DNA from: an uncultured Pirellulales bacterium | GTDB lineage: Bacteria; Planctomycetota; Phycisphaerae; Sedimentisphaerales; Anaerobacaceae | Assembly: GCA_964569935.1 (NCBI GenBank) | Contig: CAZMWN010000002.1 | Coordinates: 1-37,756, forward strand | Length of the DNA: 37,756 bases | Direction of reading: 5' to 3' | Shown: in pieces, positions 1 to 37,756 of the stretch | How positions within the stretch are numbered: the stretch's first letter is position 1 | How the letters are laid out: each line of letters opens with the position of its first letter | Program-made: the position numbers and the translations under genes | The notes under the pieces: generated by a model | What the model was told of the DNA's origin: nothing | What the model saw: only the letters and a program-made list of their open reading frames with translations | The model's database searches: none

Positions 1-127
1 TTGCTAACCGCAACAATGACTTTAACGGGACGATTTTGAACAGAAACGTAAAAATTGAAGTATATGAATACCAAATAATTTAACCGAAAGAAACCGACAG
101 GCATAGGACGGAGTAGCTACCGTTTTA

Positions 128-355
128 GTGCCGGAAACCACGAAGCCTGTTCCGGGGGCTGTTGAGGCAAAGACCTTGATGGCCCCCGTTTCTTTTGGTG
201 GAGATAAAAGGATGCCTGTAGGCAGTCGCGTACACAAATGTTATGTAAGGTTGAGGAGACAGGGCAAGAGCAAAGGCAGTTCTGCCCGGATATGCCAGAG
301 TTCGACCGGCCAAGCTCTCAAGACCGGACGTAAGCCGAAGGGGAAGCGATCATGA
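128..355 (+). CDS. small basic protein upstream of portal (start uncertain; Met at 212 is an alternative)
   Basis: 75-aa track ORF. Its stop overlaps the portal ATG (ATGA at 352-355). The tail is Lys/Arg-rich and has a Cys pair (HKCY...ARICQSSTGQ). A GGAG/AAAGG-type RBS lies before the Met at 212. The region is G+C-richer and has shadow ORFs on both strands, so coding status is not secure. Confidence 0.4.
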   Translation: MPETTKPVPGAVEAKTLMAPVSFGGDKRMPVGSRVHKCYVRLRRQGKSKGSSARICQSSTGQALKTGRKPKGKRS

Positions 356-2100
356 AGGAATGGCTTGATAACAAACTATTGGAAAGAATCAAATTCATGT
401 GGTCTTCTCGTGAGAGCGTATATTCACGGTTAAATAGTGCGAGAGAGACCATCATCGAGCGTTTCCGGCCTGACAAAGACTTGGATGTAGGTTCTAATTA
501 CGATATGCGACTCTTGGGCCATGACATTTATGACGGCACGGGCGTTTCGGCTGTACACACTATGGCGGTTGGTTTTTACGCCCATCAATACTCGAAGAAC
601 GTTGATTGGATTCATTACAAGTTTTGGCTGGATGTTTTGAAGGAAGTGGATGAGCTTGACCAGTTCTGTTCCGACTTGAAAGACCATCAGAGTTCGGCTT
701 ATCAGAAGGGCAATTTTTACAATGTTCAATTAGGATATGCCAAGAACGCAATTACGATAGGTTCACCTTGCGTTTTCATTGAAGAAAACGTCAAGACAAG
801 CGAGATTATACACAAGCCTTTGCACTATTCCACTTTCAGGCTCTTTTACGATATAGCCAATAGGACGGAAGGAGTCGTAACTAAAGAGCAATGGACGATA
901 AAAGAGATTTACGACAAATTCTGTGAAGGGAATACGAGGGAAGTTAGACTTGCCAAGGCCAAGGATATATTCAGCAATTCCACTATGAAGTATATAGACG
1001 GGGGTCAATGGTCTAAAAAAATCACTATATGGCGGGCTGTATTCAGGAAAAGAAATCCGGTATTTTACAGTAAGAACTTCGGTTCGCAGTACGAATGGTG
1101 GGGTTGCTATTTTGAGGATACGCCGAAGGACAAAGATGTGCCTTTAATGACAGAAGGTTACTTCACTAAACCCTTCGCCGTCTGGGACTACGAGAAGAAC
1201 CCGGACGAAAGTGCATCCCGAACACCTGCATTTTACAGTCTTTACGACGATGTTACTTTGAATAATATAATGCTCAATTACATTACGGACGTTCAGATGG
1301 GTGCGAGACCGCCCATGGCAAAGCTCAAAGAGGACAAGGGAGAATACGATTTAGGACCCGGCGACTCTGTTTATCTCGACCGTCAGCATTGGGAATACGC
1401 ACCTAAATTTATCGAGCGTGGCGGCAAAATCAATTGGGAAGTCGAGCAGCTTAAAATGTTCCGTGAAAACGTCAGAATGCACTTTCACACTAAGCTATTC
1501 AACATTCTTACCGAGCTTGCTTTAGCCAACAAACAGCCAATATCGGCCACACAGACGCTTGAGATTCAGGATGAGAAGATTACCCAGATTTCACCCATGA
1601 TAGAATCTAACGACGATTATCTGAGGCAGGTGGACGAACGAACATTGGACATCGAGTACAGGGCGGGACGTGGCCCGTTCAGGCCGGACAATATGATGTA
1701 CATCGCAGACGTGATAGGCTGGGCTTGCAGAAAAGCGGGTGTGGACTTTAACGGTGAACTTGTACCGGAGTTCATAGGCAAGCTCAGACGTCAGCAGCAG
1801 ATGGAACAGAAGCTTAAGCCTTTAATGCTGGGCATGGACGTTATTAGTCGTGCCCGCGAGACTATTGACGAGGATTTGAACGTAGCCGTCAGGGGTTACG
1901 ATGTTCTCGACGACGGTCTGTCAGCAGTGGACTTCCCGATGAAAAACCTCAAGCCTAAAGACGAATACGAAGAAGACATGGCCCAGATTCAGGAAGGCAG
2001 GGCACAACAATTACAGATTGAAAATACTATAGAGGCCATGAAAGCATCGAAAGGTTTGAAGCCGACAGGACAAGAGGCTTTACCGGCGGGGACTGAATGA
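352..2100 (+). CDS. portal protein (positional assignment)
   Basis: 582 aa and the first large gene of the late block. It is followed by small ORFs, scaffold and capsid. No Walker A motif, so it is not a terminase. Size and order fit a podovirus portal. Confidence 0.55.
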   Translation: MKEWLDNKLLERIKFMWSSRESVYSRLNSARETIIERFRPDKDLDVGSNYDMRLLGHDIYDGTGVSAVHTMAVGFYAHQYSKNVDWIHYKFWLDVLKEVDELDQFCSDLKDHQSSAYQKGNFYNVQLGYAKNAITIGSPCVFIEENVKTSEIIHKPLHYSTFRLFYDIANRTEGVVTKEQWTIKEIYDKFCEGNTREVRLAKAKDIFSNSTMKYIDGGQWSKKITIWRAVFRKRNPVFYSKNFGSQYEWWGCYFEDTPKDKDVPLMTEGYFTKPFAVWDYEKNPDESASRTPAFYSLYDDVTLNNIMLNYITDVQMGARPPMAKLKEDKGEYDLGPGDSVYLDRQHWEYAPKFIERGGKINWEVEQLKMFRENVRMHFHTKLFNILTELALANKQPISATQTLEIQDEKITQISPMIESNDDYLRQVDERTLDIEYRAGRGPFRPDNMMYIADVIGWACRKAGVDFNGELVPEFIGKLRRQQQMEQKLKPLMLGMDVISRARETIDEDLNVAVRGYDVLDDGLSAVDFPMKNLKPKDEYEEDMAQIQEGRAQQLQIENTIEAMKASKGLKPTGQEALPAGTE

Positions 2101-2444
2101 AAATGGAATGTCCTAAATGTAAGACGAAAATAGAATCAAGCAACGAAGAGTTATTTGAATTGAAAGGCATAGGACACTTTTGGGCGTATCAATGTCCAGC
2201 GTGTAATAAGATTATACCAAGAGACGAGAAAGGAATGGAATTGGTGGGTAATTTTGAGGAAAACGCAAGGCGTGTTATTGGGAAAAAAACTGGCATGGAT
2301 TGTGTCATCGAAGACAAGAAACAAATAGATTTGATTCAGAAAACTCTCGATATGATAATCGGCCATACAAGCGATAAAACAGAAGTGGCAGAGCAGACTT
2401 GCTATTATAGGGGACGTAAATTTGGAATTAGGATGGTTAAATGA
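2097..2444 (+). CDS. zinc-ribbon protein, function unknown
   Basis: 115 aa with two CxxC pairs (CPKC, CPAC). Start overlaps the portal stop (ATGA). Confidence 0.6.
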   Translation: MKMECPKCKTKIESSNEELFELKGIGHFWAYQCPACNKIIPRDEKGMELVGNFEENARRVIGKKTGMDCVIEDKKQIDLIQKTLDMIIGHTSDKTEVAEQTCYYRGRKFGIRMVK

Positions 2445-2671
2445 CTAAGTTCATACAAAGGTATGATGGCGAATGGCATGATGTTACTGATGGCAGGTTA
2501 GTTCAATGTTGCGATTGTGGATTGGTACATGATGAAGAATATAGGATTATTGAAGGCGAAAATGGAGATTTAAGAATAATCCGTCGAGCAACAAGAAATA
2601 ATAGGCTTACGGCGGCGAGGCGTCGTTCTTTGAAAATGAGAAAATCTGGAATATATAAAAAGAAAAAATGA
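2441..2671 (+). CDS. hypothetical small basic protein
   Basis: 76 aa with a CCDC motif and an Arg/Lys-rich C-terminus. ATGA overlap with the previous ORF. Confidence 0.55.
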   Translation: MTKFIQRYDGEWHDVTDGRLVQCCDCGLVHDEEYRIIEGENGDLRIIRRATRNNRLTAARRRSLKMRKSGIYKKKK

Positions 2672-2937
2672 TTAATCCTATTTTGAAAAGACAATTTGGC
2701 GACCCAATATTTTTAGCTGGAGAATTGACTAAAGTCTTTAACCCAGTCAAGACTTATGACGAGGACAAATATAGAAGTCTACATCTTCATAATGACATGA
2801 TAGCAAAGATATACTCGTTGATAGGAGAAAACGACACTGAATTCAGATATGAAGTATCAAGATTGATTTATAGATTAGGAGATAAAAATGCCCGGAAAGA
2901 AAAAAAGCCAAAAAGAAGGACAGTCAAAACAGGCTAA
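2668..2937 (+). CDS. hypothetical protein
   Basis: 89 aa with an ATGA overlap with the previous ORF. Its 3' end overlaps the next ORF by 50 nt across an A7 tract. Confidence 0.5.
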   Translation: MINPILKRQFGDPIFLAGELTKVFNPVKTYDEDKYRSLHLHNDMIAKIYSLIGENDTEFRYEVSRLIYRLGDKNARKEKKPKRRTVKTG

Positions 2938-3163
2938 AGGAGAGGTCGAGCCTGTTGGGACAAAAGTAAAAATTCCTAAAACTATTACAATTCCAATGAA
3001 AGTTGACGACAAAAGGAAGGAAATCGATGACATCGAGTATATCGCCCGCATAGTGAATATCAAACACAATTCACCCGGCATTAAGTCGATAAAAAAAGTC
3101 GTTAATTACGATTACGCAACGAAAAAAATCGAAGGGTATTACGAAATTGAAACGGGGAAATAA
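2888..3163 (+). CDS. hypothetical Lys-rich protein
   Basis: 91 aa. ATG at 2888 lies inside the previous ORF, in the +1 frame relative to it. Ends 2 nt before the scaffold gene. Confidence 0.5.
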   Translation: MPGKKKSQKEGQSKQAKGEVEPVGTKVKIPKTITIPMKVDDKRKEIDDIEYIARIVNIKHNSPGIKSIKKVVNYDYATKKIEGYYEIETGK

Positions 3164-3165
3164 TT

Positions 3166-3936
3166 ATGAGTTGGATGGAAGACGTAGATTTATCGACGTT
3201 ATCACCGAACGAGCAAGATGAATTTAAGAGTGCCATGGGTGATTACAAAACGCTACCAGATGCGTTAATTGGCGGTTACAACGCGAAAAAAATATCTGGC
3301 AAAAATTATAAATTGCCAAAAAGTGTTGAAAGTTTGCCAAGCGAAGAAATGCGAAATGAGTTTCTATCTGAAACAAGGAAATTACTTAAAGTAGAGCCGC
3401 CTATTACGAACGATACCATCAAGCAGGTCAATTTCAAGAAAGGTCTTGCCGAGGGCAAGGAAGCTAACGAACTGGTAAAGACGAAACTTTCGGAGTTCGC
3501 TGTCAAGGAAGGGATAGGACTGACGAAGCTTCAGAATCTTATCGAGTTTGTCAACAGTTTTGGTGAGGAAATAAGCAAGACAGCCAGTGCCGAGCTGGAA
3601 CAGGCCACAAAAGACGCCATCAAGAAAACAGGCGAAGCCCTCGACCTTTATTACGGTGCGGAGAAGCGCAAAGAAAATGCAGAGCTTCTACGAAAAGCCA
3701 TACAAAATAACTGCGACCTATCGACTGAGGAAGTTGAGCAGCTTGCCGGTGATTTGGCTGATGATGGATATATATTCCAGAAGCCTGCTCTTGCAAAAGT
3801 TCTCATGGACAAGATAGCGCCTTTAGCGAAGGAAGGCGACACGATTCCCAAAGGTGATACAGCGAAAGAAAAAACCAAACGAAAGCTCGCGGATGAAGGA
3901 TTCACGAAGACCGCAGCAGCGATAGGATTGGAATAA
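3166..3936 (+). CDS. scaffolding protein (putative)
   Basis: 256 aa, rich in Glu/Lys/Ala with a helical, coiled-coil-like composition. Located between portal and major capsid. Confidence 0.55.
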   Translation: MSWMEDVDLSTLSPNEQDEFKSAMGDYKTLPDALIGGYNAKKISGKNYKLPKSVESLPSEEMRNEFLSETRKLLKVEPPITNDTIKQVNFKKGLAEGKEANELVKTKLSEFAVKEGIGLTKLQNLIEFVNSFGEEISKTASAELEQATKDAIKKTGEALDLYYGAEKRKENAELLRKAIQNNCDLSTEEVEQLAGDLADDGYIFQKPALAKVLMDKIAPLAKEGDTIPKGDTAKEKTKRKLADEGFTKTAAAIGLE

Positions 3937-4140
3937 ACAGCGCCTCTTTAGGAGATACCGCTTATAAGATAAAAAATTGAGACACCTCAAACTTGCCATT
4001 TTAGGGAAAAGTTGGGCCTCTGACTACTGGGAAAGTTCAGTTAGTTGGGCGGGTTAGAAAACCCGCAAGGCGAGCCTCGCAAGAGACACCTCCCGAAATG
4101 TAGTGAAAACAATTTAATAACTATTTTTCAGGAGTATAAA

Positions 4141-5220
4141 ATGGCAACAAACGACATAACCACAATGGGCAACATGCTTGATATGATAAAGTTCAAGTTG
4201 CCCAACAACAAAGCAATCCAATCAATTGCGGCTACCTTGGCTGAACGTGATGCCTGGACTCGATTCACTCCTTCTCTTGCCGCCAATAGCGGAGTCAGTC
4301 ACACGATTTTGAAACAGATTTCCTTGCCTACTGGTTACCTGGTTGATGCCGGTGGGAGCTGGAAGGAATCAAAGGCCGAGTTCGAGCCTGACGTCCTGGG
4401 CATGTTCACGATACGTTCGACTTACCGTTCCAATCCCGATTATTTCAAGAACATGGCTCCGGAAGTCGCTTCGGTGCAATTGCGCGCCCAAAAGGCTTCT
4501 CACGTAATGGCTTTGATTCAGGGCAAAAGAAATTTAATGTTAAACGGCTCGACTGCTCCGAATCAGAGTTCCATAAGAGGACTAATGGAGATGGAATCTT
4601 ATGCGACATATGATGGTAAGTTCTGCTTCTCCGCTGGTGGTGCGGACACGAATACCGACCTTAGAAGTTGCTGGCTCGCCAAGCCGGGTGTGGATACCGT
4701 TTACGATATTCACAACAAGTTTCATCCGTCTATGGGCGTTGAAATGGATGACAAAGGCGAGCAGTTGATTACCGGCCTTGGAACGAGCAGTGACGAGCAC
4801 AGATACGACTTGTTCATTGAGTTCATGCTTCAATCGGGCTTCGTAGTCGAAGACCAGAGGGCTTTGAAAAGAATCTGCAACGTGGAATGTGGTACTACGG
4901 ACAATCCGGGACAATCTTTAATTGATGCGATTACGGATGCGAGCATTATCAACGCTCCGACCGGCGGGACCTTAATGTCTTATGACACCGAAGGCAATGT
5001 CGTTGAGGAATTACAAAGTCCCTGGATTCTTTACTGTCCCGAAAGGCTTTATTCCAAACTTGTGAAATCCCAGAATGACAAGTTGTTCGTCTATACATCA
5101 GAGGAAAACATATACAGGACGAAACTTCGCATGATAGGTGACGACATAATCATCGCAAGAATGGATGCCTTGAATCATGATTTGGGTTCCGGCGAAACTT
5201 ATATAAGCGCCGCTTCTTAA
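4141..5220 (+). CDS. major capsid protein
   Basis: 359 aa from ATG 4141, with AGGAG about 8 nt upstream. The track ORF starts at an upstream TTG (4045) inside a structured spacer, which I do not accept. It follows the scaffold gene and precedes a cement-like protein. Confidence 0.7.
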   Translation: MATNDITTMGNMLDMIKFKLPNNKAIQSIAATLAERDAWTRFTPSLAANSGVSHTILKQISLPTGYLVDAGGSWKESKAEFEPDVLGMFTIRSTYRSNPDYFKNMAPEVASVQLRAQKASHVMALIQGKRNLMLNGSTAPNQSSIRGLMEMESYATYDGKFCFSAGGADTNTDLRSCWLAKPGVDTVYDIHNKFHPSMGVEMDDKGEQLITGLGTSSDEHRYDLFIEFMLQSGFVVEDQRALKRICNVECGTTDNPGQSLIDAITDASIINAPTGGTLMSYDTEGNVVEELQSPWILYCPERLYSKLVKSQNDKLFVYTSEENIYRTKLRMIGDDIIIARMDALNHDLGSGETYISAAS

Positions 5221-5253
5221 AAACAAAGAAACATTTTATTAGGAGATACTTAG

Positions 5254-5769
5254 ATGATACTTGATAAATTAGGAGTGCTGTCAACTGCACAGGATTTGAC
5301 TAATGGTTCGACAGCCAGTGAAAACCAAATCAAAATGTCCGCTCGTGACTGGTCGCAAATCACTGATGCGTGGTTGGCGGTCGATTGTGAAACAGCCGCA
5401 GGTGGGGATACGGGGGACACTTTCAAATTCGAGCTTAGAGTTGCAACGTCAACTGCATTGACTACCCATAAGCAAGTCTGTTGTGTTGATATTACCAGTA
5501 ATGCAGACAGAAGACTTGCAACTGCGGGCAAGCCGATTGCCGGTATGAATATTGGAAAATCCCTTAAAAGCGCATGTCAGGCACTCATAGATGCTCAAAG
5601 CCTTGTGGATACGGACTTCATTTACGCCGGACTTTATACCACAATTAGTGCCGTCGGTACTATTTCGATTAACGCCGCTTTGAGTCCTCACGAGCCTCCG
5701 ACCGAAGACCACAGACAGGTAGTGGATTCCAACGTAGGTATTCCCGACAAATGCTCGGCTGCCTCTTAA
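5254..5769 (+). CDS. capsid cement/decoration protein, Bbp16-like (putative)
   Basis: 171 aa with AGGAG RBS. The N-terminus MILDKLGVLSTAQDLTNGSTASEN matches the pattern I recall for BPP-1 Bbp16-type cement proteins (MILD..l.fS.AQ.lT...). Sits immediately after the capsid gene. Confidence 0.45.
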   Translation: MILDKLGVLSTAQDLTNGSTASENQIKMSARDWSQITDAWLAVDCETAAGGDTGDTFKFELRVATSTALTTHKQVCCVDITSNADRRLATAGKPIAGMNIGKSLKSACQALIDAQSLVDTDFIYAGLYTTISAVGTISINAALSPHEPPTEDHRQVVDSNVGIPDKCSAAS

Positions 5770-5784
5770 CGAAAGGAGAATGAA

Positions 5785-8259
5785 ATGAAAAAAATAATAT
5801 TGTTTACATTGATTTTCGCCTTTCTGTGTGGAACGGCTCAGGCGGCAATGACATACGGTGCTTCTTATTATAAAGACCACATAAGCGAAGCTCGTACAGG
5901 CTCTTCTGTTGATCCGATATATTTGGCTTTTAACGAGCTGGATACGTTGCTTGCCGGTACGGACTCCGTTGACGCCATGTATTTCAATCCCACGACAGCG
6001 CCTTCCACACCATTGGAAGGCCAGCTTTATTACAACGCCGCAACGGACAACCTTGTATATCGCAACGCCTCGGCGTGGGTTACTCTTGCAACTTCTACTT
6101 CTGGTACTATGGACGAGACGTATAATCAGGGTTCTTCGATTGATGTCGATACAGATGCTGTTACCCTGACTACTTCGGATGGGGACGACAATGTCGTTCT
6201 CGCTATAGTTCAGAACGAGGCAACGAACGATAACGACGCTGTGACTATTACTATGGGCACGGGCGCTATCGGTAACGCCCTTCTAATTGACAGTGTAACG
6301 GACGGCAACGACGTTAAAGGCGATAACTGGGTTGTTACTCAGGCCGGAGCTTTGACCTGTGTTGGAGTTACGACTACCGGGGCGGTTACGATAAGCGCCG
6401 CCGATTTCACCTTCGATGATACCTACGATATTATGTGGGATACTTCAGAGGATACTTTAGTATTTAAGGACAATGCAGTTCTCGGTTTCGGTAATACGGG
6501 CGCTGCGCCGGACGTCGAGTTCAAGTGGAACACCTCTAATCTTTTAATAGAGTCGGCGGCTGAAGATACGGGCGAGATAGAAGTCGGGGCGACCAACGCT
6601 ATCGACCTCGTACTCCACGCCAATACCGCAGCCAGTGAGGTTGCTTTTAATGCTTCTACGGCTACGGCTGAATTCAACGGATACGACATTCAATTACAGG
6701 ATGCCGACCTTTTGATGTTCGGTGACGACGATGACTTTACCATTTTTAGCGATACCGAAACAGTTCTCGAATTTGACCCTAAAGTCGCTGGTAACGAGAT
6801 AAGGTTCGGTACAGCCTATACGGATGCCGTTGACATTACGTGGTATGGCGACCTTTCAGGAGATACGGTTACTTTTGATGAAGAATTATGCGAAGTCTTA
6901 TTTACCGATATTGACCTTCAACTTGACGATTCTGCTGATTTAATTTTTGGAACCGGCGATGATTTCGTTCTTGACTCCGATACGGCCAATACTCTTGACA
7001 TTATTAGTGCCGATACCGATGAAGCCGGTACTGTGAATTTCGGCAAGGATGCAAATGGTATTGACGTTGTTATGTGGGCTGCAACTTCCGGGAACAAAAT
7101 ATTCTGGGATTCTTCTGAAGGTGAAGTATTTTTTGAAGATGCCAATTTTGTTCTTAATGAAGGCTCAGATTTGAGATTTGAGGATTCGGGCGGTGCTACG
7201 GACTGGACCGTGGAATGCGATGGTGCAGAAGTTCTTGAATTCCTACCTACGGAAATTACCGACGACCAAGCGGTGCATTTCGGCGACGCCGACCATACAT
7301 CAGACCTCGTCTGGTACACTATGACTGCTTCATCGACTATCAATATCGACGCCTCTGAAGACTTGATGTATTTGGACGCCGTGGCTTTAAGAATCAACGA
7401 CGACGATGATTTATGGTTCGGTGATTCCAACGAGTTTATGATAGAATATGACGAAGACGGTACGGACAACTTGATTATCATTGCAAGTGTAGAAAACGAC
7501 GCAGTTCAGATAGGCGATGGTACTCACGCTACCGATTTTAAGATATTCTCGACCGGAGATGCCAGTGCGATTGTCAATTTTGATGCTTCCGCAGATACCG
7601 CAAACGGAGCATGGTTCTTCGGTGCGAGCGACCACGGAGTCGATGTTAATTTCTACGGCGCTACTGCAAGTCAGGAAGTTCAATGGGACCAATCCGCCGA
7701 TACGTGGTACTTCGGCAAAGACGCTGAAGGCGTGGACGTTTATTTCAATGCCAATACGACTGGTGATTACGTCTTGTGGGACGAAGGCGATGAGGACTTG
7801 AAGTTTGTAGGCGCAAATCTTGTTCTCGACGCCGATTCCGGGATAGAGAATCCGGTAGTTGTAGTTACTGACGCAGCGGAATATGACGTTACAGCCGCTA
7901 ATTCCGGCAAAGTCCACATCATTAAAGACTTGAGTCAGAATACCAGTATAGACCTTCCCGCCGAAGCTGCGGGGTTGTACTATGAATTCTGGTACTGCGG
8001 CGGTGCTGAAGAGGCTCACGACCATACCATCGACTCTGAGAATAATACCAACTACTTTATAGGCGGTGTTATTCACCATGACAATGATGACGGCTCTGTA
8101 GCTGCTGTTTCGAGTGATGGAAACAGCAATTCCAAGCTTACGTTAAGTGATGCAAGAGATGGTACAAGAGTCAAAGTTTCCTGTGACGGTTTGAACTGGT
8201 ACGTAACTGGAACGGTCAATAGTGATACTGCGCCTGCCTTTGCAGACCAGGCCGGATAA
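5785..8259 (+). CDS. acidic repeat protein, fibre/spike-like, with N-terminal signal peptide
   Basis: 824 aa with AAGGAG RBS. N-terminus is MKKIILFTLIFAFLCGTAQA/A. There are five to six degenerate repeats of roughly 110 aa (WD.S.D.L.F.D..L.FGD.DDF). Very Asp/Thr-rich. Confidence 0.7.
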   Translation: MKKIILFTLIFAFLCGTAQAAMTYGASYYKDHISEARTGSSVDPIYLAFNELDTLLAGTDSVDAMYFNPTTAPSTPLEGQLYYNAATDNLVYRNASAWVTLATSTSGTMDETYNQGSSIDVDTDAVTLTTSDGDDNVVLAIVQNEATNDNDAVTITMGTGAIGNALLIDSVTDGNDVKGDNWVVTQAGALTCVGVTTTGAVTISAADFTFDDTYDIMWDTSEDTLVFKDNAVLGFGNTGAAPDVEFKWNTSNLLIESAAEDTGEIEVGATNAIDLVLHANTAASEVAFNASTATAEFNGYDIQLQDADLLMFGDDDDFTIFSDTETVLEFDPKVAGNEIRFGTAYTDAVDITWYGDLSGDTVTFDEELCEVLFTDIDLQLDDSADLIFGTGDDFVLDSDTANTLDIISADTDEAGTVNFGKDANGIDVVMWAATSGNKIFWDSSEGEVFFEDANFVLNEGSDLRFEDSGGATDWTVECDGAEVLEFLPTEITDDQAVHFGDADHTSDLVWYTMTASSTINIDASEDLMYLDAVALRINDDDDLWFGDSNEFMIEYDEDGTDNLIIIASVENDAVQIGDGTHATDFKIFSTGDASAIVNFDASADTANGAWFFGASDHGVDVNFYGATASQEVQWDQSADTWYFGKDAEGVDVYFNANTTGDYVLWDEGDEDLKFVGANLVLDADSGIENPVVVVTDAAEYDVTAANSGKVHIIKDLSQNTSIDLPAEAAGLYYEFWYCGGAEEAHDHTIDSENNTNYFIGGVIHHDNDDGSVAAVSSDGNSNSKLTLSDARDGTRVKVSCDGLNWYVTGTVNSDTAPAFADQAG

Positions 8260-8267
8260 AGATTTTA

Positions 8268-8311
8268 AGCGGCGGGGCGGACTTCCTTCAAAAACCGCCC
8301 TCCGCTTTTTT
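8268..8311 (+). terminator. rho-independent terminator
   Basis: The arm agcggcggggcgg (8268-8280) pairs with ccgccctccgct (8295-8306) as 5+6 bp around a small internal bulge. A T6 run follows at 8306-8311. It lies just after the stop of the 824-aa gene. Confidence 0.75.
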
Positions 8312-8448
8312 AAGTAATGAAAAAAGTATTGTCATATATTTGTTTTGTTCCTGCGGTATTAGTGTTTTTGATTCTCGCAGCTTACAGTGTTTTTATTCTA
8401 AGATTGAATGGGAAGAATAATTTTAGATAGATAGACAGGAGAATTAAA

Positions 8449-9114
8449 ATGAAAAATTTAGGCAAATCTATTATTGCCATACTATTAATTATTGCCGTAA
8501 TTTTATCGGTTGTATTTATGGTCAAGCTTACTTTTGCGGAGCCACTTGACACTTATCATTCTGAATGGGTAAGAATCAAGGATTCAGCCGCCGAGGACGG
8601 AGCTACTTTTGCAGCTTCGCTTGCGCTCGACGCCAATGAAGGCATTTTTTCAAGCAAGCCATCGGGAGCATATCATATAGTATCAAGAGGAATAGCTGAC
8701 CAGCCTTATACATCTTCAGCCGGTTCAAAGTGGATGTTTGCTTTTTATGGAACAGATGCGGCTGATGAGACTTTCTCGTTTACTCTTGTAGGATGGGCTA
8801 AGGGTAATGGTATGGCTCAAATTATTTGCGAGGGAGACGGAGTTTTGGGAACTCAGGATGTCCATACCGAACCAAATGGTGATACTATAACCAATGGTTA
8901 TTGGGCTGATACTATTAGTCTTGACGAAACTTCCAAATGGCCGCTGGATATGGGCGGTGACGGTGCTAATGCACAGGTTTATAACTCCGGTGATAACGAG
9001 GTATGTATTCTCGTATTAGATTTGGCGGGTTTGGAATGGATTGATTTTGTGACTTATGACGTTGCTGGCAGCGCAGAGGCTTCGAGTATAGGAATTTACG
9101 GGCGGCTCTATTAA
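8449..9114 (+). CDS. hypothetical virion-module protein with N-terminal signal anchor
   Basis: 221 aa with AGGAG RBS. N-terminus is MKNLGKSIIAILLIIAVILSVVFMVKLTFA/EP. Confidence 0.65.
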   Translation: MKNLGKSIIAILLIIAVILSVVFMVKLTFAEPLDTYHSEWVRIKDSAAEDGATFAASLALDANEGIFSSKPSGAYHIVSRGIADQPYTSSAGSKWMFAFYGTDAADETFSFTLVGWAKGNGMAQIICEGDGVLGTQDVHTEPNGDTITNGYWADTISLDETSKWPLDMGGDGANAQVYNSGDNEVCILVLDLAGLEWIDFVTYDVAGSAEASSIGIYGRLY

Positions 9115-9530
9115 TGAAAAAATTAGTTTTTATTTTAATCTTGTTCTTTGCGGCAAACGTACAAGCTCAGCCTATTCCTGTTTTGCCTTACATAACTCAG
9201 TATATAAGAGGTCTATTGAACGACCCGAATGCCACCGAGGCGAGAGACACTCTGGAATTAGGAGAAGCGCACGACCCTAACTTTGCAAGTGTTAATATTT
9301 TGGGCAATCATTTCAATGTGGCGACGAAAAAGACGCCTTCAGGCGTATCAGATACAGGGACAAAAGGCGACCTTGCATGGGATGAAAACTATATTTACGG
9401 CTGTATTGAAACCAATACATGGCGAAGAATTGCCTGGGCGACTTGGGCAGGTGTGGAAGGATATATGATGATTTACGAGGACAGTAACACGATGGTATTT
9501 GAGGACGGTAATACAATGGTTTTTGATTAG
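9114..9530 (+). CDS. hypothetical small protein with signal peptide
   Basis: 138 aa with TAATG coupling to the previous ORF. N-terminus is MKKLVFILILFFAANVQA/QP. Confidence 0.65.
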   Translation: MKKLVFILILFFAANVQAQPIPVLPYITQYIRGLLNDPNATEARDTLELGEAHDPNFASVNILGNHFNVATKKTPSGVSDTGTKGDLAWDENYIYGCIETNTWRRIAWATWAGVEGYMMIYEDSNTMVFEDGNTMVFD

Positions 9531-9537
9531 GTGATGT

Positions 9538-12500
9538 ATGAAGAAGAAAATAATCGTTATTATAATTATTCTTATTTTTGTGGCGTCCGTTTACGCCGCC
9601 GAAGTCAAGTGGTCGGCAATGGCAACCAAAAGCAATGCTTCTTCGGACGATTTGACGTTGATAGTCGATGACCCCGGCGGGACGCCTACATCTTATGCAA
9701 TAACAAGAGATAATTTTATTAAAAGCTGGACAGGTGACGTAAATATAGCCACGGTTGGTACGATAGGCACGGGAACGTGGAATGGAACGGCAATCGACAT
9801 TTCCGATTATACGAACCTTGCTGTTGTCGATTTACTTTCATTATCAGACGATACTATCGATGCGAATACGGCGGCAATAGTAGAAGACGACGCCAAGCAT
9901 CTGGCTACTAATGAACAAATTTACGACTTCGTGATTGGATTAGGTTATATCACCGCCGACCCCAATACTCACGACGCCGTAACCTACGATACGAACATGG
10001 CAATAATCTTCAGTCTTACCAATCAGGTTATTGAAGTTAATATAGCGACCCCTACAAACGGAAGGGACGATGCCTTATCGACTTCGGATGACATTTACGA
10101 CTGGGGAGTAGCGGCATTTCAGGTTTTGGACGCGAATTTGACTGCTATTGCGGCGATTACTTATGGTTCAAAGGGAAATTTGAGAAATACAGGAGAAGGG
10201 GCATGGGACATAGACGCCAACAGCTATTCACTCAGCAATCACGACCATTCAGGAACTTACGAACCGGCGGACGCCAATTTAACTGCTATAGCCGCATTAA
10301 CATACGATTCGACCGGCTTTTTGCGTAACACAGGAGAAGGCACATGGGATATTGACGCCAATAGTTATCAATTGTCCGATGCCAATCTGACAACTCTTTC
10401 CGCTCCAACCGCATGGCGATTATTCTATAGCGATGGTGATTCCATTATTCAACAGCTTGCTCTTGGAACGGACGGTCAATATCTTAAATCCAACGGTGCA
10501 ACTTCCGCCCCGACATTCGATACGCCCGGCGGTTCCGGTGATATGCTCAAATCGACTTACGACGTCGCAGAGGACGGCTATGTCGATGGTAACGACACCG
10601 CATACGATGCTACGAGCTGGAACGGCAATATTAATGCTCCATCGATGAATGCAGTTTATGATTACTTACATCAGATAGATTCCGATGATGATGGTTCCTT
10701 AGTGGATGAAAGCTGGTGGACAACATGGAAGCTGGACGATTGGGCTTCTCCCGATGATAATACCGACCTTAACGTCTCAACTTCCGCTCACGGCTTGATG
10801 GTAAAACTACCGAACGATTCAACAAAAGTATTCGATGGCTCAGGTTCGTGGGTTGATGTGGAGGACTTATCAGATGAGATAGCGGCTGGTATTGCCGAAG
10901 GTGAACTCAACAATTCGATAATTGTTTCCGATGATATTAAGGACGGTGAAGTTGATGTCTCGGATGATACTAACCTGACTGTTGTTGATTTACTTAAATT
11001 AACGGACGATTCGATAGATGCGAATACGGCGGCGGTAGTAGAAGATGACGCTAAACATCTGGCGACTAACGAACAAATTTACGATTGGGGAGTGGCGGCT
11101 TTTCAGCCTCTTGAATCAACGTTGACCGATATAGCTGATGGTACTATAGCAGAAAACTTAGTGAATACAGACAATCCCTGGGCAGACGATGAAGTTGCAG
11201 ACGATATAACGGCGAGCAGTTATCTTGATTTATCGACTTACGACAATGCCGAGGACGGCTTTGTAGATGGTAATGATACTGCCTATAACGCTACGAGCTG
11301 GAACGGCAATATCAATGCACCTTCGATGAACGCCGTAAGAGATAAGATAGAGGCGCTTCCCGGCGGCCACGATGCAGTGACGTTAGATACCAACATGGCG
11401 ACTATTTACACTTTGACTTCACAGGCCATTGAAGTAAATATCGTAAGTCCCACCGACGGCAGGGACGATGCTATCTCGACGTCAGACGATGTTTATGACT
11501 TTGTTATAGGTCTTGGATATATCACGGCTACGTTGACTGAGGAAGAGGTTGAAGACTTCGTCGGTGGGATGTTAGGTGGAACAGAGACCCATATTTCGGT
11601 GACTTATCAGGATGATACCGGAGATATTGACTTTGTAGTTTCTCCTTCATCAGTTGCCGGGGCAATAGGAGCGGGTGAATATGCTGATAACACGATTAAT
11701 AACGCAGACTTAAACTGGTCGGACATTACATATCTTTCGGACACCGGAAAGTTAGTCGTAGGCGACAATGAGAGCACAAACGAAAACAATCTCATCGCTT
11801 TTATTGCCGATGCTAACGGAGCAGGGAACGAGATTTTAGAGACTGACGGGGACTTTCATTATAATCCCTCGACGGGTACGGTAACGGCTACGGAATTTGT
11901 TGGCGGAGGAGCGGGATTGACGGCTGTGGATGCTGCTACCGGCGACTCAGCAACGGATTTCTTCGACGCCGGCGAGATTGCCGATGATCGTATTAGCAAC
12001 ACGCTGACTTCAAGTACATGCACTGGCAATGCAGCTACCGTAACGACTAACGCCAATCTAACAGGTGAAGTAACCTCCGTTGGTAATGCAGCGACAATAG
12101 CCGATAGTGTAACCGTAACGGGATGGGTATTAGGGACGTCTTCAGCGACTCAAATAACTTCTCCTACTCTAATTACCGACCTTATAGATACTACCGGTGC
12201 AGCGGATATGGACTATGGTAGCGGTGATGTTACCGACCATACTTTCATTGCCGATGGCGGAACGGCTGTTATCGACGGCTCCTTCCAGTTCCCGGATGCG
12301 GACGGTTCGCCTTCCGTTGTAGGGGAATTTCAATACGATAATACCGTAACTGGAATAAAAGACGGGACTCTCGTATGGTATGACGATGATGAAGTAAGAT
12401 ATTTAGTCGATGTAAACGTTCTTCCGAGCGACGATGATTTCGTAGTCTCTTACGATGCCGATAATGATATGTTCTATATGAAAACCGACGCCGACTCCGG

Positions 12501-14850
12501 GGGAGCTACGGCGTGGGACGATATTACCAATCCGGACGCCGCCGATACTATCGACTTCGGAGTTCATATTACTCAGCTTGACGTCAACGACTTTAGAATA
12601 GGTGACGTAGGCGCAGGGTATATGAAAATCGCCAAACATGCAGTCTCTTTTGTGGGGACGGGTGATATAGACTTACCGAATGACTCTGTCGATGATGCCG
12701 ATATAAATTGGGGTGACCTTACCGATTTGGCTGCTGGTGGAGTTTTGAGTGGCGATTGTGTCGATGAAAATCATATTGCAGATAACGGTATTGATTCGGA
12801 GCACTATAACGATGATTCAATTGATAATGCTCATATAAACTGGGCTGACATTGATAACTTGGGTGACGAAGGGGCAGTAACTTTGGCGGCAACCGTTACA
12901 GTAGCCGATGATGAGGATACTGATGACGACCAAGAGATAGTATTTACTACCGACAATGCTACATTGGAATCGGATGGTGATTTCCACTATAGCCCCGACA
13001 CCGGGACGGTTACAGCGACGGAATTTTCAGGAGGTGGAGCCAGTCTAACGGCGGTGGATGCGGCTACAGGTGATTCAGCGACGGATTTCTTCGACGCTGG
13101 TGAGATTGCTGATGACCGTATTAGCGATACGCTGACTTCAAGTACATGCACTGGTAACGCAGCTACAGTGACGACAAATGCAAACCTGACAGGCGATGTG
13201 ACCAGTACGGGCAACGCTACAGATATTACAGAGTCTGTTCTTGCCGTTGGTGGAACTGATACTGTTTTCCCGGCAGACCCGGGCGCTGATAAATATTTAA
13301 TGTGGGACGATGACCCAGGTGAACTTGTCTGGAGTGCTGTGGCGGGAGCCGGTGATATGACGAAGGCCGTCTATGATGTGGCAGAAAATAGCTTTGTTGA
13401 CGGCAATGATACGGTTTATTCGAGTGCAATGAACGGCAATATTGACGCCCCATCTTCGAATATTATATATGATTATCTGCATCAGATTGATACTGACGAT
13501 GATGGTGACGCCGACAATATTCAGGATTTATTTATTAAATTAGTAGGCGATACTACCGGAGCGATGAGCGAGGATTTGAATTTAGACGATGGAACTTTTG
13601 TTGTTGATTATGATAGTAACAGAATAGGCATAGGAACTGCTACTCCCAATGACCCATTAACGGTAAAGGCAGATGCAAATAATAATACTATCAGATTGAT
13701 TGAGACGGACGGAGACGAATATGTCGATATAAGGATAGCTGCAAATGGAAATTTCGAGATATACAGGGATGGTGGACAAATAGCTTTTTCGATAGATGAC
13801 TATACCGGTCGAATTGGAATTGGAACTGATACTCCGGACGCACTACTTCACATTCAACAGCCGGACACTACTTATTCGTTTCTAAAACTTAAAACTGATG
13901 CTACTTGGCTTGGTCTTTCTCCTTCTGCCGATGATGGTTTACTATGGGGAACTAATATTGCAGGTGGTGTTTCAAACGGGAATACGATTTTTACTTCCTT
14001 TGATAATCTTAGTTCAGACCACGACCACGAAGCTGTCGAAACCGATCCTGCTATTTATCTTCATTCTGCGACCGACCCGGATACAGCTAATACCGAATGG
14101 GGAAAGTTTATATTCAAAGGAACAGGTGCCGGCGGCGGATATTTAGAAATATCGACAGGTGTAGGAGATATTGCTTTGGCGCCGATAGGCAGTGTTGGTA
14201 TCGGTACTACGAGTCCGGATACCAAACTCCAAGTGGTAGGAGCATTGAAAGTCGGCGATGACAATACGAATTATTTCTCGGCGGGGACTACCGGTGACGT
14301 TTCTTTTACCGGTTCGGCTTCGTTTAGTCCCCCATCCGGAACTGATCCTGATGTCGATGCTTCGGGAGAGATTTCTATTGATACGGATGGAGCGAATGAG
14401 CCTAACGATGTCATTTTAAGAACGGCAGATACGGGCGGTGATACACAGTATGTATTGGCAAGAAGTATAAAAATGTATTCTTTCCACATAGAAAACCCGG
14501 ACGAATTGGAGACAGGTTCGGGTAGAGCGGACAAATGGGTCAAAGTTGGCAGCCCTAAAGGTGTAAGTTTTAAAATAACGAAAATAGAGGCATGGAGCGA
14601 TTCGGATAATTACGATTTTGAGCTTTATGAAACAAATGGAAGAACAGATTTTAGCCAGGCCAACGATTCTCTTATAGACACAATCGAATGTGATGCAAAT
14701 GGTACAGGAATATATACAGACCAGGAGACTTCCGGTTTCGATGATGCAATAATAGATGCGGACGACTGCATATTATTCGTTCATAAAGCTGGTACTACAA
14801 GTAAGGTATCGGTTGATATTTGGGGCTATGAAAATGCGAATGTGGACTGA
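9538..14850 (+). CDS. giant mosaic tail-fibre/adhesin-like protein with signal peptide
   Basis: 1770 aa. N-terminus is MKKKIIVIIIILIFVASVYA/AE. It contains several families of internal repeats. The C-terminal part carries three IGIGT..P...L.V motifs of the kind seen in fibre proteins. Confidence 0.75.
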   Translation: MKKKIIVIIIILIFVASVYAAEVKWSAMATKSNASSDDLTLIVDDPGGTPTSYAITRDNFIKSWTGDVNIATVGTIGTGTWNGTAIDISDYTNLAVVDLLSLSDDTIDANTAAIVEDDAKHLATNEQIYDFVIGLGYITADPNTHDAVTYDTNMAIIFSLTNQVIEVNIATPTNGRDDALSTSDDIYDWGVAAFQVLDANLTAIAAITYGSKGNLRNTGEGAWDIDANSYSLSNHDHSGTYEPADANLTAIAALTYDSTGFLRNTGEGTWDIDANSYQLSDANLTTLSAPTAWRLFYSDGDSIIQQLALGTDGQYLKSNGATSAPTFDTPGGSGDMLKSTYDVAEDGYVDGNDTAYDATSWNGNINAPSMNAVYDYLHQIDSDDDGSLVDESWWTTWKLDDWASPDDNTDLNVSTSAHGLMVKLPNDSTKVFDGSGSWVDVEDLSDEIAAGIAEGELNNSIIVSDDIKDGEVDVSDDTNLTVVDLLKLTDDSIDANTAAVVEDDAKHLATNEQIYDWGVAAFQPLESTLTDIADGTIAENLVNTDNPWADDEVADDITASSYLDLSTYDNAEDGFVDGNDTAYNATSWNGNINAPSMNAVRDKIEALPGGHDAVTLDTNMATIYTLTSQAIEVNIVSPTDGRDDAISTSDDVYDFVIGLGYITATLTEEEVEDFVGGMLGGTETHISVTYQDDTGDIDFVVSPSSVAGAIGAGEYADNTINNADLNWSDITYLSDTGKLVVGDNESTNENNLIAFIADANGAGNEILETDGDFHYNPSTGTVTATEFVGGGAGLTAVDAATGDSATDFFDAGEIADDRISNTLTSSTCTGNAATVTTNANLTGEVTSVGNAATIADSVTVTGWVLGTSSATQITSPTLITDLIDTTGAADMDYGSGDVTDHTFIADGGTAVIDGSFQFPDADGSPSVVGEFQYDNTVTGIKDGTLVWYDDDEVRYLVDVNVLPSDDDFVVSYDADNDMFYMKTDADSGGATAWDDITNPDAADTIDFGVHITQLDVNDFRIGDVGAGYMKIAKHAVSFVGTGDIDLPNDSVDDADINWGDLTDLAAGGVLSGDCVDENHIADNGIDSEHYNDDSIDNAHINWADIDNLGDEGAVTLAATVTVADDEDTDDDQEIVFTTDNATLESDGDFHYSPDTGTVTATEFSGGGASLTAVDAATGDSATDFFDAGEIADDRISDTLTSSTCTGNAATVTTNANLTGDVTSTGNATDITESVLAVGGTDTVFPADPGADKYLMWDDDPGELVWSAVAGAGDMTKAVYDVAENSFVDGNDTVYSSAMNGNIDAPSSNIIYDYLHQIDTDDDGDADNIQDLFIKLVGDTTGAMSEDLNLDDGTFVVDYDSNRIGIGTATPNDPLTVKADANNNTIRLIETDGDEYVDIRIAANGNFEIYRDGGQIAFSIDDYTGRIGIGTDTPDALLHIQQPDTTYSFLKLKTDATWLGLSPSADDGLLWGTNIAGGVSNGNTIFTSFDNLSSDHDHEAVETDPAIYLHSATDPDTANTEWGKFIFKGTGAGGGYLEISTGVGDIALAPIGSVGIGTTSPDTKLQVVGALKVGDDNTNYFSAGTTGDVSFTGSASFSPPSGTDPDVDASGEISIDTDGANEPNDVILRTADTGGDTQYVLARSIKMYSFHIENPDELETGSGRADKWVKVGSPKGVSFKITKIEAWSDSDNYDFELYETNGRTDFSQANDSLIDTIECDANGTGIYTDQETSGFDDAIIDADDCILFVHKAGTTSKVSVDIWGYENANVD
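9814..9927 (+). repeat. intragenic repeat A, copy 1 (NLAVVDLL...NEQIYD)
   Basis: 38 codons. 33 of 38 residues are identical to the copy at 10972-11085 (my count). Confidence 0.8.
10972..11085 (+). repeat. intragenic repeat A, copy 2 (NLTVVDLL...NEQIYD)
   Basis: In-frame copy of 9814-9927, joined to a different downstream module (WGVAAFQ instead of FVIGLGYIT). Confidence 0.8.
11845..12090 (+). repeat. intragenic 246-nt repeat E, copy 1
   Basis: 82 codons (DGDFHYNPSTGTVTATEF...NLTGEVTSVGNA). 75 of 82 residues are identical to the copy at 12973-13218. Confidence 0.85.
12973..13218 (+). repeat. intragenic 246-nt repeat E, copy 2
   Basis: 82 codons. By hand count, 59 of 246 nt differ from copy 1 but only 7 of 82 residues do. 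Confidence 0.85.
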
Positions 14851-14851
14851 T

Positions 14852-15622
14852 ATGAAACGATTGATTTTATCTACTATTTTCATACTATTTTGCACTAATT
14901 TAGTACATGGAGTTGTAGGCTCTCCGATTGCTTTGTGGTCTTTAGAGAGCGGTGCATTTACGGTAGATTCTGAAGGTGGCAATACTTTGACCGAGGGCGA
15001 AGCTCCAGATGCTGAGACCGGGGATTATAAGGAAGGTTCTTCATGTGCCGATTTTACACCCGCAGCCGAAGGCGGTGACAGTCTTTACATAGCGGATGGC
15101 GACCTTGACGCAGACTTCCCGTTGAAAAACGGTGTGGGGACACAGAAGATTACTTTCTGTTGCTGGTGTAAATTTGATACTCTGCCGACCAATGTGAACG
15201 ATTATAGAATCCTTCTCTACAAATTAGATACTCTTCAATTAGCGATACGCAAACATGCTGACACAAATACTTATTTTTGTTTCGATTATTCCACTGACGG
15301 CTCTTCGTGGGAAGGTGTAACCTATCATGCTTCTGCTGTTGCGGTTGACACATGGTATCACTTCGCATTCGGGATGGACAGTGACGGCGACTATAAGATG
15401 AGGATATGGGACGATACCGCTCAAGACAGCTTCGGAGCAGACATCGGAGATACGGCAAGCGCTTTCGTGCCGAGTAACGAGACTTTATATATAAGCTATC
15501 CTTCCACTCAGGGAATGGACGGGTTGATTGATGAAGTGTTGATATATGATGACTACCTTGACGACTCCACGATTGACCAAATACGAGAAGGGAAAAAATC
15601 ACAGGTAATAATAATACAATGA
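14852..15622 (+). CDS. LamG/concanavalin-A-like lectin-fold protein with signal peptide
   Basis: 256 aa from ATG 14852, one nt after the stop of the 1770-aa gene. N-terminus is MKRLILSTIFILFCTNLVHG/VV. The C-terminal motif GMDGLIDEVLIYDDYLDDSTIDQI is typical of LamG_3-type domains. Confidence 0.6.
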   Translation: MKRLILSTIFILFCTNLVHGVVGSPIALWSLESGAFTVDSEGGNTLTEGEAPDAETGDYKEGSSCADFTPAAEGGDSLYIADGDLDADFPLKNGVGTQKITFCCWCKFDTLPTNVNDYRILLYKLDTLQLAIRKHADTNTYFCFDYSTDGSSWEGVTYHASAVAVDTWYHFAFGMDSDGDYKMRIWDDTAQDSFGADIGDTASAFVPSNETLYISYPSTQGMDGLIDEVLIYDDYLDDSTIDQIREGKKSQVIIIQ

Positions 15623-16800
15623 AAAAATTACTATTCATAATTTTATTGTGCGCAACGGCTTACGGAGCTAATGAAGTGCGCTCTTATTATGAAAGTTCTC
15701 TTAATCTGTACTTTTGTGTAAGAAATTCGAGCGGGCAGGTCTGGTATGTTTCAGGCGATACTTTCGAGGACTGGGGGACAGGTGGACGTGACGCAGACGA
15801 TTACGATATTTCCCTTACCGACAAGTCGGGGAGTTTATATCTCGGCGATTTCGATACCGATATAAGCGAAGGATATTATTCGATAGTGATTTACCAGAAA
15901 GCAGGGGCTAATCCGGCGGATACGGACTATGCTTTGATGTATGAAGAAGGATACTGGGACGGCTCGAACTGGCAAACAACTTCAAAGCAGCTTCAAAATA
16001 CTATAACTGATACGAACGAAATTCAAACTGAACTGGCTGACGGCGGAAGGACTGATGTTCTGATAGACGCTGTTAAAGCAAAGACAGACAATCTTCCGTC
16101 AGACCCCGCCGACCAGAGCAAAATAGACGCCAATTTCGCAGCTCTTAACGACCCGAACGTAGAGGAAATAAGGGCAGAAATAGACGCAAATTCGACTCAA
16201 TTAGCGGAAATTCTAACCGATACCGGAACTACAATACCGTCAACTTTAACTACAATGACGGGCTATCTTACGAATATAATGGCCGATAGCAATGAAATTA
16301 TCACGTATGCGGAAAGATGGGATTCTAATTTCACTTCAATTCTTAACGATACGAACGAATTACAGACTGATTGGGCTGACGGAGGGCGGCTCGATACAAT
16401 TCTCGATTCAATTAAGTCGATGACAGACCTTATCGTATTGGTATCGACGGACGTTAAAACGGCGGACGATGTCAATTCATTTACATTGACGGCGGGAGTA
16501 GCTACGGCAGATGCTTATAACGGAATGAACATTGCCATTCAGGACGCCGACGATTCACATTACGAGACGAGAAGAATAAAAGACTGGACGGCGGCAAGAG
16601 TAGTCACAGTCGATAGCGACTTTAGCTTTACACCTGCCGAGAGTGACGTAGTTTACATTTGGGGAATAAGCTACGGAGGACTTCTTGATGCTATTTACGA
16701 ACGTATATCAGTACCAGTCTATCATATTGATACTACGGGGACGTCATCGAGAGGTGCGGGAGGTACGACTTTTTATGACGCTTCAGGAGATGATCCTTGA
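15619..16800 (+). CDS. fibre-like protein with signal peptide and coiled-coil repeats
   Basis: 393 aa with an ATGA overlap. N-terminus is MKKLLFIILLCATAYG/AN. Repeats include TDTNEIQTELADGGRTDVLIDAVKAKTDNL and NDTNELQTDWADGGRLDTILDSIKSMTDLI. Confidence 0.65.
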   Translation: MKKLLFIILLCATAYGANEVRSYYESSLNLYFCVRNSSGQVWYVSGDTFEDWGTGGRDADDYDISLTDKSGSLYLGDFDTDISEGYYSIVIYQKAGANPADTDYALMYEEGYWDGSNWQTTSKQLQNTITDTNEIQTELADGGRTDVLIDAVKAKTDNLPSDPADQSKIDANFAALNDPNVEEIRAEIDANSTQLAEILTDTGTTIPSTLTTMTGYLTNIMADSNEIITYAERWDSNFTSILNDTNELQTDWADGGRLDTILDSIKSMTDLIVLVSTDVKTADDVNSFTLTAGVATADAYNGMNIAIQDADDSHYETRRIKDWTAARVVTVDSDFSFTPAESDVVYIWGISYGGLLDAIYERISVPVYHIDTTGTSSRGAGGTTFYDASGDDP

Positions 16801-16815
16801 AATTAGGAGTTAACA

Positions 16816-17685
16816 ATGGCCGATAATGACGCTAAAACATTTGAAGTGAATCTCGCTATATCCAAGACGAAAGCGGGGATTCAGGATACGGGTGAACTTT
16901 ACTCTTCGGGTATAGATGATAGTGTTTTCGCAGACTTTAATACCGGTGAGAACAATACTATTAAACGTGCTGCTTTGTATTACGAGACGTGCCTTTTGAG
17001 ATGTCTCGATGAGATAAGGCCGGACTTCGCCAAGAGGTTCGCCGATTTAGGTAACAGGATAACAATCAATAAAGAATACGGCGATTGGTCTTGTCTTTTT
17101 GAAAAACCTTCCAACTTTCTTTACTTAATAAGGCAAACGGACGAGAGCAGTAAAAAATTAAATTATGATTGTCAGCCTTTGGATTTCACGAATTACGCCC
17201 ATACGGTGACAGGTTCGGACGATGATGTTTACGTCTGTACGACAGCACATACCTCTGCTGACGATACTGACGACGGTGAGCCGCCTGATGACGATGGAAG
17301 CGGAAATTGGACTCTCGATAGTACGGACGAATACACAGGTGCAGACTGGGAGGAGAGCAAGGCTTATAAAGCTTCACAAAGCGGAATTCTCTTGGCTACA
17401 AATACTTTATCAAATAGCGACGGCGACAGTGCCTATATCGAGTATATTCCTTACGAGCAGGCTGGGATTAACGATGACCCAACGAAATACACCGAGTCTT
17501 TCAAGCATGCTTTTGCTACACTTCTCGCCAGTGAAATTGAGACGGATTTCGAGAGAAGGCAAAAACTTCTTAACGAATATGAACTTATAGCGAAGCCGAA
17601 GGCTAAAGAGACTAAAACCAAAGACGACCACGAAAAGAAAACGACTTTAGTTGTTGATGCAAGGAGCAATCTAAGAGTAGGATGA
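16816..17685 (+). CDS. virion protein in the adaptor / tail-tubular-A position (putative)
   Basis: 289 aa with AGGAG RBS. It directly precedes, and is ATGA-coupled to, the nozzle-like gene. The assignment rests on position only. Confidence 0.4.
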   Translation: MADNDAKTFEVNLAISKTKAGIQDTGELYSSGIDDSVFADFNTGENNTIKRAALYYETCLLRCLDEIRPDFAKRFADLGNRITINKEYGDWSCLFEKPSNFLYLIRQTDESSKKLNYDCQPLDFTNYAHTVTGSDDDVYVCTTAHTSADDTDDGEPPDDDGSGNWTLDSTDEYTGADWEESKAYKASQSGILLATNTLSNSDGDSAYIEYIPYEQAGINDDPTKYTESFKHAFATLLASEIETDFERRQKLLNEYELIAKPKAKETKTKDDHEKKTTLVVDARSNLRVG

Positions 17686-20600
17686 AAAGAGTATTTCTTT
17701 TAACATTTTTGTGCTCCATAGCTTTAGGGGTGACTACGAAGAAGAATGTATCTCTTCATTCTTTTAATGCAGGCGAGCTTTCTCCGTTAATGAATGCCCG
17801 CAGTGAACTCGTTAAATACAAGACTGGTGCTAAGACTCTTGTTAATATGCTCGTAAGGTCGCAAGGGCCTGTCCAGAGACGGCCTGGAACGAAATACATC
17901 GCCGAAGTAAAAGACTCAAACGACTTTGTAAGACTTATTTCTTATAGAGTAAATGACGACAATGAATACATCGTGGAAATGGGCGATGAATACTTGAGAT
18001 TTTGTCACGATGGCTCTCAAGTGACTTATGGGGAAAGTCCTTACGAAGTAAGTTCTCCTTACGATGCAAACGATATATTTGAGGTTCAGTATGCCCAGGA
18101 TGCTGAATATATGAGGTTCGTTCATCCTGACTATCCACCATATAAGCTTGCCTATTCCGATGAGACTTCATGGGCAATGGACAAAATAGCATTTCGTAAC
18201 GGCCCGTTTCTCAAAGAAAACGAAGACACCGCGGTAAAAATAACTCCGACTTACGAAGTCGAGCCTTCCGGTGATATAACAAACGAGGCTGGATGCGAGT
18301 ACGATGCAAGCAGCGCATACGCAGATTTCTATACTGCTTCAAAGGCGTTTGATAATGTTATTTCGTATTTGGATGGTTGGGGTGCGACAAGTTACGATGA
18401 TGAATGGATAAGCTGTAAGTGGACGGAAGCCAAGACGATAAAGAAAGTCAGGATTCAGAATTGTTTTAATAAAGATTGGATAGCTGTTGACGTTGCAAGA
18501 TGCAAAATAGAAGGTAGTAATAACGGTTCGGATTGGACGAAAATACCAATCAATGATTGGGCGGGTGCTTGCCATGTTTATGATACGAACGAGGCCCTTT
18601 TGGATTGGACTCGTGATTACGAATTATGGGCGACGCTCTATCTTGATAACGATACGGCCTATACTTATTATCGTGTTTATTGTTATGATTCGTGGGGTTC
18701 TTATTACAATTGGACCGGAAGGTTCGGCAGTTCGGAGATTTTACTTGGCCTTAATGAAATAGAAATGATGGAAGATGCCGATTATACTGGCGAAGGTGAA
18801 GTAAAGCTTGAAGCGACAGACGATATATTCGATGAAGAGCACGAAGGTTCCTTGTGGCAAATAAGCCACGTTCTCGATTCCAATAGTATTAAAGGTCAAT
18901 TCGGTGGTTCGGATGAAACCAAACTATATTACGATTATGACAACCCCGGAGCCGGTTGGGTAGAATCTGATTATTCCGGTGAGATAAACGTATATGAGAA
19001 TCAATACATAGATTTTTCCACGCATTCGAGCTGGTCAGGTACTATAATTCTTCAAAATTCATACGATGACGGCACTACATGGCACATAGTATGTGAACAT
19101 ACATACGATTACGACGGCAATATTATCTGGAGTGGTCAGGAAAGGGAAGACAATGCTGTATATAGGATTTATATGAAAACCTATAACGGCGGATTTCCAT
19201 GTTTCAATTTATCTTCGAGGGGAATGACTTACGGCGGTGTAGTAAAGATTACTTATTACGTTGACGCCAACGAAGTGTATGGCACTATATTAAAAGAACT
19301 TGCAAGTACAGATGCCACTTACAAATGGTCGGAGGGGGCATGGAGCGATTATCGTGGCTGGCCTCGTACAATAGCTCATCACGAACAAAGATGTATTTAC
19401 GGCGGATCATCTTCTTATCCCGATAATATTTGGGCTTCTATAACAATGGAAGAAAATGAAGATTACGACGATTTCGATGTAGGATTAGGAGACAACGATG
19501 CCGATGCCTGGACTTATATCTTAGCGGGAGTTAATCAAATTCAATGGATGCTGTCGAGAGAGTTTTTAATGATAGGCACTTCGATAGGCATAGGTAGATT
19601 AGGCCAGCCCGACAAACCTATTACTCCGACATTCGATCCTACTTTCAGAATGCAGGCCATGAACGGCTCGGCTTATATACAGGCTGTGCCGGCGGGCAAT
19701 GCTATACTTTATATAGAACGTGGCTCCCAAAAGGTCAGGGAAGTAACTTATACTCATACTTCCGAACGGTACGTTGCGCCTGATATGACAATTCTCTCCG
19801 AGCATATAACAGGTGATGGAATTACTCAGATAGCTTTTCAGAACAGGCCAGACCTTATTTTATGGTGCGTTCGTGAAGATGGGACTTTGCTTTCTTTTAC
19901 TTACAATAAAGACCATGAAGTCCTCGCTTGGGCGAGACATACAACTGGCGACTCAGATGATTTTGAATCAATAGCCTGCATTCCTAATACCAACGAAGAC
20001 GAATTGTGGGTAATAACTAAAAGGGAAATCAATTCGATTGACAGGCGTTACATAGAGCAATTCCAGCCCGTGGATTGGGGAACCGACCAAAATGACTGTT
20101 GGTTTGTGGATTGTGCCAAAGAACCAACGCTTTATGAGGGCGCACCGTCAAAAGGTAAGGATTCTAAGGAAATATTACTGGCATACAATCCTGTACCCGG
20201 CATTATTGTTACCGATGTTCCACCATTGTATTTATCCCAGACCTATAAGATATATGAAGACCTTGACCATCTTGAGGGCAGGGATGTATCTGTTTTTGCT
20301 GATGGTTGGCCGATAGGAACATATACGGTTGCGAATGGGCGAATATTTCCGCCAATTGAATATACTAATATAATTGTCGGGCTTCCTTACACTTCGACTT
20401 TCGAGACGATGCCCTTGGCAACTTATACGGATTTTGGTATGAGTGCCTATCAAAGAACGCAAGTTCAAAATCTCACTTTGGATTTATACGAAACTCTCGA
20501 CTTTAACGTGGGAACAGATTCGACTCATACTCAGGCACAGGCCATATCTTCGCTTAAAACCGGTCTGTGGCCAACGGAGTTCCCAAGAGGTAGATTTACA

Positions 20601-20690
20601 GAGCCAACAATATATTTCGATGTTAATGAACCTTCTCCGTTTACTTTAAGGGGAATTAGTTGTCAACTTGAAATTTCTTATCAGGAATAA
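17682..20690 (+). CDS. tail tubular protein B / nozzle-like protein with inserted discoidin-like domain
   Basis: 1002 aa. The N-terminal motif SLHSFNAGELSPLMNARSELVKYKTGAKTLVNMLVRSQGPVQRRPGTKYI matches the pattern I recall for BPP-1/T7-group nozzle ('stabilisation') proteins. A GTG at 17730 is a possible alternative start. Confidence 0.5.
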   Translation: MKRVFLLTFLCSIALGVTTKKNVSLHSFNAGELSPLMNARSELVKYKTGAKTLVNMLVRSQGPVQRRPGTKYIAEVKDSNDFVRLISYRVNDDNEYIVEMGDEYLRFCHDGSQVTYGESPYEVSSPYDANDIFEVQYAQDAEYMRFVHPDYPPYKLAYSDETSWAMDKIAFRNGPFLKENEDTAVKITPTYEVEPSGDITNEAGCEYDASSAYADFYTASKAFDNVISYLDGWGATSYDDEWISCKWTEAKTIKKVRIQNCFNKDWIAVDVARCKIEGSNNGSDWTKIPINDWAGACHVYDTNEALLDWTRDYELWATLYLDNDTAYTYYRVYCYDSWGSYYNWTGRFGSSEILLGLNEIEMMEDADYTGEGEVKLEATDDIFDEEHEGSLWQISHVLDSNSIKGQFGGSDETKLYYDYDNPGAGWVESDYSGEINVYENQYIDFSTHSSWSGTIILQNSYDDGTTWHIVCEHTYDYDGNIIWSGQEREDNAVYRIYMKTYNGGFPCFNLSSRGMTYGGVVKITYYVDANEVYGTILKELASTDATYKWSEGAWSDYRGWPRTIAHHEQRCIYGGSSSYPDNIWASITMEENEDYDDFDVGLGDNDADAWTYILAGVNQIQWMLSREFLMIGTSIGIGRLGQPDKPITPTFDPTFRMQAMNGSAYIQAVPAGNAILYIERGSQKVREVTYTHTSERYVAPDMTILSEHITGDGITQIAFQNRPDLILWCVREDGTLLSFTYNKDHEVLAWARHTTGDSDDFESIACIPNTNEDELWVITKREINSIDRRYIEQFQPVDWGTDQNDCWFVDCAKEPTLYEGAPSKGKDSKEILLAYNPVPGIIVTDVPPLYLSQTYKIYEDLDHLEGRDVSVFADGWPIGTYTVANGRIFPPIEYTNIIVGLPYTSTFETMPLATYTDFGMSAYQRTQVQNLTLDLYETLDFNVGTDSTHTQAQAISSLKTGLWPTEFPRGRFTEPTIYFDVNEPSPFTLRGISCQLEISYQE

Positions 20691-20693
20691 ACT

Positions 20694-21278
20694 ATGGGAG
20701 CTTTATCTTTATTTATGATGGCTGGTGGCCAGACGATGCAGGGCATTCAGAAATATCGCCAGCTCAAAAAACAAAAAAGTTCCTTAAAGGCACAGGCGGC
20801 AGAGCTTGACTTGCAGGCTAAATATACCGAACGAATGGCATTGAGAGGCCAAAGAGAACTATTAGAGCAGGAAGATATTACTTTAGGCACTCAAAAAGCG
20901 AGAACGGCAAAGGCCGGATTGAGAGTAGGTGGTGGTTCAGCTTCTGCAAGGAGAAAAGCATTATCTGAGAAATATGGTCGTGCGAGAGAAACGATTGAGA
21001 TGCAGGCAAGCGAAGAAATCAGGCGATTAAATTATCAGGCTGCGATTCTCCGCAAAAGGGCTAAAGAGGCCAAAAAAGCGAGCAAATGGTCGAAGTTGAC
21101 TTCTTTACTGGCTGGTGGTGTCGCTTTAGGAATTGGTTTATATGGTTTGGGGTTTTTTGGTGGTGGTGCAGCGGGGACTGCTGCGTCAACTAGCGGTCTC
21201 GGTGGTATGAGTAGTAGCGTTGGTGGCTCTGGCGGTGGATTATTAGGTGGTCCTACTGGATTAATACCACCAGTTTAA
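20694..21278 (+). CDS. internal virion protein (gp14-position), coiled-coil plus Gly-rich hydrophobic tail
   Basis: 194 aa, which fits the T7 gp14 size class. C-terminus is LLAGGVALGIGLYGLGFFGGGAAG...GGSGGGLLGG. Confidence 0.45.
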   Translation: MGALSLFMMAGGQTMQGIQKYRQLKKQKSSLKAQAAELDLQAKYTERMALRGQRELLEQEDITLGTQKARTAKAGLRVGGGSASARRKALSEKYGRARETIEMQASEEIRRLNYQAAILRKRAKEAKKASKWSKLTSLLAGGVALGIGLYGLGFFGGGAAGTAASTSGLGGMSSSVGGSGGGLLGGPTGLIPPV

Positions 21279-21290
21279 CAAAGGTAAATA

Positions 21291-22841
21291 ATGAACATAT
21301 TTAGAGATTATACGGGACAGGAAGAGCAGGCAAAAGCCGAGTTCGGACGGACTTTATTCGATATAGGCTCAATGTTACTTTCTGAAACTATACGCAAAAA
21401 AGAGAGTGAAGAATACTCGAACGCTATAGGACGATTCATTTCAGAGTCAGAAGAATATTACGCATGGCAAAGAGAGAACGCCGACAAGCCGGAAGAATTC
21501 GTGAGCGAGATTGACAGTCGTAAAGACAGAATGTTATCGAACATTTTAAAGGACGTAAAGACTCCGGGCGCAAGAGATAAGATAATCAACAGGTTCAGTA
21601 TAGATTTCGAGCAAATTCGAGCGGGTGCAGCGGAGACGTCCTTTAGGCAATCACAAACGAACAAGGAACAGGCTTTCGACATTAACCTTACTAATGCAAT
21701 TGATATTCCCGCCGATACGCTTTTAACGGAATCGGTAGTGCAAAACCGCATAGACTCCGTTATAGAACTTATTGACGAAAACTACGGTGGCGTTCCAGAT
21801 TTAATGACGCCCGAACAACAGAAATTCATCGAAAATGAAGCCTTTCAATCAATAATAAGTCAGTACATTCTACAAAATGCCCAGAGTGTTGATGATATAG
21901 GCAAAGCCAACCAGATAGCCAGAGGGTTTGGCGTTGATCCCGTTTTCAATGCCAATGAGATTGTGAAATTAAGGTCAAGTTTTCAAGCTCAAATAAGAGC
22001 ACAACAGCGATTAGATGATGATGAATTGAAAAGAATTCATGGAGAAAATTCACGACAGCTTATTGCCGATTATTGGGATGGTAAATTAAACGATCCTCAA
22101 GTTGTAAGTGATGCTTTAAGGAATAACCTGATAGATGGAACGACTGCAAAGTATTTGTACAATGGATTGACTAAATCAAATCCAGACAAGCTTGATTTTA
22201 TCGCCTATCGTGAAGTCAAAGAATCGATTAATGATGTTGGTTTGGGTACTAAAACAGTAGATGAAGCCTATAAAGTTTTAATGAAAAATTCTTTGAAATT
22301 AGATAAGACAACTGGTAAGTCATTGGCGGCGGAGATTATAAGCGAGCACAATAAAGCCGACGAGGAAATGAAGCGAGAGGCACGTTCTTTAATGGAGGAA
22401 CTTATAAGAGAAAAAGACCCGTTAAGTGGTATGTTCAAAGATGACAAGTTGCAGATATTAGCTACCGCCGAAGCCGTTCTTACTCTTGATAAAGAACTTG
22501 AGAAAGCCGCCGAACAGGGAAAACCGTTGGAAAGGCGTGACATCTTGATAAAGGCTATGGAAGTTGGCAAAATGATAATCAAGCGCGAAAGGCTCGATGA
22601 AAAACAACCTACACCAGAAGGAGTAATAACTCATCAGATAAGCGAAAAACAACCGAATAGAGCAGGACAGACGGCTTACTCGATACCGAGCAATGTTCCG
22701 ATAGGTACTTATAATAAAGAAGGCTCGATAATCTTGAATGAACGTGGTGTTTTGTGGCTTAGGGATTACGCACGTAAAAACGGAATGACTATAGAGCAGG
22801 CGAGAAATTTCGCAAAAGAGAATAACTGGATAATACAATAA
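21291..22841 (+). CDS. internal virion protein (gp15-position, putative)
   Basis: 516 aa with a helical, charged composition. It lies between the 194-aa and 1368-aa genes. Confidence 0.4.
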   Translation: MNIFRDYTGQEEQAKAEFGRTLFDIGSMLLSETIRKKESEEYSNAIGRFISESEEYYAWQRENADKPEEFVSEIDSRKDRMLSNILKDVKTPGARDKIINRFSIDFEQIRAGAAETSFRQSQTNKEQAFDINLTNAIDIPADTLLTESVVQNRIDSVIELIDENYGGVPDLMTPEQQKFIENEAFQSIISQYILQNAQSVDDIGKANQIARGFGVDPVFNANEIVKLRSSFQAQIRAQQRLDDDELKRIHGENSRQLIADYWDGKLNDPQVVSDALRNNLIDGTTAKYLYNGLTKSNPDKLDFIAYREVKESINDVGLGTKTVDEAYKVLMKNSLKLDKTTGKSLAAEIISEHNKADEEMKREARSLMEELIREKDPLSGMFKDDKLQILATAEAVLTLDKELEKAAEQGKPLERRDILIKAMEVGKMIIKRERLDEKQPTPEGVITHQISEKQPNRAGQTAYSIPSNVPIGTYNKEGSIILNERGVLWLRDYARKNGMTIEQARNFAKENNWIIQ

Positions 22842-25800
22842 ATGCCGGATTTACTCGAAAAAATATGGGATGAAACGACTACCGAAGATTCGCTTGAAAG
22901 GGCATGGAATCAACCTCAACAAAAAGAATACGACCCCAAAAAAGAATACGAAGAAATAGAAAATATAGTCGATATGAAAATCGATTTACCTGAATTAGAT
23001 ATGCGTGATATTCAGGACAATTATAGACTTCTCGTTGCAGATCCGCAGGACTTCAAACCACCGAAGGTCGAAGATGCTACTTTGCGATTGGAGGCTTATA
23101 AACCAACTAAATGGGAGAAGATAAAAAAGTTTTTAATAGGCGAGCCTACTTACTACTTGCCGCCGGACGCCGACAGACTTGAGAAAGCGAAACAGATATT
23201 CGATGGTGTAATGTCAAATACCATCGGTCAGGCTTTGAAGATAGGCAAAGGTGGCCTTTTAGGTTTAGGTGAGATTGCATGGGCGGTTATAAAAAGAGAA
23301 ACACCTCAAGAGAATTGGGACGATGAAGTTCGCAATATGAGCCTTAATGAGGCTATGGATTGGCACGCAGGTTACAAGCCAGGGACTTTGCCAAATATAA
23401 TAGGTGACATTTCAGAATTTGCTGCGAGAATACAAGCGGTAGCACCTTTAGCACAGAAAATCGGACTTATAGGAAACACTCCCAAAGACATATCCGTTCT
23501 GCAAAAAGCGGCGGAAACGGCGAAACTTTTCGGCGGTGCAGCGGTAGTCGAACAAACGGCAAAGCTCACTTCGGAAATCATAGACCCAACCGAAGCTGAG
23601 TATGGATACGAAGGCCCGAAGGCCGTTCTTCGGGATATGGCAATAGGAGCAGCGTTTAGTATTGTTTCTCAAGGTGTTAGTAAGATATGGAAAGTTTTAA
23701 CTCCAAACGAACAAACGAGAGCCCTAAAGCTTTTGGGTTTGAAAAAAGGAGCTTCACCGGAAGAAATTACTAAAGCATCGAGAAAAATGGCTTTGAAATA
23801 TCACCCTGATAAAGTCAAGGGATTTGAGGAAGAATTCAAGAAAGTCATTAAAGCAAGGGATTTGCTTCGCAAAGGAGAACCACAGGATATTGTTTTTCGA
23901 GGCCAGAAAGTTACATTTAAGCCAAAACTTTTAGAAGGCGAAACAGTTGAACAACAGGCAATTCGTCTCAAAAAAGCTCCCCGGAAGCCTGTAGAGGCCA
24001 AACACCCCTTAGTTACCCCCAAAGAAGCGGAGAAAGTCCAGACAGCGAAGGCACAAGCTCAGGAAGTAGTACAGGAAGAGCAGCCGTGGGAAATGACGAA
24101 AAAAGAATATGGAAAACAAGAATCAAAAGTCAATTCAAATGTTTCGGGTATAAATTTGGTAGATAGAGCGGGAAATAAACCACTTTATCCACAAAGTTGG
24201 GAATGGAAATTAGCAGAAAGAATGCAGGAAAAGATTAAAAATGAGGGACATTTAGAAATATACGATCAAGCACAAACTGGTTCTCTTTATGGAAATATTG
24301 TATTTAATGATGGCAGAATATATCCTATTAGAATATCAGACCATCCAACAAAAACTAATTTGAATATTTTAAACAAAGCAAGAAAAGAAGCTAAATTTTT
24401 GGGAGAAGGACAACATAAAGAAATAGTCCAGAAGGCTTTATCTGAAAACAAGCCTGTCCCCCGCGAAGTTCTTGAAGAATACAAAGGCGAGAAGTGGGCG
24501 GACGAAGCCCTTGCGAAGATGGTGCCTTCCAAGACCGAGCAGGTCATTGAGAAACTAACTTCAAGGAATCTTGAATCAGCACCAGAACAGGAAATATCTA
24601 AAACAATTGACGAAAATATCGGTTTCGAGAAAGGTTTTGCCGAAGTGCCGAGATTGTCTTTTGTCAAAGAGGTTTACGAAAGGGCGCATGATTGGATATA
24701 TACTTTTGGCGAGACGAGAAGAAAAAACCCAGAATTGTACGATAAACTTTTCAAAGCATTTGGTAAGCGCAACGCTGCTGTCGAGAAGGCCATAAGCAAA
24801 CTTGAGAAAATAATACCGAAGCAAATCAAAATCTATGACGATGTCAATCTTTCGATAAGCTACGAGGATAAGAGACTCACACCGCCAAAGGACTTAGAAG
24901 AAACTTATAATGCTTACTCTGAAATTCTTGATGAAATCGAACGAAAACAGTTGGCCGAGGGGATATTCAAACAGAAATTTCAGGAAAGAATGATTGAGGA
25001 AAACAATGTCAGGATAGATGCACTCAAGGCCAAACTCATTCATCCGGAGAATTCGGTTAGAATACAAAGACTGATTGCGGAGAATGAACAATTAAAGAAT
25101 ATGCGTTATCTTCCTCATAGCAATGTGGCAAGAGCAGTGATTGAGGAAAGAATTAACCGCCTTCCACACGATAAGCGCAAGGCCATGCTCGATAAATTAA
25201 GTTATATTTACAAAAAGCGCAAAGGCAAGTTGTTCCTTAAAGATTATCTTAAGGAAGGTATAATCGAGAAAGACGATATAAGAATGTCACGTCTTGCTGC
25301 TCAAAGTCTTACTTCCTATTATTATCGTTCCGCTTTGAAGGAATTACATGAATACGCAAAGGCGAACGATTTAATAAAACCAGTGTCCGATGATTTAAGA
25401 GCCGAAGGATGGTTAAATCAAAGAGAGATAGGAATAACGTCACCCGAACTCAAGGAACAACTCGTTCATCCTCTTTATGCTCAAGCACTTAGGGAAATGG
25501 TCGAAATGCGCCATGGAAGGGGTAGTTTAAGACAGCAAATATTCGGGATGGTCAAAATTGGACAATTCATAAAACCAACTATTATATATACTTACAATGC
25601 AGTCCAGAAGTATTTCAGGGGCATGTACAGTCTTAATCCAAAGCATGAAGTCAAGAATCTCACTGAAGCCTTTAGTATAGTCCTTAATCAAACGCCGGAA
25701 TATCACAAGCTTAACGAATCGAATTTATACCAATTCCCTTACGAAGTATCACGTGCAGCGCAGGAAGAACAGATACAGGCATGGATTAATCAGCATAATC

Positions 25801-26948
25801 CCGACATCGAAAAGGCGATAAAATGGTTCGAGAAAACTACCGAAACGCCCTGGTTCGGAACGGACGTCACGCTCGGTAAAGCTACTAAGAATTTATTGAT
25901 GGCTGCTCATAGGGCGGTCGCACGTTATACATGGCTCGGTGACAAAGTCCAGAGAACACAAAGTTATCTTACTTTAAGACAAATGGGTTATCCGCATGAT
26001 GAAGCAGTCAAAGTAGCTTCTCAGGGACACGGAGGCTATTCGCTTCTTTCGAGAAAATACAAGGAGTTCATGTCAAAATATTTCTTCGTCTATAGTTTTA
26101 GATGGTTGATGCCTATCGAGATGGGTAAGACGTTGGTTGAACCGATAACCGATGGTCTTTATAATTACGTCAAGACTGGTGAAAAACCACCGAGACATAA
26201 AATGGAACGCTGGGCGAAAGCGTGGATAGGAGCGGTGGCTATTCCAGTCATGATAGATAGTTATATGCGGTGGCGTGGATTCGAGCCAGACGACAAGCAT
26301 CTTGGTCCTCTGGCGTGGAAGTACAAAAAAACGGTTGTAGTTGATGGTCAAGAAAATGAAATTGTTGTGGGTTTGAATTATATTCTTAATCAACCAATTA
26401 AATACTGGCAAAGATTTTCTTCTTATGATCCGATAAGGCCGGAGACCCGCTGGATGCAATCGCTAAAAAATGTGGCCAAATGGGAAATACATCCTTTATA
26501 TAGAATATTTTTCTGGGATATTTCTCAAAATCGAAGGAGTTTTGGTGCCGGCCAACAAGTATATAATACCGAAGCGAATCCAATATTACAATTTGGTCAA
26601 ATCTCTTCTTATATAATGGGACAATCTTTCAGGTTCATCGGCGGAATGATGGATGCGGTTGGTGAAGGTTCGATGACTGATAAAGAAAAGGAAAAACAAA
26701 AAACTATTTTAAAGGAAGGATTAACCTCTTTCGACAGGATACTATTCAAAGTATTAGGTTATAGTTATACACGACTCCCGCTTGAAGAAAGAAAAAATAT
26801 CGCCAAAGCACGGCTGCTCAAAGAGATAAGAACTCGCGGTATAAAGTATGGCCGCAAATACGAAGGTCAGAAATTAGACGAAAAAATGGATGAACTCAGA
26901 AATTGGGCACTGGAAATCGAAAAATGGATTGAAGAAGATATGAAGTAA
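22842..26948 (+). CDS. large internal virion/ejection-type protein carrying a J-domain
   Basis: 1368 aa, in the T7 gp16 size class and position. Residues of about 290-345 read ALKLLGLKKGASPEEITKASRKMALKYHPDKVKGFEEEFKKVIKARDLL, with HPD at residues 321-323. Confidence 0.6.
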   Translation: MPDLLEKIWDETTTEDSLERAWNQPQQKEYDPKKEYEEIENIVDMKIDLPELDMRDIQDNYRLLVADPQDFKPPKVEDATLRLEAYKPTKWEKIKKFLIGEPTYYLPPDADRLEKAKQIFDGVMSNTIGQALKIGKGGLLGLGEIAWAVIKRETPQENWDDEVRNMSLNEAMDWHAGYKPGTLPNIIGDISEFAARIQAVAPLAQKIGLIGNTPKDISVLQKAAETAKLFGGAAVVEQTAKLTSEIIDPTEAEYGYEGPKAVLRDMAIGAAFSIVSQGVSKIWKVLTPNEQTRALKLLGLKKGASPEEITKASRKMALKYHPDKVKGFEEEFKKVIKARDLLRKGEPQDIVFRGQKVTFKPKLLEGETVEQQAIRLKKAPRKPVEAKHPLVTPKEAEKVQTAKAQAQEVVQEEQPWEMTKKEYGKQESKVNSNVSGINLVDRAGNKPLYPQSWEWKLAERMQEKIKNEGHLEIYDQAQTGSLYGNIVFNDGRIYPIRISDHPTKTNLNILNKARKEAKFLGEGQHKEIVQKALSENKPVPREVLEEYKGEKWADEALAKMVPSKTEQVIEKLTSRNLESAPEQEISKTIDENIGFEKGFAEVPRLSFVKEVYERAHDWIYTFGETRRKNPELYDKLFKAFGKRNAAVEKAISKLEKIIPKQIKIYDDVNLSISYEDKRLTPPKDLEETYNAYSEILDEIERKQLAEGIFKQKFQERMIEENNVRIDALKAKLIHPENSVRIQRLIAENEQLKNMRYLPHSNVARAVIEERINRLPHDKRKAMLDKLSYIYKKRKGKLFLKDYLKEGIIEKDDIRMSRLAAQSLTSYYYRSALKELHEYAKANDLIKPVSDDLRAEGWLNQREIGITSPELKEQLVHPLYAQALREMVEMRHGRGSLRQQIFGMVKIGQFIKPTIIYTYNAVQKYFRGMYSLNPKHEVKNLTEAFSIVLNQTPEYHKLNESNLYQFPYEVSRAAQEEQIQAWINQHNPDIEKAIKWFEKTTETPWFGTDVTLGKATKNLLMAAHRAVARYTWLGDKVQRTQSYLTLRQMGYPHDEAVKVASQGHGGYSLLSRKYKEFMSKYFFVYSFRWLMPIEMGKTLVEPITDGLYNYVKTGEKPPRHKMERWAKAWIGAVAIPVMIDSYMRWRGFEPDDKHLGPLAWKYKKTVVVDGQENEIVVGLNYILNQPIKYWQRFSSYDPIRPETRWMQSLKNVAKWEIHPLYRIFFWDISQNRRSFGAGQQVYNTEANPILQFGQISSYIMGQSFRFIGGMMDAVGEGSMTDKEKEKQKTILKEGLTSFDRILFKVLGYSYTRLPLEERKNIAKARLLKEIRTRGIKYGRKYEGQKLDEKMDELRNWALEIEKWIEEDMK

Positions 26949-26983
26949 ATTTTAGTGAAGGATACAAACAAAGGTAGAAAACA

Positions 26984-27226
26984 ATGAAAGATGGCAATGG
27001 AATCTGGCGTAAATTAAGTGTAGTTATAACGATTGTAGTGATTATAGCGACTGCTATATTTGGTTATGGACTTTTATGCGCAAACGTGAAAGCGAACAAG
27101 GAAGATATAGCTGGAATTGAGCCAGATGTTAAAAAAAACACTCAAGCAATAGAACGTATGGAAGCAAAACTTGAGTATATTAGAGAAGGCATAGATGATA
27201 TTAAAGAAGATTTGAGGGAGAGATAA
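26984..27226 (+). CDS. small membrane protein with coiled-coil tail (holin/spanin-like position, unproven)
   Basis: 80 aa with one TM segment (LSVVITIVVIIATAIFGYGLLCA) followed by a charged helix. Confidence 0.5.
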   Translation: MKDGNGIWRKLSVVITIVVIIATAIFGYGLLCANVKANKEDIAGIEPDVKKNTQAIERMEAKLEYIREGIDDIKEDLRER

Positions 27227-27230
27227 TGAC

Positions 27231-27407
27231 ATGGATATTGACCAAATCAGGCATGATATTGCCTCTAAAGCCTCGGAGGTTATGAAACTGCTTACCGATT
27301 TGAACGAAGCAGAAAAAACAATCAGTCGTTTAAGAAACGAAATCATAGAATCAAGAGTTGAACTCAAGAAAATGTATGAGGAGATAGACGAAGCACTTGA
27401 TAAATAA
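27231..27407 (+). CDS. small coiled-coil protein
   Basis: 58 aa read by hand (MDIDQIRHDIASKASEVMKLLTDLNEAEKTISRLRNEIIESRVELKKMYEEIDEALDK). GGGAG lies upstream. It is below the ORF-track length cutoff. Confidence 0.45.
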   Translation: MDIDQIRHDIASKASEVMKLLTDLNEAEKTISRLRNEIIESRVELKKMYEEIDEALDK

Positions 27408-27408
27408 G

Positions 27409-27558
27409 CTATTTCGTTAGCATATTTATCGCCTGTCTTATGGCTTCCGAGCGTGTTCTAAAATCGTTGTCTTTGCGCCATTTCTCGAATTTCCGCCACC
27501 ATTTATGGCTGGCTTCTATCCGAACATCGTGTACTTTGTGATATTTTTTTGCTTTCAT
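27409..27558 (-). CDS. ribbon-helix-helix (CopG/Arc-type) transcriptional regulator
   Basis: 49 aa translated by hand: MKAKKYHKVHDVRIEASHKWWRKFEKWRKDNDFRTRSEAIRQAINMLTK. The layout is a beta strand then two helices, and the RSEAIRQAI motif is typical of RHH proteins. It is the only credible minus-strand gene in the window. Confidence 0.6.
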   Translation of the reverse strand: MKAKKYHKVHDVRIEASHKWWRKFEKWRKDNDFRTRSEAIRQAINMLTK

Positions 27559-27565
27559 AAACCTT

Positions 27566-27593
27566 ATTATATTTATGATTTAGATAAAATCAA
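27566..27593 (-). promoter_or_regulatory. leftward sigma70-type promoter for the RHH gene
   Basis: On the minus strand: TTGATT (27593-27588), a 16-nt spacer, then TATAAT (27571-27566). Only 7 nt separate the -10 from the ATG, which implies a leaderless or near-leaderless mRNA. Confidence 0.5.
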
Positions 27594-27606
27594 GAATAAT
27601 TCTTGA
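27590..27606. promoter_or_regulatory. perfect 8-1-8 palindrome, candidate operator
   Basis: The sequence is tcaagaat-a-attcttga. It overlaps the leftward -35 and lies 20 nt upstream of the rightward -35. Confidence 0.5.
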
Positions 27607-27625
27607 AAAAATGCAAAAAATTAAT

Positions 27626-27654
27626 TTGACAAATTAAAGTTATTCCCGTAAAAT
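27626..27654 (+). promoter_or_regulatory. rightward early promoter
   Basis: TTGACA (27626-27631), a 17-nt spacer, then TAAAAT (27649-27654). Confidence 0.6.
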
Positions 27655-27687
27655 ACCGATATTGTGAAATAGAAAGGAATCATGTAT

Positions 27688-27798
27688 GGTACGAACAGCA
27701 AATAAAACTTTCGGTGGCACTTCGCAGGCTATCTCGGCCCGTTCGCCCAAAAGACTGTTCGTACCAGAACCATTCTCAAAGCAGCGGGCCGTTTTTTT
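27688..27798 (+). promoter_or_regulatory. structured 5' leader (attenuator, riboregulator or small RNA)
   Basis: An 11-bp perfect inverted repeat: ggtacgaacag (27688-27698) and ctgttcgtacc (27755-27765). A second helix pairs cggcccg (27735-27741) with cgggccg (27785-27791) and is followed by T7 (27792-27798). The element sits between the promoter and the RBS of the 27811 gene. Confidence 0.45.
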
Positions 27799-27810
27799 AT
27801 AAGGTGATAA

Positions 27811-28683
27811 ATGAAAATTGCGTATATTAAAAAACGGTTTCATAGTGGTTCATTAGAAATAATTGACCACGCAAACGATATAATTGAGGAATATCAACAA
27901 GAAGATTACGACCTGACTTTGCGTCAATTGTATTATCAGTTTGTAGCACGGGATATAATTCAAAATAAGCAATCGGAATATAATAGGCTCGGTTCGATTA
28001 TAAATGATGCAAGGCTTGCAGGTTTAATAGATTGGGATAGTATAATTGACAGAACGAGAGAGTATGAGTCTTTGTCTCACTGGAACAGCCCGGCAGATAT
28101 TCTCAAATCAGCAGCAAAAAGTTATAATGTTAACACAAGGATAAACCAAAATTATTACATAGAAGTTTGGGTTGAAAAGGACGCTTTAGTTGGTGTTATT
28201 GAACAAGCATGTGACCCATTGGATGTGGGCTACTTATCTTGTCGTGGATATGTTTCTCAATCTGAAATGTGGCGTTCTGCACAAAGATTTAATCGTGCTA
28301 AGAATTGGCATAACTGTATTTTGTTACATTTTGGTGACCATGACCCTTCGGGCATAGACATGACCCGTGATATTGAAGATAGATTGAATCTCTTTGATGC
28401 TGAACTTGAAGTTTCAAGAATAGCTCTTACTATGGAACAAATAGAAGAATTCAATCCGCCACCAAATCCAGCAAAGACAACTGACAGTAGATACAATTCA
28501 TACATAAAAGCTTATGGAGAAGATTCTTGGGAATTGGATGCGCTTGACCCTCGAATCTTAACCAAACTGATTAATGAAAATGTGAATTATTATACAGAAA
28601 AGAAAAAACGAAATACTCTTATAAAAAAACAAGAACAAGAGAGAAAGCAAATATTTGAAATTGCAAATAAATTTATTCTCTAA
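27811..28683 (+). CDS. stand-alone Topo VI subunit A / Spo11-like protein (5Y-CAP + Toprim; Mini-A type)
   Basis: 290 aa with AAGGTG RBS. LTLRQLYYQFV (R38, Y41/Y42) fits the catalytic-tyrosine motif. IEVWVEKDAL (E122) and HFGDHDPSGIDM (D176, D178) fit the Toprim acidic motifs. Confidence 0.6.
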   Translation: MKIAYIKKRFHSGSLEIIDHANDIIEEYQQEDYDLTLRQLYYQFVARDIIQNKQSEYNRLGSIINDARLAGLIDWDSIIDRTREYESLSHWNSPADILKSAAKSYNVNTRINQNYYIEVWVEKDALVGVIEQACDPLDVGYLSCRGYVSQSEMWRSAQRFNRAKNWHNCILLHFGDHDPSGIDMTRDIEDRLNLFDAELEVSRIALTMEQIEEFNPPPNPAKTTDSRYNSYIKAYGEDSWELDALDPRILTKLINENVNYYTEKKKRNTLIKKQEQERKQIFEIANKFIL

Positions 28684-28711
28684 GCATCGAGCCTTTTTAT
28701 AAGGAGCTAAA

Positions 28712-28948
28712 ATGCGACTTCTTATATTTCTAATTTTGAAGATACTTGAGATAGCGGTGATTTTATCTGTCTTTTATGGATTAGGATTTCTCAAGAAGAA
28801 AATCAAAAAACAGCCGACCTGTGATAAAGAGGACGTAATTTTGGAAGGTGCTGTGATTGTGATAGCTATTTATGTAGTTTTTAGTGCCATTTGTGGAGCT
28901 TATTGGTTATGGTGTTCAAACTGGCAGTTGGCGGGGAGATTGACATGA
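28712..28948 (+). CDS. small two-TM membrane protein
   Basis: 78 aa with AAGGAG RBS and two hydrophobic segments. Confidence 0.55.
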   Translation: MRLLIFLILKILEIAVILSVFYGLGFLKKKIKKQPTCDKEDVILEGAVIVIAIYVVFSAICGAYWLWCSNWQLAGRLT

Positions 28949-29358
28949 ATCTAATCGAAAAACTCAAAGATATAAATTATGTTCGTGCTTACGGATTAAT
29001 GAAACCAGAAGAACAGGAATTTTATAATAAAGTCGGAGTAAGTAATTGTTTAACATATATGGGTGGAGAATGGATGTCGGCCTTTTCTATTAAGCATGAT
29101 TATACATATTGCATCAAGCCCTCATACAATCCAGAGCCGGAGTACATAGACTATGAGATAAAACTGATTTTCTTTGTAGGAAAGAATCAAAATTTATTAG
29201 GCATAGAAATCAACCATAATAAATGGCCTTTATACAAAATTCCGAGCATGCCGAACTTCGAGGGTTTTATAAGAGAAATGAGCGTTCCTTTGGGAGTGGA
29301 ACAGGTTTCAAAGGCAATAAGAGAAGAACACAAAGTTTACGCAAGGATCAGAGTATGA
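28945..29358 (+). CDS. hypothetical protein
   Basis: 137 aa from ATG 28945 (ATGA overlap with the previous stop). The track ORF begins further upstream, at 28891. Confidence 0.55.
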   Translation: MNLIEKLKDINYVRAYGLMKPEEQEFYNKVGVSNCLTYMGGEWMSAFSIKHDYTYCIKPSYNPEPEYIDYEIKLIFFVGKNQNLLGIEINHNKWPLYKIPSMPNFEGFIREMSVPLGVEQVSKAIREEHKVYARIRV

Positions 29359-29678
29359 CTCCTGAGATCCAAAACTTATTATCCGTCTTAGACATGACAG
29401 AAATGGAACAATTTCAATATATACATAAATTATATCCTATTACACACGAAATATGTAGTTCCGTTGAAAGAAGGAAACGTGCTCTTGCCGACCTCGCTTT
29501 CCGTAGCAGGGATGAAGCAGTAAAAAAAGATATTACCAAATACATAGATGCTGAAAACATGGTAAAGAGTTACGTGCTATTACAAACGAGAAAAGAACTT
29601 ATTTGGAATTACCATTCAAAGCCCATCCACTGGATCATATGTTCTCTTATCGCCATGATATTGGCAGGGAAAAAGTAA
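29355..29678 (+). CDS. hypothetical protein with C-terminal TM segment
   Basis: 107 aa from ATG 29355 (ATGA overlap). C-terminus is IHWIICSLIAMILAGKK. Confidence 0.5.
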   Translation: MTPEIQNLLSVLDMTEMEQFQYIHKLYPITHEICSSVERRKRALADLAFRSRDEAVKKDITKYIDAENMVKSYVLLQTRKELIWNYHSKPIHWIICSLIAMILAGKK

Positions 29679-29679
29679 A

Positions 29680-30000
29680 ATGGACAATACACTAAATATT
29701 CTTCCAGGTCAAGATGAAATAAGAACAATAACTCAAAAGCGTTTACGTAGAAAATGTGAATTTTGTGGAGAAGAAGCACATTACAAGCATACTTGGTTAC
29801 TAAAAGGTACACGTTCTAATCCAGCGAGCAAAGCCTATAGAAGGGATGATTGTTCTTGGTGTGAAGATAGTTGTACTTTCACGTGCCGAAAATGTAAAAA
29901 TAAAGCGAGGCCACCGGAAGGTTATGTTGATTGTAGTATATTTCCTGCTTCGGAAACATTTTCTCACATTTTTTTATTTTGGGTAACAATTGAAAAATAA
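29680..30000 (+). CDS. Cys-rich (zinc-binding?) protein
   Basis: 106 aa with several Cys pairs (CEFC, CSWCEDSC, CRKC). Confidence 0.5.
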   Translation: MDNTLNILPGQDEIRTITQKRLRRKCEFCGEEAHYKHTWLLKGTRSNPASKAYRRDDCSWCEDSCTFTCRKCKNKARPPEGYVDCSIFPASETFSHIFLFWVTIEK

Positions 30001-30034
30001 ATAAATAGCTCTCATACAAGTAAATAGAGAAAAA

Positions 30035-30918
30035 CCGAAGTCCTGTGTCGGCGTGGTAGCGTCGGGTTGGGTTGATACGCAAACAGGAACCCATAGGAAC
30101 CTTGAACTACTAATAAAGAGGATTCCGTTCCAGATGTTTATGGTGGCGCAGGGTGGGGAATCCTGCACACAGGGCTTCGGTTTGTCGAAGTCGTGGCAGC
30201 GGGACGGCTATGTGCAATGGAGAAAATGCCCGCAAGGGAACTCATTATGAACCTGAGCAGACAGAGGTCAGGGAGAGTTACACGGAGGGGCACACATGCA
30301 AAGAGCGCAAAGCTTTGCCGCTGCCCACTTCTTCGGCAAATTATAGGGCAGGGCAAGCACATAAACTGTTAATCGAGTCCATTGATTTCAACTCTACCTA
30401 CGCCCTGCCTTTTAGAAAAAAAGTCGGCAATGGCGTGTATGTGGAAATGGCGAACCAGTTCAGAATGTAACCTAAAACAGTACACGGCTCAGAATTGCTT
30501 GATTGTCGGTCGAAAGCGGCCTGAGATAATAGCCGGATAAAACTTAGGCGTCCAGCAGGGACAACAATAACGCACGGCGACACATTACAACCTGTTGAAG
30601 GGTCAATTCTATTGCCGACTTTCTGAAATATGCCAGCGGCTGACAAGTTTGTCCCAAACTCTCCGTCCTATTTTATATGTGGCCACGACAAGTTGTGGCT
30701 TGCACTCAGACACGGATCAGTTACAAGCTGGCTGGCTTTTTATAGACCTGCAGCAATATAGGCAGATACAGAAACCAGCAGAAATGCGGACACCGGAAAC
30801 GCTTATGCTTGCAGGTCTTTTATAGAAGACATCACCCTCTCCTCCTTTGAGAGGCCAGGCGTAATGCTTGGCTGGCGACTGTGGCCATGGATGGTCAATT
30901 GGCCACTTTCGCTTTTTT
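30035..30918 (+). ncRNA. candidate giant structured ncRNA (GOLLD/ROOL-like class or novel); boundaries approximate
   Basis: About 0.9 kb with no credible ORF, only short overlapping ORFs on both strands and no RBS. It looks G+C-richer than the flanks by eye. It has many hairpins and long-range complementarities, including a perfect 12-mer pair (30420-30431 with 30611-30622). It ends in a terminator-like hairpin and a tRNA-like element follows 14 nt later. Confidence 0.55.
30881..30918 (+). terminator. terminator-like hairpin at the 3' end of the ncRNA candidate
   Basis: gtggcca (30881-30887) pairs with tggccac (30900-30906) around a 12-nt loop. The T-rich tail tttcgctttttt follows. Confidence 0.55.
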
Positions 30919-30932
30919 GAAAAGTTAATATT

Positions 30933-31054
30933 CCGGGTATAGCTCAGTCAGGTAGAGCACCGACCTCGCGGTCGGAGGGCGTGGCCGTAACCAATCGGGA
31001 CATAGTCAATAGCTTAAGATGTTGTCTATGGAGGTTCGAATCCCACTGCCCGGC
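30933..31054 (+). tRNA. tRNA-like element: cloverleaf interrupted by a 49-nt insert in the T stem, 6-nt anticodon loop (possibly pseudo or a processing handle)
   Basis: Acceptor stem ccgggta/tgcccgg. D arm gctc-agtcaggta-gagc. Anticodon arm ccgac-ctcgcg-gtcgg. Variable loop agggc. The T arm gtgg[49 nt]g-ttcgaat-cccac is perfect only if 30985-31033 is removed. No CCA is encoded. Confidence 0.45.
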
Positions 31055-31069
31055 TTTGAAAGGAATAAC

Positions 31070-31306
31070 ATGACAAGAGTAAAGATAAAAAAAGATTCAG
31101 AAAATCCTGAAAGTGTTGAATTATTAGCAAAGAGTGTGATTCAAGTTGCGGAAGGATTTGAAAAGTTAAAAGATGTAAAATTAACAAATAGAGCAATAGC
31201 AGTTCTTCTTCAAGACGGTATAGGTTCTACAAAAATAACAAAAAAACAAATATATCTTGTTCTTGATGCTTTGCCACAATTAAAAGCATGGTATATAAAA
31301 AAATAA
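31070..31306 (+). CDS. hypothetical protein
   Basis: 78 aa from ATG 31070, with AAAGGA upstream. The track ORF start at 31019 would overlap the tRNA-like element. Confidence 0.55.
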   Translation: MTRVKIKKDSENPESVELLAKSVIQVAEGFEKLKDVKLTNRAIAVLLQDGIGSTKITKKQIYLVLDALPQLKAWYIKK

Positions 31307-31315
31307 AAGAACATG

Positions 31316-31418
31316 CTGAGGACAAACTGAAAGGATTCTGCGGAAAGAACTAAAAATTTATTATGGGAATTACCAGGTGTTATCCTTGAATTTTAACCAC
31401 GGACGGCCTCAGTTTTTT
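31316..31418 (+). terminator. structured element closed by ctgagg/cctcag and followed by T6 (terminator or small RNA)
   Basis: 31316-31321 pairs with 31407-31412. An inner helix pairs aaggat with atcctt. The T-run is at 31413-31418. The element lies in a 185-nt gap between ORFs. Confidence 0.3.
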
Positions 31419-31492
31419 GGAGATATTATGAAATATTATTACTTAATCCGTTTTGCAATTATCGAGTGGCTTGAAGAAAGAGAAAGACGGGA

Positions 31493-31675
31493 ATGAGCTA
31501 CATTTGCGTAGAATGTGAAGAAATAGCAGAGGAAACAGACATCGGAAATCCGATACCGAGGGAATGTCCATTTGGTGGTAACTGTAGGTATATAAAGATG
31601 GAAGAATTTCAAGAGAACAAAAGAAAGAGAGACCGAGACGACCATTTGGAAGATATGAGGTTATTCAATGGATAA
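31493..31675 (+). CDS. small Cys-containing protein
   Basis: 60 aa with the pattern CVEC...CPFGGNC and an acidic/basic tail. Confidence 0.45.
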   Translation: MSYICVECEEIAEETDIGNPIPRECPFGGNCRYIKMEEFQENKRKRDRDDHLEDMRLFNG

Positions 31676-32000
31676 TAAACATTCATGTGGACAATGTAAG
31701 CATTATATTAGTTTTCAAAATGATTCCAAATGTCCCTATACAAACCGAACAGCTTTAGATGAGGCTTGTGAATTATTTGAATATACAAATCCCGAACAAA
31801 GAATAGATTATCTTCAAGAGCAAAATGCTCAACTTCAAGCAGAGAATGAAAAATTAAAAGAAGATAATGCTAAATTATTAAAAGCAAAGCTAACAATCAA
31901 AGATGTCATTGTGAGTTATGGTAATGAATCAGAAATATTGAAGATATTATATATAGACAAAACACTAAATGGTTTAAGAATATGCGTTAGCAAGGAGTAA
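31668..32000 (+). CDS. hypothetical protein (CxxC plus coiled coil)
   Basis: 110 aa with CGQC and the segment LQEQNAQLQAENEKLKEDNAKLLKAK. Confidence 0.55.
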   Translation: MDNKHSCGQCKHYISFQNDSKCPYTNRTALDEACELFEYTNPEQRIDYLQEQNAQLQAENEKLKEDNAKLLKAKLTIKDVIVSYGNESEILKILYIDKTLNGLRICVSKE

Positions 32001-32002
32001 TC

Positions 32003-32137
32003 ATGCCAAAAGGCGAAGTAACAATCAGAATAAAGATAGCAGATTATGAATTAGAAGTAACCGGCCCCAAAAAATGGGCAAAAGAACAAATTAAGAAATT
32101 CACAGACGAAATAAAAAAGCAGAATAAGGAATCATAA
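32003..32137 (+). CDS. small hypothetical protein
   Basis: 44 aa read by hand (MPKGEVTIRIKIADYELEVTGPKKWAKEQIKKFTDEIKKQNKES). AAGGAG lies at 31992-31997. Confidence 0.45.
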   Translation: MPKGEVTIRIKIADYELEVTGPKKWAKEQIKKFTDEIKKQNKES

Positions 32138-32139
32138 TC

Positions 32140-32412
32140 ATGCCGAAAGACAAATGGACATATAAATGGACAGATGAAAATAGTTCATATTATATAACAT
32201 CACAAAAAGAATTTATTTGTGGAGACATTGCTACAGAAGCCAAAGCAAAGAGTATCTGCCACTGCGTGAACAACTTCGATGATATGGTCAAATTATGTGA
32301 AGCTTCTTTTCATGCTTTACGTTCTTATCAATTTGGGAACTGTAAAATTGATTTAGCAAAAGAGGTTGCTGATAAGATTGAATCAGCTCTTCAAAAAGCC
32401 AAAGGTGAATAA
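32140..32412 (+). CDS. hypothetical protein
   Basis: 90 aa with AAGGA RBS. Confidence 0.55.
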   Translation: MPKDKWTYKWTDENSSYYITSQKEFICGDIATEAKAKSICHCVNNFDDMVKLCEASFHALRSYQFGNCKIDLAKEVADKIESALQKAKGE

Positions 32413-32413
32413 A

Positions 32414-32593
32414 ATGGAAAAACAAATAATCAAATCAATCAAAAAATTCTGTGATGAAATGATTAAAACAACTTCAAAGAAAAACTCCGATTATGCTCAA
32501 GGATATAAAGCTGGTATAGTTGCGATAAAATCACTTGTTGAATTTGGAGAAGAAGTATCAAATGCTAACATGGAATCTCTTAAGGCAATGTAG
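32414..32593 (+). CDS. hypothetical small protein
   Basis: 59 aa from ATG 32414, directly after the previous stop. The track ORF begins upstream at 32366. Confidence 0.5.
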   Translation: MEKQIIKSIKKFCDEMIKTTSKKNSDYAQGYKAGIVAIKSLVEFGEEVSNANMESLKAM

Positions 32594-32720
32594 GAAGGCT
32601 CTTAGATATCGAGTAATGACATGCAAATCGGCTGCTTGTACTGAAAAGCATCCATGTAAGGCTTGCCGTTCTGACATGAGATTAATCAAGCAAACAGTGG
32701 AGCAGGAAAATGAATCCTGA
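32535..32720 (+). CDS. small Cys-rich ORF, start uncertain (32562 or 32616 are alternatives)
   Basis: At most 61 aa, containing CKSAACTEKHPCKAC. It overlaps both neighbouring genes. Confidence 0.35.
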   Translation: MLNLEKKYQMLTWNLLRQCRKALRYRVMTCKSAACTEKHPCKACRSDMRLIKQTVEQENES

Positions 32721-33312
32721 ATATATATATTGTGAGCAACTTAGTGAAGAATGGTATCAAACAAGATTAGGTTTGGTAACTGCAAGCCATTTTTCAGAGG
32801 TTCTAAATAGAGGTTCCGGACGTAAAACATATATGATGAGACTTCTGGCCGAGAGAATGACAGGTCAAACTCATCCGGCTTTTAGTAATCAATATATGGA
32901 AAATGGAATTGAGACCGAGCCATTCGCAAGAGAATACTATGAGGGCTTGAAGAAAAATAAAGTCGAATGTATTGGCTTTATAAGAATGGGAGAAATGGGA
33001 TGTTCACCTGATGGTTTGGTTGGCGACGAAGGTATGATAGAGATTAAATGCCCTCTTCCCTCTACTCACCTTGAATATATCTTGAGAGATAAAATGCCGA
33101 CAGTTTACATACCACAAGTTCAGGGCAATCTTATGGTATCTGGTAGGAAATGGTGCGACTTTATATCCTTCGATTCTAAAGTCACAAAAAGGCCTTTCTG
33201 GTCTATACGAATTGTACGTGATGAAAGCTACATCAGAACACTAAAAGAAGCAATAGAGCAATTTTTATATGAATTAAAATCTTTAGAACAAAAAATCGAA
33301 GTCCCATTTTAG
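32710..33312 (+). CDS. YqaJ-type (lambda-exonuclease-like, PD-(D/E)XK) recombination exonuclease
   Basis: 200 aa. Motifs seen: EEWYQTRLGLVTASHFSEVL, GCSPDG, IEIKCP and IPQVQGN. Confidence 0.7.
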   Translation: MNPEYIYCEQLSEEWYQTRLGLVTASHFSEVLNRGSGRKTYMMRLLAERMTGQTHPAFSNQYMENGIETEPFAREYYEGLKKNKVECIGFIRMGEMGCSPDGLVGDEGMIEIKCPLPSTHLEYILRDKMPTVYIPQVQGNLMVSGRKWCDFISFDSKVTKRPFWSIRIVRDESYIRTLKEAIEQFLYELKSLEQKIEVPF

Positions 33313-33324
33313 AAGGGAGATATT

Positions 33325-33936
33325 ATGACAGAGCAATTACTTGCCAAAAAAGAAGTTCAAGAGATAACTCAGGAACGTGACAATTTGATTGTTAGGGCGA
33401 ACAATCATATAGTTGATAATCAGGACAACGCAGAGGAAGCAAATACAATTCTTGTTGCTATAAACAACGGCCTGAAAAACATAGAAGCAAAGAGAAAGTC
33501 CTTTACATCGCCTTTAAATCAATCTCTCAAAGAGATAAATGCCACATTCAAGAATCTTGTTGCACCTATCGAATTAGCAAAATCGGCATTATCTAAACGC
33601 CTTATGGATTGGCGGACAGCAGAACAAAAGAGAATCAGAGAGGAGCAGGAAAAAGCTCAAAGAGAAGAAGAACGCCGCCGAAAGATTCAGGGAGCCCATG
33701 CTGCCAAAGGACATAAAGTCAGTGAGGAAATAACACCTGTCGAAAAACCAGTTCCTTTTGCTATGAAAGATACTACAAAGACAAGAACTATATGGGCGCA
33801 CGAAATCATAGATGAAAATATTATACCAAGACGATATCTAAGCGTAAACACTTCGGCCATCACAAAGGCAGTGCGTGAAGGCGTTAGAGATATTCCTGGC
33901 GTGAAAATATTTCAGAAAGAAATTCCAATATTCTAA
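33325..33936 (+). CDS. coiled-coil protein of the recombination module (function unknown)
   Basis: 203 aa with GGGAG RBS. It sits between the exonuclease and the annealase. I recall a weak resemblance to Gp157/Gam-type accessory proteins but cannot verify it. Confidence 0.5.
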   Translation: MTEQLLAKKEVQEITQERDNLIVRANNHIVDNQDNAEEANTILVAINNGLKNIEAKRKSFTSPLNQSLKEINATFKNLVAPIELAKSALSKRLMDWRTAEQKRIREEQEKAQREEERRRKIQGAHAAKGHKVSEEITPVEKPVPFAMKDTTKTRTIWAHEIIDENIIPRRYLSVNTSAITKAVREGVRDIPGVKIFQKEIPIF

Positions 33937-33947
33937 AAGGTGAAATT

Positions 33948-34613
33948 ATGATAGAGAAAAGTGAAAACATAACAAATCTTGCAGCAGCTTTATTAAAGGC
34001 TCAAAAGGCCATTGGTATTGCTATTAAAAATGAGAAAAATCCTTATTTCAAGAGCAATTACGCTGACCTAAAAGCAGTAATAGAGGCTGTCAAAGAACCA
34101 TTAAACGATAATGCAATATCTTTTCTTCAAGCTGTCAATGTTCGCAATGGTAGCGAATTGCCTGTAATTGAAACGATGCTCTTGCATGAAAGTGGACAAT
34201 ATCTTAATTCTGTGACGCCAGTATTTTGCTCAAAGCCTAATGATCCACAGGCTTTTGGTTCAGGTGTAACTTATTCAAAGAGATATGCTTTGCAAGCCAT
34301 TCTCGGATTGCCAACGGCGGATGACGATGCTGAGAAAGCTATGGCACGAGGGAAAAAAGAAAGTCCAAAACCACCGGAAACTGATATAACAGAATTGATA
34401 AATGCAGCTTATGAAACTTATACAACTATGGTTAAGGATGATATAGCTGATGGTTTCTATATAAATCCCAAAAAATTCAAAGATGCGGTTAGGGAACAGT
34501 TCAAAAAGTTGACACCAGCTAAGCGTAAGAAGTTTGAATGGACTTCGGAGAGCGTTGCCGGGTTGGTAAAAAATATCAAATCGGCTGATGTATTTTCAGA
34601 AATTGGTAAATAA
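33948..34613 (+). CDS. erf: ERF-family single-strand annealing protein
   Basis: 221 aa. Motifs seen: NLAAALLKAQKAI, NPYFKSNYADLKAVIEAVKEPL and GSGVTYSKRYALQAILGL. Confidence 0.7.
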   Translation: MIEKSENITNLAAALLKAQKAIGIAIKNEKNPYFKSNYADLKAVIEAVKEPLNDNAISFLQAVNVRNGSELPVIETMLLHESGQYLNSVTPVFCSKPNDPQAFGSGVTYSKRYALQAILGLPTADDDAEKAMARGKKESPKPPETDITELINAAYETYTTMVKDDIADGFYINPKKFKDAVREQFKKLTPAKRKKFEWTSESVAGLVKNIKSADVFSEIGK

Positions 34614-35041
34614 TGGAATTTCCAGTAATTGATATTATTGAAGGACAACCGACTTTTGAAGTTCCACTTTCAGAAATATTAAGTAATTGCAAAAAGGGCG
34701 GCGCAATTAAGGTTCTTAATCCGCTTGAATATATAACCGAAAGACAGAGACGTTGGTATAAAGGTGTAGCTATTCCTGCGTTAGTTAAGTGGGACGAAAA
34801 CGGAGAGACCGCTGAATGGTGGGACACTGAACTTAAAAAGGAATGTGGTGGTCTTGCTTATCTAAAAAAAGAGATATTCTTCTTCGATGATATGGCGGGC
34901 AGTCGTTTTGGGGTAGGCAGGCTTACAACTAAAGGGGTTGGTAAAAAAAACATGACCAACTTCATCGAAGAAATATTATCTAAAGCGATTACAAAGGGAT
35001 GGCCTATTTCTGCGCCAGACCCGGATTTACGAAAAAAATAA
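34613..35041 (+). CDS. ninB: NinB/Orf-like recombination mediator (putative)
   Basis: 142 aa with TAATG coupling. ERQRRWYKGVAIPAL and GRLTTKGVGKKNMTNFIEEILSKAITKGWPISAPDP fit the NinB pattern as I recall it. Confidence 0.45.
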   Translation: MEFPVIDIIEGQPTFEVPLSEILSNCKKGGAIKVLNPLEYITERQRRWYKGVAIPALVKWDENGETAEWWDTELKKECGGLAYLKKEIFFFDDMAGSRFGVGRLTTKGVGKKNMTNFIEEILSKAITKGWPISAPDPDLRKK

Positions 35042-35049
35042 ATATAATA

Positions 35050-35077
35050 TTGACAACTTATAGTGAATGGAGATAAT
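35050..35077 (+). promoter_or_regulatory. sigma70-type promoter upstream of the HNH-AP2 gene
   Basis: TTGACA (35050-35055), a 16-nt spacer, then GATAAT (35072-35077). Confidence 0.45.
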
Positions 35078-35189
35078 AGTAATCGCTATGCAAAGTAAAC
35101 AGAGAAACAGAATAGGCCGAAGGCAACTCAGGACACATATAGTCCCTTTGCATAGCAACTTTGGCCTGTTCTTTTTGAAGGATTTAGCG

Positions 35190-35666
35190 ATGAAGAAGAT
35201 TCCACTCACGCAAGGCCAAGTAGCATTAGTCGATGATGAAGATTATGAATATCTTTGTAAATCGAAGTGGTGTGCTTTTTATTCTCACGGTAGATATTAT
35301 GCAGTAAGAACGGTATGGGAAAATAAGCGAAACAAAATAATATTGATGCACAGACAAATATTGAACCCGCCTAAAGGTAAAGAGGTTGACCATATAAATC
35401 ACAATGGGCTTGATAATAGAAAAAAAAATATAAGAATCGCAACAAGGTCGCAGAATAACCAAAACCAAAGAAAATGCACGCGTAATACTACAAGCAAATA
35501 TAAAGGTGTGTCTTGGGATAAGAAAACTAATAAATGGATATCTTATATTAAAATAAACTGTAAGCGGACTGTCATTGGCTATTATCATAACGAAATATTC
35601 GCTGCGGGAAAATATGATGAATGGGCACGTAAATGCTTTGGCTCTTTTGCAAACACTAATTTTTAA
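35190..35666 (+). CDS. HNH endonuclease with AP2 DNA-binding domain (free-standing homing endonuclease)
   Basis: 158 aa from ATG 35190, with GAAGGA RBS. The HNH motif is MHRQIL...VDHINHNGLDNRKKNIRIATRSQNNQN. The AP2 motif is SKYKGVSWDKKTNKWISYI...GYYHNEIFAAGKYDEWARKCFG. Confidence 0.75.
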   Translation: MKKIPLTQGQVALVDDEDYEYLCKSKWCAFYSHGRYYAVRTVWENKRNKIILMHRQILNPPKGKEVDHINHNGLDNRKKNIRIATRSQNNQNQRKCTRNTTSKYKGVSWDKKTNKWISYIKINCKRTVIGYYHNEIFAAGKYDEWARKCFGSFANTNF

Positions 35667-35676
35667 GGAAAAAATA

Positions 35677-36045
35677 ATGCCAAACTACAACAAAGTTATA
35701 ATGATAGGACACTTAACGAGAGAACCTCTATTGTCATATACACCAAGCCAAATGGCAGTTTGTGATATAGGGATAGCAACAAACCACAAATACAAAGACA
35801 AAGAAGATGTGTGTTTTATTGATTGTGTTGCTTTTGGGAATTCGGCCGAAAATATCAATAAATTTTTCGCAAAAGGCAGGGCAATTCTGGTCGAAGGTAG
35901 ATTATCACTTGACCAATGGACGGAACAGGATGGAACAAAACGCCAAAGGCATAAGATTATAATAGAAAGATGGAGCTTTGCGGATAGTCAGGAACAGACA
36001 GAACCGCCACGAACAGACATAAAAGACGATGACATACCTTTCTAA
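35677..36045 (+). CDS. ssb: single-stranded DNA-binding protein
   Basis: 122 aa from ATG 35677. It has an OB-fold pattern (VIMIGHLTREP...ILVEGRLSLDQW) and the bacterial-type acidic tail DDDIPF. Confidence 0.85.
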   Translation: MPNYNKVIMIGHLTREPLLSYTPSQMAVCDIGIATNHKYKDKEDVCFIDCVAFGNSAENINKFFAKGRAILVEGRLSLDQWTEQDGTKRQRHKIIIERWSFADSQEQTEPPRTDIKDDDIPF

Positions 36046-36060
36046 AGGAGTATTGGATTA

Positions 36061-36474
36061 ATGGCTAAAGACATATCATTTACTATTCCAGGGAATCCAA
36101 AAGCTTTGAAACGCCACAGGCGAATAAAGAAAAGCACTCTGCATTATGATCCTTCCGCAAAAGATAAGGATATTTTCCTTGCTATAGCTTATAAACACAG
36201 ACCGGATAAGCCAATAGATTCTCCGATTAGTATTGACGTTAATTGTTATTTTCAGAGACCAAAAAGCCATTATAGAACTGGCAAATATTCTCATTTATTA
36301 AAACCGAATTTCCCTATATATCATATATCTACACCTGATTGTGATAATCTTGTCAAATTCATTTGCGATGCCCTTAACGGCGTATTTTGGAGAGATGATA
36401 GATATATTTATTCAGTATTCATACAAAAATTATACGACACAGTTCCGAGAACAGAGATAAAGATTCATGGATGA
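36061..36474 (+). CDS. rusA: RusA-family Holliday junction resolvase
   Basis: 137 aa with AAGGAG RBS. The motif PDCDNLVKFICDALNGVFWRDDRYI is present. Confidence 0.75.
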   Translation: MAKDISFTIPGNPKALKRHRRIKKSTLHYDPSAKDKDIFLAIAYKHRPDKPIDSPISIDVNCYFQRPKSHYRTGKYSHLLKPNFPIYHISTPDCDNLVKFICDALNGVFWRDDRYIYSVFIQKLYDTVPRTEIKIHG

Positions 36475-36733
36475 TAGAACAAGAGAATTAGCTTTCAAAA
36501 TGGGGCACGGGTATTGTATGTGTTCTCCTAACTGCCCTAAAAAAGCTGAGGAAATACATCACAAACTGAGAAATTCAAAATTGAATAAAAGACTTTTTCC
36601 TTTATTCATACATAGTATTTTCAATCTATGTCCCGTAAATCACGGTTGTCACATGAGCGGTTTAGTACCAAGAATAAAACAGGCCGAAGCTCAAATATAC
36701 GAAGAATGGCTAAGATTATTCAAGGAGCAATAA
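36467..36733 (+). CDS. small HNH-motif nuclease
   Basis: 88 aa with the pattern CMCSPNC...EEIHHKL...NLCPVNHGCH. Confidence 0.55.
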   Translation: MDDRTRELAFKMGHGYCMCSPNCPKKAEEIHHKLRNSKLNKRLFPLFIHSIFNLCPVNHGCHMSGLVPRIKQAEAQIYEEWLRLFKEQ

Positions 36734-37254
36734 TGTTTCCAGTATTCAGAGGCAAGACAGAAGAAGGCGAATGGGTGAAAGGTGACTTAATTCAAGCCGA
36801 ACACACATATATTCTGACTAAAGAGAACAAATATAACATGGTTGTTTCTTATGAATATGATTGTCATTGCCATTTTGTTGAAGTCATCCCATCATCTATC
36901 GCCATGTCCACAGATCTCTTTGATAGAACTAAGTGGGATGAACTAAAAACTAACGAACAACAACAATGGCTTAATTCTAACAAAACCCAAAAAGACTGGC
37001 ATGGCAAGGAGATATTCAGCTCTATACCCATAAACGGAGTGATGTCAAAGGGCGGTGATATAGTTGATATACCTTATGTTGACCCAATTGGCAAATTACA
37101 TAGAGATACTTCGGATTATGTAGCACTTATTACATTTGAAAAAGGTTGTTTTATGGCCAAACATCTACCACTTTCACATTGGATAGATGAAAAAGGTATT
37201 GCTGTTGTTGAAATTATGGATACAGCCTTTGACAATCCGGAGCTACTGAAATAA
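36733..37254 (+). CDS. YopX-like protein
   Basis: 173 aa from ATG 36733 (TAATG overlap, AAGGAG at 36722-36727). N-terminus MFPVFRGKTEEGEWVKGDL matches the YopX signature as I recall it. Confidence 0.5.
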   Translation: MFPVFRGKTEEGEWVKGDLIQAEHTYILTKENKYNMVVSYEYDCHCHFVEVIPSSIAMSTDLFDRTKWDELKTNEQQQWLNSNKTQKDWHGKEIFSSIPINGVMSKGGDIVDIPYVDPIGKLHRDTSDYVALITFEKGCFMAKHLPLSHWIDEKGIAVVEIMDTAFDNPELLK

Positions 37255-37406
37255 TGTTGAATTTACAGCTTAAAAAGAATCAATGGATTGTATTTAAGAA
37301 CAGCAAAGATGGCACTATCATTAAAATAAAGAGGCATGAATCACAATACAGACTTGCCATTGATGCTCCCAGGCACATTGAGATAAGCCGAGAAATAATA
37401 AAATAA
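37254..37406 (+). CDS. csrA: CsrA-family RNA-binding protein (short form)
   Basis: 50 aa read by hand: MLNLQLKKNQWIVFKNSKDGTIIKIKRHESQYRLAIDAPRHIEISREIIK. YRLAIDAPRHIEISREII parallels VKLGIDAPKHIDIHRKEIY of B. subtilis CsrA. TAATG coupling to the previous gene. Confidence 0.6.
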   Translation: MLNLQLKKNQWIVFKNSKDGTIIKIKRHESQYRLAIDAPRHIEISREIIK

Positions 37407-37442
37407 TGGCATTAAATCACTTGACGCACCAAAGGAGTAAAT

Positions 37443-37673
37443 ATGAGTGATATAAACAGGGAAGAAGAAAGATTTATGGATGATGAACCATTATTTGGCG
37501 AAGAGCCTTCCTGTCATTATTGCCTTGGGGAAGGTTATATTTATTTAGATATGGATATGATAGACGACCCAATAAATATGTGCGATTGGGCAAGCGGCGT
37601 CGAATTAGGTGATATTGTCAAATGTACTTGTTGTGGTGGAAGTGGGTTAGCAAAAGACTGTAAATGGTGGTGA
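37443..37673 (+). CDS. small protein with two DnaJ-type CxxCxGxG zinc-finger motifs
   Basis: 76 aa with AAGGAG RBS. The motifs are CHYCLGEG and CTCCGGSG. Confidence 0.6.
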   Translation: MSDINREEERFMDDEPLFGEEPSCHYCLGEGYIYLDMDMIDDPINMCDWASGVELGDIVKCTCCGGSGLAKDCKWW

Positions 37674-37718
37674 GTGAAGTATATCAATGCCTTTTTTTTG
37701 CCCAGTAAAGGAGTAAAA

Positions 37719-37756
37719 ATGAAAATTTTAAAAGTTCAATGGAAACCAATGAGGGA
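37719..37756 (+). CDS. 5' end of a further ORF running off the window
   Basis: ATG at 37719 with AAGGAG about 8 nt upstream. Only about 12 codons are visible. Confidence 0.35.
   Translation, partial: MKILKVQWKPMR

Follow-up and report, generated by a model that had tools for sequence, protein, structure and literature searches.

Predicted signal peptides on the nozzle and fibre-like proteins of an uncultured podovirus suggest an outer tail made outside the cytoplasm

In the known phages with a T7-type tail (gp11 adaptor, gp12 nozzle, gp17 fibre), the tail is built in the cytoplasm, on a head that is already filled, and the nozzles start 7–12 residues before the motif SFNAGELSP. To our knowledge, assembly of tail parts outside the cytoplasm is known for no tailed phage. 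Filamentous phages (Inoviridae) do assemble outside the cytoplasm, from coat precursors with cleavable signal peptides, such as M13 pVIII and pIII; they lack a cytoplasmic capsid and leave by extrusion across the envelope. SAR endolysins and pinholins have an N-terminal Sec-dependent hydrophobic segment, release of which is timed to membrane depolarisation, and SAR domains are weakly hydrophobic (Gly/Ala/Ser-rich), remain uncleaved and sit on lysis enzymes. P22 gp7 is a virion protein of a tailed phage with a short N-terminal leader, which a host oligopeptidase cleaves off in the cytoplasm. Here, we analysed a stretch of 37,756 nucleotides (the window) from an uncultured salt-marsh podovirus, in which predicted signal peptides are found on the distal tail proteins.

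Signal peptides of 16–30 residues with an n/h/c layout were predicted to open seven of eight consecutive genes between positions 5785 and 20690, the tail nozzle included, and the adaptor was the only gene of this run without one. Translation from the start codons at 5785, 8449, 9114, 9538, 14852, 15619 and 17682 exactly reproduced the N-termini quoted in the first-pass annotation, which had recognised Sec-type cleavable signals in them and had called such signals unexpected on tail proteins; the recognition appears sound from the sequence anatomy and the -3/-1 rule, and we share the surprise. The n-region was MK[KR], the h-region comprised 9–13 residues, except for 18 in the 8449 protein, and the c-region ended in A-x-A, V-x-A, V-x-G or A-x-G. 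Cys was frequent at about position -6, and several signals were very short (16 residues). The best 8-residue Kyte-Doolittle values of these h-regions were 2.8–4.4, exceeding the 2.3–3.0 of classical E. coli signals. Tat, lipoprotein, SAR and pilin-type signals were also considered and rejected for these N-termini. The good ribosome-binding sites or coupling claimed for the start codons were likewise found: AGGAG-type Shine-Dalgarno sites lie upstream of 5785 and 8449 and GGTGA upstream of 9538, and the starts at 9114, 14852, 15619 and 17682 overlap or abut the preceding stop codon (e.g., ATGA at 17682–17685). Signals were called by a purpose-written n/h/c detector, which was positive for 8 of the 35 window genes, 7 of them within the eight-gene run (starts 5785–17682) and one, at 26984, encoding a small lysis-like membrane protein outside it, indicating significant clustering (Fisher's exact test, p = 9e-6). 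The detector passed just 4 of about 84 non-genic ORFs, each weakly.

The six genes ahead of the adaptor, all on the forward strand, encode fibre-like and lectin-like proteins (F1–F6; a slash marks the predicted cut). F1 (5785..8259), a very acidic fibre-like protein of 824 aa, has a predicted signal at 5785–5844 (MKKIILFTLIFAFLCGTAQA/AMTY), and its homologues (L065, L064, L058, L060, L062, L067 and P0009) retain the signal and a /A[MVL]TY junction; the C-terminal parts vary among F1 homologues, that of L002 being beta-helix-like. F2 (8449..9114, 221 aa) belongs to a family of 95 homologous clusters and has a predicted signal at 8449–8538, in which the 18-residue h-region is followed by A-x-A/EPLDTYH; its mature part was modelled by AF2 as a jelly-roll beta-sandwich (pLDDT 88), for which no significant match was found in the PDB. 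F3 (9114..9530, 138 aa; predicted signal 9114–9167, MKKLVFILILFFAANVQA/QPIP) matches the tail-protein family phrog_17312 at its C-terminus (E 1.3e-6) and has signal-bearing homologues in L059, L062 and L067. F4 (9538..14850) is a repetitive, very acidic fibre protein of 1770 aa with a net charge of -263 and a K+R content of 3%; its predicted signal occupies 9538–9597 (MKKKIIVIIIILIFVASVYA/AEVK), and signal-bearing homologues of its N-terminus occur in L003 and L059. F5 (14852..15622, 256 aa), the start codon of which lies 1 nt past the F4 stop, contains a concanavalin-like lectin domain (Laminin_G_3, Pfam PF13385, E 1.6e-9) behind a predicted signal at 14852–14911 (MKRLILSTIFILFCTNLVHG/VVGS), with MKRLLIL... 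retained in the homologues of L057 and L062. F6 (15619..16800, 393 aa; predicted signal 15619–15666, MKKLLFIILLCATAYG/ANEV) is a fibre-like protein from a family of 3390 representatives; in the AF2 model (pLDDT 82), a beta-sandwich, long helices and a C-terminal beta domain make up its mature part.

The adaptor (tail tubular A-like, 16816..17685, forward strand, 289 aa; phrog_394 tail protein, E 4.4e-7) lacks a signal peptide, and its N-terminus is MADN... in all relatives, with a signal in none; it marks the seam between the signal-less and the signal-bearing parts. The nozzle (tail tubular B, T7 gp12-type, 17682..20690, forward strand, 1002 aa), which contains a discoidin-like insert, matches phrog_376 (E 1.7e-159) and the PDB entry 8ck1 'Tail Nozzle' (E 4.8e-76); no other nozzle gene occurs in the window, and this one bears a predicted signal at 17682–17729 (MKRVFLLTFLCSIALG/VTTKKNVSLHSFNAGELSPL). 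The first-pass annotation had granted the nozzle a signal only if ATG 17682 was used; the signal was found, but it is integral to the nozzle rather than optional, ATG 17682 being the translationally coupled start and the N-terminal extension being conserved in 11 of 11 close relatives as well as in L073 and L075. On the other side of the seam, the head module (352..5769; Pfam PF12236 and PF20911, PHROGs) is signal-less throughout: it encodes, on the forward strand, the portal (352–2100), a scaffold-like protein (3166–3936), an epsilon15 gp7-type major capsid protein (about 4141–5220), a capsid-associated protein of 171 aa (5254–5769) and small ORFs. Also signal-less are three internal (ejection-type) virion proteins (20694..26948, forward strand) of 194 aa (T7 gp14-like), 516 aa and 1368 aa, with matches to phrog_418 and, weakly, PF24072; the 1368-aa protein (22842–26948) has a J-domain (Pfam DnaJ, E 1.7e-10). 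Pfam and PHROG searches found no export, chaperone or signal-peptidase gene in the window.

The -3/-1 rule was checked by alignment on conserved mature motifs, independently of the detector, so that the check is not circular. In the F2 family, position -1 was Ala in 87 of 91 members (96%), position -3 was A/V/T/S/L/G in 89 of 91 (A43 V17 T11 S8 L8) and position -2 was bulky or charged. In the 36 signal-positive members of the F6 family, position -1 was Ala or Gly in 35 (A24 G11 T1) and position -3 was A16 I7 V5 C4 S2 L1 T1, and the nozzle junction across 11 relatives was x-A-[LMVI]-G/[AV]T. Furthermore, 14 signal-less F6 members begin with M-[AS]NEI, which corresponds to the predicted +1, and more than 30 signal-less nozzle homologues begin 7–12 residues ahead of SFNAGELSP, compared with 10 residues for the predicted mature nozzle. 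Judging from these alignments, each predicted signal is a discrete module ahead of an otherwise complete tail protein.

A survey of related phages, as the first-pass annotation had proposed, found the same pattern in about 12 metagenomic relatives with a GC content of 0.42–0.61 and nozzle identity down to 30% (L073, L075); none of the relatives found was cultured, and the literature searched yielded no description of such phages. In these relatives, every gene located after the capsid-associated gene and ahead of the adaptor was signal-positive; the nozzle was too, usually along with a second nozzle-like paralogue, whereas no portal, scaffold, capsid, adaptor or internal protein was. The pattern was all-or-none per genome, with 46 of 147 ORFs signal-positive in the lineage versus 0 of 461 around signal-less nozzle homologues (p = 9e-32). 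Signal composition shifted from K/I/F-rich to R/L/A-rich across 42% to 61% GC, and the persistence of the signals despite this shift indicates selection at the amino-acid level. Fibre-like proteins with the same signal type also occurred in L072, an unrelated tape-measure phage.

As the best explanation, to which we assign about an even chance, the seven N-termini could be genuine Sec-type signals cleaved by signal peptidase I, with the distal tail exported and joined late. The portal, capsid, cement-like protein, internal proteins and adaptor would be synthesised in the cytoplasm, where the head would be assembled and filled with DNA, and the nozzle, together with every fibre, spike or lectin-like protein, would be directed to SecYEG, co-translational targeting via SRP being suggested by the very hydrophobic h-regions. 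After translocation, these proteins would be cut behind A-x-A/G and would fold in the periplasm, perhaps with pre-assembly there, and the head and tail sub-assemblies would join at the adaptor-nozzle joint once the inner membrane opens late by holin lesions or lysis. Export and cleavage of the tail proteins are what we infer from the sequences, periplasmic pre-assembly and late joining are speculative, and the lineage-wide pattern suggests an extracytoplasmic origin of the outer tail. Heads waiting for a tail are plausible because the closed portal valve of T7 can retain DNA before tail addition (PMC6702177). Adaptor binding reopens the T7 valve and the nozzle gates retain the DNA (PMC6702177), so that an adaptor-bearing head awaiting an exported nozzle might leak DNA. 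One or two Lys/Arg at +4/+5 of the predicted mature nozzle N-termini also count mildly against Sec export. Signal-positive nozzles had neither a higher Cys content nor more frequent even Cys counts as a periplasmic mark, and N-glycosylation sequons showed no general enrichment.

Among the explanations offered by the first-pass annotation, that of exported proteins is best supported, by the -3/-1 rule and by signal-less homologues that start at the predicted cut; its rider that they are not virion parts at all is untenable for the nozzle, since this signal-bearing protein is unambiguously of T7-gp12 type and has no second copy in the window. Two others, membrane-tethered intermediates and hydrophobic plugs, assume that the N-termini stay uncleaved and unexported, plugging the adaptor-nozzle collar or tethering tail parts to the cytoplasmic face of the membrane to concentrate them during assembly. 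[quoted passage not shown] We nevertheless consider this unlikely: it gives no reason why a basic n-region and A-x-A are kept (-1 Ala 96%) while the hydrophobic core drifts freely, h-regions of 9–13 residues are too short for a membrane span, the signal-less nozzle and F6 homologues manage without the segment, and the unrelated L072 has the same signal type. Moreover, a basic N-terminus predicts an N-in/C-out topology rather than a cytoplasmic tether. It is also doubtful that the proteins have a dual fate, in which exported copies mask or destroy receptors, act as free depolymerase or lectin, or exclude superinfection, while virions are built from copies that stay unexported or from an isoform without the signal. 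Lectin- or enzyme-like partners (the F5 domain, the discoidin insert, the L002 beta-helix C-terminus and Pel9A-like proteins of L072) would suit such a fate, and a GTG at +1 of the window nozzle and an ATG at -2 in four relatives could serve an isoform; however, internal starts near the cut are not conserved and are absent from most nozzle relatives, F6 has G/A at -1 followed by A and no possible start, the nozzle has no obvious use off the virion, and uncleaved precursors left in the cytoplasm would tend to aggregate.

Retention of the segments in the virion as membrane-active peptides that breach the host envelope during infection, much as pore-forming loops do in the phi29 tail knob and lytic peptides do in non-enveloped animal viruses, is very unlikely. 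A hexameric nozzle would bring six hydrophobic helices and T7-type internal proteins likewise act on membranes, but the N-terminus of the nozzle falls in the platform facing the adaptor rather than at the distal tip (PMC6702177), the feature is also found on six unrelated fibre or lectin proteins and the conserved cleavage motif stays unaccounted for. The J-domain of the 1368-aa protein, for which the L062 and L063 homologues are 50–56% identical over about the first third (query residues from 31), the part that contains this domain, raises the question of cytoplasmic chaperone tags, and basic-flanked hydrophobic stretches are good DnaK-binding sites. Such tags are highly improbable, because the J-domain carrier is packaged and ejected and would act early in infection, neither N-terminal placement nor an A-x-A site is needed, and L072 has signal-positive proteins without a J-domain protein in the stretch examined. 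Finally, chance or a gene-calling artefact can practically be dismissed given the in-window clustering and the lineage contrast, together with conservation over GC-divergent relatives and translationally coupled start codons.

If export of the distal tail is correct, extracytoplasmic production of the outer tail would be something not described for tailed phages. Like the Sec/signal peptidase I signals of OmpA, PhoA and DsbA, the segments are separable N-terminal modules of 16–30 residues with a basic n-region, a hydrophobic h-region, a polar c-region and small residues at -3/-1; unlike those, they sit on a tailed-phage nozzle and fibres and have unusually hydrophobic h-regions. The Ile/Leu/Phe-rich cores followed by A-x-A sites also differ from SAR domains, and P22 gp7 belongs to the ejection proteins inside the virion rather than to exported tail parts. 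The F6 signal opens with MKKLLF, like that of M13 pIII; unlike in filamentous phages, a signal-less, icosahedral, DNA-packaged head must here join a signal-bearing tail. The locus resembles the T7-type tail in the order of its adaptor and gp12-type nozzle and in having gp14-like internal proteins, and it shares its portal (PF12236) and capsid (PF20911) with T7-type tail/epsilon15-type capsid systems, but it differs from the T7-type members in having its fibre genes placed after the capsid and ahead of the adaptor, and a predicted export signal on every distal part.

The window (37.8 kb) represents part of an uncultured podovirus-like phage, in which all genes lie on the + strand. A T7-type portal gene (352-2100; Pfam PF12236) is followed by those of a scaffold-like protein (3166-3936), a major capsid protein of the epsilon15 gp7 type (~4141-5220; PF20911) and a 171-aa capsid-associated protein (5254-5769), and then by six ORFs, F1 to F6 (starts 5785, 8449, 9114, 9538, 14852 and 15619), the adaptor gene (16816-17685; phrog_394), the T7 gp12-type nozzle gene (17682-20690; phrog_376, E 1.7e-159; PDB 8ck1 'Tail Nozzle', E 4.8e-76) and genes for three internal virion proteins (starts 20694, 21291 and 22842), after which recombination and other genes come. 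The window contains no tRNA genes and no recognisable endolysin, no gene for a signal peptidase, Sec component or chaperone was found in it, and a promoter/terminator scan of it found about as many candidates as in shuffled sequence. A 290-aa protein (27811-28683) that matches phrog_6247 ('DNA topoisomerase', E 1.5e-110) and has no Pfam match is flanked by two small membrane proteins (26984 and 28712), possibly a lysis system.

The first-pass annotation had described a run of virion-module genes beginning with Sec-type signal peptides, to which the nozzle was added only if ATG 17682 was used. Translation from the proposed starts reproduced all of the N-termini quoted there, and the run was confirmed and extended, with the nozzle signal belonging to it rather than being optional. 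The starts at 5785 and 8449 are preceded by the Shine-Dalgarno sequence AGGAG and that at 9538 by GGTGA, and those at 9114, 14852, 15619 and 17682 either overlap the stop codon of the gene before or lie right next to it (ATGA at 17682). The n-region is basic in all seven proteins (MK[KR] or MKNLGK; MKK, MKR or MRR in relatives), the h-region comprises 9-13 residues in six proteins and 18 in F2, with a mean Kyte-Doolittle hydropathy of 2.7-4.0, and the c-regions end in A-x-A, V-x-A, V-x-G or A-x-G, resulting in signals of 16-30 residues overall. The residues from the predicted +1 position read AMTYGASYYK, EPLDTYHSEWVR, ANEVR and VTTK. The signal cores are rich in Ile, Leu and Phe, with best 8-residue Kyte-Doolittle values of 2.8-4.4. 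Classical E. coli signals are less hydrophobic than these h-regions, whose high hydrophobicity suggests that targeting may be co-translational and of the SRP type; for stable membrane anchors they are too short. Our detector, which is an n/h/c heuristic of our own rather than a trained predictor, was positive for 8 of the 35 window genes, with seven of them in the eight-gene run 5785-17682 (p = 9e-6), and flagged 4 of ~84 non-genic ORFs, all weakly. In the window, the signals of the nozzle, F1, F5 and F6 also carry a Cys some 6 residues upstream of the predicted cut (C-[STG]-x-A-x-A/G), as do 19 of 36 F6-family signals and most nozzle signals.

Searches with the nozzle, adaptor and F2 retrieved ~12 distinct related metagenomic phages (loci L001/L065, L002/L064, L003, L057-L060, L062/L063, L067, L073 and L075), with a GC content of 0.47 to 0.61, among which L073 and L075 are more distant, their nozzle being only 30% identical. 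The feature proved to be common to these relatives, as all genes between the capsid-associated gene and the adaptor were signal-positive in all ~12 phages. The nozzle was so in every relative, and a second nozzle-like paralogue usually too, whereas no portal, scaffold, capsid, adaptor or internal protein was. With rising GC content, the signal residues change from K/I/F-rich to R/L/A-rich, indicating that the signal is conserved at the amino-acid level. Furthermore, the trait was all-or-none per genome: with the threshold set stringently, the lineage had 46 positives among 147 + strand ORFs, compared with 0 of 461 in 36 loci around signal-less nozzle homologues in bacterial genomes (p = 9e-32). 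The second nozzle-like paralogue lies directly downstream of the nozzle in most relatives (12406-15147 in L001, 6220-8316 in L003, and others), often with its own signal peptide, and is absent from the window. In three relatives, small SEC-C-motif proteins adjoin the capsid genes (L001 129-1076, where the copy is interrupted by an HNH-like insert, L002 2143-2496 and L075 1438-1752), and the window has no such protein; SEC-C is the zinc tail of SecA through which SecB is bound.

Evidence independent of our detector came from alignments anchored on conserved motifs of the mature proteins, in which the junctions follow the von Heijne -3/-1 rule of small or neutral residues without Pro from -3 to +1. 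In the F2 family, position -1 was Ala in 87 of 91 sequences and position -3 was A, V, T, S, L or G in 89 of 91 (A43 V17 T11 S8 L8 G2), with a bulky or charged residue at -2 and an upstream h-region that was not conserved in sequence. The F6 family was similar, with A or G at -1 in 35 of 36 sequences (A24 G11 T1) and A16 I7 V5 C4 S2 L1 T1 at -3, and the nozzle junction was A-x-G or A-x-A in 11 of 11 relatives (A-[LMVI]-G followed by [AV]T, or A-V-A followed by A). The signals also behave as separable modules. Signal-less nozzles start 7-12 residues upstream of the conserved motif SFNAGELSP (F-x-x-GE-x-SP) in >30 homologues, whereas signal-positive nozzles start 25-32 residues upstream of it and would retain 10 after the predicted cut; the nozzles of the window and its lineage carry an N-terminal extension of 16-22 residues that is absent from the >30 homologues. 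The F6 family (3390 representatives) likewise falls into two kinds, one beginning MK and passing through A-x-A/G to ANEI and the other beginning M-[AS]NEI, the latter start corresponding exactly to the predicted +1 position. On these grounds, the seven N-termini are probably functional Sec/signal peptidase I signals. The closest nozzle relative, P0004, appeared to be a signal-less nozzle and was rejected as such, as its contig (L068) encodes a signal upstream that is broken by an in-frame TAG. This TAG lies within L068 88-137 (1.5x coverage), occupies position -2 of the signal (MRKTLFITAILSTLC*GVTIKQ) and could be a sequencing error, a pseudogene mutation or a case of stop-codon recoding, and the gene caller placed the start of P0004 at a GTG just past it.

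Other types of signal did not fit. A Tat signal was rejected because the basic pair is KK or KR in the window and in low-GC relatives, RR being confined to high-GC relatives and lacking the FLK context of the S/T-R-R-x-F-L-K motif, and because the h-regions are strongly hydrophobic. No [LVI][ASTVI][GAS]C lipobox for signal peptidase II is present, the Cys at about -6 being preceded by L or F (FLC, LFC, LLC), and VMSC in L002 is the sole relative that fits one, by chance. A SAR domain would be uncleaved, weakly hydrophobic and Gly/Ala/Ser-rich, unlike these Ile/Leu/Phe-rich cores with conserved A-x-A sites downstream, and the G|F/M-T-L-I-E motif of type IV pilin-like (class III) signals is absent from all seven N-termini.

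The nozzle is certainly a virion part. It is homologous to T7 gp12-type proteins over the beta-propeller and platform, matches 224 phage records by tblastn and lies directly after the adaptor gene with an ATGA overlap, and the window holds no other nozzle gene. Residues 208-290 form a discoidin-like (F5/8 type C) insert just under the Pfam threshold. The assignment of F1 to F6 as virion parts rests on position and architecture. F1 (5785-8259) and F4 (9538-14850) are long, repetitive and extremely acidic, with 3% K+R and net charges of -134 and -263, respectively, and the homologues of F1 share an N-terminus and have divergent C-termini, one of them beta-helix-like. F4 has long internal repeats with 11 D/E-x-N-x-S/T sequons, mostly repeated DANLT. 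F5 has a Laminin_G_3 lectin fold, and the C-terminus of F3 resembles a tail-protein PHROG. The AF2 model of F6 comprises a beta-sandwich, long helices and, at the C-terminus, a beta domain; its weak Foldseek matches include Ig-like domains from the baseplate and tail-tip proteins of phages. PDB sequence searches with F1, F4 and F6 gave no match. F2 is a jelly-roll beta-sandwich with weak jelly-roll/Ig-like Foldseek matches and no known relative, and it was not recognisable as a periplasmic chaperone. Other phages (P0158, P0073) have an F6-like domain without a signal joined to a head-tail connector of the gp6 type, which suggests that the N-terminal beta-sandwich domain of F6 may be attached at the neck; the connector partner belongs to Pfam Phage_connect_1 and is named 'phiE125 gp8 family'.

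Signal-positive F6-like and Pel9A-like proteins were also found in L072, an unrelated tape-measure phage with a Mu gpT-type capsid, indicating that export signals on fibre-like proteins extend beyond this lineage. A duplicated block in L072 (6754-12226), either a true tandem duplication or an assembly artefact, holds a signal-positive Pel9A-like protein of 508 aa in two identical copies, along with a truncated copy of the start of the F6-like gene. Together with the large signal-positive branch of the F6 family, the signals of L072 raise the possibility that many uncultured phages export their receptor-binding proteins.

The division between signal-less and signal-bearing proteins falls at a physical joint of the particle, where the nozzle meets the adaptor. 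In the simplest reading, the cytoplasm would produce the heads, the internal proteins and the adaptor, the nozzle hexamer and all fibres or spikes would be exported by Sec, processed and folded or built in the periplasm, and the tail would be joined to DNA-filled, adaptor-capped heads only when the inner membrane opens at lysis. We infer export, cleavage and late joining partly by speculation, and that the whole sediment podovirus lineage uses such a two-compartment assembly of head and tail is a tentative proposal, to which we give at best an even chance. In T7, DNA can be held before tail addition by a closed portal valve, which is reopened by adaptor binding, with DNA retention by the nozzle gates (PMC6702177); the closed valve supports the proposal, and the reopening and the role of the gates represent a difficulty for adaptor-capped heads that wait. 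No disulfide signature was found, Cys content and parity being alike in signal-positive and signal-less nozzles, and sequons for periplasmic N-glycosylation were enriched in F4 only, from its internal DANLT repeats. A signal-less isoform made from an internal start was rejected, because start codons near the cut are not conserved. No cysteine occurs in the three internal proteins (20694-26948; 2078 residues in total), against 16 in the nozzle and ~5 in each of the small head proteins. One of the internal, ejection-type proteins (22842-26948; 1368-aa) contains a J-domain at residues 296-344 (Pfam DnaJ, E 1.7e-10; HPD in KYHPDK), its N-terminal third being conserved in L062 and L063, and if this domain enters the cell along with the DNA, it could bring in the DnaK of the host as infection begins.

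Alternatively, the N-termini could be retained as hydrophobic plugs or cytoplasmic-face tethers, which agrees with their convergence at the collar but not with the conservation of A-x-A or the existence of signal-less homologues; we consider this rather improbable. The same rather low probability is given to a dual fate, in which exported copies do non-virion work, as is conceivable for the lectin-like or enzyme-like proteins but odd for the nozzle. The first-pass annotation had listed, among several options, exported proteins that are not virion parts at all; the export half of that option probably stands, judging from the sequences, whereas the other half fails for the nozzle. That the segments act as membrane peptides at the infection stage is unlikely, the N-terminus of gp12 being located in the adaptor-facing platform of the T7 tail (PMC6702177), which argues against a membrane-piercing role at the tip. 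A tag recognised by the DnaK/J-domain system is marginally less likely again, even with a J-domain among the internal proteins, and chance, set beside the all-or-none distribution, has a negligible probability. Taken together, Sec export with processing of the nozzle and fibres is the reading that we prefer.

The window sequence is present in salt-marsh metagenomes. Megablast of 20 kb and tblastn with F2 and F6 gave no match among deposited phage genomes, and no lineage member was found either there or in 185,579 bacterial and archaeal genomes, each representing a species. The deposited phage with the best nozzle match, MW202510, is a normal podovirus without signals. When hosts were sought among GTDB genomes, 53 nozzle homologues turned up (Lentisphaeria, Verrucomicrobiota, Desulfovibrio and others), every one of them signal-less, and the signal-positive lineage is therefore not assignable to a host. 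Testing the export hypothesis does not require the host, since the signals can be fused to export reporters and viromic proteomes can be searched for N-termini that have been processed.

An essential, conserved tail part with a predicted cleavable export signal throughout a lineage challenges the textbook view that tailed-phage morphogenesis is wholly cytoplasmic. If export is real, heads and tails would come from different compartments, with implications for lysis timing and head stability, and possible reasons would include extracytoplasmic folding or modification of receptor-binding proteins and the shielding of tail proteins from immune sensors or receptor precursors in the cytoplasm. The annotation of viral dark matter would also be affected, since signal peptides are often taken as an argument against a virion role. 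Full-text literature searches did not bring up signal peptides on the tail parts of podoviruses, and such signals on nozzle and fibres are not known to us from any tailed phage, nor is a two-compartment assembly pathway; should export be confirmed, the assembly route itself would be a new one among tailed phages. Taken as sequences, the seven N-termini are Sec signals of the ordinary kind, and cleavable signals on virion proteins are a feature of filamentous phages, in which they are the rule.

Follow-up and report, generated by a model that had tools for sequence, protein, structure and literature searches.

Ejection proteins of podoviruses must unfold to pass from the head through a narrow channel and then refold into a conduit across the envelope, a passage that raises the question of a helper or power source. 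Some ejection proteins also deliver enzymes. The window (the whole stretch of DNA that was analysed, 37,756 nucleotides) contains a very large open reading frame in which a co-chaperone domain had been read, at the place where T7-like phages encode gp16. We asked if the J-domain was genuine, if the protein belonged to the gp16 type, and what a J-domain might do in such a protein.

The window protein carries a genuine J-domain

The open reading frame 22842..26948 (+ strand) ran for 1368 codons without interruption and started at the base right after the stop codon of a 516-aa gene. An exact look-up of the 1368-aa protein in public assemblies gave no record. Its layout was as follows.

23124..23699, + strand: all-helical conserved N-terminal module (N-module; residues 95-286), from alignments A2 and A5, the profile search and AlphaFold
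23622..23690, + strand: helix of peak hydrophobicity, AVLRDMAIGAAFSIVSQGVSKIW (residues 261-283), which stops a few residues ahead of the J-domain
23700..23876, + strand: J-domain (residues 287-345; helix I, helix II, HPD loop, helix III), from Pfam DnaJ, PDB matches and the model
23802..23810, + strand: HPD tripeptide (residues 321-323), kept in most aligned members
23886..23942, + strand: post-J motif DIVFRGQKVxxKPKLLxGE (residues 349-367), conserved and predicted to be unstructured
23958..24641, + strand: variable middle region (residues 373-600), with two small motifs patchily common to other members
24642..26945, + strand: large helical C-terminal module (C-module; residues 601-1368), from 31 homologues and the AlphaFold model

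A canonical J-domain had been proposed for the span 23709-23876 (residues 290-345) by the sequence-only reading, with a PF00226 profile search as the suggested check. The search was positive. Pfam DnaJ (PF00226) matched residues 296-344 over profile positions 4-55 of 63, with 41.3 bits where the gathering score is 27.8 (E 1.7e-10, whole protein), and a 94-residue fragment alone scored 48.4 bits (E 1e-12). When all PDB chains were searched with phmmer, the matches were J-domains only, including those of human Hsp40/DNAJB1 (E 1e-8), Sis1, DNAJA1, and E. coli DnaJ (1.7e-4). The best match improved to 2.6e-11 when the family profile was used, and Sec63 J-domains were among the weak PDB matches. 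The peptide ALKLLGLKKGASPEEITKASRKMALKYHPDKVKGFEEEFKKVIKARDLL corresponded to residues 294-342, and the translation confirmed the HPD coordinates given earlier (residues 321-323, nt 23802-23810).

Helices I-III were all present, and the loop between helices II and III was, by hand count, 3 residues shorter than that of E. coli DnaJ. H321-P322-D323 sat between model helices 306-319 and 322-343. The basic residues of helix II (K311, R314, K315, and K319) and the F..I..A...L core of helix III (F332, I336, A338, and L342) were read from the translation, and F332, A338, R339, and L342 were almost invariant across the family. AlphaFold modelled the J region with a mean pLDDT of up to 85 per block. 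By Foldseek, the Sis1 J-domain was matched to this region over 57 columns at 44% identity (prob 0.89), with an E of only 1.5. Helix IV, the G/F region and the zinc finger were absent from the 1368-aa protein. The client-binding C-terminal domains of class A and B DnaJ were not found either, as PF00226 was the only Pfam match and the PDB matches ended at the J-domain. Since the G/F region, zinc finger and client-binding domains were missing, the window protein was assigned to the class C J-proteins. Together, these results show a genuine class C J-domain that is joined directly to the N-module.

The N-module was common to the entire family, with or without a J-domain behind it. Its model was all-helical (mean pLDDT 67.7), and Foldseek comparison with the PDB gave no fold match besides the J-domain. 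The Kyte-Doolittle 19-residue maximum of the whole protein, 1.23, was found at helix 261-283, where G269, A270, S273, G278, and W283 were invariant or nearly so in the family. A classical TM helix was ruled out for this segment by its maximum hydropathy of 1.23 and by the presence of R264 and D265. Within the post-J motif, D349 was invariant and P361 almost so; the model pLDDT there was 44-49, and a Pro/Ala/Lys-rich linker followed the motif in relatives.

Conservation and distribution of the J-domain

About 50 relatives from uncultured phages had the same arrangement, an N-terminal module of about 280 residues with the J-domain directly behind. HPD was retained in 48 of the 52 aligned members at an overall identity of just 14-60%, which places the J-domain far beyond chance. 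Judging from these alignments, the J-domain is under selection. Pfam DnaJ was detected in 26 of the 29 relatives scanned. The exhaustive profile search with the N-module covered 1.84 billion representatives and returned 90 matches. Searching with the N-module only, we obtained 67 full-length representatives (50%-identity clusters), 34 with the J-domain and 33 without it. HPD was intact in 30 of the 34 J-bearing representatives, and another conserved motif occupied the J-domain position in 15 of the 33 J-less ones. A few members kept the domain with HPD replaced by YQPG, HQD, RPD, KPS, or NRPN. Because the J-domain was missing from about half of the wider family that shares the N-module, it is an accessory rather than part of the core ejection machinery, and it is unnecessary for ejection as such.

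Conservation of HPD would be accounted for equally well by a role in the producer cell. Before packaging, the J-domain would recruit DnaK in cis and keep a long, aggregation-prone protein soluble and assembly-competent until it joins the procapsid core, and it would be functionless once ejected. Family proteins of 1100-2100 aa with mixed domains are plausible chaperone clients, but equally large J-less relatives with the same C-module (P0054, P0055, P0058, and P0059) evidently assemble. Moreover, the location of the J-domain was fixed, between the N-module and the cargo, and not arbitrary. We consider this explanation somewhat unlikely.

The family was found in no cultured phage: a tblastn search of GenBank phages with the whole protein and with residues 95-372 gave no match even at E 1. 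In IMG/VR, a module of the J-protein family was found on six viral contigs, and the longest matches came from contigs of 43-56 kb. Only two true family matches were obtained from GTDB genomes, one in a Pirellulales MAG (P0014 contig) and one in a Thermodesulfovibrionales MAG, and both may be binned phage contigs; all remaining GTDB matches were cellular J-domains. The names on cluster entries were only 'DnaJ-domain-containing protein' and 'curved DNA-binding protein CbpA'.

The J-protein gene closes a T7-like structural block

The genes leading up to and including the J-protein gene were as follows.

16816..17685, + strand: tail tubular protein A-like, 289 aa (phrog_394 'tail protein', E 4.4e-7)
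17682..20690, + strand: tail tubular protein B-like, 1002 aa (phrog_376, E 1.7e-159)
20694..21278, + strand: gp14-like internal virion protein, 194 aa (phrog_418 'internal virion protein', E 2.7e-11)
21291..22841, + strand: 516-aa gene in the gp15 (IVP-C) position, assigned by position
22842..26948, + strand: multidomain protein of 1368 aa in the gp16 (IVP-D) slot, the final gene of the structural block

The sequence-only reading had placed the J-protein gene at the T7 gp16 position, directly behind 194-aa and 516-aa genes at the gp14 and gp15 positions, and this order was recovered in full, with the 194-aa gene matching phrog_418. Against Pfam T7_gp14 the 194-aa protein reached E 0.0056, under the cut-off, and its 191-aa counterpart in L003 has a Pfam T7_gp14 match on record. 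The 194-aa protein had a single hydrophobic helix (residues 138-156, hydropathy peak 1.73) and a Gly-rich tail. The 516-aa protein matched no family in Pfam or PHROG; genes of 487-571 aa filled the gp15 slot in L001, L003, and L004. A weak F5/8 type C match was seen in the tubular B-like protein at residues 208-290. The window also had T7-type portal and capsid genes, the portal being only about 21% identical to those of the pelagiphage HTVC010P type and of a Rhodobacteraceae phage. The gene order recurred on the relatives' contigs L001, L003, and L004, in which the J-protein closed the structural genes and was followed by small early genes or an integrase; integrases were present in L001 and L004. 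In L005 the J-protein was likewise the last structural gene, though the structural module differed (SU10-adaptor-type).

Position was not matched by homology. The label 'gp16-type', taken as a statement of descent, failed in each search made: phmmer against the PDB and the family profile against the PDB found no sequence similarity to T7 gp16, hhalign put the probability of a relationship between alignment A4 and T7 gp16 at 0.1%, and the confident C-terminal model compared with the PDB by Foldseek gave no fold match (best E 0.33). Homology to T7 gp16 was thus rejected. Homologues of gp16/IVP-D are often recognisable by size and synteny alone (PMC8954989, PMC4819975). One such protein, BA3_0002 of a Thalassomonas phage, is listed as a T7 IVP-D homologue (PMC4819975). 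We found LPD38 in BA3_0002 and in two members of the J-family (P0019 and P0022), while hhalign against the C-half of BA3_0002 was negative. Since homology was undetected by sequence or fold, the gp16 analogy rests on position and on this chain through LPD38.

The window protein resembles modular polyvalent proteins

The variable middle region of the window protein corresponds to a slot that is filled by ART-PolyVal or GNAT domains in relatives. ART-PolyVal was found 46-65 residues behind the J-domain in relatives, with weak matches in P0039 and P0064, and a GNAT domain lay about 140 residues behind it in P0024. LPD38 was located far downstream of the J-domain in P0019 and P0022. The C-module (768 residues, 601-1368) was modelled by AlphaFold with pLDDT 80.8 and pTM 0.79, and some of its 31 homologues were joined to J-less N-termini. 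Against BFVD it gave 34 matches at E<=1e-3, many of which were LPD/LPD38 polyvalent proteins, the predicted folds of these matching at E 2.8e-11 to 1e-3 with TM 0.3-0.5. These LPD/LPD38 proteins carried zeta-toxin, ART, RelA/SpoT, lytic transglycosylase or methylase domains. By sequence, Pfam LPD38 had no match in the window protein, and hhalign detected no similarity between its C-module and the LPD38-type C-termini found in P0019 and P0022.

About 8 types of C-module (grouped by eye) were found behind one N-module, and one C-module was found behind several N-termini. A single ancient C-terminal family was considered and rejected, as hhalign linked the window-type C-module only to the P0045/P0051 type (probability 78%) and gave negative results with all other types. 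The description that fits the 1368-aa product better is that of a modular phage polyvalent protein lying in the gp16/IVP-D slot of a T7-like block.

The negative outcome of the PDB profile and Foldseek comparisons with solved ejection proteins would also fit a protein outside the virion, which would be expressed late, stay unpackaged and assist tail or core assembly as a co-chaperone or scaffold. In a variant of this explanation, the J-like fold would be a structural hairpin that makes no contact with DnaK, and the few members that lost HPD yet keep the domain do imply some HPD-independent constraint. However, HPD is present in about 90% of the J-bearing members, which is hard to explain without Hsp70 contact. 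The last-gene position behind gp14-like and gp15-slot genes is conserved on divergent contigs, the predicted fold is like that of LPD38-type polyvalent proteins, and some relatives have LPD38, as does the BA3 IVP-D homologue (PMC4819975). A non-virion protein is therefore very unlikely in our estimate.

A possible role for the J-domain at cell entry

An HPD-intact J-domain in a protein of the IVP-D slot leads to a testable hypothesis, namely that the entering proteins attract host Hsp70, and it suggests that phages with this protein recruit a host chaperone at or around cell entry. We tentatively favor the possibility that the polyvalent protein in the IVP-D slot is ejected, and that its J-domain locally recruits DnaK for inward movement or refolding. 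The protein would share the fate of IVP-D, with a few copies packaged in the head and then ejected unfolded via the tail. Once the J-bearing part reached the cytoplasmic side, the J-domain would stimulate ATP hydrolysis by host DnaK. DnaK would clamp the neighbouring unfolded chain, for which the basic-hydrophobic post-J motif is a candidate first binding site. Such local recruitment in cis would bias movement inward, and it may help the ejected protein and its cargo domains refold at the onset of infection. The working principle would be akin to that of J-proteins that are tethered to a membrane and bring Hsp70 to the exit side of a translocation channel, with no homology implied.

Several observations bear on this proposal. 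T7 gp16 traverses the portal channel partly unfolded and refolds later (PMC8954989), and IVP-D homologues carry cytoplasm-bound domains such as the N4 virion RNA polymerase and the H66 gp60 methylase (PMC4819975). The part flanking the J-domain is expected in the cytoplasm because its ART and GNAT neighbours in relatives need NAD+ or acetyl-CoA. However, the N-terminal part of T7 gp16 (about a third) is periplasmic after ejection (PMC8954989), and if residues 1-350 were periplasmic as well, the J-domain would be located where DnaK is absent, which argues against the proposal. A producer-cell role is compatible with this topology and independent of where the J-domain ends up after ejection, but domains fused to polyvalent and IVP-D proteins are generally read as acting in the newly infected cell (PMC5512222, PMC4819975). 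Also on the negative side, no classical transmembrane helix was predicted in the window protein, and no enzymatic cargo domain was recognisable in it by Pfam scan.

Local action of DnaK was argued from copy number, because the approximately 3 gp16 copies per virion on record for T7 are too few to retune the cell-wide DnaK pool. The same number makes it implausible that the ejected J-domain acts as a host-manipulating effector by a cell-wide shift of DnaK. As an effector it would steer DnaK to or from particular host clients at time zero, on the model of phage RB43 Rki or the polyomavirus T-antigen J-domain. There is precedent in Rki, a phage J-domain protein that acts on DnaK and stabilises sigma-32 (PMC3486835); polyvalent proteins are thought to bring host-modifying activities (PMC5512222), and relatives have the J-domain on one polypeptide with ART and GNAT effectors. 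However, proteins of the Rki type are small stand-alone expressed genes unlike the window gene, and there was no recognisable client-binding domain beside the J-domain in the window protein. Furthermore, in a 2026 review that surveyed phage class C J-proteins, 48 of the 49 unique proteins were without another known domain (PMC13254874). Taken together, an effector function appears quite improbable.

Local DnaK recruitment, the reading that we favor, has a stronger form that we regard as improbable, in which an Hsp70 import motor would be built into the phage ejectosome and the J-domain would serve as its tethered half, sitting after ejection where the trans-envelope channel opens into the cytoplasm. 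DnaK would be loaded repeatedly onto the emerging, still unfolded polyvalent protein from the post-J basic-hydrophobic motif onward, and its ATP-driven ratcheting or entropic pulling would drive entry and refolding of the ejected proteins. The leading end of the genome might also be helped in. If true, such phages would possess an equivalent of the mitochondrial PAM motor or of Sec63-BiP, with a host chaperone powering infection. The J-less sister clade with the same N- and C-terminal modules provides a natural comparison. Should packaging or DnaK stimulation fail, the J-domain would still represent a new route to chaperone help for a giant structural protein.

Comparison with known systems

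The sequence-only reading knew of no characterised ejection protein with a J-domain, and the literature is consistent with this. In literature searches that took in work on polyvalent proteins (main text), ejection proteins, podoviruses (Hardies), jumbo phages and Poorviridae, we found no description of a J-domain or DnaJ in an internal virion, ejection or polyvalent protein.

Compared with T7 gp16 and IVP-D, the window protein occupies the same slot after tubular B, the gp14-like gene and the gp15-sized gene when the T7 order is compared, and it is similar in size and helical character. It differs in being without a lytic transglycosylase domain, whereas T7 gp16 has SLT as its sole significant Pfam match and is without a J-domain. 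Like polyvalent proteins (PMC5512222), the window protein is very large, multidomain and encoded among virion genes, and its relatives swap ART-PolyVal, GNAT, and LPD38. Polyvalent proteins are predicted to enter with the injected DNA (PMC5512222). In contrast to their domains, the one recognisable domain of the window protein is a co-chaperone module and not an enzyme or DNA-binding domain, and the main text of PMC5512222 names no DnaJ or J-domain among them. A co-chaperone module is thus added to the polyvalent-protein domain repertoire.

Rki (RB43, T4-like; PMC3486835) and the stand-alone phage J-proteins are class C proteins with HPD that presumably address host DnaK, as does the window protein. 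Those proteins are small and expressed alone, such as the 194-aa DnaJ of Pseudoalteromonas phage vB_Pun_Y3, which is located among early genes, whereas here the J-domain occupies residues 287-345 within 1368 aa in a structural block. The family represents a second, architecturally distinct class of phage J-proteins beside Rki.

Pam18/Tim14 with mtHsp70, Sec63 with BiP, and bacterial DjlA are J-proteins associated with membranes, where they bring Hsp70 to a translocation channel. The principle proposed here is the same, in that a J-domain by a membrane-active segment would recruit Hsp70 to an emerging unfolded chain. The likeness is one of analogy only, as there is no homology outside the J-domain and no true TM helix in the window protein. 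A further difference is that the J-domain and its presumed client would here be a single polypeptide.

The J-domain of the 1368-aa protein

The open reading frames in question and the HPD tripeptide are as follows.

20694-21278: 194-aa ORF, preceding the 516-aa ORF
21291-22841: 516-aa ORF, directly upstream of the J-protein ORF
22842-26948, + strand: J-protein ORF, 1368 aa, uninterrupted, starting 1 base after the stop of the 516-aa ORF
23802-23810: HPD tripeptide, residues 321-323 of the J-protein translation

The sequence-only reading had placed an HPD-bearing J-domain in the 1368-aa ORF, and coordinates, Pfam, PDB, and the structural model all agreed with it. The peptide it quoted corresponds to residues 294-342 of the translation, and the Pfam DnaJ (PF00226) search it had proposed gave 41.3 bits on residues 296-344 (E 1.7e-10), above the curated cut-off of 27.8; a 94-residue fragment alone reached 48.4 bits. 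Against all PDB sequences, the protein matched J-domains only, including human Hsp40/DNAJB1 (1e-8), Sis1, DNAJA1, E. coli DnaJ (1.7e-4), and, weakly, Sec63. Basic residues K311, R314, K315, and K319 were retained on helix II and the F..I..A...L core on helix III, and by hand count on the sequence the loop was 3 residues shorter than that of E. coli DnaJ. Neither a G/F region nor a zinc finger nor a DnaJ C-terminal domain was found in the protein, which places it in class C. The AlphaFold model of residues 95-372 was all-helical (mean pLDDT 67.7, with J-region blocks up to a mean of 85), the helical N-module (residues 95-286) being modelled with moderate confidence only, and Foldseek paired the modelled J region with the Sis1 J-domain.

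Directly after the J-domain lies a conserved motif, DIVFRGQKVxxKPKLLxGE (residues 349-367, nt 23886-23942), in which D349 is invariant and for which no structure is predicted. In its pattern of basic and hydrophobic residues it may resemble Hsp70 client sites.

Gene context

The window carries genes for a T7-type portal (Pfam Head-tail_con, E 1e-29), a capsid protein, and the two tail tubular proteins, A and B, of which B matched phrog_376 (E 1.7e-159). The 194-aa protein has a single hydrophobic helix and a Gly-rich tail; it matched phrog_418 'internal virion protein' (E 2.7e-11), and there was a weak match to Pfam T7_gp14 as well. From tubular A through tubular B, the gp14-like gene, and the 516-aa gene to the J-protein gene, the order parallels T7 genes 11, 12, 14, 15, and 16. 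The earlier placement of the gene in the T7 gp16 position, after the 194-aa and 516-aa genes, was upheld, and the order recurs on contigs bearing relatives: on L001/L002, L003, and L004 the J-protein comes last, ahead of small genes or an integrase, and a 191-aa gene on L003 carries an on-record T7_gp14 match. Contig L005 has an SU10-adaptor-type structural module instead, yet there too the J-protein gene closes the structural block. The module shared by the J-protein family is encoded on 6 IMG/VR viral contigs, and its longest matches come from contigs of 43-56 kb.

Several other window genes were recorded. A 1770-aa ORF (9538-14850, +) between the capsid and tail tubular genes had no Pfam or PHROG match and may encode a tail fibre, spike, or other giant virion protein. 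The next ORF (14756-15622) begins before this one ends, a 95-nt overlap, and carries a Laminin_G_3 (concanavalin-like) domain. Residues 208-290 of the tail tubular B-like protein (17682-20690, +) matched F5/8 type C (discoidin) weakly, below the cut-off (E 1.4e-5), and may form a carbohydrate-binding insertion. The first sizeable gene past the structural block, a 290-aa ORF (27811-28683, +), matched phrog_6247 'DNA topoisomerase' (E 1.5e-110), with no Pfam match at E<=0.01. The recombination module (32710-36474, +) comprises exonucleases, Erf, SSB, and RusA, a composition typical of temperate phages; the exonuclease-like ORFs are two, adjacent and RecE-like, and an HNH endonuclease ORF overlaps that of SSB. 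No integrase was found in the window; relatives' contigs L001 and L004 have one.

Distribution of the J-domain

A search of 5.8 billion proteins yielded 51 relatives of 792-2110 aa, all metagenome- or MAG-derived, and 47 of them had a precomputed PF00226 match. Common to all is a module of about 280 residues (window residues 95-372) that runs from helical segments through the J-domain to DIVFRGQKVxxKPKLLxGE; the sequence further downstream differs among relatives. HPD was kept in 48 of 52 aligned sequences, the exceptions being YQPG (n=2), HQD (n=1), and one sequence with no J-domain. A profile of the N-module only, run on 1.84 billion cluster representatives, gave 90 matches, 67 of them full-length (>=700 aa). 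The J-domain directly followed the N-module in 34 of these 67, with HPD intact in 30 of the 34, and was absent from the other 33, of which 15 bear [KR][FYW]PxLxDxxRxxP in its place. On these counts the J-domain is an accessory of one large clade, retained there under purifying selection, and is not universal to the protein type.

At least 15 representatives of a sister clade with the same N-module and no J-domain carry this alternative motif (P0082, P0083, P0086, P0088, P0090, P0091, P0093, P0095, P0105-P0107, P0109, P0118, P0132, and P0133), followed in several by a segment resembling ...AREAERRF. P0054, P0055, P0058, and P0059 were assigned to this clade by eye, and some of its members have the window-type C-module (residues 601-1368).

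Classification as a polyvalent protein in the gp16 slot

The description 'gp16-type' was not sustained in the sense of homology. T7 gp16 was matched neither by phmmer of the J-protein nor by the family profile against PDB, hhalign against it was negative, and the best PDB match of the C-module model (pLDDT 80.8, pTM 0.79) by Foldseek had an E of 0.33. The J-protein is best called an analogue of gp16 by position rather than a demonstrated homologue. Against predicted viral structures, the C-module model gave 34 matches at E<=1e-3, the best being Cellulophaga phage phi19:3 (E 2.8e-11, TM 0.51). Many were labelled 'large polyvalent protein associated domain' or LPD38, a predicted link of modest TM-scores (0.3-0.5), and the matched LPD proteins bear zeta-toxin, ART-PolyVal, RelA/SpoT, lytic transglycosylase, or methylase domains. 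No enzymatic cargo was recognisable in the window protein itself; five relatives carry domains behind the J-domain.

Domains of J-domain-bearing relatives (residues)
P0019: J-domain 321-370; ART-PolyVal 416-531; LPD38 1705-1866
P0022: J-domain 303-353; LPD38 1260-1443
P0024: J-domain 300-348; GNAT 487-553
P0039: J-domain 299-342; ART-PolyVal 411-521 (weak)
P0064: J-domain 331-380; ART-PolyVal 445-551 (weak)

By eye, about 8 kinds of C-terminal module stand behind one N-module and J-domain, and the window C-module also stands behind J-less N-termini (P0054, P0055, P0058, P0059, P0063, P0073, P0074, and P0077). Modules are shuffled both ways. Given the failed gp16 tests, the LPD38 fold matches, the relatives' domains, and this shuffling, we class the J-protein with the phage-type polyvalent proteins, as one that occupies the IVP-D/gp16 slot.

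BA3_0002 of Thalassomonas phage BA3 (NC_009990, 1851-9746, -) is a 2631-aa protein annotated as hypothetical, which has a methyltransferase domain as well as Pfam LPD38 (E 2.5e-46); within its bounds, two small CDSs are annotated on that strand too. Hardies et al. gave it as a T7 IVP-D homologue and wrote of internal virion proteins that they 'variably host ... domains destined for the cytoplasm' (PMC4819975). BA3_0002 thereby connects the IVP-D family with the 'polyvalent' domain LPD38.

Two mini-motifs in the variable middle region (residues 373-600) are patchy across the family and have the appearance of mobile mini-modules: EIYDQAQTGSLYGNIVFNDGRIYPIRISDHPTK (residues 472-504, nt 24255-24353), also in P0001 and P0050, and ...KPVPREVLEEYKGEKWADEAL (residues 525-559, nt 24414-24518), in P0014, P0015, P0045, and twice in P0050.

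Proposed role

Through HPD, J-domains stimulate ATP hydrolysis by Hsp70, which loads Hsp70 onto clients close by. Here a conserved J-domain with HPD is encoded at a conserved position in the virion block and, in relatives, directly precedes cytoplasm-acting cargo. T7 gp16 exits the head in a partly unfolded state and then refolds (PMC8954989), and polyvalent and IVP-D proteins are presumed to enter with the DNA (PMC5512222, PMC4819975). The J-domain would load host DnaK in cis onto its own emerging polypeptide, with the conserved basic-hydrophobic motif as candidate first site, and this local loading would aid inward movement and cargo refolding. We hold this reading tentatively. Its main rival, somewhat doubtful, is that the same in-cis recruitment occurs in the producing cell before packaging, which a periplasmic location of the N-terminal third after ejection, as in T7, would favour. 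An effector role like that of Rki (PMC3486835) is improbable: the T7 record notes about 3 gp16 copies per virion, few J-protein copies are therefore expected, and cell-wide hijacking of DnaK is unlikely. Local in-cis use is the more plausible. A non-virion or purely structural role is the least probable reading.

Comparison with known phage J-proteins

The sequence-only reading knew of no characterised ejection protein with a J-domain, and this stood within open-access text. Nothing came up in full-text searches for J-domain or DnaJ together with internal virion or ejection proteins, the ejection-protein review (PMC8954989) and podovirus IVP papers do not mention a J-domain, and the polyvalent-protein paper (PMC5512222) does not mention DnaJ in its main text. 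No earlier description of a J-domain within a polyvalent protein of the IVP-D slot was found in open-access text. This architecture has a sizeable uncultured family behind it and offers a testable hypothesis on how ejected proteins refold or are driven into the cell. A 2026 review lists 49 unique phage J-proteins, 48 of them class C with no other known domain, and gives a functional description for Rki only (PMC13254874). Known phage J-proteins are small and stand-alone, whereas the J-domain of the window is embedded in a 1368-aa protein of the IVP-D slot.

Follow-up and report, generated by a model that had tools for sequence, protein, structure and literature searches.

A structured non-coding RNA region in a tailed phage is headed by a member of a widespread, apparently uncatalogued RNA family

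The window, that is, the whole analysed stretch of 37,756 nucleotides, contains phage genes for portal/adaptor-like, major-head-like, tail and Erf-like proteins and for exonucleases. Between positions 30004 and 30918 of the + strand, it contains a gene-free island of about 0.9 kb without credible ORFs. This island is a structured non-coding RNA region of a tailed phage. It is transcribed from, or at minimum selected on, the + strand and comprises seven to nine RNA modules, each of which is closed by its own stem, with an intrinsic terminator at the 3' end. The first of them, module A (30029-30186 on the + strand, core 30042-30173), is on sequence grounds a canonical member of a phage RNA family that has no entry in Rfam 15. 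This family, designated family A, appears to be widespread and, as judged against Rfam 15, apparently uncatalogued. The modules B to G behind it are probably lineage-specific, and their structures are thermodynamic predictions.

The G+C content of the island (0.455-0.535) exceeds that of its flanks (0.33-0.39), so that measurement agrees with what an earlier sequence-only reading had noticed by eye. The minimum free energy of the 906-nt + strand corresponds to z = -5.09 and was equalled by none of 60 dinucleotide shuffles; the value for the - strand is -2.17, and two flanking 900-nt controls gave +0.6 and -0.5. A separate estimate from 20 shuffles yielded -7.18 for the + strand and -1.84 for the - strand. 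The signal is unevenly distributed over modules A and B (z = -6.8 when combined), C (-3.4), D (-2.5), E (-0.7), F (-4.1) and G (-4.1). The six overlapping short ORFs listed in the earlier reading exist, and coding is not credible for them. The coding score is mostly negative across the island and near-neutral for the 105-aa ORF at 30153-30470. The earlier reading had named a protein-coding signature as evidence against an RNA; a Pfam search of all six frames of the island gave no match, and the longest ORF (105 aa), used as a protein query, returned itself only and had no homologue among 5.8 billion proteins. A protein-coding or pseudogene interpretation was set aside on the strength of the six-frame Pfam search and the coding potential. 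BLAST searches of GenBank phages with the whole region and with module A produced chance 20-nt matches only. Four independent short assemblies end inside the region; the breaks lie near 30045, 30422 and 31004 and might reflect module swapping or microdiversity. A near-repeat, TTGAAAAATAAATA / TTGAAAAGTTAATA, flanks the island. With 10 occurrences versus 5.8 expected, the motif TTTGAAAA shows no enrichment in the window and was dropped as a stand-alone signal.

Module A folds with z = -4.9 on the + strand and -3.4 on the - strand. Its closing helix P1 has 17 bp (30032-30048 / 30167-30183), of which the seven junction-proximal ones (30042-30048 / 30167-30173, CCUGUGU/ACACAGG) are paired in 7/7 positions, leaving an extension of 10 bp. 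P2 (30049-30054 / 30059-30064) reads CGGCGU-GGUA-GCGUCG with the loop GGUA and conforms to the family consensus described below, as does P4 (30148-30154 / 30160-30166, loop GGGGA), for which the exact sequence GCAGGGUGGGGAAUCCUGC is found at 30148-30166. The junction strand 30065-30070 is GGUUGG and matches the family sequence GGUAAG in four of six positions. The covariance model R2 of family A scores module A with 87.4 bits (E 1e-14), a value for a copy that belonged to the training set of the model; independently of R2, the single-sequence model R1 found the locus L092 with 19 bits. The distance from module A to the next gene is about 900 nt. The strongest helix of the region, with 20 nt at 90% complementarity (30029-30048 / 30167-30186), is absent from the earlier reading. 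The 8-bp pair AGGATTCC/GGAATCCT reported there was found at 30119-30126 / 30157-30164.

Family A comprises at least 47 copies on uncultivated phage contigs with G+C contents of 0.32-0.65, which originate from viromes of sediment, soil and other non-marine habitats. Counts from the P4-pattern scan are lower bounds among the matches listed, and the family is larger than sampled. The copies are 95-190 nt long (median 127 nt) with a variable middle of 40-110 nt. P1 consists of 7 bp that are free in sequence and always complementary; it is often extended, by at least 3 bp beyond these seven in 28/47 copies. P2 is a hairpin of the form YGGCGU-N4-GCGYCR, whose loop is often GGUA; it abuts the 5' strand of P1 and is followed in most members by the junction strand GGUAAG. 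P4, GC(A/C)GGGU-GGGGA-AUCC(U/G)GC, abuts the 3' strand of P1. The element occurs free-standing, i.e. without modules B to G, in about 45-47 other phage contigs, and L302 and L304 contain two copies each.

Scanning with the P4 pattern gave 22 ungapped 19-nt matches among those listed, 21 of which possess a perfect 7-bp complement upstream; by our own estimate, the chance of this is about 0.23 for each. Most of these complements lead straight into the P2 motif, which had no role in selection. An independent scan with the 5' motif contributed 26 further R2 matches. In this set, P1 is paired to 98% and compensatory changes occur at 7/7 pairs, and P4 covaries between GCAGG/CCUGC and GCCGG/CCGGC (A-U versus C-G) with a conserved loop. 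Across the family, 95-98% of the P1 cells are paired and all seven pairs show compensatory changes. In A7, an unfitted MAFFT alignment of family A copies, all six P2 pairs covary; 92% of the cells are paired, with a covariation score of 0.476 compared to 0.140 for shuffles (reached by 0/500) and 0.06-0.13 for slid partners. Copy selection accounts for the invariance of P4 in the first set and for some of the pairing signal of P1, a bias that the 5'-motif set lifts only partly because R2 rewards P1 and P4 pairing. Non-Watson-Crick pairs are also conserved, namely a U-G pair of P2 in 18/25 copies and a G-U pair of P4 in 21/25, and R2 matches one strand only. From these G-U pairs and the strand-specific matches, it follows that family A acts as RNA. 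One locus, L104:9232-9359, has a canonical T-arm-like hairpin and was rejected as a family member for want of an R2 match. Several matches to a one-mismatch descriptor were likewise rejected, the control rate being about half of the observed rate.

With regard to genomic context, a ribosome-binding site plus start codon lies within 60 nt downstream of 20/47 copies, and by this crude criterion a nearby gene start is absent in about half of them. A T-run follows P1 within 20 nt in 16/47 copies. The family shares no downstream gene and no conserved neighbouring protein, and the downstream genes are mutually unrelated. In L219, an array of ten tRNAs begins 11 nt after the copy, and the copy in L266 is preceded by a 19-nt flank, TTTTTTGAAAAGTTAATAT, as is the tRNA-like element of the window. 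When the window region, L170, L004, L092, L104 and eight family loci were scanned with Rfam, both at gathering thresholds and at E<=10, no family was returned for the element and only sub-threshold manA signals appeared; the motif sequence was not found in the searchable literature. Fremin et al. (2023; PMC10690425) mined 8,495 csRNAs of DNA viruses from IMG/VR, many of them immediately upstream of genes or tRNA-like. These share with family A the data source and the kind of element (intergenic covarying phage motifs), a comparison made by description only.

The closest catalogued relative of family A would be the manA RNA (RF01745), to which it seems to be related distantly and by below-threshold similarity only. 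The manA motif is an orphan riboswitch candidate from marine cyanophages and gamma-proteobacteria, which its discoverers judged cis-regulatory (Weinberg et al. 2010, PMC2864571). Among the seven family A copies scanned with RF01745, the one in L266 scored 18.5 bits (E 1.6; gathering score 55.2) and the six others gave no match; module A of the window did not match at E<=10. A separate RNA in L335 (L335:6743-6919) reached 50.9 bits with RF01745, under the gathering score of 55.2, and was in turn recognized by R2 with 16.4 bits (E 0.002 in 451 nt), so that weak recognition is reciprocal. The L335 RNA has a 7-bp P1 (GGGGCUG/CAGCCCC), an early hairpin, a junction strand of the AAGGUA type behind it and, as in family A, a terminal hairpin (GCAGG..AAUCCUGC) directly next to the 3' strand of P1; it is with this near-threshold RNA, not with the RF01745 seed alignment, that the architectures were compared. 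BLAST of the L335 RNA against GenBank phages gave chance 20-nt matches only. Like manA, family A is phage-borne, strand-specific, multi-stemmed, closed by P1 and common in the 5' UTRs of assorted phage genes. In contrast to manA, it is shorter (median 127 nt versus a model of 192 positions), carries an invariant P2 (YGGCGU/GCGYCR) and a P4 loop (GGGGA) that are peculiar to it, stems from non-marine viromes, and precedes small unrelated phage ORFs instead of mannose, nucleotide or photosynthesis genes. The window copy also departs from the manA-style 5' UTR position, as about 730 nt of structure, a terminator and a tRNA-like element precede the gene at 31070.

This aberrant tRNA-like element (30933-31054, + strand) lies about 15 nt after the T-tract that ends the island. 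It scores 34.2 bits with the Rfam tRNA model (RF00005; gathering score 29), folds with z = -1.4 and was not called by ARAGORN. Its cloverleaf contains a 51-nt insertion in the variable region and an imperfect T stem with two non-canonical pairs, and the anticodon arm can also fold as 6 bp plus tetraloop. The exact 5' and 3' halves of the element are absent from 185,579 representative genomes. Module A itself shares features with tRNA: P1 and P4, 7 bp each, adjoin without a linker in the manner of acceptor and T arms, the P4 loop has the ending GAAU-CC of a T loop, and the P2 loop is often GGUA like the end of a D-loop. In addition, the L219 copy of family A heads a tRNA array, and the island of the window ends with the tRNA-like element, which scores above the Rfam threshold. 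Unlike tRNA, module A has neither an anticodon arm nor an encoded CCA, and P1 usually exceeds 7 bp; the Rfam tRNA model did not match module A and its relatives even at E<=10, and ARAGORN found nothing there.

Behind module A, the predicted modules are separated by U/A-rich linkers. Module B (30187-30336, + strand; z = -3.4, and -1.9 on the - strand) is closed in the minimum free energy structure by the stem GUGGCAGCGG / CCGCUGCC-CAC, with a helix at 30195-30215 / 30305-30325 and a GCAA-capped inner hairpin, CCC-GCAA-GGG, at 30229-30238. Module C (30345-30412, + strand; z = -3.4) is a 10-bp G+C-rich stem, GGGCAGGGC / GCCCUGCC, followed by UUUUAGAAAAAAAG; the corresponding helix was traced at 30342-30354 / 30402-30414. 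Two independent assemblies (L002 and L003) both break just 3' of it, at about 30422. A perfect 12-mer pair, AAAGUCGGCAAU / AUUGCCGACUUU (30420-30431 / 30611-30622), closes module D (30420-30622, + strand; z = -2.5, and -1.4 on the - strand) and is followed by UUUCUGAAAU; within this module lies the hairpin GGUCG-AAAG-CGGCC (30508-30521), which contains one G-U pair. Module E (30633-30742, + strand) is weakly structured, no better than shuffles (z = -0.7), and includes the hairpin GCCACGA-CAAG-UUGUGGC at 30682-30699. Module F (30744-30818, + strand; z = -4.1, and -3.6 on the - strand) is closed by AGACCUGCA / UGCAGGUCU (30744-30752 / 30810-30818) and followed by UUUUAUAG. Module G (30836-30918, + strand; z = -4.1) comprises hairpins at 30836-30854 (CCUCUC/GAGAGG), 30855-30872 and 30875-30912. 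The last one resembles an intrinsic terminator; its 7-bp stem GUGGCCA/UGGCCAC is extended by GCGA/UCGC and is followed by T6 at 30912-30917. U-runs are thus found directly 3' of the stems in modules C, D, F and G. All hairpins, pairs and ORFs that the earlier reading had listed were recovered where it had placed them, including the GC hairpin with T tract at the end of the segment and the tRNA-like element behind it. Its statistical judgement was sound as well: by our own estimate, chance would produce about 0.04 perfect 12-mer inverted repeats in 1.15 kb, and the shorter pairs lack individual significance.

No homologues of modules B to G were detected in related loci and loci with family A copies that total 3.1 Mb. 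Homologues with covariation were obtained for module A, in at least 47 copies, and not for the remainder. An exact-pattern scan with a 24-mer from module D gave no match, and a pattern scan bridging A and B gave only chance matches in G+C-rich coding sequence. Long-range pairing between modules has no supported case; the single candidate (30044-30055 / 30573-30584) competes with the conserved P1 and P2, and about 1.5 matches of its quality are expected by chance (own estimate).

The gene upstream of the island (29680-30000, + strand) encodes a Cys-rich protein of 106 aa with 18 homologues of 48-73% identity, and provided the synteny link through which L170, a second phage, was reached. Among eight homologue-bearing contigs fetched, only L170 has a large ORF-free array 3' of this gene; in L172 and L169, the gap is unstructured. 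The L170 array has 680 nt and z = -8.9, begins with a copy of module A and is loosely collinear with the island, with which it has 92 7-mers in common (44.8 expected, shuffle maximum 67). Both strands of module B resemble those of L170 module 2 (GGCRGCGGGAYGG ... UUGCCGCUG); the pairing register differs, so this likeness is not covariation. Synteny via a topoisomerase-primase-like gene (27811-28683) provided 160 loci (2 Mb), in which nhmmer and blastn found no island homologue. The ORF-free G+C-rich gaps in these loci are mostly unstructured (e.g. L123, z = +1.7; L135, z = -3.1) and serve as negative controls. Contig look-ups with exact proteins returned identical short contigs only, all of which break inside the region. 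The island is absent from most relatives. A promoter-like site with 11/12 matches is located at 27626, and none of equal quality lies closer to the island. Downstream, a gene for 78 aa (31070-31306, + strand) is preceded by the ribosome-binding site AAGGA at 31060-31064.

The sequence-only reading had proposed that the island is a giant ornate phage RNA of the GOLLD/ROOL class or a new one. The 4227 families of Rfam 15, which include GOLLD, ROOL, group I/II introns, RNase P and tmRNA, were compared by cmscan with the whole window at gathering thresholds and with 29900-31150 at E<=10 and permissive filters. In the latter segment, nothing was found except the tRNA at 30933-31054. Membership in GOLLD (RF01998) or ROOL (RF03087) is therefore not borne out, as neither covariance model matches even at E<=10; the same holds for the models of group I (RF00028) and group II (RF00029) introns, RNase P and tmRNA. 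The intron hit named earlier as evidence to the contrary did not appear, and ARAGORN detected no tmRNA in the window. The upstream 106-aa gene is full length in comparison with its homologues and is thus not a split exon. What holds from the earlier proposal is a non-coding, highly structured phage RNA on the + strand beside a tRNA-like element.

We tentatively favour the interpretation, at somewhat less than an even chance, that the island is a cis-acting structured leader or attenuator of the operon starting at 31070, with module A as its head. Its transcription would start at a promoter such as the 27626 site and include the upstream early genes. Module A would be the sensor or factor-binding part, in which a ligand or a conserved host factor may bind in a pocket made of the conserved junction and loop nucleotides. 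With their U-tails, the stems of C, D, F and G could act as successive pause or termination points, and the lineage-specific modules may have been gained by accretion. This interpretation draws on the 20/47 copies near a ribosome-binding site and start, the 16/47 with a T-run, the manA precedent, the U-tailed stems and the promoter-like site at 27626. Mutually unrelated downstream genes and the lack of a conserved neighbouring protein are unusual for a metabolite riboswitch. Points against the leader are also the copies without a near gene start (about half), the GGUUGG junction of the window copy and its distance of about 900 nt from the next gene. The L219 copy in front of tRNAs and the window and L170 copies at the head of arrays fit a stable or processed RNA equally well.

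Such a stable RNA is the core of an alternative that we regard as less probable, albeit a serious one: the island would be a precursor array of small trans-acting RNAs, cut by host RNases (P, Z, E, III) at the AU-rich linkers, with module A as a tRNA-shaped mimic. Analogues would be phage tRNA clusters and, in the tRNA region of T4, the stable RNAs C and D. Each module has its own closing stem and the linkers are U/A-rich, family A occurs alone, doubled (L302, L304) or in front of the ten-tRNA array (L219), and it has no conserved neighbouring gene. The last slot of the array is taken by a tRNA-like element whose flank TTTTTTGAAAAGTTAATAT recurs at the L266 copy, and the abutting P1/P4 with a T-loop-like P4 and a D-loop-like P2 recall acceptor and T arms. 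However, neither the tRNA model (E<=10) nor ARAGORN finds anything at module A or its relatives, P1 is mostly longer than 7 bp (by at least 3 bp in 28/47), CCA and an anticodon-like loop are absent, and many copies lie just 5' of a ribosome-binding site like a leader. That the whole of the approximately 0.9 kb is one giant ornate RNA of a new GOLLD/ROOL-like class, possibly multimeric and with module A as conserved core, is unlikely in our view. GOLLD is a D7 14-mer RNA-only cage and ROOL a nanocage (PMC12286853). Like these, the island is phage-encoded, ORF-free and structured over several hundred nucleotides, lies next to a tRNA(-like) element among tailed-phage genes, and has no evident partner protein. 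Size, phage origin and tRNA-like adjacency accord with GOLLD/ROOL habits (PMC12286853), GOLLD too has a conserved and a variable half, the z-score of the whole region is -5.1, and the L170 array combines the same first module with strong folding and the 7-mer excess. On the other hand, the GOLLD and ROOL models do not match, comparative support is confined to the first 130-160 nt, whose conserved part of about 130 nt is free-standing in some 45 other contigs, no supported long-range pairing connects the modules, and a single global fold or multimerisation of the island would be hypothetical. A modular array or leader is favoured over a giant RNA because module A is free-standing, modules B to G have no homologues in 3.1 Mb, and the modules possess their own closing stems; a "new large phage RNA", as proposed earlier, is the less well supported description.

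We consider it quite improbable that family A is a new class of self-cleaving ribozymes that process phage transcripts, with the rest of the island being unrelated structured spacer. Family A is intergenic, independent of particular genes, sometimes multicopy and without a partner protein, like small self-cleaving ribozymes; its multi-stem junction combines a few invariant nucleotides with a peripheral stem that varies, and a related locus, L159, harbours a hammerhead. Its copies are not similar to Rfam ribozyme families, however, a cleavage-site signature is not readable from the sequence, and the weak manA link suggests a regulatory aptamer instead. Least probable of all, with only a very slight chance, is a DNA-level origin, i.e. 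decayed or acquired coding DNA of higher G+C content (a pseudogene or moron) or a functional DNA site, for instance an origin, attP or cruciform. The jump in G+C content, the flanking near-repeat, the absence of the segment from most relatives, the four assemblies that break inside it and the near-neutral coding score of the 105-aa ORF would be in line with this. Yet six-frame protein similarity and a homologue of the longest ORF are missing, the folding signal is strand-asymmetric, and neither iterons nor an AT-rich unwinding element were found in the island. Moreover, compensatory changes and G-U pairs in module A are explained neither by coding nor by duplex DNA, and for this module the DNA-level reading is already largely refuted.

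To our knowledge, the catalogue of phage non-coding RNAs is poor; manA has remained an orphan riboswitch candidate since 2010, and the function of GOLLD and ROOL is still unknown. Family A is a compact, strongly covarying motif of phages that differ in G+C content and habitat, with near-invariant GGGGA and GGUAAG and without a partner gene. It is conceivable, though rather doubtful, that module A and its approximately 50 or more relatives constitute a new class of phage RNA with biochemical activity, distant from manA, be it a riboswitch or host-factor sensor, a mimic of the tRNA elbow or of tRNA processing, or a self-cleaving ribozyme, and that the window and L170 contain kilobase RNAs built in a manner not described before, by stringing lineage-specific modules behind a conserved head. 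If this were true and the assembly formed a single folded or multimeric particle, GOLLD and ROOL would be joined by a third kind of large ornate phage RNA. A comparison of family A with manA could reveal the nucleotides of a shared core. In the window and in L170, the motif heads a chain of modules of 0.7-0.9 kb by a tRNA-like element, which offers a test bed for modular accretion. As a minor observation, the hammerhead seen in the related phage locus L159 is of type II.

The window is a tailed-phage contig encoding portal/adaptor-like, major-head-like, tail and Erf-like annealing proteins, RecE-like exonucleases and a topoisomerase-primase-like protein. As the sequence-only reading had stated, its island (30004–30918) carries only short, overlapping ORFs on both strands and is richer in G+C (0.455–0.535) than its flanks (0.33–0.39). 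Neither Pfam (E ≤ 1, any frame) nor PHROGs gave a match for the island, and a search of 5.8 billion proteins with its 105-aa ORF returned this ORF alone. A phase-specific Markov coding score was below zero over most of the island and near-neutral only at 30120–30280, in a test of low power, as small genes nearby also score weakly. These data agree with the proposed lack of coding function. The near-repeat TTGAAAAATAAATA (29990–30003) / TTGAAAAGTTAATA (30917–30930) flanks the whole island with a spacing of 927 nt. It would fit an insertion of the island in one piece; being AT-rich, it could also be due to chance.

All previously listed hairpins and long-range pairs are present in the island. 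A repeat finder recovered the perfect 12-mer pair (30420–30431/30611–30622), the inverted pairs 30342–30354/30402–30414, 30744–30752/30810–30818 and 30195–30215/30305–30325, and a stronger helix absent from the earlier list, which comprises 20 nt with 90% complementarity (30029–30048/30167–30186). The + strand of a 906-nt region folds with an MFE of -318.8 kcal/mol (z = -5.09; 60 dinucleotide shuffles), compared to z = -2.17 for the - strand and +0.6 and -0.5 for flanking 900-nt controls; the folding tool's own 20-shuffle z-scores for the island were -7.18 and -1.84. In a 200-nt scan of the whole window, 30001–30200 (z -5.6) and 30841–31040 (z -5.7) were among the five most negative of 313 + strand windows. 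For the individual modules, z-scores of the + and - strands were -6.8 and -2.7 (A+B, 30029–30336), -3.4 and -2.9 (C, 30345–30412), -2.5 and -1.4 (D, 30420–30622), -0.7 and -0.3 (E, 30633–30742), -4.1 and -3.6 (F, 30744–30818), and -4.1 and -3.0 (G, 30836–30918). Stem GCCCUGCC of module C is followed by UUUUAG, module D ends in ...GACUUUCUG (stem plus U-run), and stem UGCAGGUC of module F precedes UUUUAU. Module G is a terminator with U6; its stem GCGA..GUGGCCA/UGGCCAC..UCGC and the subsequent T6 correspond to the GC hairpin and T tract noted at the 3' end of the island. The island is a structured region of modular build that does not code for protein and is specific to one strand.

All 4227 Rfam 15 models were compared by means of cmscan with the whole window at gathering thresholds and with 29900–31150 at E ≤ 10. 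For the island region, the output consisted of a tRNA match and two meaningless eukaryotic matches. The sequence-only reading had regarded the segment as a candidate GOLLD or ROOL RNA; neither model matched in either search, and the island is not GOLLD or ROOL. What stands of that interpretation is the non-coding structured RNA region. The group I and II intron models were silent at E ≤ 10, leaving no clean self-splicing intron match to set against it, and the RNase P and tmRNA models gave no match at E ≤ 10 over 29900–31150. The tRNA-like element that had been seen behind the island is matched by the Rfam tRNA model at 30933–31054 (34.2 bits; gathering score 29). It contains a 51-nt insertion in the variable region, between anticodon arm and T arm, two mismatched T-stem pairs, and the anticodon loop CUCGCGG (anticodon CGC), and lacks G3-U70. 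Its anticodon arm can alternatively be drawn as a 6-bp stem with a UCGC tetraloop. ARAGORN made no tRNA call at this site, and no genome among 185,579 representative ones contains the exact 5' or 3' half of the element.

Sequence searches detected no relative of the island in GenBank phages, nor in 2 Mb of sequence (160 loci) that was collected from related phages via the topoisomerase-primase-like gene. Exact-protein look-ups yielded only short contigs identical to the window, each starting or ending inside the RNA or tRNA-like region; the breakpoints are at ~30045 (L001), ~30422 (L002 and L003) and 31004 (L167). These four contigs come from other samples or assemblies. The break at the boundary between modules C and D is shared, to the base, by two independent contigs (Logan SRR9694931, JGI 3300031575). 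The breaks suggest population-level variation or repeated modules that disrupt assembly graphs.

Relatives of module A (30029–30186, core 30042–30173) were found by two other routes. By synteny, the Cys-rich 106-aa gene upstream of the island (29680–30000, + strand) led to homologues in eight contigs. In the viral contig L170, the homologue and a 60-aa gene precede a stretch of 680 nt without ORFs (z -8.9 on the + and -3.9 on the - strand), which, as judged by eye, opens with the same element as the window. By structure, module A served as the sole input of a covariance model (R1), which matched over its full length in an intergenic spacer of contig L092 (19 bits, E 0.077 in 0.94 Mb). In all three copies, CGGCGUG directly follows a 7-bp stem strand and AAUCC(U/G)GC directly precedes the complementary strand, and the stem differs in a compensated manner (CCUGUGU/ACACAGG, CUGGUGG/CCACCAG, CCUGGGG/CCCCAGG). 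The 106-aa protein itself has several CxxC-like pairs and belongs to no Pfam or PHROG family; its gene occurs in very different contexts across the eight sampled loci and looks like a small mobile phage gene.

Viral contigs were then scanned for the P4 hairpin with the pattern GCAGGNNGGGGN{0,14}AATCCTGC, which returned at least 120 rows. Among the matches listed, 22 loci contain the ungapped 19-mer, and 21 of these have, at most 260 nt upstream, a perfect complement to the following 7 nt; by our own estimate, the chance of such a complement is ~0.23 per locus. In most of them, the complement is directly followed by YGGCGU-N4-GCGYC and GGUAAG, which were not selection criteria. The P1/P2/P4 structure was evaluated on an unfitted MAFFT alignment (A7) that comprised 25 copies: 92.2% of the cells are paired, 13 of 20 pairs show changes on both sides, and the covariation score is 0.476 vs. 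0.140 in shuffles (reached by 0 of 500) and 0.06–0.13 with slid partners. In P2, which lay outside the selection, all six pairs covary. R2, the model built from A7, matched the window copy with 87.4 bits, the second-best of 26 matches, this copy being part of the training set; the window contains no second copy. In order to remove the ascertainment of P4 and P1, a second scan used the 5' motif only (GGCGTNNNNGCGYCNGGTAAG) and gave 52 loci, 50 of them new, in which R2 found 26 sites (21 distinct). This set is only partly independent, as its alignment is model-fitted and R2 rewards pairing. Here P1 is 98% paired with compensatory changes at 7 of 7 pairs, and GCAGG/CCUGC alternates with GCCGG/CCGGC in P4, with the rarer variants ACAGG/CCUGU, GUCGG/CCGAU and CCCGG/CCGGG; the loop segment GUGGGGAAU hardly varies. 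Because a U-G pair in P2 and a G-U pair in P4 are conserved and matches occur on one strand only, family A has been selected as an RNA on this strand.

Module A is therefore a genuine member of a conserved family of phage RNAs that has no model in Rfam 15, and the covariation that the sequence-only reading had called for exists in this module; for modules B–G there were no homologues in 3.1 Mb. Family A is well supported and apparently uncatalogued, its motif sequence not being found in published paper text; the 8,495 candidate RNAs from IMG/VR catalogued in 2023 (PMC10690425) may already include it.

The 47 copies of family A are 95–191 nt long (median 127) and reside in contigs with a G+C content of 0.32–0.65. 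An RBS and start codon of an ORF of at least 40 aa lie within 60 nt downstream of 20 copies, a T-run follows P1 within 20 nt in 16, and P1 is extended by at least 3 bp in 28. The genes downstream are mutually unrelated, and at most 3 of 45 loci have a protein family in common within 4 kb of the copy. Two contigs (L302, L304) contain two copies each. In the 145-kb viral contig L219, the copy (4872–5039) ends 11 nt before a ten-tRNA array (5050–7872) on the same strand.

In layout and genomic habit, family A resembles manA, a probable cis-regulatory RNA, possibly a riboswitch, of marine cyanophages, which is located upstream of assorted metabolic and photosynthesis genes (PMC2864571; PMC9964418). 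An Rfam scan of eight family-bearing loci (E ≤ 10) listed manA (RF01745) twice: on the L266 copy (18.5 bits, E 1.6) and on a separate RNA, L335:6743–6919 (50.9 bits, E 3.6e-10; gathering score 55.2). RF01745 did not match the window copy, and six of the seven family copies scanned were likewise without a match; family A stays below the gathering score. In the L335 RNA, a 7-bp P1 (GGGGCUG/CAGCCCC) encloses an early hairpin with UAAGGUA behind it, and the terminal hairpin, GCAGG-UAUGCAAAAAU-CCUGC, directly adjoins the 3' strand of P1; the alignment of this RNA to R2 covers its whole length (16.4 bits; E 0.002 in 451 nt). The L335 RNA lies ~20 nt upstream of an RBS and ATG, and the same contig has a family-A copy at 766–890. 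From the RF01745 scores and the L335 RNA, we regard family A as a sister or a distant variant of manA.

For two thirds of the island, structure is predicted from thermodynamics alone; modules B–G and the tRNA-like element had no nhmmer match at E ≤ 1 in the collected loci (3.1 Mb). The only comparative hint comes from L170:6506–7186, where a family-A copy downstream of the 106-aa gene homologue opens an array of some six modules closed by stems, with a U-run and GA(A/G)AA behind each of them. This array shares 92 7-mers with the window region (expected 44.8, maximum 67), with a roughly collinear chain of matches (CGGCGTGGT, AATCCTGC, TTGCCGCTG, GCTGGCTTTT, CCTCTCCTC, TTTTGAAAAGT). The strands of module B (30187–30336) resemble L170 module 2 but pair there in another register and were therefore not counted as covariation. 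Near-identical copies of L170 module 1 recur in L205 with different downstream sequence; modules therefore behave as separable units. The last L170 module stands behind TTTTGAAAAGTGAA and in front of an RBS, and the window's tRNA-like element is placed likewise, behind TTTTGAAAAGTTAA; in L004 the same slot is filled by a compact family-A copy. In L266, which has no gene in common with the window, an identical 19-nt flank (TTTTTTGAAAAGTTAATAT) precedes the family-A copy. A conserved AT-rich flank, TTTT(TT)GAAAAGT(T/G)AA(T/C)A, is found before the last structured module upstream of a gene in four otherwise unrelated or distant phages (window 30912–30930; L266:2178–2196; L170:7046–7059; L004:11923–11936), and could combine a terminator tail with a signal for regulation or processing. 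The window presents a manA-like phage RNA motif at the head of a composite non-coding array; modular arrays of kilobase size are unusual.

We tentatively favour the view that the island would act in cis, as a leader or attenuator with extensive structure, because family-A copies often lie just upstream of start codons, U-runs follow P1, manA sets a precedent, the window contains a chain of U-tailed stems, and, in line with the noted lack of a convincing promoter of its own, no good promoter is nearer to the island than 27626. Somewhat less probably, the island would be the precursor of small stable, partly tRNA-shaped RNAs. This reading is favoured by the unrelated downstream genes, the family-A copies placed in front of a tRNA array or at the start of non-coding arrays, the contiguous P1/P4 stack (7+7 bp), and the interchange of a family-A module with the tRNA-like element. 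Less likely than either the leader or the precursor are a single giant RNA of a new class, which is improbable, a new self-cleaving ribozyme, which is more doubtful still, and an explanation not involving RNA, which is the least credible.

Some minor observations concern the surroundings. L264, which carries a family-A copy, shares short intergenic or gene-junction sequences with the window, namely AAATCACTTG(A/G)C(G/T)CACCAAAGGAGTAAA (window 37405–37452, L264:7499–7545) and GGTGAGTGAAGTATATCAATGCC (window 37668–37691, L264:6992–7015), which hint at mosaic relatedness or shared regulatory sites. The phage locus L159, related to the window via the topoisomerase-primase-like gene, contains a type II hammerhead ribozyme (RF02276, 3472–3540, 55.7 bits). 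Elsewhere in the window, the 200-nt scan gave strongly negative + strand z-scores at 1–200 (-5.8), at 3961–4280 (-4.6 and -5.2), spanning the gap before the major-head-like gene, and at 21481–21680 (-4.9), within a 516-aa gene (21291–22841).

Follow-up and report, generated by a model that had tools for sequence, protein, structure and literature searches.

The window analysed here, the whole stretch of DNA at its full length, is a 37.8-kb contig of a tailed phage with all genes on the + strand. The first 27 kb encode portal/adaptor, major head and tail proteins, followed by genes for a Toprim-like protein, two exonucleases, Erf, an HNH endonuclease, SSB and RusA. Near-identical sequence turns up in 17 or more metagenome runs from salt marsh. 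The context looks bacterial, with Shine-Dalgarno sequences, the Erf, RusA and SSB genes and a TTGACA-17-TATAAT promoter in a related phage locus (L083). Between a gene end at 30000 and a gene start at 31070 there is no credible ORF for about 1.07 kb. The G+C content of this stretch is 0.49 compared with about 0.35 around it, and a tRNA-like element lies at its 3' end in the following setting:

30691 to 30726, + strand (coding strand): solitary CRISPR repeat of 36 nt, AGTTGTGGCTTGCACTCAGACACGGATCAGTTACAA, recognised by read depth and array-type joints
30880 to 30918, + strand: hairpin GUGGCCA...UGGCCAC with a U run, resembling an intrinsic terminator; 15 nt separate its end from the element
30924 to 31309, + strand: swappable cassette of tRNA-like element and orf78; contigs of runs X3 and X11 diverge from the window after 30923
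30933 to 31054, + strand: tRNA-like element
31058 to 31063, + strand: Shine-Dalgarno sequence AAAGGA of orf78, 4 nt 3' of the element
31070 to 31306, + strand: orf78, a small conserved phage protein with 127 homologues of 76-81 aa that share the same start position

For orf78, neither Pfam nor PHROG returned a match. Gene callers extend this ORF upstream to starts that fall inside the element (a 92-aa call at 31028 and a 95-aa call at 31019). The flank motif GAAAASTTAATAW was considered as a phage promoter and dismissed, as its 8 matches in the window against 8.4 expected indicate no enrichment.

A solitary CRISPR repeat in the upstream non-coding region

In the salt-marsh runs, reads cover positions 30691-30726 at a depth of 100-185x, compared with 3-7x for the phage, and contigs jump back from here by 33-36 nt through 25-33 unique bases, the spacers. 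Since these joints carry the signature of a CRISPR array, the phage carries one copy of a host-type CRISPR repeat. The repeat matches abundant arrays in the same samples and looks like type II; 12 spacers from the salt-marsh arrays gave zero matches to the window. On its 3' side follow a hairpin-rich structured tail and then the terminator. Single repeat copies also occur in three other phage contexts comprising four loci (L075/L076, L082 and L083). In L083, a consensus TTGACA-17-TATAAT promoter places the predicted transcription start about 20 nt before the repeat. Solitary CRISPR repeat units have been described as RNA anti-CRISPRs (PMC10651486), and the unit in the window may be one of these or an orphan crRNA.

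The earlier note had compared this neighbourhood with that of GOLLD and ROOL. We obtained no match to GOLLD, ROOL or any other large RNA between 29500 and 31400 at E ≤ 10, and the likeness to these families could not be upheld. Its suggestion that the element is a handle for maturing the upstream RNA fared similarly, as L082 and L083, both IMG/VR phage contigs, carry the repeat with no tRNA next to it and a conserved role is not borne out. Co-occurrence of the tRNA(-like) gene with the repeat RNA is therefore not obligatory, and since its place with respect to the upstream RNA is not maintained in L075 (see below), a dedicated handle role finds no comparative support.

Architecture of the tRNA-like element

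Read on the + strand, the element consists of the following parts:

30933 to 30939, + strand: 5' strand of the acceptor stem, CCGGGTA, beginning with C1 and forming 7 bp with 31047-31053
30942 to 30958, + strand: D arm GCTC-AGTCAGGTA-GAGC with canonical A14, G15, G18, G19 and A21
30960 to 30975, + strand: anticodon-like arm CCGAC-CUCGCG-GUCGG with a loop of 6 nt
30976 to 30980, + strand: variable loop AGGGC, C48 standing opposite G15
30981 to 30984, + strand: GUGG, which makes up positions 49-52, the four distal bases on the 5' side of the T stem, and can pair with CCAC at 31043-31046
30985 to 31033, + strand: insert of 49 nt, splitting the T stem between positions 52 and 53
30985 to 30998, + strand: mini hairpin of the insert, CCG-UAACCAAU-CGG, 3 bp
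31001 to 31030, + strand: hairpin B of the insert, CAUAG-U-CAAUA-GCUUAAGA-UGUUG-U-CUAUG, 10 bp with the 8-nt loop GCUUAAGA, followed by GAG
31034 to 31046, + strand: G53, T loop UUCGAAU and T-stem 3' strand CCCAC
31047 to 31054, + strand: acceptor 3' strand UGCCCGG (31047-31053) and discriminator C73 (31054)

This layout agrees base by base with the one proposed in the earlier note. The seven acceptor pairs include one wobble, U6-G67, and end in C1-G72; T8 and A9 stand between acceptor stem and D arm. Columns A14, G15, G18, G19 and A21 of the D arm are invariant in an alignment with phage tRNAs. With the 49 nt looped out, the tertiary set of U8, A14, G15:C48, G18, G19, A21, G53:C61, U54-U55-C56 and A58 is complete, and all stem pairs of the window copy are intact (21/21). 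No CCA is encoded, as had been noticed before: the discriminator C is followed by TTTGAAAGG, so that position 74 is a U. The 6-nt anticodon loop, likewise recognised earlier, is found in the sequence, in the ARAGORN fold and in contigs of many runs. Since the element is identical in contigs of at least eight independent sequencing runs, the short loop is not an assembly error.

The Rfam tRNA model RF00005 matches exactly 30933-31054 over model positions 1-71 of 71, with 34.2 bits against a gathering score of 29 and an E-value of 0.0013 for the whole window or 6.8e-5 for the 1.9-kb neighbourhood. It is the sole Rfam family passing the threshold in the window and the sole meaningful one locally at E ≤ 10, and its alignment treats about 50 nt ahead of the T arm as an insertion. 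ARAGORN, run on both forms as the earlier note had proposed, reports zero tRNAs and zero tmRNAs in the native window. With 30985-31033 taken out, it recognises a cloverleaf of 73 nt, 'tRNA-?(Arg|Ala)(cg)', in which the two-base anticodon corresponds to the 6-nt loop. We then scanned every single stretch whose deletion leaves a product of 71-78 nt while raising the ARAGORN threshold stepwise. The last survivors were the deletion of the earlier note, which restores a perfect 5-bp T stem, and its equivalent shifted by 1 nt. The best deletion site thus lies after nt 51/52; deletions at 28-30 stay below that stringency, and no other deletion yields a tRNA with a 7-nt loop that scores equally well. 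The split T stem is the best single-deletion parse.

Folding energies are less discriminating. The minimum free energy structure of the insert-deleted RNA is the cloverleaf (-33.7 kcal/mol), whereas in the native RNA the split stem comes to -39.5, the alternative to -40.6 and the minimum to -43.4, and the nearest-neighbour energies therefore give the split-stem fold no preference over the alternative. This alternative T stem, GGAGG/CCCAC, has two adjacent mismatches with 3/5 positions paired, in agreement with the earlier note, while in the split parse the T stem is discontinuous, GUGG and G53 being separated by 49 nt. A class II tRNA with an extra arm between positions 44 and 48 would need GGAGG/CCCAC, and we discarded it because the ARAGORN stringency scan prefers the split stem. 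Two further parses were set aside. ARAGORN in relaxed and intron mode proposes a tRNA-Leu(UAA) with a 47-nt 'intron', a mismatched anticodon stem and two mismatches in the T stem; hairpin B, taken as the anticodon arm, gives an 8-nt loop and 11 stem pairs and leaves no T stem. Directly after the anticodon stem, AGGGC and GUGG correspond to a canonical 5-nt variable loop and the first four T-stem bases, an arrangement expected by chance about once in a hundred. For this reason the element probably descends from an intact tRNA gene that was interrupted at 52/53.

Folded alone, the insert forms the mini hairpin and the 10-bp hairpin at -13.0 kcal/mol (z = -2.4). There is no second copy of its sequence elsewhere in the window or in the fetched loci. 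A group I intron was rejected, as the insert measures 49 nt (vs at least 200 nt), lies in the T stem instead of the anticodon loop, the normal place of such introns, and has no Intron_gpI match at E ≤ 10. Drawn by hand, a bulge-helix-bulge can be formed as a relaxed motif only, with CGUG/UAUG including two G-U pairs and with bulges GCC and GAG; it excludes hairpin B and has no outer helix. An imperfect direct repeat, GTGG ... ATGG, lies on both sides of the insert, with AG intervening before G53.

Comparison of the sequences places the scaffold closest to phage tRNA-Pro genes, at about 77% identity: the insert-deleted 73-mer shares 75-78% with them over nearly the full length, and other isotypes score somewhat lower; acceptor and T arm look tRNA-Pro-like in the alignment. 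The tRNA-Pro genes of Xanthomonas virus PB119, Stenotrophomonas phage Philippe and Synechococcus phages S-WAM2 and S-RSM4 have the same acceptor type (xxGGGTA ... TGCCCGx) and an identical D arm and T loop, and S-WAM2 also shares C1-G72. They differ in having the 7-nt loop UUUGGGA (anticodon UGG), a contiguous T stem and A73, in place of the CUCGCG loop, the 49-nt insert at 52/53 and C73 of the window element. We take C1-G72 to fit the identity rules of bacterial tRNA-Pro, which C73, the loop and the missing G36 do not. In place of the 7-nt loop with U33 and a purine at 37 of a decoding tRNA, the element has the 6 nt CUCGCG, in which C32 and G37 can pair to give a predicted 6-bp stem with a UCGC tetraloop. 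A parent tRNA was sought in a genome scan, and the only match was an unrelated tRNA-Thr in a tRNA array.

A diverged copy, phage variants and related loci

A copy of the element with about 85% identity is present in the same salt-marsh metagenomes (runs X8 and X11). Run X11 yielded a contig of 182 nt whose alignment to 30939-31040 shows 15 mismatches and a single gap; the gap arises from an additional T following 30964, where the anticodon loop begins, and the insert is free of indels. The loop region of this copy thus measures 7 nt, apparently without U33, and 5' of the element the contig reads ...TTTGAAAACTTAATAACGGGTA. Positions within 31 nt of the ends of the aligned piece are not displayed, which leaves 9 mismatches unseen and gives 6/15 by position:

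30972, T>C: anticodon stem, pair 30-40
30979, G>T: variable loop, which becomes AGGTC
30984, G>T: G52, pair 52-62
30999, G>A
31005, G>T: outer stem of hairpin B, pair 31005-31026
31009, A>G: hairpin B, A-U becoming G-U

The changes at 30972 and 30984 break pairs unless they are compensated at undisplayed positions. A run X8 contig, aligned over 30996-31047, differs there at 8 positions and runs on into TACCCGATGAGCGAAAGCCC... Its acceptor 3' strand is UACCCGA. The acceptor pair 6-67 is accordingly kept, the U6-G67 wobble becoming U6-A67, and A72 stands opposite an apparent A1. Since the insert is also carried by this copy, it is inherited and predates a split of about 15%. The divergence of the element is not below that of the flanks, and the lack of indels within the 49 nt is weak evidence at this distance.

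Other contigs lack the element. In a near-identical phage variant from run X3, position 30923 is joined to 31310 via 277 other bases and the tRNA-like element and orf78 are both absent, which makes the element dispensable; another X11 contig departs from the window sequence after 30923 and begins a different small gene.

We also looked for relatives in databases. The Toprim-like neighbour (27811-28683) was abandoned as a comparison anchor because its homologues lie in quite different contexts or on too-short contigs. No relatives of 29900-31400 were retrieved from INPHARED by blastn, and none from IMG/VR by protein or exact DNA patterns. Among the eight groups of orf78 homologue loci that were fetched, the architecture is common to L075/L076 only, with a normal tRNA-Leu instead of the element. 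This closest orf78 homologue (78% identity) is surrounded by the same building blocks in a different order: a canonical class II tRNA-Leu(UAA), a 36-nt sequence 86% identical to window 30691-30726, a structured tail, a terminator and the orf78 homologue. In L075 the tRNA-Leu lies directly 3' of AAGTTAATATT, a motif that also precedes the window element, and is followed by TTGAGCGAAAGC, the same sequence that follows the X8 copy (TGAGCGAAAGC). The element thus behaves like an accessory cassette for a tRNA gene, placed where relatives have a real tRNA.

A metagenome scan with a D-arm...T-loop pattern returned other interrupted tRNAs and recovered neither the window element nor a relative of it. 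In total, the pattern scans yielded many tRNA genes in phage arrays that are interrupted by 41-59 nt and have perfect exons (Ile-UAU in L060/L065, Asn-GUU in L062, Ser-GCU in L052, Lys-UUU in L023/L051/L056 and a gene with anticodon UUA in L021/L026).

Possible roles and comparison with known systems

Our data identify a genuine tRNA-derived element. On the sequence evidence it has an unusual architecture, and it most likely represents either a tRNA-derived RNA with a non-translational use or a dying tRNA gene. As the main reading we tentatively propose, with a probability of roughly 0.4, a non-decoding tRNA-like cassette that would act as a processing module through recognition by RNase P and RNase Z. 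Its origin would be a phage gene of the tRNA-Pro type, and the resulting non-decoding tRNA-like RNA would be transcribed from the + strand together with its neighbours via read-through of the terminator at 30880-30918. Host RNase P would recognise the acceptor/T-arm 'elbow' and act at the 5' end; at the 3' end, a cut by RNase Z would be expected, as no CCA is encoded and a U follows C73. Cleavage at both ends would part the upstream RNA from the orf78 mRNA and set free a stable RNA of about 122 nt with the insert retained, which would take no adaptor part in translation. Such a processing logic is suggested by the spacing of the element from the preceding terminator (15 nt) and from the Shine-Dalgarno sequence of orf78 that follows (4 nt), together with the missing CCA and U74. 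The insert at 52/53 lies in a region contacted by RNase P, RNase Z and EF-Tu, and it could abolish recognition.

Decay of the gene is a serious, if somewhat doubtful, possibility. A tRNA-Pro-type gene would have suffered a 49-nt insertion in the T stem and the loss of 1 nt from the anticodon loop and would now be drifting, having survived only through youth or by hitch-hiking with orf78. Both lesions, the 6-nt loop and the interrupted T stem, are expected to be inactivating on their own, and this is in line with the lack of a native ARAGORN call, the near-identical variant without the element and a window free of other tRNAs and tRNA-related enzymes. Besides, the divergence from the second copy equals that of the flanks and includes G52>T, U40>C and the apparent A1/A72 mismatch. 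However, the insert is older than the split of about 15%, and still all stem pairs and conserved tertiary bases of the window copy are intact. We roughly estimate a probability of about 0.02-0.1 that a neutral gene keeps all pairs and conserved bases over half of this divergence; with the branch lengths assumed in this estimate, the intact cloverleaf favours selection on the cloverleaf. Drift also sits poorly with a loop region that has a non-canonical form in each of the two copies instead of a lesion in one alone, and with the different flanking contexts of the two copies, from which it appears that the element has been moved and kept.

The other explanations appear weaker. A tRNA gene whose non-canonical intervening sequence is removed to give a 73-nt tRNA, by a mechanism new for bacteria and phages, would explain why deleting exactly 49 nt restores both a perfect T stem and a canonical variable loop. 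The many interrupted tRNA genes of phage arrays point the same way, as inserts that recur like this are presumably dealt with somehow. We nevertheless regard removal as improbable here: the product would keep its 6-nt loop, and the other copy has 7 nt, apparently without U33; the inserts of the other genes lie after nt 28-30 and carry CGUAA and ACAGCAAY, which are absent from the window element. Moreover, 49 nt is far below group I size, with no Intron_gpI match, the bulge-helix-bulge drawn by hand requires pairs rich in G-U that are incompatible with hairpin B, no mechanism known so far fits, and the setting is bacterial (Shine-Dalgarno sequence, sigma-70 promoter in a relative, type II-like CRISPR repeat). 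Quite improbable is a tRNA mimic that, together with the CRISPR-repeat RNA, would form a counter-defence region and serve as decoy or sponge for a toxin or host defence that sees the acceptor/T-arm of tRNAs. It would account for a cloverleaf core that is kept while the anticodon has been given up; the region is early, accessory and swappable and places the element next to a solitary repeat of the RNA anti-CRISPR kind (PMC10651486), and phage tRNAs are known counter-defence factors (PMC11555353). Yet this counter-defence works through replacement of cleaved tRNAs and so depends on a functional anticodon, repeat and tRNA(-like) element are unlinked in L082 and L083, and the idea is drawn purely from the neighbourhood. 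T arms are common integration targets, and the 49 nt could be the residue of a mobile element that had inserted at this point of a phage tRNA gene, bordered by the imperfect direct repeat GTGG ... ATGG. Such an att-site scar is hardly to be expected, since there is no integrase among the window ORFs scanned, as the earlier note had argued in calling an att remnant unlikely. In addition, the element has both tRNA halves and not the 3' part alone, the repeat is not a clean duplication because of the AG before G53, and the insert is structured and common to the diverged copy.

If the RNA is made and kept, as the non-decoding cassette would imply, it would represent a tRNA scaffold able to accommodate a large expansion of the T stem and no longer in need of an anticodon, and a clean natural example of a tRNA in non-translational use in an early/accessory phage region. 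Removal of the insert would instead mean a so far undescribed tRNA-splicing route in bacteria or phages, and a pseudogene would be an ordinary finding. Standard tRNA finders skip the element and gene callers start an ORF inside it, and similar elements are therefore probably under-annotated in phage metagenomes.

Among known systems, the tRNA-like domains of YrlA, a bacterial Y RNA, and of tmRNA are non-decoding tRNA mimics that retain an acceptor/D/T core that is seen by tRNA-processing enzymes, while the anticodon arm is replaced or truncated. The ends of YrlA are closed by a long Ro-binding stem and it is encoded next to rsr; the flanks of the window element are not complementary and there is no rsr gene. 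The element also differs from tmRNA, which has a tag reading frame, as ARAGORN finds none and no other Rfam family matches. With GOLLD and ROOL it shares the situation of a tRNA-like gene adjoining a long G+C-rich non-coding stretch in a phage; neither family was detected, and the upstream region contains a solitary CRISPR repeat instead. To our knowledge, no tRNA or tRNA-like RNA interrupted at 52/53 has been described in bacteria or phages. Archaeal tRNA genes have introns at non-anticodon positions, the T arm included, and their removal restores the cloverleaf (PMC4090602). These non-canonical introns require the archaeal splicing endonuclease and a bulge-helix-bulge motif, in which a 4-bp helix lies between two 3-nt bulges at the junctions of exon and intron, whereas in the window element the motif can only be forced and the context is that of a bacterial phage.

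Close parallels are the interrupted tRNA genes of phage arrays, which likewise have a short non-group-I insert (41-59 nt), are missed by ARAGORN and score 41-52 bits with the Rfam tRNA model, with a long insertion in the alignment. In contrast to the T-stem insert of the window element, their inserts lie after nt 28-30 in the anticodon stem (in L021 in the variable region), their exons give canonical 7-nt loops, and several share the motifs CGUAA and ACAGCAAY. It seems unlikely that short non-group-I intervening sequences of 40-60 nt are a recurrent, so far undescribed feature of bacterial-phage tRNA genes; phage-infected bacteria would then possess an as yet unknown activity for RNA processing or splicing, or the tRNAs would function with the extra arms in place. 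If so, the T-stem insert of the window element may represent one type, and the inserts after nt 28-30 with ACAGCAAY another.

Interrupted tRNA genes in phages and metagenomes

Many tRNA genes in phages and metagenomes, most of them within tRNA arrays, are interrupted by an insert of 41-59 nt. This intervening sequence follows nt 28-30 and splits the 5' strand of the anticodon stem. Removal of this insert yields canonical, high-scoring tRNAs with the isotypes Lys-UUU, Asn-GUU, Ile-UAU, Ile-GAU and Ser-GCU, together with one tRNA bearing the anticodon CUA. Several of the inserts have in common a 5' CGUAA, a hairpin and the motif ACAGCAAY. The interrupted genes were missed by ARAGORN, the inserts matched no Rfam ribozyme or intron family, and we found no description of such genes in the literature searched.

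tRNA genes interrupted after nt 28-30 (L, fetched phage or metagenome locus)
L023 3880-4000
L051 9718-9823
L052 346-464
L062 5898-6008
Further loci: L056/L057; L060/L065; L027; L058; L054; L066; L074

Besides, a phage tRNA with the anticodon UUA (L021 1926-2059, with an identical copy in L026) has C1-G72, and its variable region is extended by an insert of ~58 nt into a long, irregular arm. Judged by its anticodon, this tRNA would be predicted to decode UAA, a stop codon. The array that holds it includes a second tRNA with an insert (L021 155-289).

Two related tRNA-like elements, L039 610-736 and L044 618-743, have a D arm identical to that of the window element and combine a CCCC-UCGUAU-GGGG stub with an interior of ~65 nt, in which a hairpin and the T stem show covariation from one copy to the other. 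Because their "acceptor" extends into a ~13-bp stem made by the flanks, these elements may be closed tRNA-like domains instead of tRNAs.

A solitary CRISPR repeat and G+C-rich stretches

Upstream of the tRNA-like element, the window holds a single copy of the 36-nt CRISPR repeat GTTGTGGCTTGCACTCAGACACGGATCAGTTACAA (context 30660-30925). In the salt-marsh runs that contain the window phage, the same repeat occurs as high-depth arrays with spacers of 25-33 nt; 12 spacers from these arrays gave no match to the window. The solitary repeat is also present in three further phage contexts (four loci), and in one of them, L083, it lies ~20 nt downstream of the start predicted from a consensus sigma-70 promoter. 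The window copy may be an RNA anti-CRISPR or an orphan crRNA.

The ~700 nt at window 30000-30690 are G+C-rich (0.49 vs 0.35), lack a credible ORF and match no Rfam family. Two segments of this stretch, window 30139-30177 and window 30202-30313, recur in diverged form in other salt-marsh contigs, the latter with single-base indels, a pattern expected for a non-coding RNA. Other phages of the group carry G+C-rich non-coding stretches 5' of homologues of orf78, the small phage protein gene directly 3' of the tRNA-like element, or adjoining the solitary repeat. The stretch in L012 includes the T-loop-like motifs GGTTCAACTCC and CAGGTGCAACTCCTG.

Single-copy repeats and G+C-rich non-coding stretches
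36-nt repeat: window 30691-30726
36-nt repeat: L075 1259-1294
36-nt repeat: L076 691-726
36-nt repeat: L082 1332-1367
36-nt repeat: L083 2754-2789, - strand
G+C-rich, 5' of orf78 homologue: L012 1530-1800
G+C-rich, 5' of orf78 homologue: L006 3700-3950
G+C-rich: L083 10377-10650, reverse complement

The orf78 start and a palindromic hairpin loop

Gene calls from two public sources start orf78 at ATG 31028 or 31019 (region 31019-31306), both inside the tRNA-like element, giving products of 92 and 95 aa, respectively. Homologues and a Shine-Dalgarno sequence support 31070 as the probable true start, with a predicted product of 78 aa.

In the long hairpin of the window element's insert, the loop (31012-31019) reads G-CUUAAG-A, a 6-nt palindrome between purines. 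As an anticodon loop, its CUUAAGA is also of the tRNA-Leu(UAA) type; tRNA-Leu(UAA) is present in the related phage L075. The palindrome with its flanking purines, a layout expected by chance in about 5% of 8-nt loops, is arranged like kissing-loop dimerisation sites.
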